Part shown: piece by piece, positions 1 to 37,924 of the stretch | Layout of the letters: the number at the start of each line of letters is the position of its first letter | Numbering within the stretch: the stretch's first letter is position 1 | Source of the DNA: Spirochaetia bacterium | Lineage (GTDB): Bacteria; Spirochaetota; Spirochaetia; SZUA-6; Fen-1364 | Reading direction: 5' to 3' | Assembly: GCA_035686185.1 (NCBI GenBank) | Contig: DASRZR010000096.1 | Span: 1 to 37,924, forward strand | DNA: 37,924 nt | The notes under the pieces: model-generated | The model's input: the letters and a program-made list of their open reading frames with translations, nothing else | Told to the model about the DNA's origin: nothing | Databases searched by the model: none | Made by a program: the position numbers and the translations under genes

Positions 1-624
1 CACCGCCATGCCCAGGCCCTGCCCCTTGCCGCCCCCCGGGCCAGGCTGGTACGGCTCGAACAGCCGCTCCGTCATTTCGTCGGTGAGGGGCGTCCCGTTG
101 TCCGCTACCGCGAGACGGAGCCGGGAACCGCCCGGCTCCACGCCGAGGTGCAGGGAGATGGTCCCGCCGGTCGGCAGGGAGTCCCGGGAGCGCGCGCACA
201 GGGCGTCCAGCATGCGTACGACCTGCTCCTCGTCTGCCGTGATCGGTGGCAGGTCCGTCCCCACCGAGGCGTGGAGCTCCACTCCGGGCGGACAGGAGGC
301 CTCGAGGAACGGGAGGCGGCGACGCACGACGTCCGCAAGGTCCAGGAGCCTCGGGGTGAACGCCCCCCGCCCTCCCAGCACCAGGAGGTCCTTCACGAGG
401 GACGCCGCGCGCGAGGTGGCGGCCCTCATCTCTCCCAGGAGGCTCTGCATGCCGGGCGCGGACTCCGCCTCTTCGACGGCCATCTCCGCGTATCCCTGCA
501 GCACGAGCAGGATGTTGTTGAGGTCATGCGCCACGCCGCCGGCCAGGCGCACCGCGATGTCGGGCTCATCCGTCGCGGGGGTCGCGGCTGTCGAGGAGAA
601 GATCCTCAGATCACTGCCGGCCAT
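1..624 (-). CDS. Histidine kinase core (DHp + HATPase_c) without sensor or TM region; 3' end runs off the window
   Basis: This is my own minus-strand translation from ATG 624-622; the ORF is absent from the track because it has no in-window stop. It reads MAGSDLRIFSS..RLAGGVAHDLNNILLVLQGYAEM (H-box) .. ISLHLGVEPGGSRLRLAVADNG .. GKGQGLGMAV (G-box). The start lies 1 nt after the TGA (628-626) of the upstream cyclase gene. Confidence 0.8.
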   Translation of the reverse strand, partial: MAGSDLRIFSSTAATPATDEPDIAVRLAGGVAHDLNNILLVLQGYAEMAVEEAESAPGMQSLLGEMRAATSRAASLVKDLLVLGGRGAFTPRLLDLADVVRRRLPFLEASCPPGVELHASVGTDLPPITADEEQVVRMLDALCARSRDSLPTGGTISLHLGVEPGGSRLRLAVADNGTPLTDEMTERLFEPYQPGPGGGKGQGLGMAV

Positions 625-625
625 C

Positions 626-3600
626 TCAGGCCTTCTTTCCCGGCGGCAGGCCCGGCAGCCGGGGCCGCAGCTTTGCCCACCGGGCCAGCACCTGCTCGTT
701 CAGCGCGGCAACGGGAACGCTGCCGCCCGGCGCCTGCCGGCAGGCGCCGGCAAGGGCGGAGAAGCAGCGCACGATCTCCACGTACACGTCCCGGTCCAGC
801 GTGATGCGCGCGGAACCTCCGCCGCTCTCCGCGGCGGCGGCCCCCGCGGTGGCCGCGCCGGGGGCCGGGCCGGCCTTCAGCGGGTCCAGCTCCGCGGGAA
901 GGTCGAGCACGATCTCGTACGGCTCGAAGACCTTGATCGGCTCCGAGATGTTCTTCACCGTGATCCGCCCGATCTCCCGGACGTGCACGTAGTCCTTGAT
1001 CGCCGCCTCGATGCGGTCCGAGATGAGCACGGACCCCGGTTTCGCCGACGTCTCCAGGCGGGAGGCGATGTTCACCGCGTTGCCCAGCACGTCGCCGCTT
1101 CCCTTGCGCACCACGGCGCCGCTGTGGATGCCGATGCGGATCACGACCTTGTTGTTCTCGTCGCGGAACTTGTTGAAGCGCGCCAGGCGCTTCTGCAGGC
1201 GGATGGCGGCCAGCACCGCCGACAAGGGCTTCTGGAAGACGATCATGTGACCGTCCCCCATCCGCTTCACGAGCTCCCCGTGGTGGGCCTCCACGTGGGC
1301 CAGCAGGATCTTCTCGTATTCCTGCAGCAGCGCGTTGAGCTGCATCGGGGAGAGCACCTGCGCCTTCTTGGAGTAGCCCTGGATGTCCGAGAAGAACATG
1401 ACGAGCTCTTCCATGTTCTCCCGTTCGAACTGGAAGGCCTGCCGCTCGGTGCGCACCTCCACGGCCTGCACGCCGTCGATCAGGTCCTCCTCTTCTTCCT
1501 CGCCCCGGCCGCTGTCCCCGCGGGCCTCCAGGGCCATCTGCAGGACGCGCTCGCGGCTGGACGGATCCTCCACGTGCAGAAGCAGCTCCCGCAGCGCGTA
1601 TTGCAGGTCCGCGCCGTCGCGTCGGAACAGCGGCGCCAGTCCCGACAGGAGCGGCTCCCGCAGGGCGCCCGGCAGCCGGCGCAGGATATCGGCGGCCGTA
1701 TCATCGGCGCCGGAAAGGAAGTCGCGCAGGACCTCCGCCGCGTAGTCATCCCCCATCTTCCACAGCATGAGGGCGGCGGATACCCGGCTGGCCAGGTGCT
1801 CCCCCCGCAGGATGCGGTAGAGGAACTCCACCGTCCCATCCCGGTTGGAAATCAGTCCGTTGACGATGCGGCGGTCCAGCACGGCGAGCGCGGAAGACCG
1901 CCGCGCCTCGTCGCGATGCAACGCGTGTTCCTTGAGGCTCTCCATGATGTCCACGGAGACCTTGTCCCCGAGGTAGGCGGTGAGCACGTCACGGACCTCG
2001 CGGGAGCAGTCCATGGAGAACCGGGTGAGCAGCGCCTTGGCCAGGTCCCCGCTTGCCGACGGCGGCCCCGCGGAAATCGCCTCCAGCGCGTTCATCGTGA
2101 CGTAGGGGTCGTCCTGGGACGCCAGGAGCCGGGTGGCGGACGGCTCCAGCAGGGACAGGTTCAGCTCCCTCAGGAGCTGGAGCGCGGCAATCGCCAGCAC
2201 CTTGCTCGCCAGCGGGAGCGTCAGGCATTCCTTGCAGGCGGTTTCCGCGCCAGGGATGTCCACCTTCGCGAGCGCCGCCAGAGCCGCCTCCGCCAGTCGG
2301 AACAGCTTTTCCTGGCGCGCCCACGTGAAGATCTCGTGAAGGAGCGCGGCTTCCCCGGCCGGTCCTCCCGGGGCCAGGAACACGGTGGCCAGCCGGATGA
2401 CACGGCCGAGCTGCCACAGGACGCGCGCCTTGCCGGTCCGGGCAAGGGCCAGCTCGCGGGCCACCAGGGCGATCCCGGTCCTCTTGGGGTTCTTGATGAG
2501 GTCCACGAGCGCGGAATACCCGTCGAAGTGGCGCACCTCCACGCGCACGGCGGTGGCCTTCAGCATCTTCATCAGGCCTTCCGGGGTTTCCGTGCTCGTG
2601 CCCTTGAGGTAGCGCAGGAGCGCGGCCTTCAGCTCCTCGTCCACGTAGTATTCCAGGTATTCCTTGGAGCGCATGATGAGCCAGCCCAGCTCGTGCGCGT
2701 CACTGCTCACCTTGCGCCCGGAGGCGGAAAGCTGCTTGAACAGCTCGCCGACCCGGGACATGACCGTGACGCGCGTGCCGGGCTGGATGCCCGCCCTCCC
2801 GTCCGGGAGCTTCGCCATGCGGGAAATGGCCGCCTGCGCCTCGTCCTCCAGGGCGGGGTTGCCCTCCACCGCCATCGCCATCTGCGACACGATGTCGGAG
2901 AACCATGCCGCCTGATGCGGCTCGGTGCCCAGCGCCGCGTAGGCGGCACGGCGCACCTCGGAGTTCGGGTCCGCCAGCGCTGCGCGCATGATGGACGCGG
3001 ACTCCGTGAGCGACTGAGTGGCCGCCAGCGTGACGAGCGTGGCGCGGTTGCGCGAGGGAAGCCGCGGGTACAGCGGCGCGCAGTGGGCCACCGTGCGCGG
3101 AAGGAGGGCGGGGTTCTCGGCGGCGCTGGCGATGATCTGGTCCAGCACCTCTTCCCGCGCATCGGTCAGCAGCTCCTCCAGCGCGATCTCTCCCCCCACC
3201 TTCAACAGCAGGCCGGCCGCATGCGCCCGCCCGCCGGCAGAGCCCAGCGGGGTGCGGGCCGCGTGGCGGATGAGCGCGACGACGTCCTTGTCCCCGGGAG
3301 CGGCAGCCGCCAGCGCGCCCAGGATCTCGCGGCGGATCTTCTCCGTGTGCGTGGTCTTCGAGAAATCCCGGAGCAGCCGGGGGACGTCCGGGTGATGGAT
3401 GCCCCCCAGCGCGCGCAGGGAGGCGGCCTGGACGTCCTCCTGGGCGCCGGCCAGGAGCCGGGCAACGTACGGGAAGCTTCGCGGGTCCCCGAGCCGGCCT
3501 ACCGCCTCCAGGGCGGAGAGGGCCACCTCCGGGCGGGAATCGAACAGGTCCCCGTGCAGCAGCCCGAGGCTCTTCTTCTGGGCGTCGAACGCCTCGAAGA

Positions 3601-3814
3601 GGCGGTGGGTGGTAAGCAGGGGCTGAACGGGAAGCCGCGACGTTTCCGGCGCGGAAGCGCCGGTCCCGCCCGGGGCGGGAGACACGCCGACGGTGCCCGC
3701 CGCCGGGGCGCGCGCCGCCGCACCGCCCGTCACGGCGGCACCGGCGGTTTCGGCCACGGCGGCCGCTGCCGCGCGGGGTACGGCAGCGGCGGCCCCATTG
3801 CCCGGAGCGGTCAT
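626..3814 (-). CDS. HEAT-like repeat protein with C-terminal class III adenylate/guanylate cyclase domain
   Basis: 1062-aa ORF. The C-terminal ~190 aa carry class III cyclase hallmarks (FFSDIQGYSKK, RMGDGHMIVF, IGIHSGAVV..GDVLGNAVNIASRLE). The preceding ~800 aa are Leu/Ala-rich helical repeats of HEAT/PBS-lyase type (e.g. ALEAVGRLGDPRSFPYVARLL). ATG 3814 lies 1 nt after the cheW stop. Confidence 0.85.
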   Translation of the reverse strand: MTAPGNGAAAAVPRAAAAAVAETAGAAVTGGAAARAPAAGTVGVSPAPGGTGASAPETSRLPVQPLLTTHRLFEAFDAQKKSLGLLHGDLFDSRPEVALSALEAVGRLGDPRSFPYVARLLAGAQEDVQAASLRALGGIHHPDVPRLLRDFSKTTHTEKIRREILGALAAAAPGDKDVVALIRHAARTPLGSAGGRAHAAGLLLKVGGEIALEELLTDAREEVLDQIIASAAENPALLPRTVAHCAPLYPRLPSRNRATLVTLAATQSLTESASIMRAALADPNSEVRRAAYAALGTEPHQAAWFSDIVSQMAMAVEGNPALEDEAQAAISRMAKLPDGRAGIQPGTRVTVMSRVGELFKQLSASGRKVSSDAHELGWLIMRSKEYLEYYVDEELKAALLRYLKGTSTETPEGLMKMLKATAVRVEVRHFDGYSALVDLIKNPKRTGIALVARELALARTGKARVLWQLGRVIRLATVFLAPGGPAGEAALLHEIFTWARQEKLFRLAEAALAALAKVDIPGAETACKECLTLPLASKVLAIAALQLLRELNLSLLEPSATRLLASQDDPYVTMNALEAISAGPPSASGDLAKALLTRFSMDCSREVRDVLTAYLGDKVSVDIMESLKEHALHRDEARRSSALAVLDRRIVNGLISNRDGTVEFLYRILRGEHLASRVSAALMLWKMGDDYAAEVLRDFLSGADDTAADILRRLPGALREPLLSGLAPLFRRDGADLQYALRELLLHVEDPSSRERVLQMALEARGDSGRGEEEEEDLIDGVQAVEVRTERQAFQFERENMEELVMFFSDIQGYSKKAQVLSPMQLNALLQEYEKILLAHVEAHHGELVKRMGDGHMIVFQKPLSAVLAAIRLQKRLARFNKFRDENNKVVIRIGIHSGAVVRKGSGDVLGNAVNIASRLETSAKPGSVLISDRIEAAIKDYVHVREIGRITVKNISEPIKVFEPYEIVLDLPAELDPLKAGPAPGAATAGAAAAESGGGSARITLDRDVYVEIVRCFSALAGACRQAPGGSVPVAALNEQVLARWAKLRPRLPGLPPGKKA

Positions 3815-3815
3815 C

Positions 3816-4319
3816 TTACCTGCCGGTCCCCTCGACGGCGGCCTCGATCGTGGAAAGGGCGGCCTTCTCGTCCACCGTGAGGATCGCGTCCGTGTTCAGC
3901 AGGATCACGAGCTTGTCATCCAGCTTGCCCACGCCGGTGATGAACTCCTGGGAGAAACCGCCCAGCACGGGGGGCGGAGGATCGATCTGGTCCGCCGGGA
4001 TCCGCACCACCTGGCTCGCGGAGTCCACGACCATGCCCATCAGGCGGCCTTCCACCTCCACCACGATCACGCGCGTCTGGGCCGTCTCCTCGCGGGACTC
4101 CAGTCCGAACTTGTCCCGCAGGTCGATGATCGGGATCACGTCGCCGCGAAGGTTGATGATGCCTTTCACGAACGAGGGGGCCTTCGGCAGCCAGGTGATC
4201 TCGCGCACGCGGATCACCTCCTTCACGCGGAGGAGCTCCAGGCCGTATTCCTCCTCCCCGACGGAGAAACTGATGAACTGCCGCAGCTCACCGGTTTCCT
4301 TCACTTTGGTTGAATCCAT
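3816..4319 (-). CDS. cheW: Chemotaxis coupling protein CheW
   Basis: 167 aa with the typical CheW fold signature: QFISFSVGEEEYGLELLRVKEVIRVREITWLPKAPSFVKGIINLRGDVIPIIDLRDKFGL. A GGAAGGAG RBS lies upstream of ATG 4319. Confidence 0.9.
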   Translation of the reverse strand: MDSTKVKETGELRQFISFSVGEEEYGLELLRVKEVIRVREITWLPKAPSFVKGIINLRGDVIPIIDLRDKFGLESREETAQTRVIVVEVEGRLMGMVVDSASQVVRIPADQIDPPPPVLGGFSQEFITGVGKLDDKLVILLNTDAILTVDEKAALSTIEAAVEGTGR

Positions 4320-4359
4320 GGTCGTACTCCTTCCGTCACCTCGAGGTGACTGGTCTTTC

Positions 4360-5472
4360 TCACGCCCCCACGGTGACGCTGCCCTGGACCTGCCAGGACG
4401 ATTCCGGCACCGACAGGAATGCTTTCACAATGTCCGGATCGAACCTCGTTCCCGCCTTGCTCACGATCTCTTCCCGCGCCGCCCAGAACGGCAGCGCCGC
4501 GCGATAGGGCCGGTCCGATGTCATGGCATCCAGCGTGTCCATGATCGAGAATATCCGCGCCTCCAGCGGGATCCGGTCTCCCCGCAGCCCGCGCGGATAG
4601 CCGGTGCCGTCCACCGACTCGTGGTGGCACAACACGACCTCCCGCGCGAAGCGGAGGAACTCGATGTTGCGCAGCATCGCGTCGCCCATGGCCGGGTGGC
4701 GCTCCATGATCCGCCGTTCCTCCGCCGTGAGCTCTCCCTTCTTCAGCAGGAGCTGCTCGGCGATTCCGATCTTTCCCACGTCGTGCAGGTAGGCGCCCCA
4801 CTTCAGGTTCTTCAGCTCGAACTCGGACAGGGACAACGCCGCCCCGAGGGTCACGCTGTTGGCGGAGACCCGGGTGCAGTGGTCCGCCGTTTCGTGGTCC
4901 TTCAGGTTCAGCGCGGCGCCCAGCGCCTGGACCGTCATGTCGCAGACCTCGTCGATGCGGCGGGAGGACTGGGAAAGCTCCTCCCCCTTGATCTGCACGA
5001 GGGTCTCCAGCGCCCGCGCGTAGCCCCGCAGGCTCTCGCGGGACCGCCATTCCTCCATGGCCTTGTCCAGGCGCTGGAGGAAGTGACCGACGGCAAACGG
5101 CTTCGTGATGAAGTCTATGGCCCCGTCGCGGATGGCCTGCACGGCGGTCTGGATGTCGTTGCTGCCCGTCATGACGATGACCAGCGGGTCCCCGCCGTGC
5201 TCCTCCACGAGGGACAGGCCGGACCCGTCGGGCAGGTTCACGTCCACCAGCACGATGTCGTAGTCGGACCGGGACAGGAGCTCACGCGCCTCCTGGACCG
5301 TGCCGGCCATGTCGCACTCCAGGCCCCGGACCCGGAGCATCGCCATGACCAGCGTCTGGATCGTGCCCTCGTCCTCCAGGACCAGGATTCGCGGCGGCCG
5401 GGTGGGGACCGGAACCTCCAGCGGGATCTCCCGGGTCGCCGATCCTCTTGTTCTTCCTCCCAGTATCTGCAT
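4360..5472 (-). CDS. Response regulator receiver fused to HD-GYP domain (putative c-di-GMP phosphodiesterase)
   Basis: N-terminal REC (RILVLEDEG..VLVDVNLPDGSG..KPF). C-terminal HD-GYP (HDVGKIGI .. HHESVDGTGYPRGL .. DTLDAMTSDRPYR). Confidence 0.88.
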   Translation of the reverse strand: MQILGGRTRGSATREIPLEVPVPTRPPRILVLEDEGTIQTLVMAMLRVRGLECDMAGTVQEARELLSRSDYDIVLVDVNLPDGSGLSLVEEHGGDPLVIVMTGSNDIQTAVQAIRDGAIDFITKPFAVGHFLQRLDKAMEEWRSRESLRGYARALETLVQIKGEELSQSSRRIDEVCDMTVQALGAALNLKDHETADHCTRVSANSVTLGAALSLSEFELKNLKWGAYLHDVGKIGIAEQLLLKKGELTAEERRIMERHPAMGDAMLRNIEFLRFAREVVLCHHESVDGTGYPRGLRGDRIPLEARIFSIMDTLDAMTSDRPYRAALPFWAAREEIVSKAGTRFDPDIVKAFLSVPESSWQVQGSVTVGA

Positions 5473-5488
5473 CCGTACGCTTCCTTCT

Positions 5489-5776
5489 TCAGTCGTGATG
5501 GGGGTGCGCTTTGAGCTTCTTCAATCCGGAGGCGATCGCGAGGTCCACCTCCACCCGCACCTTCTGCTCCCGGGCCGGATCCGGGTTCAACGGCGTCAAC
5601 AGGGACGTGAAGTACTGCGGCGTCACATGGTTCAGCGTCCACGCCACGAGGTCCAGGACGCACTCCTGGCACGTGCACATCGCCTTGTCCTGCACCAGCT
5701 TCTCGATCGCCTCGTAGACGATCTGCTCCGATCGGTTGCCAATGCTCTCCAGGTCGTATTTCTCTGTCAGCTTCAT
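5489..5776 (-). CDS. ComFB-family small protein
   Basis: 95 aa. The motif CTCQECVLDLVAWTLNHVTPQY matches the ComFB (late competence development protein) signature CxCxxCxxD..ALN..xPxY. The ATG overlaps the cheB stop (ATGA). Confidence 0.75.
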   Translation of the reverse strand: MKLTEKYDLESIGNRSEQIVYEAIEKLVQDKAMCTCQECVLDLVAWTLNHVTPQYFTSLLTPLNPDPAREQKVRVEVDLAIASGLKKLKAHPHHD

Positions 5777-6885
5777 ATCGCCTTCCTCATCGCCCGGCCA
5801 TGCAGGGCCTCCATGACACGGGAGGCGATCTGCTCCACGGGAGCCACGTCATCCGCGTCCCCGCCCTGCACGACCTCGCGGTTCATTCCATAGATCACCG
5901 AGGTGTCCTTGTCCTGCGCGATGACGCGCCCGCCGCGGCGGTGCAGCTCGTGCAGCCCCAGGGCGCCGTCCTTGCCCATCCCCGTCATGATGACGCCCAC
6001 GGCCTTGGGGCCGTACTCCAGGGCCACGGAATGCATGAGCACGTCCACGGAGGGGCGGTGCCCGTTCACGTTCTCCGACTGGTTCAGCGCCACGTGCGGG
6101 GCCTTTCCGAACTTTGACACCGTCATGTGCCAGTTGCCCGGAGCCAGCAGCACCCGCCCGGGCAGGATCAGGTCCCCGTCCTCCGCTTCCTTGACCCTCA
6201 CCGCGCAGCAGCCGTCCAGCCGCTCCGCGAAGGCCTTCGTGAAGACCGGGGGCATGTGCTGCACCACCACCACGCCAACCGGGAAGTTCGCCGGCAGCAT
6301 ACTGAGAACGGTCTTCAGCGCCACGGGGCCGCCCGTGGAGGTACCGATGGCCACCAGCTCGCTTTCCGCCTCGCCGAGGAAATCCGGTTGGCGCCGCACG
6401 GGCGCCTCCGGTGCGACGGGCGCGGCGGCGGCGGCCCGGGTCGGGGACGAGCTCGGCGGGAGAGGCGGGGCCACCTTCGGGGCGGCGAACACGATGTGCG
6501 ATGCGTTCCTGACCTTCTCGGTGAGCTCCTCCGCCACCGCGGTGAGGCCGCCGGACAGGGACGCGGAGGGCTTCAGCACGAAGTCCACGGCGCCAAGGTC
6601 CAGCGCCTGCAGCGTGAGGTCGGCGCCCTGGCGGGCGTGAGCGCTCAGCACGATGATGGGCGTCGGACGGGTGGCCATGATGCGGCGGATGGCTTCCAGC
6701 CCGCCCATCCCCGGCATCTCCAGGTCCAGGGTGATGACGTCCGGCTTTTCCTTGTCCAGCTTGGGCAGGGCGAACTCCGCCTGCGCCGCCGTGGCAACGA
6801 CGGACATCTCGGGATCGGCACTGAGGATATCCGAAGCGATCCGGCGCACCAGCGCCGAATCGTCGACGACCATGACCCGGATCAC
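5773..6885 (-). CDS. cheB: Chemotaxis response regulator protein-glutamate methylesterase CheB
   Basis: REC (IRVMVVDDSALVRR..ITLDLEMPGMGG) plus CheB methylesterase domain (LVAIGTSTGGP..VVVQHMP..GMGKDGA). The track ORF extends to 7188, but that extension overlaps cheR in another frame. I set the start at GTG 6885, which overlaps the cheR TGA (GTGA) and lies 7 nt after AGGAGG. ATG 6873 is the alternative. Confidence 0.9.
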   Translation of the reverse strand: MIRVMVVDDSALVRRIASDILSADPEMSVVATAAQAEFALPKLDKEKPDVITLDLEMPGMGGLEAIRRIMATRPTPIIVLSAHARQGADLTLQALDLGAVDFVLKPSASLSGGLTAVAEELTEKVRNASHIVFAAPKVAPPLPPSSSPTRAAAAAPVAPEAPVRRQPDFLGEAESELVAIGTSTGGPVALKTVLSMLPANFPVGVVVVQHMPPVFTKAFAERLDGCCAVRVKEAEDGDLILPGRVLLAPGNWHMTVSKFGKAPHVALNQSENVNGHRPSVDVLMHSVALEYGPKAVGVIMTGMGKDGALGLHELHRRGGRVIAQDKDTSVIYGMNREVVQGGDADDVAPVEQIASRVMEALHGRAMRKAI

Positions 6886-7763
6886 GACGCGGCCTCCTTT
6901 GAGGTTTCCTTCTTCCGCCGGTAGATGGGGGCCTTGAGCGCCGACACGTAGGCGAACTGCTTCGTGAAACCGCTCAGGCTCTCCGAGTGGCCAATGAACA
7001 GGTAGCCGTCCGGGTGCAGGGCGCGCGCGAAGATCCCGTCCACGAGCTTCACCTGGGTCGGCTTGTCGAAATAGATCATCACGTTGCGGCAGATGATGAT
7101 GTGGGCGACGTCCCACGGAGGGGGATCGGTGAACAGGTTGTGCACGCGGAAGTCTACGCGGGCGCGCGTGGGCTCGTTCACCTGCCACGCGTCATCTCCC
7201 GCCGGCTCGAAGTATTTCGTGAGCAGGTCGGGGGGAACGAGCCGAAGCGCCCGTTCACGGTAGATGCCCTCCCGGGCCCGCGCAATCACGGTGGTGCTGA
7301 TGTCCGTCCCGATGATCTCGGGCTCCCGGGCGCCGGCCGCGCGCGCGGCCTGGTCGGCCACGATGCGCAGCGTGTAGACTTCCTCGCCGGTGGAGCAGCC
7401 GGCGCTCCAGATGCGCACGCGCGGGAAGGCGCGGAACAGCTCCGGCAGCACGGTAGCGGACAGCGCCGTGAAGTGGGCGTTCTCGCGGAAGAAGTAGGTC
7501 TCGTTCGTGCTCACCGCGTCAATGAAGTTCGCCATCTCCGTGTCGCCGCCCCGGGAAACCAGCAGCGAGTAGTAGTCCTCGTAGGATCCCAGCTTCAGCG
7601 TGACCAGGCGCTTTCGAAGCCGGTTGGCGATGAGGATCTGCTTCCCGTCGCGCATGTGGATGCCGGTCTTGTCGTAGATCAGCGCGCGGAAGCGATCGAA
7701 CATCTCGTCCGTCAGCACGGGCCCGCCCACGGGGGGCAGCGGCCGCAGGGGCACGGAGCTCAC
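6882..7763 (-). CDS. cheR: Chemotaxis protein methyltransferase CheR
   Basis: 293 aa. CheR N-terminal helical domain plus SAM-binding domain (ETYFFRE, RIWSAGCSTGEE, IFCRNVMIYFD-like IICRNVMIYFD). The GTG start overlaps the cheD stop (GTGA). Confidence 0.9.
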   Translation of the reverse strand: MSSVPLRPLPPVGGPVLTDEMFDRFRALIYDKTGIHMRDGKQILIANRLRKRLVTLKLGSYEDYYSLLVSRGGDTEMANFIDAVSTNETYFFRENAHFTALSATVLPELFRAFPRVRIWSAGCSTGEEVYTLRIVADQAARAAGAREPEIIGTDISTTVIARAREGIYRERALRLVPPDLLTKYFEPAGDDAWQVNEPTRARVDFRVHNLFTDPPPWDVAHIIICRNVMIYFDKPTQVKLVDGIFARALHPDGYLFIGHSESLSGFTKQFAYVSALKAPIYRRKKETSKEAAS

Positions 7764-8245
7764 TTGGTCACCCCCCTCGTGGCAATCGCCTGAAGAGTCT
7801 TCACCGTCACCTTGCCGGTGACGTTGCTGAATACCACGGAGCGGCCGGCGGTCCCCCCGATGTCCTCGAAGATGATCGGGATGCGCTGCTCGGCAAGCAC
7901 GCGCCGGGCCGCGGCCACGTTCTGGTCACCGATGGACGCGATGCTCGCGTTGCCCATGGGGAACATCTGGGCCCCGCCGATGAGCAGCGCCTGGAGGGCG
8001 GTCGCCCGGCTGCCCATCTGCAGGACGCGCTGGAGAAGCTCCGGGATGGCCGAGTCGGCGTACTTGCCGCTGGCCTCGTCATCGTTGCGCCGGGCCGGAA
8101 GCATGATGTGCGCCAGGCCGCTGATCTTGCGATCGGCATCCCGCAGGACCACGCCCACGCAGGAGCCGAGCACCGTCTTCAGGCTGCGGCCGTCAGCGAC
8201 CACTTCCATCTCGGCCATCTTCACGGTAACGGACTCCCCGTCCAT
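7760..8245 (-). CDS. cheD: Chemoreceptor glutamine deamidase CheD
   Basis: Core LKTVLGSCVGVVL..GLAHIMLP..SGKYAD..GGAQMF is typical of CheD. The track extension to 8377 overlaps cheA. I set the start at ATG 8245-8243, which shares one base with the cheA TGA (TGATG). Confidence 0.88.
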   Translation of the reverse strand: MDGESVTVKMAEMEVVADGRSLKTVLGSCVGVVLRDADRKISGLAHIMLPARRNDDEASGKYADSAIPELLQRVLQMGSRATALQALLIGGAQMFPMGNASIASIGDQNVAAARRVLAEQRIPIIFEDIGGTAGRSVVFSNVTGKVTVKTLQAIATRGVTK

Positions 8246-11200
8246 CACACGACCCCCGGCGTGGCCCCGGTGGACGGGGCGGCGGGCGCCATGGCGCCGC
8301 CCTGCCGGGCGGCCCGGGACAGGGCGTCCATGAGCCGACGCATGGAATCCGGCTCCAGGAACATCACCTGGTGGCACACGACGTTCTCCGAGCCGCCGCC
8401 GTAGATCACCGCCTCGGTGAGCAGGATCTTGTCACCGGGCTGGTTGAACCGGGCGAGCACGGAGTCAATGACCGGCAGGCACATATCCACGCTGATCTCG
8501 GGCACCTCGGGATTGAGCGCGAGGTGCGCGGAGTCAGCCATGGCGTTCAGGAAGCAGGAGGCGAGCAGGTTGCCCATCTCCGAGATGCCGGACAGATCCA
8601 CGGTTCCCAGGTCCTTTGCCGTCCCCACGGAGCGCCGGTGCAGCAGGTCGTCGAGCACGAGCAGGTTCTTCTCCGGGATGACCAGGAGCATGCCAGCTTC
8701 CAGGTCCCCGACCACGCCGACGTACATCCCGCCGACGGTGCTCTCTTCCCCGCCCATGATCTCCGCCACGTCCTTGATGGCCACCAGCCGGGATTCGGGG
8801 AAGCTCACGCGGATGTCCTGGCCGGTGAGCTGGGAAAGCGACATGGAGGCCTCGATGGCCCCCTGGTTGTTCACGTCTTCCAGGAGCCTCCCGCGAGAGC
8901 TGGAAACGTCCCGGGCGAGCTGCTCGATGGGCTCGGAGGTGGCCGGCGCCTTTTGCGCGGGCGCAGCGGCCGGCGGGGCGGCAGGCGCCTCCGCGGCCGG
9001 TTTCTCCGCGGCGGGCGCGGAGACGGCGGGAGCCGGCGCGGCCGCAGCGGGTGCCGCCGGGACCGGCGCAACCGCGGCCGGTGCCACGGGAGCCGCCGCG
9101 GCGGGGGCCAACGGACGGGCCGCCGGGGCCGCGACGCCCGGCGGCGGGGCCAGCCGGGGCGTCTCCCCGGCGGTCTCCCGCACCATCCCGGCGGAGTCCA
9201 TGGTGGAGCCGCGGCTGGTGTGATGCTGGCTGATCATCGTTTCCACGTCCACGATGAGCGCGATCTTTCCGTTTCCGAGGATGGAGGCCCCGATGAGCCC
9301 GTCCACCTCGCGGTAGTGGCGGCTCAGGCTCTTGATGACCACTTCCCTCGAGCCGACGATGCCGTCCACTTCCAGGCCGATCTTGCGGCCCTCGTAGTCC
9401 ACGACCACGACCGGCCGTGTGGCGCCGGCCACCACCTTGTCCGCGGTGGAGCCGGTCACGGCGCGACGGCCGTCACCGTTGGCCTTCAGCGCCCGCGCCA
9501 GGTTCACCAGCGCCAGCACCTCGTTGCGCAGCAGCATCGTGCGCCGGGTCCCGACGGTCTTCAGCATGTCCTCCGTGGCCTTGACGATCTCGCGGACCGC
9601 GGAGATGGGGATGGCGTACGTCGAGCCGGCGGCCTCCACGAGGACCGCCCCGATGATCGCCATCGTGAGAGGCAGGGAAATCGTGACCGTGGTGCCGGCG
9701 CCCGGGGTGGAACGCACCCGCAGGTTGCCGTTCATCTCATCCACGGCGCGCTTCACGGCGTCCATGCCGACGCCGCGGCCCGAGATGTCGGAGACCACGC
9801 GCGCGGTGCTGAACCCCGGGAGGAAGATGAAGCCGAGGACCTGTTCCGGGCTCGCGCGGGCTGCCTCGTCGCTGGCGAGCAGCCCCTTCTCCAGGGCTTT
9901 CCTCAGTATCGCTTCCCGGTCCAGCCCGCGTCCGTCGTCGGCCACCTCGATGCAGATGTGGTCCCCGTCCTGGTAGGCGCCCAGTCGGATGACGCCGGAC
10001 TCCGGCTTGCCGGCCGCCAGCCGGTCCGCGGCCGTTTCCAGGCCGTGGTCCACCGAGTTGCGCACCAGGTGCACGAGCGGCTCCCCGATGCGGTCGATGA
10101 CCTTCTTGTCGATCTCCGTCTCTTCCCCGAAGACGTCGAGGGAGACGGACTTCCCGCTCGCCTTGGCCAGGTCGCGCACCACGCGGCGGAAGCGGTTGAA
10201 GACGTTGGCGATGGGCAGCATCCGCGCCTTCATGATGCCGTCCTGCAGGTCGCGCGTGATGGCGGCGAGCGCCTCTGTCTTCTCCTCCAGGTCGTAGATG
10301 TGCTTCGTCTTGCCGTACTCGTCCCGGAGCTGCTGCGTGACGGTGGCGAACCCCGAGTTGTGGATCACCAGCTCCCCGACGAGGTTGAGCAGAGTATCCA
10401 GCTTCTGCACGGACACCCGCACCACCTCTTCCGGCCGGCCCCCCTTGGGCAGCTCGCCACCGGAGGGCTTCGGGCCTTCCCCGGCCTCTGCCAGTTCAGC
10501 GGAGGCAGGACCTCCCGCGGCCACCGCGGCAGCGGCGGGCGCCGGCGCGGCAGAAGGCTCCGGGACGGCCTCCACCGTCACCTGGTCCACCGAGATGGCC
10601 GAGACGATCTGGTCAACGTCCAGCGGACACGAGATCGTCACCGTGTAGACAAAAGGATCCGTTGAGTCTCGAAGAGTCTCCGGTTCCGGCTCCTGCCGCA
10701 TGACGGAGCCCATCCGGTCAAAACGAGCCCTCACGATGCACGAGCGCAGGTACGCTTCGCGGTTCTGGCCGTCGATGCGCACTTTCAGCCGGCTCATCCG
10801 CGGCAGACCGCCGGTCGGGGCGGCCGTCGGAGCCGCCGGCACCGGGCCCGCGGGCGCCGCCGCTGCCGCGGGGGTCTTCGGCGGCTCCGCGGTCCGCGCA
10901 GGTTCGGGCGGCGCGGCCACGGGCGCCGGGCGGGAAGGCGGGGCGGCCGCGGGAGCGGCAGCTGCCGGGGCTGCCGCCGCCGGAGCTTTTGGCGCCGGCG
11001 CCGGTGCGGCGGAGTCTTTGCGGGCCTTCGGCTTCTTGCCGCTCGCCGTGTCGACGAGCCGCGCAAGGTAGTCGTCCACGGAGCGGGCGGCCTCGGCGGA
11101 GTTCACGGCCGTGCCGGCCGAGAACGTCTCAATCAGGGATCGGGCCAGGTCCAGGCCCTGGAACAGCATGTCCGAGAGCGCGCCGTCATAGGACCGTTCG

Positions 11201-11433
11201 CCATCCCGCACGTTGGACAGGGACGACTCCAGGTCATGGGCGAGCTTCTGAAGCAGGTCGAACCCGATGAACCCGGCCGACCCTTTCAGCGTATGGACCG
11301 CCCGGAACAGGTTGTTCAGAGGCTCACGGTCCGTGGGCGCCTTTTCCAGCGCCAGCAGGCTTTCTTCCCATTCCCGCAGCTGGTCTCCCGCTTCCTCGCT
11401 GAAGATGGCCAGGTACTCCGCCTTCACTTCCAT
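8245..11433 (-). CDS. cheA: Chemotaxis histidine kinase CheA with two Ala/Pro-rich linkers and a C-terminal CheC-like phosphatase domain
   Basis: Hpt/P1 (FRAVHTLKGSAGFIGF), dimerisation plus HATPase (VHLVRNSVDHGLE, DDGRGLD, GRGVGMDAV), and P5/CheW-like (VVVVDYEGRKIGLEVDGIVGSREVVIK). A ~90-aa Ala/Pro linker follows. The final ~215-aa domain contains SGISEMGNLLASCFLNAMADSAHLALNPEVP, which matches the CheC/CheX/FliY consensus D/S-x3-E-x2-N-x22-P. Confidence 0.92.
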   Translation of the reverse strand: MEVKAEYLAIFSEEAGDQLREWEESLLALEKAPTDREPLNNLFRAVHTLKGSAGFIGFDLLQKLAHDLESSLSNVRDGERSYDGALSDMLFQGLDLARSLIETFSAGTAVNSAEAARSVDDYLARLVDTASGKKPKARKDSAAPAPAPKAPAAAAPAAAAPAAAPPSRPAPVAAPPEPARTAEPPKTPAAAAAPAGPVPAAPTAAPTGGLPRMSRLKVRIDGQNREAYLRSCIVRARFDRMGSVMRQEPEPETLRDSTDPFVYTVTISCPLDVDQIVSAISVDQVTVEAVPEPSAAPAPAAAAVAAGGPASAELAEAGEGPKPSGGELPKGGRPEEVVRVSVQKLDTLLNLVGELVIHNSGFATVTQQLRDEYGKTKHIYDLEEKTEALAAITRDLQDGIMKARMLPIANVFNRFRRVVRDLAKASGKSVSLDVFGEETEIDKKVIDRIGEPLVHLVRNSVDHGLETAADRLAAGKPESGVIRLGAYQDGDHICIEVADDGRGLDREAILRKALEKGLLASDEAARASPEQVLGFIFLPGFSTARVVSDISGRGVGMDAVKRAVDEMNGNLRVRSTPGAGTTVTISLPLTMAIIGAVLVEAAGSTYAIPISAVREIVKATEDMLKTVGTRRTMLLRNEVLALVNLARALKANGDGRRAVTGSTADKVVAGATRPVVVVDYEGRKIGLEVDGIVGSREVVIKSLSRHYREVDGLIGASILGNGKIALIVDVETMISQHHTSRGSTMDSAGMVRETAGETPRLAPPPGVAAPAARPLAPAAAAPVAPAAVAPVPAAPAAAAPAPAVSAPAAEKPAAEAPAAPPAAAPAQKAPATSEPIEQLARDVSSSRGRLLEDVNNQGAIEASMSLSQLTGQDIRVSFPESRLVAIKDVAEIMGGEESTVGGMYVGVVGDLEAGMLLVIPEKNLLVLDDLLHRRSVGTAKDLGTVDLSGISEMGNLLASCFLNAMADSAHLALNPEVPEISVDMCLPVIDSVLARFNQPGDKILLTEAVIYGGGSENVVCHQVMFLEPDSMRRLMDALSRAARQGGAMAPAAPSTGATPGVV

Positions 11434-11467
11434 TGAATATCTCCGTTGGCCTGCCCGGACGCGGTGC

Positions 11468-11995
11468 TCAGGTCTCGCTCAACAGGCCGTCATCGGAGCC
11501 GCCCACTTCCTGCAGCGTCTCCTTCTCTTCCACGGCAATGCTGATCTCGATGGGCCCGTACTGCGTGATCAGTCCCAGCACGAGCGCCGGCTTGGGAACG
11601 AGGTGAACGTTCAGGTTCGTGCCGGAGGCGATCGCGGGGGTCGTGATGTTCAGTATCTGGTCCCGGCGCTGGTTGAGCAGGGACGTGGCGTTGCCCGTGA
11701 TCATGTTCGCCACCTCCCCGAGGCAGTCCAGGAACATGATCTTCTTTTCCTGCGGCGACTTGCCTTCCAGCATCTTGTCCACCAGGCGCTCGGCGAGCTG
11801 GCCGTCCATGCTGTACACGATCTGCCCGGTGAGAAACCCGTAGATCCCGATGATGATCGAGACGCCGAACGACGGCTCCACCCTCTCCTTGTAGGAGAGA
11901 TGTCCGCGGCGGACCTCGATGCCGGCGATCTGGGTAACCACCCTCATGGCGGCTTCGACGAACGGATTCACGTGCTTCGCGTTGATCTTCACCAT
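11468..11995 (-). CDS. cheX: CheX/CheC-family CheY-P phosphatase
   Basis: 175 aa starting MVKINAKHVNPFVEA. It has a single phosphatase motif, DCLGEVANMITGNATSLLNQRRDQILNITTP (D-x3-E-x2-N-x22-P). AGGAGGAA lies upstream of ATG 11995. The track extension to 12298 is Arg/Gly-rich and overlaps cheY. Confidence 0.8.
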   Translation of the reverse strand: MVKINAKHVNPFVEAAMRVVTQIAGIEVRRGHLSYKERVEPSFGVSIIIGIYGFLTGQIVYSMDGQLAERLVDKMLEGKSPQEKKIMFLDCLGEVANMITGNATSLLNQRRDQILNITTPAIASGTNLNVHLVPKPALVLGLITQYGPIEISIAVEEKETLQEVGGSDDGLLSET

Positions 11996-12021
11996 GGCTG
12001 CATTCCTCCTGTGGCTCTTCT

Positions 12022-12384
12022 CTAGTGGAGAGCCTTCTCTACGGCGGAGAGGATGCGTTCCTTGGTGAACGGCTTCACCACGAAATCGCGCACCCCGAGA
12101 GCGATGGAGTCCAGCAGCATCTTCTCCTGGCCGAGCGCCGTCACCATGACGATGCGCGCGTTCGGATCTGCTGCAAGGATTTCCCGCGCCGCCTCGAGCC
12201 CGTCCTTGACTTTCATCGTGATGTCCATTGTCACAAGGTCGGGTTTCAATTCGGCGTACTTCGTCACGGCCTCGGCGCCGTTTGTGGCCTCGCCACAAAT
12301 CTCGAAACCATTAGGCGCCAGCGTGTCCTTGACGATGGTGCGCATGAAGTTCGCATCATCGACTACCAAGACCCTCTTTGCCAT
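12022..12384 (-). CDS. cheY: Chemotaxis response regulator CheY
   Basis: 120-aa single REC domain (KRVLVVDDANFMR .. LVTMDITMKVKDG .. MVTALGQ .. FVVKPF). GAGGAGGA RBS lies before ATG 12384. Confidence 0.9.
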   Translation of the reverse strand: MAKRVLVVDDANFMRTIVKDTLAPNGFEICGEATNGAEAVTKYAELKPDLVTMDITMKVKDGLEAAREILAADPNARIVMVTALGQEKMLLDSIALGVRDFVVKPFTKERILSAVEKALH

Positions 12385-12440
12385 ACCCGTTTGTCCTCCT
12401 CGCCCGCAGCGCGTCCATTCGGAATGCGACGATTCCGATA

Positions 12441-12457
12441 AAGCAACGACCATGCCA
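12441..12457 (-). promoter_or_regulatory. Sigma-54 (-24/-12) promoter of the che operon
   Basis: The minus strand reads TGGCATGgtcgTTGCTT, with canonical GG-N10-GC spacing. It lies 58 nt upstream of the cheY ATG. Confidence 0.7.
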
Positions 12458-12567
12458 AGTCATGGCATGCCCAGATTTGCCGGGAACCTTGAAAAACCGC
12501 GGCAAAACAAGCAAAAGCGTTATGAGCAGCGCGCAGGAGCGCGCCGGGATCTACCTCCTGCCTCAAA

Positions 12568-12608
12568 GTGGAACGATACGTTCCACCCCGCGTGAACTAT
12601 GGAACAGG
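12568..12608. promoter_or_regulatory. Enhancer-like (UAS) module: perfect inverted repeat GTGGAAC-N5-GTTCCAC plus an extra TGGAACAGG half-site
   Basis: The palindrome is at 12568-12586, with its centre ~121 bp upstream of the -24 GG. The third half-site is at 12600-12608. Read on the minus strand: CCTGTTCCA-N13-GTGGAAC-gtatc-GTTCCACTTTGA. Confidence 0.5.
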
Positions 12609-13991
12609 CCTCCCTCCCGGTGGCCCGCTCTCAATTCCATATTTCTTCATTTTTCTCCACAACGTGTTCCGGCCCATGCGCAGCGCCTCGGCCGCGCGCG
12701 TCTGGTTGCCGTCCGCGTCCCGCAGCGCCCGCAGGATCGCCTCCCGCTCCGCGCCGTGAATCGTCTGGTCCTCGCGCGGGGCCGCCGGCAACGGCGCAGA
12801 GACTGTCCGCTCCCCCAGGGAGAAGATGGCGCGGAACTCGTCCGCCGAAATGACCGGCGAGGAGGAGAGGGTGACGGCCCGTTCAATGAGGTTCTCCAGC
12901 TCGCGCACGTTGCCGGGCCAGCCATGGGCAAGCGCCAGCTCCAGGGCCTCCGGGGCGAGACTCTGCGGAGAGCGGCCGAGCTTCGTGCCGTACACGGCCA
13001 GGAAATGACGGCACAGCGGCAGGATGTCGTCGCGGCGGTCCCGCAGCGGCGGGATCACAATGGGAATCACGTTGAGCCGGTAGAACAGGTCCTCCCGGAA
13101 CCTCCCGTCCCGGATCAGGTCCACCAGGTTGCGGTTCGTGGAGGCGAGGATCCTCACGTCCACGCGCCGCACCGCGGTGCTTCCGACGCGGCGGACCTCG
13201 CCCTCCTGCAGCACGCGCAGCAGCTTTCCCTGCAGGAGCAGGGGCATGTCCCCGATCTCGTCCAGCAGGAGCGTTCCCCCGTCGGCGTCCTCGAACAGCC
13301 CCTTCTTCTCCGTGGCCGCGCCGGTGAACGCGCCCTTGGCGTAGCCGAACAGCTCGCTCTCCAGGAGCGCCTCCGGCAGCGCGGCGCAGTTGATGGCGAT
13401 GAACGGGCGGGCCGCCCGGGGGCCGCGGAAGTGGATGGCCCGCGCGATCAGCTCCTTGCCGGTTCCGCTCTCCCCCTGGATGAGCACGGCGGAGTCCGCG
13501 GTGGCCACCATCTGCACCAGCTCCATCACGCGGCGCATGCCGGCGCTGGCCGCCACGAGGCCGGAAACGGAGTAGCGCTCGCCGACCTCCCGGCGGAGGT
13601 TCGTGAGCTCGCTTCGCATCGTGCGCCGCTCGATGGCGCGGTCCACCGTCAGCAGGAACTTCTGCGTAGAGATGGGCTTCGTGAGGTAGTCGAAGGCGCC
13701 CGCGCGCACCGCCTCCACCGCGGAGTCGATCGTGCCGTAGGCGGTGATCACGAGCACTTCCGGCTCGTACGGCCGGGCCCGGGCAAGGCGGAGGACCTCC
13801 AGCCCGTCACCGTCGGGGAGCATCAGGTCCGTGAGCACCAGCTCGAACTCGCCGGTCTTCAGCGCCTCCGCGGCCTCGCGCACGCCCTCCACGGCCAGCA
13901 CGTCGTGGGAATTGGCGGACAGCAGGTCGCGAAGCAGGCTCCGTATCGCCTCGTCATCGTCGACCACGAGGATACGATGGCCGCGTCCCAT
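12597..13991 (-). CDS. Sigma-54-dependent response regulator (NtrC-family bEBP: REC + AAA+ + Fis-type HTH)
   Basis: REC (RILVVDDDEAIR..LVLTDLMLPDGDG). AAA+ sigma-54 interaction domain (GESGTGKE, GAFTGA, ESELFGY). C-terminal HTH (RTRAAEALRMGRNTLWRKMKKYGI). Confidence 0.92.
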   Translation of the reverse strand: MGRGHRILVVDDDEAIRSLLRDLLSANSHDVLAVEGVREAAEALKTGEFELVLTDLMLPDGDGLEVLRLARARPYEPEVLVITAYGTIDSAVEAVRAGAFDYLTKPISTQKFLLTVDRAIERRTMRSELTNLRREVGERYSVSGLVAASAGMRRVMELVQMVATADSAVLIQGESGTGKELIARAIHFRGPRAARPFIAINCAALPEALLESELFGYAKGAFTGAATEKKGLFEDADGGTLLLDEIGDMPLLLQGKLLRVLQEGEVRRVGSTAVRRVDVRILASTNRNLVDLIRDGRFREDLFYRLNVIPIVIPPLRDRRDDILPLCRHFLAVYGTKLGRSPQSLAPEALELALAHGWPGNVRELENLIERAVTLSSSPVISADEFRAIFSLGERTVSAPLPAAPREDQTIHGAEREAILRALRDADGNQTRAAEALRMGRNTLWRKMKKYGIESGPPGGRPVP

Positions 13992-13995
13992 GGCC

Positions 13996-14373
13996 CTATC
14001 CTCCTCCCCGTTCCCCGAGGTGCCGCGCGATTTCCCGCAGGAAGTGGTCGGTGGACAGGGGTTTCACGATGAACCCGTCACACCCGGCGAGGGCGGCCCG
14101 CTCGGCGTCCTGCTTCATGGCCTGCGCGGTGAGCGCAATCACAGGGATACGCGCGGTGACCTCCCGTGCCTTCAACAGCCGAGTGGCCTCCAGGCCGTCC
14201 ATGCCGGGCAGTGCCACGTCCATCAGGATCAGGTGGGGCGCCTGGTCGGCGGCCAACTGGATTCCTTCCTCCGCAGAGGTTGCCTGGATCACGTCGTACC
14301 CCGCCCGTTCCAGCAGGATCACGATCAGTGCCATGATAGTCGGGTCATCCTCGACGACCAGCAACCTGCTCAT
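13996..14373 (-). CDS. Single-domain response regulator (REC only)
   Basis: MSRLLVVEDDPTIMALI..LILMDVALPGMDGLEA..IALTAQAM..GFIVKPL. The track extension to 14610 lacks homology and is Arg/Ser-rich. The stop lies 4 nt before the bEBP ATG. Confidence 0.85.
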   Translation of the reverse strand: MSRLLVVEDDPTIMALIVILLERAGYDVIQATSAEEGIQLAADQAPHLILMDVALPGMDGLEATRLLKAREVTARIPVIALTAQAMKQDAERAALAGCDGFIVKPLSTDHFLREIARHLGERGGG

Positions 14374-14476
14374 AGCGGCTCGTAGATAGTATGTATCACC
14401 CCGCCCAAAAACGCCAGTGTGCTCATTTGCTCGCCGACATCCGTTTGGCGGTGATACCTTGGGGCCGGGGGTGGTC

Positions 14477-14995
14477 ATGAAAACGATTGCGGCAGTGGTG
14501 GACGACCTGTACGAGGATCTCGAGCTGTGGTACCCGCGTCTTCGGCTGGAGGAGGCAGGGTTCCGAGTGGTGGTGGCGGGGCCCGCCGCGGGAAAAACCT
14601 TCGCGGGCAAGCACGGCTACCCCTGCCGCGCCGACATGGCGTTCGCGGAACTGCGGGCCTCGGATTACGAGGGCCTGCTGGTCCCCGGCGGCTTTGCCCC
14701 GGACAAGATTCGCCGGGATGCTCACGTTCTCTCCGTGACCCGGGAGATCCACGCGGCCGGCAAGCTGGTGGCGTTCATTTGTCACGCCGGCTGGGTGCTG
14801 ATCTCCGCGGGGATCCTGCGGGGGAAGCGCGCCACCAGTACCGTGGGCATCCGGGACGACATGGTGAACGCCGGCGTCACGTGGGTGGACGCGCCGCTGG
14901 TGGTGGACGGCAACCTGGTAAGCTCGCGGACCCCGGTAGACCTGCCGTCGTTCGGGAAGGGAATAGTGGACTGGCTGGAGCAGCGGCGCGGGTAA
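14477..14995 (+). CDS. DJ-1/PfpI family protein (type 1 glutamine amidotransferase-like)
   Basis: MKTIAAVVDDLYEDLELWYP..YEGLLVPGG..VAFICHAGWVL (nucleophile-elbow Cys)..VVDGNLVSSRTP is typical of PfpI/YhbO-like proteins. Confidence 0.85.
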   Translation: MKTIAAVVDDLYEDLELWYPRLRLEEAGFRVVVAGPAAGKTFAGKHGYPCRADMAFAELRASDYEGLLVPGGFAPDKIRRDAHVLSVTREIHAAGKLVAFICHAGWVLISAGILRGKRATSTVGIRDDMVNAGVTWVDAPLVVDGNLVSSRTPVDLPSFGKGIVDWLEQRRG

Positions 14996-15008
14996 CGCCG
15001 GCCGCGGC

Positions 15009-17204
15009 TTATTCGGCATCGACCGCGGCGGGCGGCTCTGTCGGTTGCTCCGACGGCAGCTCCGACACGGCCGTGGCGGCCCCCTCCCGGTCCAGTTGGA
15101 ACCGGCTCGCCAGCTCCCGCAGCTGCTGGGCCATGCCGGCCATCTCCTCCACGGAGGAGGCCATCTGCTCGGCGGCCCCGGCGGCCTGCTGCGTGATGTC
15201 GTTCACGGATTCAATGGCCTTGCTCACCTGGCGGGAGCTGGTGGACTGCTCCGTCGTGGAGGCGCGGATGCTCTCGCTCTGCTCCCGCAGGCCTTCCACG
15301 GCCAGGGCAATGGCGCGGATCGTTTCCGCCTGCAGATCGATTGACCTCTGCAGCATCGACACCATCTTCGAGGAATCCATCGCCCCCTGGATGATCTCGT
15401 CCATGGACCGGCCCGAGCCCTCGGCCAGCTCCACGCCGCGCTGGACCTGTTGAATCGTCTTCTTGATGAGCGAGCCGATTTCCTTGGAGGATACCGCGCT
15501 GCGGTCCGCCAGCTTCGACACCTCGTCGGCCACGACGGCAAACCCGCGGCCGTGCTCCCCGGCCCGGGCCGCCTCGATGGCGGCGTTCAGGGCGAGCAGG
15601 TTCGTCTGGTCGGCGATGTCGCCGATCACCGTGACGATGTCGGTGATCTTCTCCGAGCTCGCTGAAATGTCCTTGATGGCCGCGATGGCGTCCCTCACGG
15701 AGCCCACGCCATGCCGGGCCCGTTCCACGGAGCCTCCCGCGCTGTCGGCCACCCGGGCGAGCGTCTCGGAGACGGACGTTACGGAGTGCAGCATGGTGTC
15801 CATGCTCGTGGCGATGTCCGCCACCGTGCGGGACTGCCCCTGCGCGTTCTCCGCCACGTGGTCCACGGAGGCCGTGAGCTGCTCGACGGCCGCGGAGGTC
15901 TCTTCCAGCGTGGAAGCCTGGTTCTGGGCGCCTTCCGCCAGGTGCTGCGCCGAGCCGGCAAGCTCCTCGGTGCCCGCGGCGAGCTGGCTGGCACCGTCCT
16001 GGACCCGGCGCGTCATGTCGCGAAGCCCGTCCCGCATCCGGTTCAGCGAGCGCGCCAGCGCGCCGATCTCATCCTCCCGGCGCCCCACGTCCACGCTGGC
16101 CGTCAGGTTGCCGCCGGCGATCTCCTCCGCGAAGGCCGCCGCCTGCGCGAGCGGCCGGGAAATGGAGCGCGCCACGAGCAGCACCGCTCCGATGACGAGC
16201 AGCAGGGCCGCCGCGCCGACGGCCACGATTACGTCCCGCAGCATGGCGACGGGTCCCAGCACTTCCGCCTCCGGGATGTCGGCCTCCACGGTCCAGCGCG
16301 TGCCGGTGTCACCCACGATGAACGGCATCCCGATGGTGAGCATCGCCTGGCCGTGGGCGTCCTTGCGCTCCATCACGAACGGCTCCGACTTGTCGATGAG
16401 CGCCCGCAGCGCCGGATCCAGGCCGATCTCGGTCATCCGCCGCCCGACGATGAACGAGTCGTGCGCCGCGGCTACCGTGCCGTTGGAGGAATACAACGTC
16501 AGCGTGCCGGTGCGGTACAGCACGGCCGTCGATACCGTCCGCGCGATGGCTTCCAGGCTCAGGTGGACGCCTGCCACGCCGATGAACGACCGGTTGGCGT
16601 TGAAGATGGGCGCCGAGAGTGAGGTGGTGAGGGCCCCCAGCCCGTTGACCGCGGAGGCGGTGGGGTTCGTGACGGCCTGCCGCCCCGCGATGCGGGGGAT
16701 CTGGTAGTAGTCTCCCGCTCCGGCCCGGTCGTAACCCTCGAGGGGGCTCAAGACGCCGGCGCCGTGCTCATCACGGGTCCACAGGGGGATGAAGCGGCCC
16801 GTCGAATCGTGGCCGGCCTGCCCGGCGAAGCTCGCGTCCTTGCCGTCGAACGCGTTCGGCTCGAAGGCCACGTACGCGGCATAGATCCCGGGGCTGTGCT
16901 CGATGAAGTATTTCAGGATCGCGTTCGCCTGGCGCCGGCTCATGGCGGCGTCCGGGTCTGCAAAGCCCGCTTCGAACACCCGCGCCAGCGCCACCGCCTG
17001 GTCCAGGGCGTTCTCCAGCACGTTCTGCACCGCGGCGCCCTGCGCCTGCGCCGTTTCCCTGGCGTAGGCCACGGCGTTGTCCTTTGTGAACGCGTTCACC
17101 CGGAAGCTGATCAGCGCCACGATACCCGCGATGGAAAGCGCCACGCACCCGCTGATGAGGAGGGTCAGGCGCATTCCTATTCCCCTCGCGGACATGCTCG
17201 ACAT
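15009..17204 (-). CDS. Methyl-accepting chemotaxis protein with periplasmic dCache-like sensor and HAMP
   Basis: TM1, then a ~280-aa Cache-like domain ([33 protein letters not shown]), TM2, HAMP, and the conserved MCP hairpin ([41 protein letters not shown]). I set the start at ATG 17204 (GGGAGG 6 nt upstream) rather than the track's GTG 17234. Confidence 0.9.
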
Positions 17205-17257
17205 GGTCGTCCTCCCTCTCGCGGTCAGCACCACCCGGGATTGTCGGTTCAGCAGGA

Positions 17258-17285
17258 ATTATACCACGTCCGCGAGGGGTGACAG
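17258..17285 (-). promoter_or_regulatory. Candidate sigma-70 promoter for the MCP gene (extended -10)
   Basis: The minus strand reads CTGTCA-N16-(TGg)TATAAT, a perfect -10 with an upstream TG, ~55 nt upstream of ATG 17204. Confidence 0.45.
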
Positions 17286-17309
17286 AGAGAGAACGGAGAA
17301 ATTGAACAA

Positions 17310-17334
17310 GGAACGCCCGTGTTCCGGGCGTTCC
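17310..17334 (-). terminator. Rho-independent-type terminator after the DOMON-like gene
   Basis: 10-bp GC-rich stem GGAACGCCCG/CGGGCGTTCC with a 5-nt loop. On the minus strand it is followed by TTGTTCAATTTCTCC. It lies 11 nt past the stop at 17345. Confidence 0.55.
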
Positions 17335-17344
17335 ACCTGGTCCT

Positions 17345-17899
17345 TTACTGCAGTGACAGGCTGAGAGCGCCCCGTGCCATGTGCCGGGGGATGAACGACT
17401 TCTCGGTTCCGACCGCGTAGATGACCTGCAGGTCCTTCTGGCCGTCCTTGATGTACGCGGACGGCTTCAGCTCGAGCTCCAGCGTGGTCTTTCCGCCCGC
17501 CACCTTGATGGCGTAGGCGACAACGGTAGCCGCCACGTCCGCGCCCACGTCCTTGTGAGAGTGCCCCGAGCCGGCCTGCGGCTTGAACTGCACCTTGCCT
17601 TCCTTGTCGACGAATCCCATGAAGATCGTCGAGCCGTCCATCCTCAGCGAGCCGAGGCCGAGGGCCACCCAGCCGGTGGAATCACCCACGGCCGCGAGGT
17701 ACAGCGCGTCCGCGGTCCTCCTGGCGTACACGGAGATGGAATCGAAGTCCTGGGAAAAGCTGTATTCAGCAGGGCTCACCACGCCGTCCACGGTTACCTT
17801 GCCCGTGGTGACGGGCAGCGACTTGGCCTGGGAAAAGGCCATTGCGCCGACGGCGGTGAGAAGCAGGAACGAAAACAACATTGAAAGAAAACGTCTCAC
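17345..17899 (-). CDS. Secreted DOMON-like domain protein
   Basis: Signal-peptide-like N-terminus (V/M)RRFLSMLFSFLLLTAVGAMAFSQA. The segment GWVALGLGSLRMDGSTIFMGFVD resembles the DOMON core (GWvaiGfs..M.gsd). The start is set at GTG 17899 (GGAGG 9 nt upstream); the track start is 17917. Confidence 0.6.
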   Translation of the reverse strand: MRRFLSMLFSFLLLTAVGAMAFSQAKSLPVTTGKVTVDGVVSPAEYSFSQDFDSISVYARRTADALYLAAVGDSTGWVALGLGSLRMDGSTIFMGFVDKEGKVQFKPQAGSGHSHKDVGADVAATVVAYAIKVAGGKTTLELELKPSAYIKDGQKDLQVIYAVGTEKSFIPRHMARGALSLSLQ

Positions 17900-17963
17900 G
17901 TTGGAACACCTCCGCACCCAAGATAATGGGCGGTGTTCGGCGCGGCAAACCCTGCCGCGAGCA

Positions 17964-19529
17964 TCACTGCGGCGCGGAGAGCGTCAGGACTTTCCCCGGC
18001 CGCAGGTGATCGGGGTCTCCCAACTCGTTCACCGAGCGCGTGCGGTCCAGGAAACCAGCCCAGGCCCCCCGGTCGGTCCCGCCGGGCAGGGAAGTGAAGA
18101 TCTTCCAGAGGCTGTCCCCCGGCTTTACGACGTAGGTCAGGGTGGGGGACGATGAGGGCACGGCCGGTCCGGACACGGAGACGGCCGGCGTGCCGGCCGC
18201 GGGCGCCGTTGTCGGGGCCGCTCCCGTGGGTGCGACCGCCGTGGCAGCGGGCGCAGCCGTGACCGCGGGGCTGGCCCCCGCGGCAACGTGGGATGGCGAC
18301 GGCGGGGCCCCAGAGCGCAGCCCGGCCGGCACTACGCCAAGCAGGATGGCCAGGATGACTGCAGCCAGGACCGTGGGCAGCAGCACAAGGCCGGACCCGC
18401 GGCCAAGTCTCGGGCGTGAAGGCACTGCAGGCACCGATTCGCGCGGCCGGGGCCGCCGGCCGGGGCTCTCATGGGCAGGAGCCGGCTCTTTCGATGCCGG
18501 AGAGTGTCTTGCGCGCGCCGGCGGATCTGCCCGGGCCGTCCGGCGCGGCCGGACGGCGGGGGCAGGCGCGTCAACTGCCGGCACCGTCTCGCGCGGCCGG
18601 GGCGCCTCGGCCCTCTGGCGACGGGGCGCGTGGGCGGCGGACCGCACGGAGTCACCGTCCGGCCACTCGCGCGCCTCCTCCCGTGATGGCCAGGCCGCGG
18701 CATCCTCCGCCGGGGTCCGCGAAGCCGGCGCGGACCGGCGGGAAGGGGGCCGCGACGGAGGACGCTTGGGTATCTCCGGAGCCGAGGCGCGGGCCTCCGC
18801 GATCGCCTCGTCGGAGAAGTACTTGTCCAGGAAATAGGAGGCGGAATCCCGGTCAAAGGCGCGCGCCGCCCGGGAAGGCAACGAGCTCACCTCCATGTCC
18901 AGCGAGCGCTCCTCCGCGGTCCTCACGGCCCGCGCGATCTCTCCGTATTCCTCCAGGGAGGCGCTGCCGATCCGTCCCCGCAGCTCCCGCGTGGGCAGGC
19001 TTCGCTTCAGCACGAGCGCGATGAGCTGGACGTGCTCGTTGCTGAGGTCGTCCCGGAGGGCGAGCAGGTACAGGTACAGGAGGACCCGGGGGTCCATGTC
19101 ACGGGCGAGCCGGTCCGAGATCTCGATGCTCTTGCGCACGAGCAGGCGCTTTTCCAGGTACGTGTACTGCGTGAGGTCGTAGAGAAGGCCCGACGGGAAC
19201 GGCGTCTCTCCCAGGAAAATCGCCGTGACCGCCAGGTCGAACAACGAGCTGCGGATACCTCCCGGTACGTACAGCGAAATGAAGTGCAGGATCCGGTGCG
19301 CGGAAAACCCGCCCAGGTTCATCAGGCACGCCACGAGGATCGCCGTCTCCGGGCTCACCCGACCGCGTTCCTTCAGCTTCTTTCTCAGGACCCTTTGGGA
19401 AAGGGCAATCTCTTCCGGCCCGATGTTCGCGGCGATATCCCAATAGAGGGAGAACGGATCGGCCGGCGACTGGAAAACGGCCTCGAGAAGCGATTCGAGC
19501 CGGGGTGAAAGCCTTTCCGCGCGCGCCAT
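17964..19529 (-). CDS. Bitopic membrane protein: cytoplasmic helical domain, Pro/Arg-rich disordered region, one TM helix, Ala/Pro linker, C-terminal LysM
   Basis: 521 aa. The TM helix is GLVLLPTVLAAVILAILLGVVPAG. The C-terminal LysM is TYVVKPGDSLWKIFTSL..LGDPDHLRPGKVLTL. I recognise no family for the N-terminal ~230 aa. Confidence 0.8.
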   Translation of the reverse strand: MARAERLSPRLESLLEAVFQSPADPFSLYWDIAANIGPEEIALSQRVLRKKLKERGRVSPETAILVACLMNLGGFSAHRILHFISLYVPGGIRSSLFDLAVTAIFLGETPFPSGLLYDLTQYTYLEKRLLVRKSIEISDRLARDMDPRVLLYLYLLALRDDLSNEHVQLIALVLKRSLPTRELRGRIGSASLEEYGEIARAVRTAEERSLDMEVSSLPSRAARAFDRDSASYFLDKYFSDEAIAEARASAPEIPKRPPSRPPSRRSAPASRTPAEDAAAWPSREEAREWPDGDSVRSAAHAPRRQRAEAPRPRETVPAVDAPAPAVRPRRTARADPPARARHSPASKEPAPAHESPGRRPRPRESVPAVPSRPRLGRGSGLVLLPTVLAAVILAILLGVVPAGLRSGAPPSPSHVAAGASPAVTAAPAATAVAPTGAAPTTAPAAGTPAVSVSGPAVPSSSPTLTYVVKPGDSLWKIFTSLPGGTDRGAWAGFLDRTRSVNELGDPDHLRPGKVLTLSAPQ

Positions 19530-19637
19530 GAATGCTTGTCCGGACGCTACCGTTTCGCCGCCGGATTGTCAAGGAAAACGGGGTTGCCGGTCAATTTTAC
19601 GTGCCGCAAGACCGAAATTAGCGATAAAGGGCGTGGA

Positions 19638-20498
19638 GTGCTGACAAAGACCATCAAGTACAGGACGGAGGGGCGCAAACGAATCACCGCCCACACGTAT
19701 CGCCGCAAGATACGTGGCGCGCTGCTGTCCCTGACGCGGAACGTGATCCTGTGCAACACGCCGGAGCACGTGGACGCCGCAGCCGCCCTGGCCCAGGTGG
19801 TCAGCGCGGATGGCATGAACAACCGCAACTACCTGCTGTTCCTCACGCTCCTGGAGACGAACCACCCCTTCGTGATCGACATCCTCGTGGGCCGGCGCAA
19901 CCCGTTCCTGCTCTTCTCCCCGATCAAGCCCAACTGGTTCCTCGTCAAGGAGACGTTCAGAATCCTCGCCAAGTTCAAGGGCAACGAACTGGCCGAGAAG
20001 GCGCTGCTGGCGCTCCTGGGGATCGTGCAGAACGCGTACAAGACCTCGAAGGACGGCTACAAGATCTACCCGCTGCGGATGTCGGACGTGTACAACATAG
20101 GCAAACACCTGGACAAGGAGCGGGACCAGCTCGACCCCCGCAATCGCCTGCTGCTGGAGATCCTGTTCGACATCTACTTCGTGGGAATCGACAGCGACAA
20201 CCGGGCCACCAAGCAGATCGGGATCAAGGCGAACGACATCCGGATGTCGTTCTTCGATCACACGAAGCGGATGGTGGATGCCATCCCGGACGTGCTGCTC
20301 GTCAAGGACATCATCCGCATCCCTCCCGCCGCGGTCTGCTTCAAGTGGGAGGCGCCGGAAGTTTCGCCGCCGGCGCTTGAGTCGCGGGAGCCCCCCGAGC
20401 TCAAGCTGGCCCTGAGGGAGCGGGCGCCGGCGCCCCGTTCTAAGAAAGCGCCGGCAAAGAAGCCAACCCCGCGCGGAAAGCCGCGGAGCCGAAGATGA
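19638..20498 (+). CDS. Paralog A of an unrecognised five-member family (basic N-terminal segment and Lys/Pro/Arg-rich C-tail)
   Basis: It shares all family motifs with B-E (NYLLFLTLL, FVIDILVG, IKPN, DGYKIY, DVYNIGKHLD, NRLLLEIL, IRMSFFDH). The track start at 19536 is a TTG only 7 nt from the divergent LysM ATG. GTG 19638 (AAGGG 6 nt upstream) fits the paralog N-terminal lengths better. The start remains uncertain. Confidence 0.8.
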   Translation: MLTKTIKYRTEGRKRITAHTYRRKIRGALLSLTRNVILCNTPEHVDAAAALAQVVSADGMNNRNYLLFLTLLETNHPFVIDILVGRRNPFLLFSPIKPNWFLVKETFRILAKFKGNELAEKALLALLGIVQNAYKTSKDGYKIYPLRMSDVYNIGKHLDKERDQLDPRNRLLLEILFDIYFVGIDSDNRATKQIGIKANDIRMSFFDHTKRMVDAIPDVLLVKDIIRIPPAAVCFKWEAPEVSPPALESREPPELKLALRERAPAPRSKKAPAKKPTPRGKPRSRR

Positions 20499-20519
20499 GC
20501 CGAAGCGCGAGAGAAAAGT

Positions 20520-20548
20520 TTGACAAGCGCATCCGTGAAGCATAGAAT
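20520..20548 (+). promoter_or_regulatory. Near-consensus sigma-70-type promoter TTGACA-N17-TAGAAT
   Basis: Read directly from the sequence: TTGACA at 20520-20525, a 17-nt spacer, and TAGAAT at 20543-20548. It begins 22 nt after the stop of paralog A and ~320 nt upstream of paralog B. Confidence 0.45.
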
Positions 20549-20626
20549 TGCAGACACCTGACTGGTGCAGGCGCGAAGGAAGCGGCTGCGGAACCGCACC
20601 GGTAGCAATCGCCGTCCTTGCAACTG

Positions 20627-20656
20627 CCTGTTCCAGTGTGGAACAAGAAGTTCCAC
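20627..20656. promoter_or_regulatory. Enhancer-like (UAS) module: CCTGTTCCA-N2-GTGGAAC-N5-GTTCCAC
   Basis: Perfect inverted repeat GTGGAAC-aagaa-GTTCCAC at 20638-20656, with its centre ~134 bp upstream of the -24 GG at 20781. An extra half-site is at 20627-20635, and another GTGGAAC is at 20716-20722. The architecture and flanks match the module at 12568-12608. Confidence 0.55.
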
Positions 20657-20779
20657 TTTGACGCACTGTTTGCTGCCTTGAAAAACGGGGGCGCCATGGT
20701 AGCGGCGCCCGGTGTGTGGAACACCGCTCGAAAAGGCCCGTTTCTCCTGGCACAGTTTCTCTGCCTTGCAACGGTGGGT

Positions 20780-20796
20780 TGGCATGAGCCTTGCTT
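20780..20796 (+). promoter_or_regulatory. Sigma-54 (-24/-12) promoter in front of paralogs B-E
   Basis: TGGCATGagccTTGCTT has exact GG-N10-GC spacing. It lies 72 nt upstream of ATG 20867 and is near-identical to the che promoter TGGCATGgtcgTTGCTT. Confidence 0.7.
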
Positions 20797-20866
20797 TGAA
20801 TAGTAGAGCCAGCCGCGTGGACTGGCAGGAAAGGGCGAGACACCGCGCTCCGTTGGAGAGAGGGAG

Positions 20867-21586
20867 ATGCTTCATTTTCCTTTACTGAAGTTCTGGAACG
20901 AGGACGAGCTGTACGCTCTGCAGGTCTCCGCGGTGTCGCGCCTGATGAAGGTGGACACTCCCTACGCGGTTGAGGCCACGGTGGAGATCGCGAAGTTCCT
21001 CTGTGACAAGGGCCTGGACTCGGACAACTATCCGCTGTTCCTGGAGCTGCTGCGGGACGAGAACCGCTTTGTCATCGAGGCGCTGATCGGGAAGAACAAG
21101 GCCTTTGACCTGTTCACCCGCGTGCAGCCCAACCCGTACATCATCGAGTTCTGTCTCACAACGCTGCGGTCCTATGCGCCGGGCGGCGTGAACGACCGCA
21201 CGCTGGAGATGATCTTCGGGATCCTGTACCGCAACTACCACAGCGCGCGGGAAGGCAACATGCTGCACCGTCTCACGATCGAGGACGTGAACGCCGTGGG
21301 CAAGTTCCTGGACAAGTCACGTGACCAGAACGACCCGATCAACCGCTTCATCCTCGACATCCTGGCCGACATTGCGGAGTACCGCTCCATCAACAACGAG
21401 GACCCGGCGCTGGACAAGAACTCCTCGCACGCGACGGCCATCCGCAACGCGTTCTTCGACACCCGCCGCTCCCTGTCCAGCGTGATGCCGGCGGAGATCC
21501 TGGTGAGAAAAAACTACGATGAAACTCTCGTGAAGCCGCGAAGCACGCGAAAGTTCACGGAAACCGCTAAACCGAAGGGGAAATAG
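20867..21586 (+). CDS. Paralog B of the unrecognised family
   Basis: 239 aa with family motifs NYPLFLELL, FVIEALIG, VQPNP, DVNAVGKFLD, NRFILDIL, IRNAFFDT. It has a short basic tail (KPRSTRKFTETAKPKGK). A purine-rich GGAGAGAGGGAG precedes the ATG. Confidence 0.88.
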   Translation: MLHFPLLKFWNEDELYALQVSAVSRLMKVDTPYAVEATVEIAKFLCDKGLDSDNYPLFLELLRDENRFVIEALIGKNKAFDLFTRVQPNPYIIEFCLTTLRSYAPGGVNDRTLEMIFGILYRNYHSAREGNMLHRLTIEDVNAVGKFLDKSRDQNDPINRFILDILADIAEYRSINNEDPALDKNSSHATAIRNAFFDTRRSLSSVMPAEILVRKNYDETLVKPRSTRKFTETAKPKGK

Positions 21587-21597
21587 GAGGCGAACCC

Positions 21598-22290
21598 ATG
21601 GCGCAGTTGGACGAGTTCAACAGGGAGGTGTGGTCTGACCAGTCCATCTTCCGGGTGGAAAACCACATCATCAACAACATCTTTGCCTGCCGCACGACGG
21701 ATGCGGTGGAGGCGGCCATCACCTACTCGGCGTTCCTGCGCAAGAGCGGGCTGACCAACGAGAACTACCCCCTGTTCCTGAAGCTGCTGGAGATGGACAA
21801 CCACTTCGTCATCGACTCGTTGCTGGGGACCACGGACCCGTTCCTGTTCCTGACGCCCATCCAGCCGACCAAGCACCTGGTGTCGACCTGCTTCCGCCTG
21901 CTCACGAACTGGCACCCGGGCGGAATCTACCCGAAGACGCTCGCCATCGTGCTGGGCGCCCTGCAGGCCGGCTACAGCTACGCCAAGGACGGCTACCGGA
22001 TCCACAAGGTCACGATCAACGACGTGAACAACCTGGGCAAGCACCTGAACAAGGAGAAGGGCCAGGACGAGTCGGTCAACCGCGCCATCCTGGATATCCT
22101 GGATCGCCTGGCCTCCCTCGAGGGGCAGGGCGATGACGAGATGGAGCTGATTGCCCGCCAGTGCAACGTGATCCGCGGCAACTACTTCGACAAGCGCCGC
22201 AAGATGGAGGATGCCATCCCGCAGGTCCTCCTGGTGAAGTCCGACTACCTCGTCAAAGAGGTGTTGCCGGGCAGCGTGTTCGAGGATTGA
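21598..22290 (+). CDS. Paralog C of the unrecognised family
   Basis: 230 aa with NYPLFLKLL, FVIDSLLG, IQPT, HPGGIYPKTL, DGYRIH, DVNNLGKHLN, NRAILDIL, IRGNYFD. GGAGG RBS. The gap after B is 11 nt. Confidence 0.9.
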   Translation: MAQLDEFNREVWSDQSIFRVENHIINNIFACRTTDAVEAAITYSAFLRKSGLTNENYPLFLKLLEMDNHFVIDSLLGTTDPFLFLTPIQPTKHLVSTCFRLLTNWHPGGIYPKTLAIVLGALQAGYSYAKDGYRIHKVTINDVNNLGKHLNKEKGQDESVNRAILDILDRLASLEGQGDDEMELIARQCNVIRGNYFDKRRKMEDAIPQVLLVKSDYLVKEVLPGSVFED

Positions 22291-22303
22291 GGGAGGCAGA
22301 AGC

Positions 22304-23155
22304 ATGGTTATCCTTGACAGGACCAAGACGTATAACGCGACGGACATCGCGGAGATCGAGAACAAGATGCTGAGCGGCATCCTTGCCTGCCGCACGCCGG
22401 AGGCCGTGGAATCGGCCATCACCTACGCGCACTTCCTGAACAAGACCGGCCTGACGGGGGAGAACTACCCGCTGTTCATCAAGGTGCTGGAGATCGGCAA
22501 CCACTGGGTCATCGACGCGCTCATCGGCAGCCGCGACCCGTTCCTGTTCTTCAGCTCCATCCAGCCGAACTACCAGCTGCTCACCGCCTCCTTCAACCTG
22601 CTGGCGGAGCGGCACCCGGGCGGGCTGTACGCGAAGAGCCTCTCCGTGGTGCTCGGGATCCTGCAGGCGGCCTACAACGTGCCGGTGGACGGGTACAAGA
22701 TCTACGCCGTGTCGGTGTCGGACCTGAACGCGCTCGGCAAGCACCTGGACGAGGAGGCCGGCCAGGAAGACTCCCTGAACCGCTGCATCCTCGACATCCT
22801 GGAAAAGGTGGCCCAGCTGGAAGGCCTGGACGCGACCAACCGGGACATGGAAGAGGTGGCCATCCACTCGAACGAGATCAGGAACTTCTTCTTCGACAGC
22901 ACGAAGCACCTGAACGAGGTCATCCCGCCGGTGCTCCTGGCGCGGATGAGCTACAAGGACTTCGAGATCCCGCCGCGCAAGCTGGTGGAGTTCACCAAGT
23001 CCAAGCTCGCCCAGGAAGACAAAGTAGCCAAGGAGCAGATCAACATCCGCGTCTCCTCCCGCGGCCAGGCGGCTGCCAAGGAAGCCCCGGCCCCCGCGGC
23101 GGCGCCCAGGAAGACGGGCAACGGCGGCGGCGCCTCGCGCCGCAGCAGCAAGTAA
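22304..23155 (+). CDS. Paralog D of the unrecognised family (with Ala/Pro/Lys/Arg-rich C-terminal tail)
   Basis: 283 aa with NYPLFIKVL, WVIDALIG, IQPN, HPGGLYAKSL, DGYKIY, DLNALGKHLD, NRCILDIL, IRNFFFD. It is closest to C by eye. GGGAGG RBS. The gap after C is 13 nt. Confidence 0.9.
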   Translation: MVILDRTKTYNATDIAEIENKMLSGILACRTPEAVESAITYAHFLNKTGLTGENYPLFIKVLEIGNHWVIDALIGSRDPFLFFSSIQPNYQLLTASFNLLAERHPGGLYAKSLSVVLGILQAAYNVPVDGYKIYAVSVSDLNALGKHLDEEAGQEDSLNRCILDILEKVAQLEGLDATNRDMEEVAIHSNEIRNFFFDSTKHLNEVIPPVLLARMSYKDFEIPPRKLVEFTKSKLAQEDKVAKEQINIRVSSRGQAAAKEAPAPAAAPRKTGNGGGASRRSSK

Positions 23156-23171
23156 CCGAACAAGCAGGCGC

Positions 23172-23205
23172 TCGGCGGCCCGGGAGTCTCTCCCGGGCCC
23201 GCCGA
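23172..23205 (+). terminator. Strong GC-rich hairpin between paralogs D and E (terminator, attenuator or processing site)
   Basis: TCGGC-GGCCCGGGAG-tct-CTCCCGGGCC-c-GCCGA forms a 15-bp stem with one bulge and a 3-nt loop. No clear U-tract follows (tgccttcc). Confidence 0.4.
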
Positions 23206-23227
23206 TGCCTTCCGGCGGGGTGACGGC

Positions 23228-23932
23228 ATGGATGTTCAGAAGCTGAAGGACGAGGCGAAGGTCGGCCACATCTCGGAGGAGTACGTCGACTTCCTCAAGT
23301 ACCGCACGATCACCGAGATCATGGAGTCCTCCACGCCCCGGGCGGCGAATGCCCTGTGGGCTTACGCGAGCTTCCTGAACCACCTGGGGATCACGCCGGA
23401 CAACTACCCGCTGTACATCGCCCTGCTGGCGAGCAACAACCGCTACGCCATTGACGCGCTCCTGGCCGGCCACCAGCCCGAGCGCTACCTGGACTGCGTC
23501 GCGCCGAACCCCTACATCGTGAAGTCCACGTTCGAGACGTTCTCCGAGCTGAAGAGCAACGAGATCTACGAGAAGTCCCTGCGGGTGTTCCTCGGGTTCC
23601 TGTACAAGGTGTACGCCTCGGCCCAGGAAGGCTACGCGATGTACCCGGTATCCATCGAGGAAGTCAACAGCCTGGGCAAGTTCCTGGACGAGTCCCAGGA
23701 ACAGGACTGGCCGCTGAACCGTGGGATCCTCGACGTGCTGGCCGCCATCGCGGACCTGGACATGCCGCACGAGGCCAACGTGGCAAAGCGCAACGTCGCC
23801 GCGCAGGCCGGACGGATCCGCTCCGATTTCTTCGACCACAAGCGGTCGCTGAAGCAGTCCATCACGGAAGTGATCCTGCAGAAAGCGCCGAATCCGACCT
23901 TCGGGACCCCCCCGGAATACACGTACGGCTGA
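23228..23932 (+). CDS. Paralog E of the unrecognised family
   Basis: 234 aa with NYPLYIALL, YAIDALLA, VAPNP, EGYAMY, EVNSLGKFLD, NRGILDVL, IRSDFFDH. Confidence 0.88.
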   Translation: MDVQKLKDEAKVGHISEEYVDFLKYRTITEIMESSTPRAANALWAYASFLNHLGITPDNYPLYIALLASNNRYAIDALLAGHQPERYLDCVAPNPYIVKSTFETFSELKSNEIYEKSLRVFLGFLYKVYASAQEGYAMYPVSIEEVNSLGKFLDESQEQDWPLNRGILDVLAAIADLDMPHEANVAKRNVAAQAGRIRSDFFDHKRSLKQSITEVILQKAPNPTFGTPPEYTYG

Positions 23933-24002
23933 TCCGCTCCCGCTCTCCTACTTCATCGAACGCCGGCAACGCACGCGCACAGTCGGGCTCGTAACGAGCC
24001 TG

Positions 24003-25667
24003 GTGCTCGTCTGCCTGCTGGCCGGTTTCATGATCGTGGACGCCTCCTCGCCGTGGCTCCACGGCATCGAGGGATGGAGGATCGGTGGGGCGGCGTCGGG
24101 GGCCGCCTTTCTCATCTACGCCCTGGCGCTGTCCCGCCGGTGGGAGAAAGCGGTGCTGCCGCTGCACGCGCTGCAGCTTGCCGGCCTCATGGTGATGATG
24201 TGCGGCATCAGCGCGGAGCTGGCCACCCGGCCGGACTTCCCCACCTTCGGCCGCACCGGGCTCATCTCCTCCCTGCTCGTGTGCATCTTCGCGGATTTCA
24301 TCCTCGCCGCGGGGCTGCGGGGATGGCTGGCCGTCATCCTCCTGCCGCCGCTGGCGGCCATGGGGATCTATGTCACGGCCGTGGGTTCTGCGCTCTCCCC
24401 GACCGAGAAGTTGTGGCTCGTCAGCAACCCCCTCGCGCTCGCCATCGTCGTCTCCATCCTCGGACTGTACCAGGAGCACGCGGCCCGCAAGGAGCACCGC
24501 GGACGTGCCGCGCTGCGCCGTTCCGAGGAAGCGCTGCGGGCGGGGCAGGAGCACCACCGCGTGGAGCTGGAATCCATGCTGCAGCGGCTGGAGTTCGTCC
24601 TGGCGGCCGGGCACACCGGGCTGGACATCGTGGATGAGGACTACGTGGTGCAGTACGTGGACCCGGCCCGACGCGCCTCCCTCGGAGACCCGTCGGGCCG
24701 CACGTGCTACCGGTATTTCCGCGGTCTCACCGAGCCGTGCGTGGACTGTGCCATGCGCCGGGCGTTCGCCACCGGGCAGGTCCAGGTGATGGAGCAGACC
24801 GACGCGAACGAGTCACACCGCCCCGTGCAGGTGACGGCCATCCCGTTCCGCGGTGAATCCGGCAGCATGAGGGTGGCGGAGGTCGTGGTGGACATCTCCG
24901 AGCGAAAACAGGCGGAGGCCGATCGCCTGGAATGGGAGCGGCGCACCGCCGCCTCCCGGCGGATGGAGAGTCTGGGGATCCTCGCGGGGGGAGTGGCCCA
25001 CCACTTCAACAACCTCCTGACGGTGATCCTGGGGCACGCGGATCTCCTCCAGGACCTGCTGCCGGCCGACCCGGGTCCCCGATCTTCCCTGCGGGAGATC
25101 GTGCGCGCCGGACAGCGCTCCCGTGACCTCGTGCTGCAGCTCCTGGCGCTCGCGCCGGGCCATTCCGTGCAGCTTCGGCCGCTGGACCTCAACGAGGTGA
25201 TCCGGACGCGCCAGGAGGCCTTTCGGGCGGCCGTGCGCCCCGGGATTTCCTTCTCCTACGACCTGTGCGCGAACGCGGGGCCCGTCCAGGGAGACGCGGC
25301 GCGCCTCGGGGAGGCGCTCTTCCACCTCGTGCTGAACGCGCAGGACGCCATCGCGACGGACGGTCGGATAGAGATCTCCACGTCCCGCGCGGACCGGGAC
25401 TCGGCCCCCCGCGCCGCGCCCGCCCGCTGGATCCTGTTGAGCGTCCGCGACACCGGTTCCGGGATGGATCCGGAGACGGCGGAGAAGGTTTTCGACCCGT
25501 TCTTCACCACCAAGGAGCCCGGCAAGGGAACCGGCCTCGGTCTGCCCGTGGTGCGCGCCATCGTGAAGCAGCACCAGGGTGAGATCGACGTGGAAAGCCG
25601 GCCCGGCGCCGGCACGCGGTTCCTGCTCTACCTTCCGGTCGTGGATCAGACGACGGACGGCACCTGA
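24003..25667 (+). CDS. Membrane sensor histidine kinase (multi-pass N-terminus, PAS with Cys motif, HisKA, HATPase_c)
   Basis: About 5 hydrophobic helices in the first 150 aa. PAS-like segment with C-x10-C-x2-C (GRTCYRYFRGLTEPCVDCAMR). H-box ILAGGVAHHFNNLLTVILGHADLL. N/G boxes (LVLNAQDA, DTGSGMD, GKGTGLGL). Confidence 0.88.
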   Translation: MLVCLLAGFMIVDASSPWLHGIEGWRIGGAASGAAFLIYALALSRRWEKAVLPLHALQLAGLMVMMCGISAELATRPDFPTFGRTGLISSLLVCIFADFILAAGLRGWLAVILLPPLAAMGIYVTAVGSALSPTEKLWLVSNPLALAIVVSILGLYQEHAARKEHRGRAALRRSEEALRAGQEHHRVELESMLQRLEFVLAAGHTGLDIVDEDYVVQYVDPARRASLGDPSGRTCYRYFRGLTEPCVDCAMRRAFATGQVQVMEQTDANESHRPVQVTAIPFRGESGSMRVAEVVVDISERKQAEADRLEWERRTAASRRMESLGILAGGVAHHFNNLLTVILGHADLLQDLLPADPGPRSSLREIVRAGQRSRDLVLQLLALAPGHSVQLRPLDLNEVIRTRQEAFRAAVRPGISFSYDLCANAGPVQGDAARLGEALFHLVLNAQDAIATDGRIEISTSRADRDSAPRAAPARWILLSVRDTGSGMDPETAEKVFDPFFTTKEPGKGTGLGLPVVRAIVKQHQGEIDVESRPGAGTRFLLYLPVVDQTTDGT

Positions 25668-26836
25668 GCCAGGAGCCGTCGGACCAGCAGGGACGCACCT
25701 TCGCGGAAGTCCGCGGCGGGTGGAAGCAGGCTGACCACGAGGTACGAGCCGGCCGCGAAGTCGTAGAAATATCCCGGATGCACGAGCACCCCCTCCGCCT
25801 CCAGAAGGTCCACCGCGAAATCCTCATCCGCAATGGCAGGCGGCATCTCCACCACGGAGTACCATCCGCCCTCCCGCGGCAGGACCCTGCAGGACGCTAA
25901 CCCGGCCAGGAGGCGCTTCAGCTCGGCCTCGTTGCCGTCCACCCGATGCCGTATCTGCTCCTGGACGGGCCCCCGGGAACCGATGATCCGGGCCGCCGCG
26001 TGCTGGACCCCGGCCGAGACGGAGAGGAACGCGTCCGTGATGAACGCCAGCCTCTCCCGCGCCGCGGCCGCCTGGTCCGCGGGGCCGCCCACGTGAATCC
26101 AGCCGAGCTTCACCTGCGGAAGACCGACGAGCTTGGAAAGGCCGTTGAGCGTGAACGTGAGAGCGTCCCGGTTGCCGGCCGTCGTGGCCACCCTCCCGGC
26201 GTGCTCCCCGCTGGCGTAGTCGGAGAACACCTCGTCCACGATGAGCGCGCAGTCGAAGCGCCGGCACAGCGCGGAAAGCTCCTCCCGCTCGCGCGGCTTC
26301 AGGTAGGAGCCGGTGGGGTTGTTCGGGCTCACCACGACGATGGCGCGCGTCCGGGTGCTGATGCAGGACCGCACGTGCTCCTCGTCCACGACCCACCCGG
26401 TGGCGCCGAGACGCAGGGCGTACGGCACCAGGCGCACCGCCTCCAGCCGGGTCAGGACGTCCAGCAGCGGGTACCCCGGGGTCGGCACGAGCACCTCATC
26501 GCCGGGATCCGCCAGGAGCTTGAAGACGTCCGCATACGCCTCGCTCGTCCCGGTGGTGAGGAACAGCTCGTCGGGGCTTACGGAAACACCGCGGTCCGCG
26601 TAGTAGCCGGCCACGGCTTCCCGGGCGGAGCGCAGGCCCTGGGGATGCGGCTCGTAGCGCAGCGAGTCCGGGGACGCCAGCGCCGCGCGCAGCGCCTCCT
26701 CGTCCCGGGCAAACCCGCACCGCGTGGGGTTGGACTCCGTGAGGTCGAGGAGCGGGGCGCCGGCAGCCCGGCGCCGCTCGATGGCCGCCGACAGGCGGTT
26801 GGCGGAATGGTCGGATGGCACTCGTCGGGAAAACAT
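25646..26836 (-). CDS. Pyridoxal-phosphate-dependent aminotransferase, class I/II
   Basis: 396 aa with LDLTESNPT, SPNNPTGS, and the PLP-lysine region LNGLSKLVGLPQVKLGW. Its 3' end overlaps the convergent HK gene by 22 nt. Confidence 0.85.
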   Translation of the reverse strand: MFSRRVPSDHSANRLSAAIERRRAAGAPLLDLTESNPTRCGFARDEEALRAALASPDSLRYEPHPQGLRSAREAVAGYYADRGVSVSPDELFLTTGTSEAYADVFKLLADPGDEVLVPTPGYPLLDVLTRLEAVRLVPYALRLGATGWVVDEEHVRSCISTRTRAIVVVSPNNPTGSYLKPREREELSALCRRFDCALIVDEVFSDYASGEHAGRVATTAGNRDALTFTLNGLSKLVGLPQVKLGWIHVGGPADQAAAARERLAFITDAFLSVSAGVQHAAARIIGSRGPVQEQIRHRVDGNEAELKRLLAGLASCRVLPREGGWYSVVEMPPAIADEDFAVDLLEAEGVLVHPGYFYDFAAGSYLVVSLLPPAADFREGASLLVRRLLAQVPSVV

Positions 26837-26933
26837 GGGCGTCCCCGAGAGTGAAGCACGGGAACGCCGGTCGGGGAAAGTGGCGACCCCGCTGTCCCCT
26901 CGCCAGCCGTTTCGCTACATTGGGGACACATCG

Positions 26934-27785
26934 ATGGACGTGTACCTGCAGCTCATCAAACCGCGTATCACGACACTGATCCTCCTCGTTGCCATGGCGG
27001 CCTTTGCCATTGCGAGCGGCGGCTCCCTGGACTGGCGGCGTTTCATCATCATGACCCTGCTCACGGGGCTGCTGGCGAGCGGTATCTTCGCGCTGAACGC
27101 CTACCTGGAGAGGGACACCGATGCCCTGATGGGGCGCACGAAAGGCCGTCCCCTTCCCAGCCGCCGGCTGCCCGCGGGGCAGGCGCTGGCCTTCGGGGTG
27201 ATCTGCACGGTCGCCGCCGTCGTGCTGATGGGCGCACGGCTGGGCCTCGTGGTGGGCGCGCTGGGCGCGTTCACGTTCGTGACCTACGTGCTGGTGTACA
27301 CGCCCCTGAAGCGCCGCTCCGTGCTTCACACGGCCATTGGTGCTCTTTCCGGCGCCACGCCGCCGCTCATCGGGTGGGCGTCAGTCCACGGCACGCTGGA
27401 CCCCGGGGCCTGGGTGCTCGCCGGGATCATGTTCCTCTGGCAGGTCCCGCACTTCCTTTCGATAGAGTCCATGTACCGGGACGACTACGCGAAGGCGGGC
27501 ATACGGGTCCTGCCCGTGACCGAACCCACCGGCTCCGCGGCGGCCAGCGTCATGGTAGTGGCCCTTGGCGTGCTGCTGCCGTGGAGCGCCGCGCCGTTCC
27601 TGGTCGGTATCTCCGGAACGGTAGCTCTTGCCGGCAGCCTGGCGGCCGGCGCGGGGTTCCTTGCCGCCGGCATCGTGCACCTGCTGCGCCGGACAAAGAC
27701 AAGCGCCCGCGTTGTCCTGCGGGCCTCCATCATCTACCTGCCGGCCGTGTTCGCTTTCCTGGTGTTCGCGGGCGCGGCGCGCTAG
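26934..27785 (+). CDS. ctaB: Protoheme IX farnesyltransferase (heme O synthase)
   Basis: MDVYLQLIKPRITTLIL.., NAYLERDTDALMGRTKGRPLPS, YTPLKRRS, WQVPHFLS are UbiA-family CtaB/CyoE motifs. The track start at 26724 adds a non-homologous Arg-rich extension that overlaps the divergent aminotransferase. Confidence 0.88.
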   Translation: MDVYLQLIKPRITTLILLVAMAAFAIASGGSLDWRRFIIMTLLTGLLASGIFALNAYLERDTDALMGRTKGRPLPSRRLPAGQALAFGVICTVAAVVLMGARLGLVVGALGAFTFVTYVLVYTPLKRRSVLHTAIGALSGATPPLIGWASVHGTLDPGAWVLAGIMFLWQVPHFLSIESMYRDDYAKAGIRVLPVTEPTGSAAASVMVVALGVLLPWSAAPFLVGISGTVALAGSLAAGAGFLAAGIVHLLRRTKTSARVVLRASIIYLPAVFAFLVFAGAAR

Positions 27786-27825
27786 TCGGCCGTCTTTGCG
27801 CGGCCCGGCAGGCTGCCGGCTCGGA

Positions 27826-29139
27826 TCAGCCCAGCTCGGAGAAGGCAGCCCGGGCCGCGCGGAGGGTGGCGTCAATCTCGGAAGCCCCGTGCGCGGTGGA
27901 GACGAACCCGGCCTCGAACTGGGAAGGGGCGAGATACACCCCCTGCCGCAGCATTGCGGAGAACCACTTCCCGAACGCCGCCGTGTCCGACTTCTTCGCG
28001 CTCTCCCAGTCGGTCACCGGTTGAGCGGAAAAGAACGCGCCGAACATTGACCCCGCGTGAGCGGTCTGAAGCGGCACGCCAGCCGAGCGAGCCTCGCGCT
28101 CAAGGCCCTCGGCCAGCGCGCGCGCCGCTGATTCCAGCGTGTCCCACGCGCCGGGCCGGGTGAGCTCGGTGAGCGTGGCGATGCCGGCGGTCATCGCCAG
28201 CGGGTTTCCCGAAAGCGTGCCGGCCTGGTACATCGGCCCGGAAGGCGCCACGAGCTTCATGATGTCACGACGGCCGCCGTAGGCGCCCACGGGAAGCCCG
28301 CCGCCGATCACCTTGCCCAGCACCGTCAGGTCCGGCGTTATGCCGTAGCGCGCCTGCGCGCCGCCCAGGTGTACGCGGAATCCCGTCATCACCTCGTCGA
28401 ACACCAGGAGGCTGCCATCCGATCGCGTAAGCTCGCGCAGTCCCTGAAGGAAACCCTCCTGCGGCAGCACCACGCCCATGTTGCCGGCCACCGGCTCCAC
28501 GATGACCGCGGCGATCTGCCCGCGGTTCTCCGCGAAGATCCGGCGAAGGCCGGGCAGGTCGTTGTACGGGCAGGAGAGCGTGGCGGCGGTGACCGCCGCG
28601 GGCACGCCGGGAGAATCCGGCAGGCCGAGCGTGGCCGCCCCGGAGCCGGCCTGCACCAGCAGGAGGTCCGCGTGGCCGTGGTACGCGCCGATGAACTTCA
28701 CAACCTTTTCCCGGCCCGTGAAGGCGCGCGCAAGGCGCAGGGCGCTCATCACCGCCTCGGTTCCCGAGTTCACGAACCGGATCACCTCCACGCTCGGGAC
28801 AAGACCCCGCACGAGGCGCGCCAGGTCCAGCTCCAGCGGGCTGGGTGCGCCGAAGCTCGTGCCACGCGCGGCTGCCTGTGCCAGCGCGGAGACCACGGCG
28901 GGATGCGCGTGACCGAGCACGAGCGGCCCCCAGGAGAGCACGTAGTCGATGTAGCGGTTCCCGTCCACGTCGACGAGCCAGGCGCCCTCCCCGCGCTCGA
29001 TGAACAGCGGCTCTCCGCCCACGGCCTTGAAAGCGCGCACGGGAGAGTCCACGCCCCCCGGCAGGAGCGTCAGCGCCTCCGCAAACAGCGCCCGCGACCT
29101 GTCGGTGCGGAGCTTACGCGTATCGGCTTCTGTCTTCAC
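27826..29139 (-). CDS. hemL: Glutamate-1-semialdehyde 2,1-aminomutase
   Basis: [56 protein letters not shown] is a classic HemL sequence. The start is set at GTG 29139 (AAGGAG upstream). The track extension to 29499 overlaps hemY. Confidence 0.9.
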
Positions 29140-30550
29140 TTTTCTCTCCTTCCGCTGCGGTGGCCGTCCCCTCCGCCAGGAAGCGGGACGCCTCCGCGGC
29201 GGCCGCGGAACCGGAAGCCACGCACTGGGGTATTCCCACGCCGTCAAAGGCCGCGCCGGCAAGAAACAGGCCGGGCACCTGGCGGACCCGGGAGCGGATG
29301 TCGCGGACCCGGGCAAGGTGACCCACGGTGTACTGCGGCATGCCCAGGCTCCACCGGTGGAGCTGCTGGAGCTCGGGCGCCGCGTGGATTCCCAGCGTGG
29401 CAGCCAGCTCTGCCCGCGCCATGTGGAACAGCTCCTCATCGGGAGTGCCCAGCAGGTCTCTCCTTCCGAACCGTCCCGCGAACAGGCGGAAGAGCACACG
29501 GTCCTCCGGCGCCCTCCCCTTCCACTTGCGGGACGTCCAGGTGCAGGCCACCAGGTCGCTCTTCTCGATGCTGGGAATCAGGTACCCGTATCCGTCCAGC
29601 GGGTGCGGGACATCGACGGCGCGGTAGGCGAGATGGATCACCACGGTGGATGCGGAGGGTATCAGGCGAAGGAGATCGGAGAGCTCGGGGTCAAGCGGAG
29701 AGGCAAGCCGCGACGCTTCGTGAGCCGGGATGCACAGCAGGAGCGCATCCGCCTCCGTGGTCTCTCCGGTGGAAAGCTCCACCGCGAACAACGGCCCCTT
29801 GCGGCGCACGGCATCCGCGTTCACGCCGCGCCGGACCGTGACGGCGGGCGTCCCGCTGCCGGTGTCCTCCAGCGCGCGGCGAAGGGCCTCCACGATCTCC
29901 GCGGTGCCGTTGGCAAACGTGAGAAACTGCGGCCGGTCACCGGCCCCGGTGCCCGGCGCCGCGCCGGTGCCCTCGGCGGGTTCGGTCCGACGGCGCGGCA
30001 GCGTGGCCTCCGCGCTCAGAAGCTCCGCGTCCCCGGCATGGATCCCGCCGACCAGGGGCTCCACGAGCACCTGGAAGGCCTCCTCGCCAAAGCGCCTCAC
30101 CATGAGGGAGGCCACGGATTCGTCGTCACCACCTGACCATGCCGGCAGAGACGGCTGCTCCATGGCGCGCCTCCTGCCTGCCTCGGAGAGCAGCGGGCTC
30201 ACCGCCAGGGCCGCGGTGTCCAGGGGCACGGAGCCGGAGAACCCGTCCGGAAGCGGGGAAAGCCGGTGCTGGCGCATGATGTAGGTGTGAACCGGCTGCG
30301 GGCTGCGCGCCAGGAACCGGTCCCGCAGGCCGAGCTGCTCACAGAGCCGGATCACCTCGGGGCGGACCGTGAGGAAGCTGTCAGGCCCCTGCTCCAGCAC
30401 GTACGGGCCCGCGGCGTCCGTGCGGATCTTTCCGCCCAGGCGCTCTTCCCGCTCCACGAGCGTGATCCGGAGGTCCGCGCCGGACCGTGACGCGTTCCAC
30501 GCGGCGGAAAGCCCGGCGATGCCGCCACCCACGATCAGCAGGTGCTTCAT
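29114..30550 (-). CDS. hemY: HemY-type FAD oxidase; inferred coproporphyrinogen III oxidase (CgoX) given the co-encoded HemQ
   Basis: N-terminal FAD fold [18 protein letters not shown]. 478 aa of the HemY/PPO family. The C-terminal [18 protein letters not shown] is typical. Confidence 0.88.
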
Positions 30551-31491
30551 GCCGGCTCCCGGAAACCCGCGGCGCGGGCCTGCGCCTTCACGGCGTCCGC
30601 CAGCACCTGGATGAACAGCGGGTCATCGTTCAGGGACGCGGGACGCTCCAGGCGGATACCGACCTCCCGGGCCCGGTGCTGGGCCTCGATGTCCACGTCG
30701 TAGAGGATCTCCACGTGATCTGCCACAAACCCCACGGGCACGCACACCACGTTGCGCACGCCGTGCCCTGCCAGCTCTGCCAGGTGATCCCCGAGGTCCG
30801 GCCCCAGCCACGGCTCCGGGCTTCTGCCGGCGGACATGTAGCTCCAGGACCAGCGCTCGGCCGGCACGCCCGCGCGGTCCGCCACCTTGCGCGCGGTCTC
30901 GCGAAGCTGGGCATCGTACGGATCTCCCTGCGCCAGCGAGCGGGCCGGCAGGCTGTGGGCACAGAAGACGACGTGCACGCGTGCCTGCTCCGCCGATGGC
31001 CACCGGGACGTTCCTTCCGCGACCCTCCGCGCGAGCGCTTCCACCAGGCCGGGCGCATCATGGTAGCTCTTCACGAAGGTGAACTCGATGCCGGCCCGGT
31101 AGAGATCCAGGCCGGCGCGTACCTTCTCGAAATAGCGCTCGCTGTTCATGGTGCTGTAGTGGGGGGCGAGGATGATGCCCACCGCCTGCCGGATCCCGTC
31201 CGCGTCCATGGCCCCCACGACCTCTTCCACCCAGGGCGACCAGTGCCGCATGCCGATGTAGCAGCGCCAGCCCGGGGGCCGCAGCACCGCGGAGAGCGCG
31301 TGAAGCTGGCGTTCGCTGCGCTCCTTCAGCGGTGAGCACCCGCCGATCAGGCGATAGTGCTCGGAGATCTCGCGAACGACCGCCTGCGGCGTGGGCCGGC
31401 CCGAGCGGATGTCCGCCAGGTACCCGGGAACGTCCGCGAGCGAGTCCGGTCCGCCGTAGGTCATGAGCAGCACGCCGAGGGGAGAGCTCAT
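30547..31491 (-). CDS. hemH: Ferrochelatase (inferred coproporphyrin ferrochelatase, CpfC)
   Basis: MSSPLGVLLMTYGGPDSLADVPGYL.., AHSLP, and GFVADHVEILYDVDIE are ferrochelatase motifs. ATG 31491 overlaps the hemE TGA (ATGA). The track extension to 31647 is rejected. Confidence 0.9.
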   Translation of the reverse strand: MSSPLGVLLMTYGGPDSLADVPGYLADIRSGRPTPQAVVREISEHYRLIGGCSPLKERSERQLHALSAVLRPPGWRCYIGMRHWSPWVEEVVGAMDADGIRQAVGIILAPHYSTMNSERYFEKVRAGLDLYRAGIEFTFVKSYHDAPGLVEALARRVAEGTSRWPSAEQARVHVVFCAHSLPARSLAQGDPYDAQLRETARKVADRAGVPAERWSWSYMSAGRSPEPWLGPDLGDHLAELAGHGVRNVVCVPVGFVADHVEILYDVDIEAQHRAREVGIRLERPASLNDDPLFIQVLADAVKAQARAAGFREPA

Positions 31492-32528
31492 GCGGGCGTG
31501 CCCTTCCACTGGTGCACGTGGTCCACGAGCCGCGCCACCGAGTCCATGGGCGTGTCCGGCAGGATGCCGTGCCCGAGATTGAAGAGGTGGCCCCTGCCTC
31601 CGGCGGAGGCGAGGATGGCATCGATGCGCGGCCGAAGCTCCCGCCACGGCGCGAACAACGCCACCGGGTCCAGGTTCCCCTGGATGGCCTGCTCGGGCCG
31701 GATGCGGCTGCGGTAGGACTCGATGGGCATGCGCCAGTCCACGCCCACCACTTCCCCGCCGCAGCCGGCCACCTCCTCGATGTAGGGCGCGGTGCCCGTG
31801 CTGAAGTTGATGACGGGCACGCCCGCCGCCTTCACCGCGGAGAAGAGCTGCCGGTTGTACGGCTGCACGTAGCGCACGTAGTCGTCACGACCCAGCGCGA
31901 GGCCCGCCCAGGAATCGAAAACCTGAAGGGCCGCTGCCCCCGCCTTTGCCTGCGCCAGGAGGAAATCCGACAGCACGGTCACCAGCCGTGACATGAGCCT
32001 TCGCCACGCGGCCGGTTCGTTGTACATGAGCGCCTTGGTCCGCGCGAAGGTGCGGCTTCCCGTTCCTTCCACGGCGTAGCTGGCCAGCGTGAACGGGGCG
32101 CCGCAGAAACCGATGAGCGGCACTCCGCGCGGCGCAAGCTCGGCGCGGGCCAGCCGGATGGCCTCCAGGTGCACGCCCAGGGACTCCGCGGCCGGCGGCA
32201 CGGCAAGCAGGTCGATGTCACGGGTGCTCCGCAGGGGGTTGGAAACGCCAGGACCTTCTCCCGAGCCGGCGTCGAAGGTCACGGTGAGCCCCATGCCGGC
32301 CAGCGGCGGGAGGATATCCATGAAGATGATCGCCGCGTCCAGCGGGAAACGCTTCAGCGGCTGCAGCGTGACCTCCACGGCAAGCTCGGGAGAACCGAGC
32401 ATCTCGCTCATGGAATGGCGCTCCCGGATGGCGCGGTACTCCGGAAGGTAGCGGCCGGCCTGCCTCATGAGCCACACCGGCGTGGGGGTGGCCGGCTCCT
32501 GCCGGCAGGCAGCCAGGAACGCGTTCAT
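31488..32528 (-). CDS. hemE: Uroporphyrinogen decarboxylase
   Basis: PVWLMRQAGRYLPEY near the N-terminus and FNLGHGI near the C-terminus are UroD signatures. 346 aa. Confidence 0.92.
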   Translation of the reverse strand: MNAFLAACRQEPATPTPVWLMRQAGRYLPEYRAIRERHSMSEMLGSPELAVEVTLQPLKRFPLDAAIIFMDILPPLAGMGLTVTFDAGSGEGPGVSNPLRSTRDIDLLAVPPAAESLGVHLEAIRLARAELAPRGVPLIGFCGAPFTLASYAVEGTGSRTFARTKALMYNEPAAWRRLMSRLVTVLSDFLLAQAKAGAAALQVFDSWAGLALGRDDYVRYVQPYNRQLFSAVKAAGVPVINFSTGTAPYIEEVAGCGGEVVGVDWRMPIESYRSRIRPEQAIQGNLDPVALFAPWRELRPRIDAILASAGGRGHLFNLGHGILPDTPMDSVARLVDHVHQWKGTPA

Positions 32529-33277
32529 GCGGACGGCGCCTGCCAGGCTGCCCGACCGATGAAGAACGGACCCAGCCGGGCAAGGTACTTCGAGGTCTGG
32601 CGCGTCTTTCTCATCCGCTGCACCACCGCGGACAGCGGGTACAGCTCCGACCCGAGTATCCCGATGATGAAGTCGTTGTCGTCACGCGAAAGCCCGTGGC
32701 AGGCCAGGCGGATGTCGTGCGCCACGCCGGCCTTCCCGTACTGCTGGCCCACCCCGCCGTGCTCCGCCAGCACCGCGCGCTGGTCCTTTTCCGTCAGCTC
32801 CTCGAAGGAGCCGGATCTGCGAAGCGGATACCAGATGACCCACGGCAGCTCGGGGCTCAGCAGCCGGCTGCGGGGCCGGGTGATCAGCGCCTCCTCGAGG
32901 TCCGCCTCCCACCCCATGGAGTACGTGCGGCCGAGCATCGTGTACTCGTCCCGCAGGCGCAATCCGGCAAACGGTTCTGACAGGAGCAGGGGCCGTACCG
33001 TGTCCAGGAAATACCCGGGGTCTTCCGAGAACGAGAGGAAGCCGAACCCCGTGGGATCGTTCACGTCCTCGTAGAGGACGCCGTCTACTCCGCGCCCCTC
33101 CATGGCGGCGCTGACAGCGGCCAGGTCGCGGCAGCCGTTGAATACGAGAAGCTGCACGAACAGCCGCCGGTCCATCCGCTGGGGCTCGCCGTTCCGTGGC
33201 CGGCCCTTCTCTTGCAGGTCGATGCCGGGCGCCGGGGGAGCCGGCGCGGCAGGGGTGGTGGTCACGACATCAGCCAT
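32525..33277 (-). CDS. hemQ: Chlorite-dismutase-family protein; inferred coproheme decarboxylase (HemQ/ChdC)
   Basis: 250 aa from ATG 33277 (AAGGAGG RBS). The ferredoxin-like Cld/HemQ family pattern is present (FVQLLVFNG.., WVIWYPLRRS, EHGGVG). The track's 689-aa ORF is a spurious upstream extension through hemB in another frame. Confidence 0.75.
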   Translation of the reverse strand: MADVVTTTPAAPAPPAPGIDLQEKGRPRNGEPQRMDRRLFVQLLVFNGCRDLAAVSAAMEGRGVDGVLYEDVNDPTGFGFLSFSEDPGYFLDTVRPLLLSEPFAGLRLRDEYTMLGRTYSMGWEADLEEALITRPRSRLLSPELPWVIWYPLRRSGSFEELTEKDQRAVLAEHGGVGQQYGKAGVAHDIRLACHGLSRDDNDFIIGILGSELYPLSAVVQRMRKTRQTSKYLARLGPFFIGRAAWQAPSA

Positions 33278-34329
33278 CGGGCCGCCTCCTTGGCGTGGTA
33301 GGTGATCACGAGGTCGGCGCCGGCTCGCCGGATGCCGGTGAGCGTTTCCATCACGGCGGCGCGCTCGTCCAGCCAGCCGTTGCCGGCCGCGGCCTTCAGC
33401 ATCGCGTACTCGCCGCTCACGTTGTACGCGGCAATCGGGCGCTCGGGGAACCGGTCCCGCAGCATGCGCACCACGTCCAGGTACGGGAGCGCCGGCTTCA
33501 CCATGAGGATGTCGGCTCCCTCCGAGACGTCCAGCTCCGCCTCGCGCAGCGCCTCTCTCGCGTTGGACGGGTCCATCTGGTGGCTGCGACGGTCCCCGAA
33601 CTTCGGCGCGCCTTCCGCGGCCTCCCGGAACGGACCGTAGAACGCCGATGCGTACTTCACCGCGTAGGACATGACGGGAAGGTGGCCGTAGCCGCCGGAA
33701 TCCAGCGCGCCGCGGATGGCCCCGACCATTCCATCTATCATCCCGCTGGGGGCGATGAGATCGGCGCCGGCCGCGGCATGGGAAAGGGCAATCAGGCCGA
33801 GCACGTCCCGTGTCGGGTCGTCCAGCAGGTAGCCCTCCGGCAGGGAGGGCACCGGCCGCGGCGAGCCGGTGTTCAGGATGCCGCAGTGGCCGTGGTCGGT
33901 GTACTCGCACAGGCACACGTCCGTTACCACCACGAGCTCCGGGCACCTGTCCTTGATCGCTGAAATGGCTTGCGGGATGATGCCGTGAGCGTCGTGGCTC
34001 TCCGACCCCTGGGCGTCCTTCACCGCCGGGATGCCGAACAGGAGCACGGCCTTCACGCCGGCGTCCGCCGCCTCCCGCGCCTCCTGGGCAAGGTTCTCCA
34101 CGGACAGTTGAAATACCCCGGGCATGGAGCTGACCGGCCGGCGCACTCCCCGGCCGTGCACGGCAAACAGCGGGTAGATGAGCTGGGAAGGCGAAAGGCG
34201 CGTCTCCCTCACCATCTCCCGGAGCGCCGGCAGGCTGCGAAGCCGCCGGGGCCGGTCCGCCGGGCGGCCGGCCGTTGACGTGCCGTTCGACACCTGACGC
34301 AGGAGAGATGATGCCTCGGCCCGTGTCAT
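33262..34329 (-). CDS. hemB: Porphobilinogen synthase (delta-aminolevulinate dehydratase)
   Basis: RPRRLRSLPALREMVRETRLSPSQLIYPLF, DVCLCEYTDHGHCG (Cys-rich Zn site), MVKPALPYLD and SGEYAM are HemB signatures. Confidence 0.92.
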   Translation of the reverse strand: MTRAEASSLLRQVSNGTSTAGRPADRPRRLRSLPALREMVRETRLSPSQLIYPLFAVHGRGVRRPVSSMPGVFQLSVENLAQEAREAADAGVKAVLLFGIPAVKDAQGSESHDAHGIIPQAISAIKDRCPELVVVTDVCLCEYTDHGHCGILNTGSPRPVPSLPEGYLLDDPTRDVLGLIALSHAAAGADLIAPSGMIDGMVGAIRGALDSGGYGHLPVMSYAVKYASAFYGPFREAAEGAPKFGDRRSHQMDPSNAREALREAELDVSEGADILMVKPALPYLDVVRMLRDRFPERPIAAYNVSGEYAMLKAAAGNGWLDERAAVMETLTGIRRAGADLVITYHAKEAARWLMS

Positions 34330-36044
34330 GTGGGTACCCTCCGGGCATTCGAAAAGTAGCCGGCCAGGGCGTCAATGAGCCCCGCCGCCGAATGGGTTCC
34401 CGCCTCCACGTCCACGCGCAGCCCGCACTCCCGGGCGGCGGACGCGGCGGCAGGTCCGATGCAGGCAACCACGGCGCCACGAACGGCAGAGGCCCACTCC
34501 GGGCTGCGCTGGAGCTGGCGGCACCACGCGCTGGCGGCGGAGCCGCTGGCAAACAGCACCGCATCCACACCCGGGCGAAGGAGCGCGAGCTCATCGTCAG
34601 TGGGAATCCGGGGCTCGGTCCGATAGACCGGTATCTCCTCTACCCGCGCACCGGCGCGACGCAGAGCCTCGGCCGCATCGTCGCGGCCCTCCCGCGCTCG
34701 GGGAAGGAGGACGCGGGAGCCGGCAAGCGCGGGATCTTTCCCTCTCATCTCCTCCGCGGCATCCGCTCCGGAGTGGGAGGACGGCACGAGGCGGACCGGG
34801 ACGCCGGCCCGGTCCAGCGCCGCGGCGGTGGTCGGACCCACGGCAGCGACGCCGGGGGCCGCGTCGTTCCACGCGAAGCCCGGCCGAACGTCCCGCAGCC
34901 GTCGGGCAAACAGCTCGGCGCCGGTCACGCTGGCAACGAGCACCCAGCGGAACTCCTCCAGGCAGCGGAGGGCGGCATCCAGCCGGGAGGTATCCTCCAG
35001 GGGGTGCGTGCAGATCATCGGGATGGACACGGGAGAGGCACCGGCCGCGGACAGCTTCCGGCACGTTTCCTGGGAGTGCTCGATGGGCCGGGTCACCACC
35101 ACGCGCAGCCCGCCGAGCGGTCCGGAGGATGCGGCGGGCGGCGGGGCGCTGCCGGCAATCAGCCGGGCCGCTCCCTGCGCAAGAGCGCTCCCCGCCAGGG
35201 CTTGCGCAAGCGCGAGGGCATCGTCCCCTTCCGCGTGGACGTTCACGATCTCGGAGCCATCCAGGGAGCCTACCCTGGCCTGCATGACGGTGCGAATTCC
35301 CGCGGAGCGCGCGTAGGCGGCCACGGGCGCAGAGCACCCTCCCCCCAACGCGCGGAGGAATGCGCGCTCGGCGTCCGTCTCCGCCCTCAGCCGCGGCTCG
35401 TCTATGGCGGAAAGAAGTCGGCGCACGTCGGCGTCCCCGGCGCGGCACTGCACGGCGATGGCACCCTGCCCGGGCGCGGGAAGGAATGCTTCCAGGTCGA
35501 GCCACTGGCTGATCTTGTCCGCCAGGCCCAGGCGCACCACGCCGGCCGCGGCCAGGAGGGTGGCATCGAACTCGCCGGTCTCCACCTTCCTGATCCGGGT
35601 CTCCACGTTGCCCCGGATGGGCCGCACCACGAGGTCCGGCCGCCGGCTCAGGAGCTGCGCCTGCCGACGTGTGCTGCTGGAGCCCACCACGGCGCCGGTC
35701 GGAAGCTGGTCCAGCCTCCGACCGCCCCGGGAGACGAGCACGTCCCGCACATCCTGCCGGCCCAGCACGGCGCCGATGTACAGGTCCCGCGGGTCCTCTA
35801 TGGGCAGGTCCTTCAAGGAATGGACGGCGATGTCGATCCTGCCGTCCCTCAGCTCCCGCTCGATTCGTTCCGTGAACGCGCCGTCTCCACCGATCTCCGC
35901 AAGCGGGCGGTCCAGGATGTCGTCTCCCCGGGTCTCGATGGCCACGAGCTCACACTCCGCCCCGTGGCGGCGCAGCAGGGCAGCCACGGCTTCCGACTGC
36001 CACCGGGCCAGCCGGGACGACCGTGTCCCGAGACGGATTCTCAT
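34326..36044 (-). CDS. hemC: Bifunctional porphobilinogen deaminase / uroporphyrinogen-III synthase (HemC-HemD fusion)
   Basis: The N-terminal ~300 aa are HemC (MRIRLGTRSSRLARWQ, IAVHSLKDLP, GGGCSAPVAAYA). The C-terminal ~250 aa are HemD-like (LRVVVTRP..; second half ..VLLPRAREGRDD..VYRT). ATG 36044 overlaps the hemA TGA (ATGA). Confidence 0.88.
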   Translation of the reverse strand: MRIRLGTRSSRLARWQSEAVAALLRRHGAECELVAIETRGDDILDRPLAEIGGDGAFTERIERELRDGRIDIAVHSLKDLPIEDPRDLYIGAVLGRQDVRDVLVSRGGRRLDQLPTGAVVGSSSTRRQAQLLSRRPDLVVRPIRGNVETRIRKVETGEFDATLLAAAGVVRLGLADKISQWLDLEAFLPAPGQGAIAVQCRAGDADVRRLLSAIDEPRLRAETDAERAFLRALGGGCSAPVAAYARSAGIRTVMQARVGSLDGSEIVNVHAEGDDALALAQALAGSALAQGAARLIAGSAPPPAASSGPLGGLRVVVTRPIEHSQETCRKLSAAGASPVSIPMICTHPLEDTSRLDAALRCLEEFRWVLVASVTGAELFARRLRDVRPGFAWNDAAPGVAAVGPTTAAALDRAGVPVRLVPSSHSGADAAEEMRGKDPALAGSRVLLPRAREGRDDAAEALRRAGARVEEIPVYRTEPRIPTDDELALLRPGVDAVLFASGSAASAWCRQLQRSPEWASAVRGAVVACIGPAAASAARECGLRVDVEAGTHSAAGLIDALAGYFSNARRVPT

Positions 36045-37426
36045 TTCGCGTCCCCGGTTTCCGCGGCCAGGCGGAACAGGTCCTTCAGCGCGTCGGCGTA
36101 GGCGGCCGCGTGTCCGTTTCCTGCCTCCGCGCGCAGCCGGGTTGCCGGATCGTGCAGGAGCCGTGCCACGAGCGAGGAGGCCAGGTCTTCCACGTGTCCC
36201 CATGCACGGTCGTCCAGGTGGGGAAGCTGCTGGCGCGCGCGGGCCAGCACGTCTTCCCGGATGACCGCGGCCTTCTTCCAGAGGCCGCCGATCACCGGCC
36301 GCAGGGCAAGCTCCACCATTCGCATGCGAAGCTCGGCGAGCTCCTCCCGGATGATCCGCTCCCGGGCCGGGTCGGGCGCTTCCGGCCCGGAGGTGTCCTT
36401 CAGAGAGTCGATGTCCAGCAGGCTCACCCCGGGAACCAGGGAGGCCACGGGGTCTATTGTCCGGGGAACGCCCAGATCCACGAGCACGAGCGGCCGTCGG
36501 GGCCGAGCCTGCATCGCGGCGCTGACCATGCTGGCGGTCACCACGCGGGAGGCGGCGGCCGTGGCGCTGACCAGCACGTCACATTCGGCGAGGAGCCCGG
36601 CCAGCCGGGACGCGGGATGCACGCTGCCTCCCCAGCGCGCCGCCACTTCCGCGGCCCGCTGGGCGCTTCGGCTCACCACGTCCACGCGCTTCACGGAGAA
36701 GCCGCGCAGGCTCTGCAGCACGAGTCGTCCCACATCGCCGGTCCCCACCACCACGACGTGCGCGCGGTCCAGCGTCCCGGCCGCGCTCACCGCCCGGGCC
36801 ACGGCCGCGGAACCGGCGTTTGCCGTGGCGCCCTTCCCGATGCCGGCCCGGCCGCGGGCGCGGCGGCCGCCGCGAAGCGCGTACTGGAACAGGGTGGAGA
36901 GAACCGCCCCGACGGTTCCGGCGGCCTGGGCCCGCGCGTAGGAGCGCGTCACCTGCCCGGCGATCTGCGACTCACCGATCACGAGGGAATCGAGCCCGCA
37001 CACGACGCGGAACAGGTGCTCCGCCGCGGCCCAGCCGTCCCGCCTCACGAGCCGGATGCCCAGATCCTGCCGGGACAACCCGGACCGGGTGCACAGCATG
37101 TCGATGAGCCCGTCCGGAAGCCCGGCCAACGCGTCCGCATCTGCGCCGCCCCCGGCACTCGTGGCCCCTCGGGGCGAGAAATAGATCTCGGTGCGGTTGC
37201 AGGTGGACACCACGACGCCTTCTACCTGCCGGCGGCCGTGCTCGTCCCGCGGGCGGAAGTGCTCCAGCGCGCTGGGAAGAGCCTCCGCGGGAATGGCCAG
37301 GCGTTCCAGGAGATCCAACGAGGCCTCGTGGTGGCTGACACCGACGCAGGAAAACGTGAAATCAGGAAATGCCGCGACGCCCACCTTGGATCGACCACCC
37401 TCCGGCTCGGCGCCACGGACCGACAT
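36041..37426 (-). CDS. hemA: Glutamyl-tRNA reductase
   Basis: FSCVGVSHHEASLDLLERLA, VSTCNRTEIY, GESQIAGQV, and the NADPH fold VVVGTGDVGRLV are HemA signatures. The start is uncertain: ATG 37426 has no clear RBS, and GTG 37384 has GGAGGG 13 nt upstream. The track start at 37579 adds non-homologous residues. Confidence 0.85.
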   Translation of the reverse strand: MSVRGAEPEGGRSKVGVAAFPDFTFSCVGVSHHEASLDLLERLAIPAEALPSALEHFRPRDEHGRRQVEGVVVSTCNRTEIYFSPRGATSAGGGADADALAGLPDGLIDMLCTRSGLSRQDLGIRLVRRDGWAAAEHLFRVVCGLDSLVIGESQIAGQVTRSYARAQAAGTVGAVLSTLFQYALRGGRRARGRAGIGKGATANAGSAAVARAVSAAGTLDRAHVVVVGTGDVGRLVLQSLRGFSVKRVDVVSRSAQRAAEVAARWGGSVHPASRLAGLLAECDVLVSATAAASRVVTASMVSAAMQARPRRPLVLVDLGVPRTIDPVASLVPGVSLLDIDSLKDTSGPEAPDPARERIIREELAELRMRMVELALRPVIGGLWKKAAVIREDVLARARQQLPHLDDRAWGHVEDLASSLVARLLHDPATRLRAEAGNGHAAAYADALKDLFRLAAETGDAK

Positions 37427-37550
37427 GGAATCCGTGACGGCCCGTGGCGCTCCCCGCACACCAGAAGTGACGTTCCGCAACCGCCGGAGGTTACACTCGG
37501 TGCCACCGTGATGAGGACTGCCGCCGCTGGTTTTGCTCTGTCCGTTGATC

Positions 37551-37579
37551 AAGCTAATCAGCGGCCGGGGCGAAGTCAA
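37551..37579 (-). promoter_or_regulatory. Weak candidate sigma-70 promoter for the hem operon
   Basis: The minus strand reads TTGACT-N17-TAGCTT, in the 190-nt gap upstream of hemA. Confidence 0.3.
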
Positions 37580-37619
37580 TCGGGGGGCAGTCGCGCCCGC
37601 GCTCGCGATTCGCCGGAGC

Positions 37620-37924
37620 CTACCGCTTCTCCTTGTAGATGCGCGTGAAGGTCTTCCCCATGTCGGTGTACTTGTCGTCCTTCTCCGCGGCCGACGTGGC
37701 GGGGAACTTGCCGCGGAAGTACTCGTGGACGTAGTCGATCCGTGTGAGCAGGTTGTCCGCCACGGCGCGGGAGAGCTTCACCCGCTCCGGGTGGAACCGG
37801 AGGCACGTCTTGCACAGCTCCTGCAGCATCTTCTTGCCCACCTTGCGGAACCCGGAGAAGCGCTGGTCGAAGAACACCATGTCGTAGCCGCGGAAGTGCT
37901 CCACCTTCAGCGGCGTGAGGTAGC
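37620..37924 (-). CDS. Hypothetical protein, C-terminal fragment (5' end beyond the window)
   Basis: The reading frame stays open to the window edge (..YLTPLKVEHFRGYDMVFFDQRFSGFRKVGKKMLQELCKTCLRFHPERVKL..KEKR*). The track's 'M' at 37904 is an internal GTG. The amino-acid composition is protein-like (K/F/Y/D-rich). I recognise no family. Confidence 0.6.
   Translation of the reverse strand, partial: YLTPLKVEHFRGYDMVFFDQRFSGFRKVGKKMLQELCKTCLRFHPERVKLSRAVADNLLTRIDYVHEYFRGKFPATSAAEKDDKYTDMGKTFTRIYKEKR

Follow-up and report, generated by a model that had tools for sequence, protein, structure and literature searches.

A spirochaetal array of five helical paralogues, genetically linked to a kinase-fold protein and a metallophosphoesterase, that resembles an undescribed cellular module

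What could five consecutive and clearly related genes be doing together in the genome of a spirochaete, and which other genes work with them? The window analysed here (the whole stretch of 37,924 nucleotides from a Spirochaetia bacterium) carries such an array, the plus-strand ORFs A to E, which a sequence-only reading had singled out as a candidate undescribed system, and all five ORFs are present at the positions it had given (Table 1). Their pairwise identities range from 29 to 48%, with C and D as the closest pair (48%), and 27 columns are invariant across the five proteins, including NYPL, GK.L, NR..L..L and IR..FD. The spacers B-C and C-D are as short as described (11 and 13 nt), and 72 nt separate D from E. 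The proteins lack signal peptides and transmembrane (TM) segments, their hydropathy staying below 1.6 in every 19-residue stretch, and the protein-coding nature of the genes is confirmed by purifying selection against five relatives, with dN/dS values of 0.04-0.30, lowest in C (0.04-0.08) and reaching 0.12-0.30 in A. The longest ORF of A (19536-20498) starts at a TTG that would leave just 6 nt to the divergent gene L, and GTG 19638 is the most likely start, because the corresponding residue is the first of its orthologue P0124. The array is AT-richer than its surroundings, as had been estimated by eye (G+C of 0.61 versus about 0.70). However, its GC3 stays high (0.87-0.95, 0.94 in C), equal to or above that of neighbouring genes, so that the dip comes from amino-acid composition rather than foreign origin; judged by codon usage, A-E are native genes. 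Moreover, high expression is suggested by a sigma-70 promoter close to consensus, by strong Shine-Dalgarno sequences, by GC3 values that are the highest of the window and by a reduced dS in C and D.

Table 1. Features of the window, in order of position
Feature	Position	Strand	Remarks
Second enhancer-promoter pair	12442..12586	-	before CheY-like response regulator (ATG about 12385)
NtrC-type bEBP (REC, sigma-54 AAA+, HTH_8)	12597..13991	-	candidate activator of both sigma-54 promoters
DOMON-like secreted protein	17345..17917	-	adjoins L in the window's clade only
L, bitopic membrane protein	17964..19529	-	recurrent partner; usually divergent from A-type paralogue
Paralogue A	19638..20498	+	286 aa from GTG 19638; pI 10.1; Lys/Pro/Ala/Arg-rich C-terminal tail
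Sigma-70-type promoter	20520..20548	+	TTGACA-17-TAGAAT; directly 3' of A stop
Enhancer (UAS)	20618..20656	+	exact palindrome GTGGAAC-N5-GTTCCAC at 20638-20656; degenerate copy upstream at 20618-20636
Sigma-54 promoter	20780..20795	+	TGGCAT-N5-TTGCT; 71 nt upstream of B ATG
Paralogue B	20867..21586	+	239 aa; B-E operon starts here; P0004 = VFI08_03300
Paralogue C	21598..22290	+	230 aa; best conserved of A-E
Paralogue D	22304..23155	+	283 aa; second core member; variable low-complexity C-terminal tail
Paralogue E	23228..23932	+	234 aa; evolves fast; P0099 = VFI08_03315
Histidine kinase, membrane PAS-HisKA-HATPase	24003..25667	+	downstream of E; sub-clade only (window, L007, L010)
X, C-terminal part	37626..37922	-	gene continues beyond right end of window

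The impression that the family could not be placed is borne out by the library searches, since it is recognized neither by Pfam, NCBIfam, PHROGs, PADLOC and PDB sequences nor by Foldseek against PDB and BFVD. The AF2 model of C is confident (pLDDT 87, pTM 0.84) and shows a generic all-helical solenoid, for which Foldseek returned nothing significant (best E of 0.2, TM-scores of at most 0.47); its weak neighbours are armadillo, TOG and HEAT proteins, designed helical repeats and filaments, and the PP2A A subunit. No recurrent Pfam repeat family was found among 68 members of the paralogue family, and profile self-comparison detected no internal sequence repeat. In the alignment of these 68 sequences only Y126, G132, K148, L150 and D198 are nearly invariant, and no Ser or Thr is kept throughout. 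A short C-terminal motif, SDY..KE..P..F, is also conserved in the paralogues.

The family is narrow: 1.84 billion proteins yielded 217 clusters of members at 50% identity. With few exceptions the members belong to Spirochaetota, where the family is conserved across free-living species, and every one of them is annotated as hypothetical. One C orthologue (L048) was found on a small contig binned, with some uncertainty, to the non-spiral and non-motile Sphaerochaetaceae. Homologues with conserved synteny, which had been proposed as the test of a functional system, do exist in other genomes. The 84 related loci typically keep 4-5 paralogues in a cluster, as do 33 of 35 well-flanked ones. Clear 1:1 orthologues of C and D are found throughout Spirochaetota, with identities across the phylum of 60-73% and 52-76%, respectively, each paralogue class being kept separately; C and D are always adjacent, in this order, with short spacers, and A, B and E diverge faster than this core. 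Such phylum-wide synteny looks like vertical inheritance. Apparent natural fusions of two paralogues were also seen, which resemble frameshift artefacts and thus lend no Rosetta-stone support to a scaffold. Taken together with their partners, A-E look like an undescribed cellular module. The alternative of a defence, toxin-antitoxin or immunity array, already raised by the sequence-only reading for the paralogues, would combine a HipA-like toxin kinase, a phosphatase antidote and immunity-like paralogues, in line with the HipA-like fold of one partner (X, see below) and with the tandem arrangement. It is hardly credible, given native codon usage, the apparently vertical synteny, no match in PADLOC or PHROGs, no phage or plasmid copies found, and no HipB-like HTH gene, toxin gene or toxin domain nearby. 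The immunity-protein-like array was rejected, being largely refuted by the fixed copy number, the 1:1 orthology, dN/dS values down to 0.04 and the missing toxin gene.

Which genes, then, accompany the paralogues? The phylum-wide partners are not the ones proposed at first, but a kinase-fold protein, X, and a metallophosphoesterase, P. Across the 35 well-flanked loci, P occurs in 30, X in 29 and both together in 28, whereas two further partners, K and L, are each present in at least 15 (about 40%, a figure lowered in part by limited sensitivity). Related genomes carry X and P directly after E; here they lie some 13.7 kb away and extend past the end of the window, which is why they had been missed. 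Treponematales-type loci have the order p-P-X-p-p-p-K, with all genes on a single strand and little space between them, and the genes of P and X share a few nt. At the level of gene order, this synteny shows a genetic coupling of the module to X, P, often K, and L. P, which adjoins X, is a calcineurin-like phosphoesterase (Metallophos) with the motifs GDLHG and GNHD, and K is a protein of about 700 aa with weak kinase similarity, ending in the Marispirochaeta type in an amphipathic helix. X (~306 aa) has no sequence match in Pfam, NCBIfam or PDB, and its model (pLDDT 88.6) matches PI4KIIalpha, CtkA and HipA (4hnd, 3akj, 3tpv) with Foldseek probability 1.0 and TM-scores of 0.44-0.50. Together with an invariant Lys, a catalytic-loop-like DEDRNPNN motif and an ID(Y/F) motif, the model points to an atypical enzyme of the protein-kinase fold, PI4KII/CtkA/HipA-like, which could act on a lipid or small molecule instead of a protein.

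The top match of X to PI4KIIalpha invites a reading in which X, as a PI4KII-like kinase, phosphorylates membrane lipids and P, as a lipid phosphatase, reverses this, with the paralogues (through their basic tails) and the membrane-anchored K recruiting and orienting X at the membrane, much as eukaryotic PI-kinase complexes have solenoid scaffolds. The basic tails of A and its counterparts, the amphipathic C-terminus of K and the membrane protein L would fit, but the protein kinases CtkA and HipA match X equally well, no lipid substrate can be inferred and lipid-synthesis genes are not consistently linked to the loci, which makes this quite unlikely. Starting instead from P, the most frequent partner, the paralogues might be interchangeable regulatory or targeting subunits of a PP2A-like holoenzyme, directing P and X to different substrates. 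The weak fold neighbours indeed include the PP2A A subunit and similar helical-repeat scaffolds, and A, B and E diverge fast around a conserved core; nevertheless, those matches are not significant, P lacks the canonical GDxVDRG motif, and a fixed set in 1:1 orthology would be superfluous for alternative subunits, so this reading is improbable.

The other recurrent partner, L, is the LysM-like membrane protein already seen to flank the array divergently, opposite the PAS histidine kinase, and it recurs beside the paralogues in related loci. Its helical N-domain of about 200 aa lies in the cytoplasm and is joined by a disordered linker rich in Pro and Arg to a single TM segment (residues ~375-410), beyond which a LysM-like C-domain occupies the periplasm. 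Both the architecture and the N-domain are conserved among relatives, the latter being neither homologous to the paralogues nor matched in Pfam or PDB. On the other hand, the che genes, the bEBP and the histidine kinase, of which the sequence-only reading had asked whether they are always nearby, are lineage-specific neighbours confined to a narrow clade. With L as a peptidoglycan anchor, the paralogues could form a cytoskeletal or structural polymer beneath the inner membrane, whose assembly X and P would regulate. The signs of high expression, the very strongly conserved C and D, a C-terminal SDY..KE..P..F motif that could dock onto the adjacent subunit, the connection that L makes between cytoplasm and peptidoglycan, and the designed filaments and solenoids among the weak neighbours of C are consistent with it. 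Yet the paralogues resemble none of the bacterial filament formers known, a polymer of five distinct subunits would be unusual, and L048, if its uncertain binning is right, belongs to a non-spiral, non-motile group; such a structure thus seems unlikely.

Of the Lys/Arg/Pro/Ala-rich tails that had been noticed in A, B and D, those of A and D stand, whereas the tail of B is short. A Lys/Pro/Ala-rich tail is also found on the lone paralogue of Treponematales-type loci, and these tails would suit proteins that associate with the nucleoid, RNA or polyphosphate and hold on to polyanions in the manner of histone H1. Such a role is very improbable, since the tails are not conserved (extremely acidic in one D orthologue, missing from B, C and E) and the conserved part is the solenoid core, which is acidic in B-E (core pI 4.9-6.1).

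A last question concerns the expression of the array. The sigma-70-type promoter is conserved in relatives (L007, L010, L011) and is presumed to be the constitutive promoter of B-E. The predicted sigma-54 site is real (TGGCATGAGCCTTGCT), about 125 nt downstream of the UAS, and belongs to an insertion of ~250 nt absent from most relatives and present in another form in L008. Exact copies of GTGGAAC-N5-GTTCCAC number only two in the window, and allowing up to 3 mismatches gives 7 matches, versus a shuffle mean of 1.35. The second copy (12568-12586) lies beside the gene that encodes the bEBP in the che cluster and accompanies another sigma-54 site, TGGCATGGTCGTTGCT, at 12457-12442. The palindrome common to both promoters makes the suggested co-regulation with the chemosensory pathway plausible in the present genome, but not as a family-wide property, and its second copy beside the che-cluster activator suggests that the output of a che-like pathway probably raises B-E expression.

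The preferred explanation, still a tentative one, is that several paralogues build a phosphorylation-controlled scaffold tethered to the envelope, in a module coupled to X, P, often K, and L. A-E would be subunits of a spirochaete-specific cytoplasmic module, with C and D as the conserved core, whereas A, B and E would be accessory alpha-solenoid proteins that evolve faster, some of the proteins carrying basic low-complexity tails. We infer that the paralogues would assemble at the inner membrane into a hetero-oligomeric scaffold, that L would tie it to the envelope, and that the X/P kinase-phosphatase pair would set its state by phosphorylating either the paralogues or a bound client. In the present genome, B-E have gained the sigma-54 promoter beside the conserved sigma-70 one. 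Against this scaffold count the distance of X and P from the array in this window, the lack of a family-wide Ser/Thr, the possibility that X is a lipid or small-molecule kinase, and the presence of K and L in only ~40% of the well-flanked loci.

Among known systems, ARM/HEAT/TOG alpha-solenoids are the nearest, weak PDB neighbours of the all-helical, solenoid-like C model, but with matches that are not significant and repeats undetected, the fold class is resembled and membership is not assignable. X shares with HipA, CtkA and PI4KIIalpha the fold, the invariant Lys, the Asp/Asn-rich catalytic-loop-like motif and ID(Y/F), and differs in having no sequence-level match, no HipB partner and TM-scores of only 0.44-0.50. 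The promoter region is like NtrC-type sigma-54 units (TGGCAT-N5-TTGCT, 110-125 nt downstream of a 7-N5-7 palindrome), and the duplication of the palindrome beside a REC-AAA+-HTH_8 activator inside a che cluster recalls chemosensory pathways with transcriptional output, of which Myxococcus Che3/CrdA is an example; however, it is a regulatory add-on of this genome (with another form in L008) and not a family property. Finally, the stressosome of Bacillus (RsbR paralogues, RsbS, the RsbT kinase and the RsbX phosphatase) is a co-encoded paralogous scaffold with a conserved core and variable parts. The paralogues described here carry no STAS or globin domains, X is PI4KII/CtkA/HipA-like and not of the GHKL type, P is a Metallophos and not a PP2C enzyme, and sigma-factor partner-switching genes are not linked to the module. 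The likeness is one of logic without homology, in which several paralogous scaffold subunits are served by a dedicated kinase and phosphatase.

The five plus-strand ORFs A to E belong to a gene module that is real and conserved but has not been described before; its composition can now be defined, and it extends well beyond the interval originally noted. All five are present as the sequence-only reading had described them, and they are homologous over about 215 aligned residues (29-48% identity, with C and D as the closest pair), the motifs listed in that reading being contained in the 27 invariant columns of the alignment. In comparison with five related genomes, dN/dS is lowest in C (0.04-0.08), about 0.14 in D and between 0.12 and 0.30 in A, B and E, which indicates that all of them are coding and under purifying selection. 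Genes B to E (locus tags VFI08_03300 for B and VFI08_03315 for E) are closely spaced, with gaps of 11 nt (B-C), 13 nt (C-D) and 72 nt (D-E). In the case of A, translation probably starts at GTG 19638 to yield a product of 286 aa, since the orthologue P0124 begins at the equivalent residue; a start at TTG 19536 would bring A to within 6 nt of the divergent gene. The region is lower in G+C, as had been estimated by eye (0.61 against about 0.70). Its GC3 is 0.87-0.95, with C and D at the maximum of the window, which indicates that the dip reflects amino-acid composition and not foreign DNA; a foreign origin suggested by the lower G+C was rejected on this ground. Long antisense ORFs (302-528 aa) overlie the paralogue genes; they were rejected as genes because their G+C pattern over the codon positions is wrong, and such ORFs are a typical artefact of high-G+C DNA.

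As the sequence-only reading had anticipated, neither profile searches nor a structural search could confidently place the family. The paralogues gave only sub-threshold noise against Pfam-A 2025, NCBIfam 20.0, PHROGs v4 and PADLOC 2.0; in a Pfam scan of 68 diverse family members every Pfam family was matched by at most two of them and none was recurrent, and sequence profiles built from either 5 or 68 sequences found no match in the PDB. The AlphaFold2 model of C (pLDDT 87, pTM 0.84) is all-helical, and Foldseek returned no match to it at E <= 0.001 in either the PDB or BFVD. Weak resemblance in the PDB is to armadillo, TOG and HEAT domains and to designed helical repeats (TM at most 0.47), the best ARM-like match being 8qzn (TMq 0.47, probability 0.96, E 0.3). 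The model has a general helical-repeat appearance in common with ARM/HEAT alpha-solenoids. The paralogues contain no detectable internal sequence repeats, as a self-comparison of the profile with hhalign for tandem repeats of about 40 residues gave only the trivial diagonal, with the next alignment at E 0.72. None of the five carries a hydrophobic segment, in keeping with the lack of TM helices noted at first. When 1.84 billion cluster representatives were scanned in full with HMMER, only 217 relatives were retrieved; all named ones are annotated as 'hypothetical' and come from Spirochaetota MAGs, and no description of the paralogue family was found in the literature searched. One source labels the C orthologue P0525, in the cluster of P0290, as an 'IS1 family transposase', a misannotation with no sequence support. 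Three apparent fusions of two paralogues on short contigs (P0001, P0002 and P0003, 360-443 aa) were rejected as Rosetta-stone evidence, because their ends look like low-complexity frameshift junk; an origin by frameshift or indel error is more probable than a natural fusion.

The conservation of the neighbourhood, which the sequence-only reading had proposed as a check, was analysed in 78 loci of species-representative genomes plus further loci from exact protein look-up, with ORFs classed by phmmer and partners counted in the 35 loci whose flanks reach at least 4 kb on either side. Carriers include Marispirochaeta, Alkalispirochaeta, Sediminispirochaeta, Rectinemataceae, Treponematales and uncultured Treponema, together with the cultured Rarispira pelagica 38H-sp (DSM 100344; locus L001), whose D orthologue is WKV44_06270. 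Clusters hold four to five paralogues in 33 of the 35 loci, and four partners recur beside them: a metallophosphoesterase, P (30/35); a kinase-like protein of about 306 aa, X (29/35, and jointly with P in 28); a larger kinase-like protein of about 650-730 aa, K (at least 15/35); and a LysM-like membrane protein, L (at least 15/35). Writing p for a paralogue, the layout in the clade of the window is L< A> B> C> D> E> X< P<, that of the Marispirochaeta type is p p p> K< X< P< p< L> p<, and that of the Treponematales type is p P X p p p K, where all genes share one strand, the gaps are short and P overlaps X. The window differs in that X and P lie away from the array: E and X are about 13.7 kb apart, and the interval holds genes for a PAS histidine kinase, aminotransferases and UbiA as well as a heme-synthesis cluster (HemL-like, protoporphyrinogen oxidase-like, ferrochelatase, UroD, ALAD, a HemC/HemD fusion and GluTR). 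Since X and P directly follow E in related genomes, the UbiA/heme block looks inserted or rearranged. The cluster was also seen in MAGs labelled SAR324, Deltaproteobacteria, Myxococcota and Candidatus Cryosericum (L022-L028 and L078; protein P0068), where C orthologues are 60-93% identical; such carriers could be genuine cases outside Spirochaetota, or could result from mislabelling or mis-binning. In L072 (complete chromosome OY759746.1) and L021, a triple of C, D and a third paralogue occurs twice within about 8 kb, with the same lengths and the same scores, either by recent tandem duplication or as an assembly artefact.

Within the family, C and D are adjacent in all cases and are each matched by a clear 1:1 orthologue throughout the groups (60-73% and 52-76% identity, respectively), and C keeps a C-terminal motif, SDY..KE..P..F. 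Paralogues A, B and E evolve faster, with counterparts only 28-42% identical. Such a fixed set of distinct, separately kept paralogues argues for non-redundant roles, and a hetero-oligomer would be the simplest reading. The A-type paralogue adjoins either L or the P-X pair. Regarding the Lys/Arg/Pro/Ala-rich tails first described for A, B and D, only those of A and D were recovered; a long basic tail is frequent in A-type proteins, and the tails of D are variable and in one case extremely acidic.

Searches with the sequence of the partner X found no relative in Pfam, NCBIfam or the PDB, yet its AlphaFold2 model (pLDDT 88.6, pTM 0.87) matches PI4KIIalpha (4hnd_A), Helicobacter pylori CtkA (3akj_A) and HipA (3tpv) at probability 1.0, and in 28 sequences K73, D151-N158 (a DEDRNPNN stretch) and D175 (in an ID motif) are invariant, as candidates for the ATP-binding Lys, the catalytic-loop Asp/Asn and the metal-binding Asp of a bilobal kinase fold. 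X is thus predicted to be an atypical kinase with a protein-kinase-like fold, from the HipA/CtkA/PI4KII branch. P passes the Pfam Metallophos model (PF00149, with scores of 45.8 and 54.5 bits where 21.5 is the cut-off), contains the metal-binding motifs GDLHG and GNHD, and is a predicted calcineurin-like metallophosphoesterase. For K, only a weak resemblance to kinases of the Hanks type and MADS6 was seen; the Marispirochaeta copy has HHN at the catalytic-loop position, a putative sign of a pseudokinase, and K of this type ends in an amphipathic helix. A possible identity of K as a spirochaetal cytoplasmic-filament protein was unsupported, the weak kinase-like similarity being all that was found. 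L has a conserved architecture of a cytoplasmic helical domain, a disordered linker, one TM segment and a periplasmic LysM-like domain. It matches Pfam LysM over a partial stretch (whole-protein E 3.4e-5; 24.2 bits, cut-off 20.9); more distant orthologues have no Pfam match, yet their C-domains align with that of L. The N-domain of L has no relative in Pfam or the PDB, and was rejected as a further paralogue of A to E (hhalign E 0.16). The module includes at least three protein families without relatives in any curated library.

Features of the window around the paralogue array
Feature	Coordinates	Strand	Remarks
Complete che-like cluster	626-17234
HEAT-repeat adenylate/guanylate cyclase	626-3814
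Predicted sigma-54 promoter TGGCATGGTCGTTGCT, with palindrome	12442-12586	-	Precedes CheY-like response regulator (ATG about 12385)
Palindrome, second exact copy	12568-12586		11 nt after bEBP stop
bEBP, NtrC-type activator	12597-13991	-
L, LysM-like membrane protein	17964-19529	-	Divergent from A
A	19536-20498	+
Antisense ORF	19569-20843	-
Sigma-70 promoter TTGACA-17-TAGAAT	20520-20548		Near-consensus; directly after A stop
Exact palindrome GTGGAAC-N5-GTTCCAC	20638-20656		About 125 nt upstream of TGGCATGAGCCTTGCT
Hairpin GGGCGCC-ATGGTAGC-GGCGCCC	20689-20710		Perfect, G+C-rich
Predicted sigma-54 promoter TGGCATGAGCCTTGCT	20780-20795		-24 GG and -12 GC elements, correct spacing
B	20867-21586	+
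Antisense ORF	21514-22422	-
C	21598-22290	+
Antisense ORF	22253-23839	-
D	22304-23155	+
E	23228-23932	+
UbiA prenyltransferase and heme-biosynthesis cluster	26724-37579		Between E and the X fragment
X, C-terminal fragment	37626-37922	-	Runs off window end

The sigma-54 promoter first assigned to the array was found upstream of B. The sigma-70 promoter after A is kept in the relatives L007, L010 and L011, and is followed in this window by about 250 nt of additional sequence, which most relatives lack and which holds the sigma-54 promoter. Transcription would be expected to start near 20555 from the sigma-70 promoter and near 20807 from the sigma-54 promoter. The palindrome in front of the sigma-54 promoter has exactly two copies in the window. 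Only one further one-mismatch sigma-54 site is present, and the second copy lies upstream of it at a distance of about 110 nt. By calculation, an exact palindrome copy would be expected by chance about 3e-4 times in this length, so that B to E are very probably members of the bEBP regulon in this genome. The che-like cluster codes for CheW, a REC-HD-GYP-type protein, CheB, CheR, CheD, a CheA-CheW fusion, two REC proteins, the bEBP and a dCache MCP, with a DJ-1/PfpI gene also present in the interval, and looks like a chemosensory pathway with transcriptional output. The common palindrome before the CheY-like gene suggests a small sigma-54 regulon of this pathway. The proposed co-regulation with chemosensory genes is plausible in this genome, but not as a property of the family: among the relatives a sigma-54 site before B occurs only in L008, so that sigma-54 control as a general trait was rejected and the che link is a local acquisition. 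The long A-B spacer of L008 (4774-5071 of that locus) carries a sigma-54-like site of its own at 38 nt before B, TGGCATGGCACTTGCA, together with several GTTCCA repeats arranged otherwise than in the window; it may represent an independent or diverged sigma-54 capture. The hairpin between enhancer and sigma-54 promoter lacks a T-run on the plus strand, and could be a sigma-70 leader structure or a protein-binding site. An Rfam search of the whole window gave no match.

Taken together, A to E could tentatively be regarded as a multi-paralogue alpha-solenoid scaffold, which would be tethered to the cell envelope and whose state would be controlled by the X/P pair; this is the best-supported reading, at somewhat less than an even chance. 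As rival readings, A to E might build a structural polymer, serve as a scaffold for a lipid kinase or act as targeting subunits of P, or their tails might bind polyanions. A broader proposal, with a probability of roughly one in three, is that A to E with X, P, K and L constitute a hitherto unrecognised machine specific to this phylum, in free-living spirochaetes: a phosphorylation-controlled and envelope-tethered alpha-solenoid assembly, either a new kind of bacterial signalling hub or a new cytoskeletal element. Spirochaetes have an unusual cell architecture and many conserved genes without assigned function. The module comprises 8-10 genes, several from families without relatives in the libraries searched, and since it is kept under strong constraint across many genera, it is likely to serve an as yet undescribed function in the cell. 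From the enzymological side, it would couple a rare bacterial PI4KII/CtkA/HipA-like kinase to a phosphoesterase dedicated to it, in a context other than that of toxin-antitoxin pairs. Its regulation in this genome offers a clean case of regulatory capture, with a sigma-54 enhancer-promoter cassette inserted behind a conserved sigma-70 promoter. The cultured carrier Rarispira pelagica makes these hypotheses directly testable.

The immunity-protein-like array suggested at first, as in polymorphic-toxin loci, is effectively excluded by the copy number of four to five in 33 of 35 loci, the 1:1 orthology, the dN/dS values of 0.04-0.30 and the lack of any toxin domain among the neighbours of A to E. 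An anti-phage defence system or mobile element was likewise rejected, since PADLOC and PHROGs profiles gave no match for A to E, tblastn of the paralogues found no copy on 72,556 plasmids or in 50,697 phages, and the GC3 is native. The domains of the stressosome (STAS of RsbR/RsbS, the GHKL kinase RsbT and the PP2C phosphatase RsbX) were found in none of the paralogues, X, P, K or L, and the likeness between the stressosome and this module is one of logic only.

Follow-up and report, generated by a model that had tools for sequence, protein, structure and literature searches.

A predicted sigma-54 regulon linking a chemosensory operon to unannotated paralogs in an uncultured spirochete

Introduction

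Does one regulator control two look-alike control regions, one in front of a chemosensory operon and the other in front of a row of genes without any annotation? This question is raised by a stretch of DNA of 37,924 nucleotides (contig DASRZR010000096.1 of assembly GCA_035686185.1), here called the window, from an uncultured Spirochaetia metagenome-assembled genome (MAG) of soil/peat metagenomes. With a G+C content of 68% it is unusually GC-rich for a spirochete. A preliminary description of the sequence had proposed that the region upstream of the paralog array B-E duplicates the control region of the che operon, that both carry a sigma-54 promoter and an upstream enhancer, and that the NtrC-family gene at 12597-13991 encodes their common activator. 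The spirochete phylum reportedly averages only 1-2 such activators per genome (PMC3162934).

Materials and methods

Related loci, designated by L and a number, came from a genome-collection scan, a metagenome scan and contig look-ups. The pairing of hexamer clusters with promoters was counted in 30 of these loci, comprising 351 kb.

Results and discussion

Gene layout

The genes needed for the argument are the following, each with the basis of its assignment where one applies.

626..12384 (-): chemosensory operon (Pfam; synteny in relatives)
12597..13991 (-): candidate activator of 464 aa with REC, sigma-54-interaction AAA+ and Fis-type HTH (Pfam, NCBIfam, translation)
13996..14373 (-): stand-alone receiver of 125 aa, directly upstream of the activator gene (domain search)
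14417-14995 (+): DJ-1/PfpI gene, between the MCP gene and the receiver gene
15009-17234 (-): dCache MCP
19536..20498 (+): paralog pA (alignment; the true start is probably slightly downstream of 19536)
20867-21586 (+): paralog pB (alignment)
21598-22290 (+): paralog pC (alignment, AlphaFold2 model)
22304-23155 (+): paralog pD (alignment)
23228-23932 (+): paralog pE (alignment)
24003..25667 (+): PAS histidine kinase, 70 bp past pE (Pfam)

On the minus strand the order is thus dCache MCP, receiver, activator, che control region and che operon. The operon itself runs cheY, cheX, cheA-cheW, cheD, cheR, cheB, comFB, RR-HD-GYP, cheW and HEAT-adenylate cyclase. Its end (626-5776, minus strand) encodes ComFB, the RR-HD-GYP phosphodiesterase, the second CheW and a HEAT-repeat adenylate/guanylate cyclase. 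This content suggests a Che-like pathway with cyclic-nucleotide outputs, more than plain motility control.

On the plus strand, pA is transcribed separately from B-E, and the pA-pB intergenic region (20499-20866) is non-coding. No plus-strand terminator was found in 19300-24100, the gap between pE and the PAS kinase gene included, and the B-E transcription unit may end with the kinase gene. The window contains no rpoN gene.

Two control regions of the same architecture

The che control region lies between the activator gene and cheY.

12563..12608 (-): predicted activator-binding site, CCTGTTCCA-N13-GTGGAAC-gtatc-GTTCCACTTTGA (sequence, shuffles, conservation in relatives)
12608-12600 (-): distal half-site CCTGTTCCA, followed by the N13 gap
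12586-12580 (-): palindrome arm 1, GTGGAAC, followed by the spacer gtatc
12574-12563 (-): palindrome arm 2 with flank, GTTCCACTTTGA
12458-12440 (-): predicted sigma-54 promoter TTGGCATGgtcgTTGCTTT, with the -24 GG at 12456-12455 and the -12 GC at 12444-12443

The array control region lies between pA and pB.

20520..20548 (+): near-consensus sigma-70 promoter for pB-pE, TTGACA-17-TAGAAT (11/12 matches)
20627..20661 (+): predicted activator-binding site, CCTGTTCCA-gt-GTGGAAC-aagaa-GTTCCACTTTGA (sequence, shuffles, L087/L088 orthologs)
20627-20635 (+): distal half-site CCTGTTCCA, followed by the gap gt
20638-20644 (+): palindrome arm 1, GTGGAAC, followed by the spacer aagaa
20650-20661 (+): palindrome arm 2 with flank, GTTCCACTTTGA
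20689-20710 (+): GC hairpin GGGCGCC-N8-GGCGCCC, between binding site and promoter
20717-20722 (+): fourth hexamer, TGGAAC, also between binding site and promoter
20779-20797 (+): predicted sigma-54 promoter TTGGCATGagccTTGCTTT, with the -24 GG at 20781-20782 and the -12 GC at 20793-20794

All strings quoted in the preliminary description for the two regions are present base for base, and so is the GG-N10-GC spacing of both promoters. The two palindromes are indeed perfect 7+7 inverted repeats with a 5-nt spacer, and their centres, put at ~134 and ~121 bp upstream of the -24 GG, were measured at 134.5 bp (array) and 121.5 bp (che). Transcription is predicted to start near 20806 (+) and near 12431 (-). 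From the -12 GC it is 73 nt to the ATG of pB and 59 nt to that of cheY; both intervals are non-coding, and each promoter faces its gene. The distal che half-site, which holds the first hexamer, shares bases with the final three codons (P-V-P) of the activator gene. Overall, spacing, orientation and conservation at both sites are those of sigma-54 promoters, while repeated or inverted half-sites 80-200 bp upstream of the -24 element and associated with such promoters are what characterizes their enhancers.

Within the window this combination is far from random. Allowing up to 2 mismatches, GTGGAAC-N5-GTTCCAC occurs 3 times (2 of them perfect) against 0.13 expected, and 3 matches were reached in 0 of 100 shuffles. 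An exact search for TGGCAY-N5-TTGC returned the che and array sites only, as the preliminary description had found by eye, and both read TGGCAT. Likewise, TTGGCATGagccTTGCT and TTGGCATGgtcgTTGCT are the sole exact matches to YTGGCAYG-N4-TTGCW, with GG and GC exactly 10 nt apart. Triplets of GTTCCA/TGGAAC within 45 bp are confined to the same two places (0 in 300 Markov shuffles), and each of the window's sigma-54 promoters lies 115-130 bp downstream of such a three-hexamer cluster. A REP-like or dispersed repeat was rejected within the data examined: a search of the window found no repeat family over either site, and in related loci the hexamer clusters are paired with promoters, as detailed below.

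Some further features of these regions were noted. T-tracts about 10 bp apart (cTTTTgcttgTTTTgccgcggTTTTTc) occupy 12470-12530 (-) between the che binding site and promoter, and similar A/T tracts are found in L006 and L010; they may bend the DNA intrinsically as an aid to looping. The GC hairpin at 20689-20710 is preceded by A5, which on the minus strand reads T5 and gives it a terminator-like appearance there; L087 and L088 have an analogous A-run and GC hairpin in the same relative place. A third target in the window, the MCP gene, was considered and rejected, as it has a sigma-70-like TGgTATAAT promoter after a terminator hairpin. Searches of the window found no Rfam families and no tRNAs, and the idea that the long leader of the sigma-70 transcript contains a riboswitch or another known RNA was rejected.

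Hexamer arrays and sigma-54 promoters are paired in relatives

Using BLASTN with both control regions against 76 loci we obtained matches in the same organism only, and conservation was therefore read at the level of motifs. The exact 19-bp palindrome is absent from the related loci; the conserved unit is a hexamer of 6-8 nt with the extended half-site consensus (C)TGTTCCA. Across the 30 loci, 14 clusters of at least three GTTCCA hexamers stand against 14 exact sigma-54 promoters. A promoter lies 87-165 bp downstream of every such cluster and the reverse is also true, the sole unpaired sigma-54 promoter being that at the contig end of L079. Hexamers follow each other at 9-13 or 20-24 bp, with a spacer of 4 or 5 nt between TGGAAC and GTTCCA. 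Their orientation is mixed and follows no fixed pattern, L008 having three direct repeats. These arrays therefore appear looser than a classic dimer palindrome. The preliminary description had noted that the spacing of the extra half-site differs by 11 bp between the two regions, about one helical turn; spacing by roughly one or two turns fits the loci compared, whereas the exact 11-bp difference is not conserved. The proximal hexamer is found at -115 to -137 from the -24 GG in all che and pB sites, and closer, at -74 to -77, in the modules of MCP operons.

The close clade shares the synteny of che operon, activator, RR, DOMON, LysM and pA-pE, and all relatives retain the RR-activator gene pair. 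Wherever the sequence of a relative extends over the region, the che module is found (L003, L006, L009, L010, L011, L055, L081 and L095). In these eight the activator is 67-89% identical, and each has an exact -24/-12 element and 3-4 hexamers that begin at or just after the activator stop codon. L093, with an activator 63% identical, has its che operon divergent from RR-activator. There, the cheY upstream region keeps GGAAC-N5-GTTCCA and TGGCATGaataTTGC, while three hexamers and a sigma-54 promoter (11345-11490, +) still follow the activator stop codon, now in front of a dCache-MCP gene. Counting L093, a hexamer array follows the activator stop codon in 10/10 orthologous loci. Conservation of the sigma-54 promoter extends to 9 orthologs of the che region and 3 of the array region. 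A third module in L081 (6476-6700, -) precedes an operon of a secreted 192-aa protein and a dCache-MCP. Relatives thus appear to have recruited other genes to hexamer/sigma-54 modules, namely the MCP operons of L081 and L093. The PAS kinase after pE was considered as a conserved partner of the activator and rejected: the L093 regulon contains a kinase with no more than 28% identity to it, which is hence not orthologous.

The candidate activator

Pfam matches to Response_reg, Sigma54_activat, AAA_lid_14 and HTH_8 cover the product of 12597-13991, and its translation contains the Walker A motif GESGTGKE, the GAFTGA loop and the receiver Asp in LTDLMLPD. A receiver with a phospho-acceptor Asp, an AAA+ domain bearing Walker A and GAFTGA, and a Fis-type HTH at the C-terminus together place it in group I of the bacterial enhancer-binding proteins (bEBPs; NtrC class). 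It scores below all NCBIfam equivalog cut-offs, those of AtoC, NtrC, ZraR and other named activators, and is therefore none of the named orthologs. Orthologs are 63-89% identical and keep the helix RNTLWR(K/R)MK; this recognition helix is invariant while the remainder of the protein has diverged. A paralog in L094, 55% identical and in an unrelated context, has a sigma-54 promoter and lacks GTTCCA, and its HTH helix reads DRTSLW as compared to GRNTLW in the orthologs.

The array module is confined to a few relatives

The array sigma-54 module is shared by the window, L077 (identical to the window), L079, L087 and L088. Most relatives do not have it; their only promoter before pB is of the sigma-70 type, strongly conserved as TTGACAAC...cATAGAAT ~77-79 nt ahead of the ATG. 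This clade-wide promoter is probably the ancestral one of pB. In the window the sigma-70 promoter at 20520-20548 stands upstream of the array enhancer, and the sigma-54 module that follows it puts the pB ATG ~318 nt away. Operon B-E thus probably has two tandem promoters, the ancestral sigma-70 and an added sigma-54 promoter. Since the ancestral promoter is retained, sigma-54 control of B-E would be an add-on. The sigma-54 link of the array appears restricted to a sub-lineage, and its input seems dispensable because most relatives have the sigma-70 promoter alone before pB-pE.

The array site of L087 and L088 reads TGTTCCA-N5-GTGGAAC-N5-GTTCCA. No change is seen among L079, L087 and L088 in the array hexamers, TTGGCAYGAGCCTTGCT or the ribosome-binding region, while the DNA in between has diverged. 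L008 has a module that is built differently, with three direct GTTCCA repeats and a promoter 38 nt from the ATG. A neighbour-joining tree of pB places the loci with the module in a basal grade, and L008 branches within the sigma-70-only clade. This topology implies either gain followed by loss or repeated gains of the array module.

A proposed local regulon

Building on the elements themselves, their non-random pairing, their conservation and the domains of the activator, we propose, with a probability of about 0.7 for the reading including its mechanism, that the two enhancer-dependent sigma-54 promoters form one small local regulon of the 12597-13991 activator. This response-regulator-type activator would bind the (C)TGTTCCA hexamer arrays, in which hexamers lie about one helical turn apart and a core TGGAAC-N4/5-GTTCCA is joined by one or two more. 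Phosphorylation of the receiver would yield an oligomer that loops over ~115-135 bp to the closed complex of RNA polymerase and sigma-54 at TTGGCATG-N4-TTGC, and ATP hydrolysis by the activator would then open the promoter. Binding, oligomerization on phosphorylation, looping and opening are how activators of this class generally work (reviews PMC7057263, PMC7175178). The core conserved target would be the cheY-cheX-cheA...cyclase operon, which comes right after the activator gene. A second module of this kind, present in the lineage of the window, lies between the older sigma-70 promoter and pB, so that pB-pE, and perhaps the PAS kinase, would combine basal sigma-70 expression with activator- and sigma-54-dependent induction and be co-regulated with the chemosensory operon. 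The phosphoryl group might come from CheA, as an analogy with Che3-CrdA (PMC3147164) would have it, or from the PAS kinase. That activators regulate adjacent sigma-54 operons is the rule in the regulome report on Desulfovibrio vulgaris (PMC4641369). Two observations speak against the proposal: the loose build of the hexamer arrays, and the sigma-54 input that most relatives seem to do without at pB-pE. The common regulon and the activator put forward in the preliminary description are thus both favored by comparison of related loci: the former by pairing and conservation in the 30 loci, the latter by the che module, which always abuts the activator stop codon, and by the site that persists in L093.

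Several other explanations were weighed against this regulon. The promoters may be real and the GTTCCA arrays bound by a different regulator (an activator, a repressor or an architectural protein) encoded elsewhere, the adjacency of the NtrC-type gene being coincidental or only a matter of operon history. Only 38 kb of the genome are visible, soil Spirochaetia may encode several activators, as the very many NtrC-family homologs in databases with L094-type paralogs among them suggest, and the flexible orientation of the hexamers also leaves room for such a protein. We nevertheless consider it unlikely, since the array stays behind the activator stop codon even where the downstream gene has changed, the recognition helix of the orthologs does not vary while the rest of the protein does, and the array is seen only with this ortholog group and is absent at the paralog of L094. 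That the elements are fortuitous consensus matches and pB-pE are driven by the sigma-70 promoter alone would agree with the intact, clade-wide conserved sigma-70 promoter and with the many relatives that have no sigma-54 module. However, a hexamer triplet with an exact -24/-12 element at the right distance never arose in shuffles, the elements are invariant across otherwise diverged orthologous regions and the pairing over 351 kb is one to one, which makes this explanation very improbable.

The likeness of the two regions within one genome could also mean that the che control region was recently duplicated physically, or gene conversion took place, and that a non-functional passenger copy may have been left upstream of pB. 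The flanks CCTG..., ...CTTTGA and TTGCTTT are indeed common to both regions, and in place of CTTTGA the orthologous array sites of L087 and L088 have TATTGA. The DNA between the elements argues against such a copy: che and array share 60 identities there, compared with 64 +/- 2.5 in shuffles, and the best local alignment of the two regions covers the palindrome only, with a score of 28 against a shuffle maximum of 31. Moreover, the spacers track orthology, as the array spacer 'aagaa' recurs in L088 and the che spacer 'gtatc' resembles 'gtacc' in L095. With only the functional elements in common and spacers that go by orthology, the array module is no recent copy of the che module. It was also in place before the lineages of the window and of L087 and L088 separated (pB is 79% identical between them), and since then the elements have not changed, which argues for selection. 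We therefore regard a recent passenger copy as very unlikely and reject wholesale duplication of the che control region. The duplication claimed in the preliminary description holds for the architecture and fails for the sequence.

The paralogs

The paralogs are more intriguing than the promoter pair. They are 29-37% identical to pA in alignments, and profile searches of pA-pE against Pfam, NCBIfam, PADLOC and PDB returned no match. An AlphaFold2 model of pC (pLDDT 88, pTM 0.82) is all-alpha with 13 helices. A Foldseek search with this model gave no hit below E = 0.1 (the best were 0.12 in the PDB and 0.3 in BFVD), and the fold resembles ARM/HEAT/TOG-like proteins weakly. A profile search of 1.8 billion representatives put the family at ~220 clusters at 50% identity, among which no informative domain fusions were found. 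Matches in the genome collection are almost entirely Spirochaetota MAGs. Among relatives pC is 92-98% identical, mostly near 97%, compared with 70-85% for the activator and pB, and it is still 59-65% identical as far as Treponema and Marispirochaeta, so that the constraint on pC appears extreme. The C-termini of pA (20400-20498) and pD (23050-23155) are basic tails rich in Lys, Pro, Ala and Arg and histone H1-like; they also occur, in variable form, in orthologs.

In a Treponema sp. MAG (L062, 7120-14389) the cluster consists of a paralog, a calcineurin-like phosphoesterase, a 306-aa protein, pC, pD, a further paralog and a Ser/Thr protein kinase. This Treponema-type cluster sits with the metallophosphoesterase and the Ser/Thr kinase and without che genes, and the che linkage is therefore specific to the clade of the window. 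Some Treponema-type genomes (L020, L039, L056 and L069) have two copies of the paralog cluster.

Recruitment of pB-pE is seen in the lineage of the window and separately in L008, beside the MCP operons in L081 and L093. One doubtful yet conceivable reading is that pA-pE are an unrecognized scaffold or structural part, or an output, of the HD-GYP/cyclase/ComFB chemosensory-like pathway, with repeated recruitment of the operon as a sign of functional coupling. If this is true, the recruitment of the paralog operon reflects a real functional coupling to the che-linked activator.

Comparison with known systems

In the glnAp1/glnAp2 arrangement of Escherichia coli a sigma-54 promoter stands in tandem with a sigma-70 promoter, and NtrC sites lie upstream. 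The window shares with it the activator layout of REC, AAA+ (GAFTGA) and Fis-type HTH, the multiple inverted half-sites ~11 bp from centre to centre and ~100-140 bp upstream of GG-N10-GC, and the tandem upstream sigma-70 promoter with activator sites at it or just downstream. From the sigma-70 -10 element it is ~8 nt to the start of the first hexamer in L087 and L088. By analogy with glnA, the bound activator could possibly repress the sigma-70 promoter of the array. The half-site differs, being (C)TGTTCCA here and TGCACC at glnA, and so do the targets, which are chemosensory genes and unannotated paralogs here and nitrogen-assimilation genes there.

A second precedent is the Che3 chemosensory system of Myxococcus xanthus, the output of which is the NtrC homolog CrdA (PMC3147164). 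Both systems genetically link a Che-like cluster to an NtrC-family sigma-54 activator with a receiver domain, and the pathway in the window likewise has non-motility outputs (HD-GYP, cyclase, ComFB). As in Che3, the phosphorylation state of the activator may plausibly be set by CheA, by a classical kinase or by both. Unlike Che3, which has no CheY, the operon in the window begins with cheY and cheX. The che operon is moreover itself a predicted target of the activator here, which would make a feedback loop, a possibility opened by the position of the operon right after the activator gene. The hosts also differ, a spirochete as compared to a myxobacterium. Small, computationally defined regulons with an activator gene beside a sigma-54 promoter and a common upstream motif are also described in the D. 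vulgaris report (PMC4641369), where they are backed by binding and expression assays, in contrast to the comparative sequence evidence behind the regulon proposed here.

The type of switch is ordinary in bacteria, and the understanding of how sigma-54 systems work is unchanged by it. What it offers is a tie between an unannotated protein family and chemosensory signalling, and thereby a first context clue for this highly conserved spirochete family. For the uncharacterized NtrC-class activator it provides a testable motif, (C)TGTTCCA hexamers at ~11-bp spacing, together with a list of targets, and it predicts enhancer-dependent control of a Che-like pathway with cyclic-nucleotide outputs. It also suggests regulon turnover among close relatives, with a sigma-54 module added behind a sigma-70 promoter here and other genes recruited elsewhere.

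Finally, the part of the window from 26724 to 37579 encodes a UbiA prenyltransferase and a full haem-biosynthesis cluster with GluTR, PBG deaminase fused to UroIII synthase, ALAD, UroD and ferrochelatase as well as an amine-oxidase-type oxidase, a chlorite-dismutase-like protein and GSA aminotransferase.
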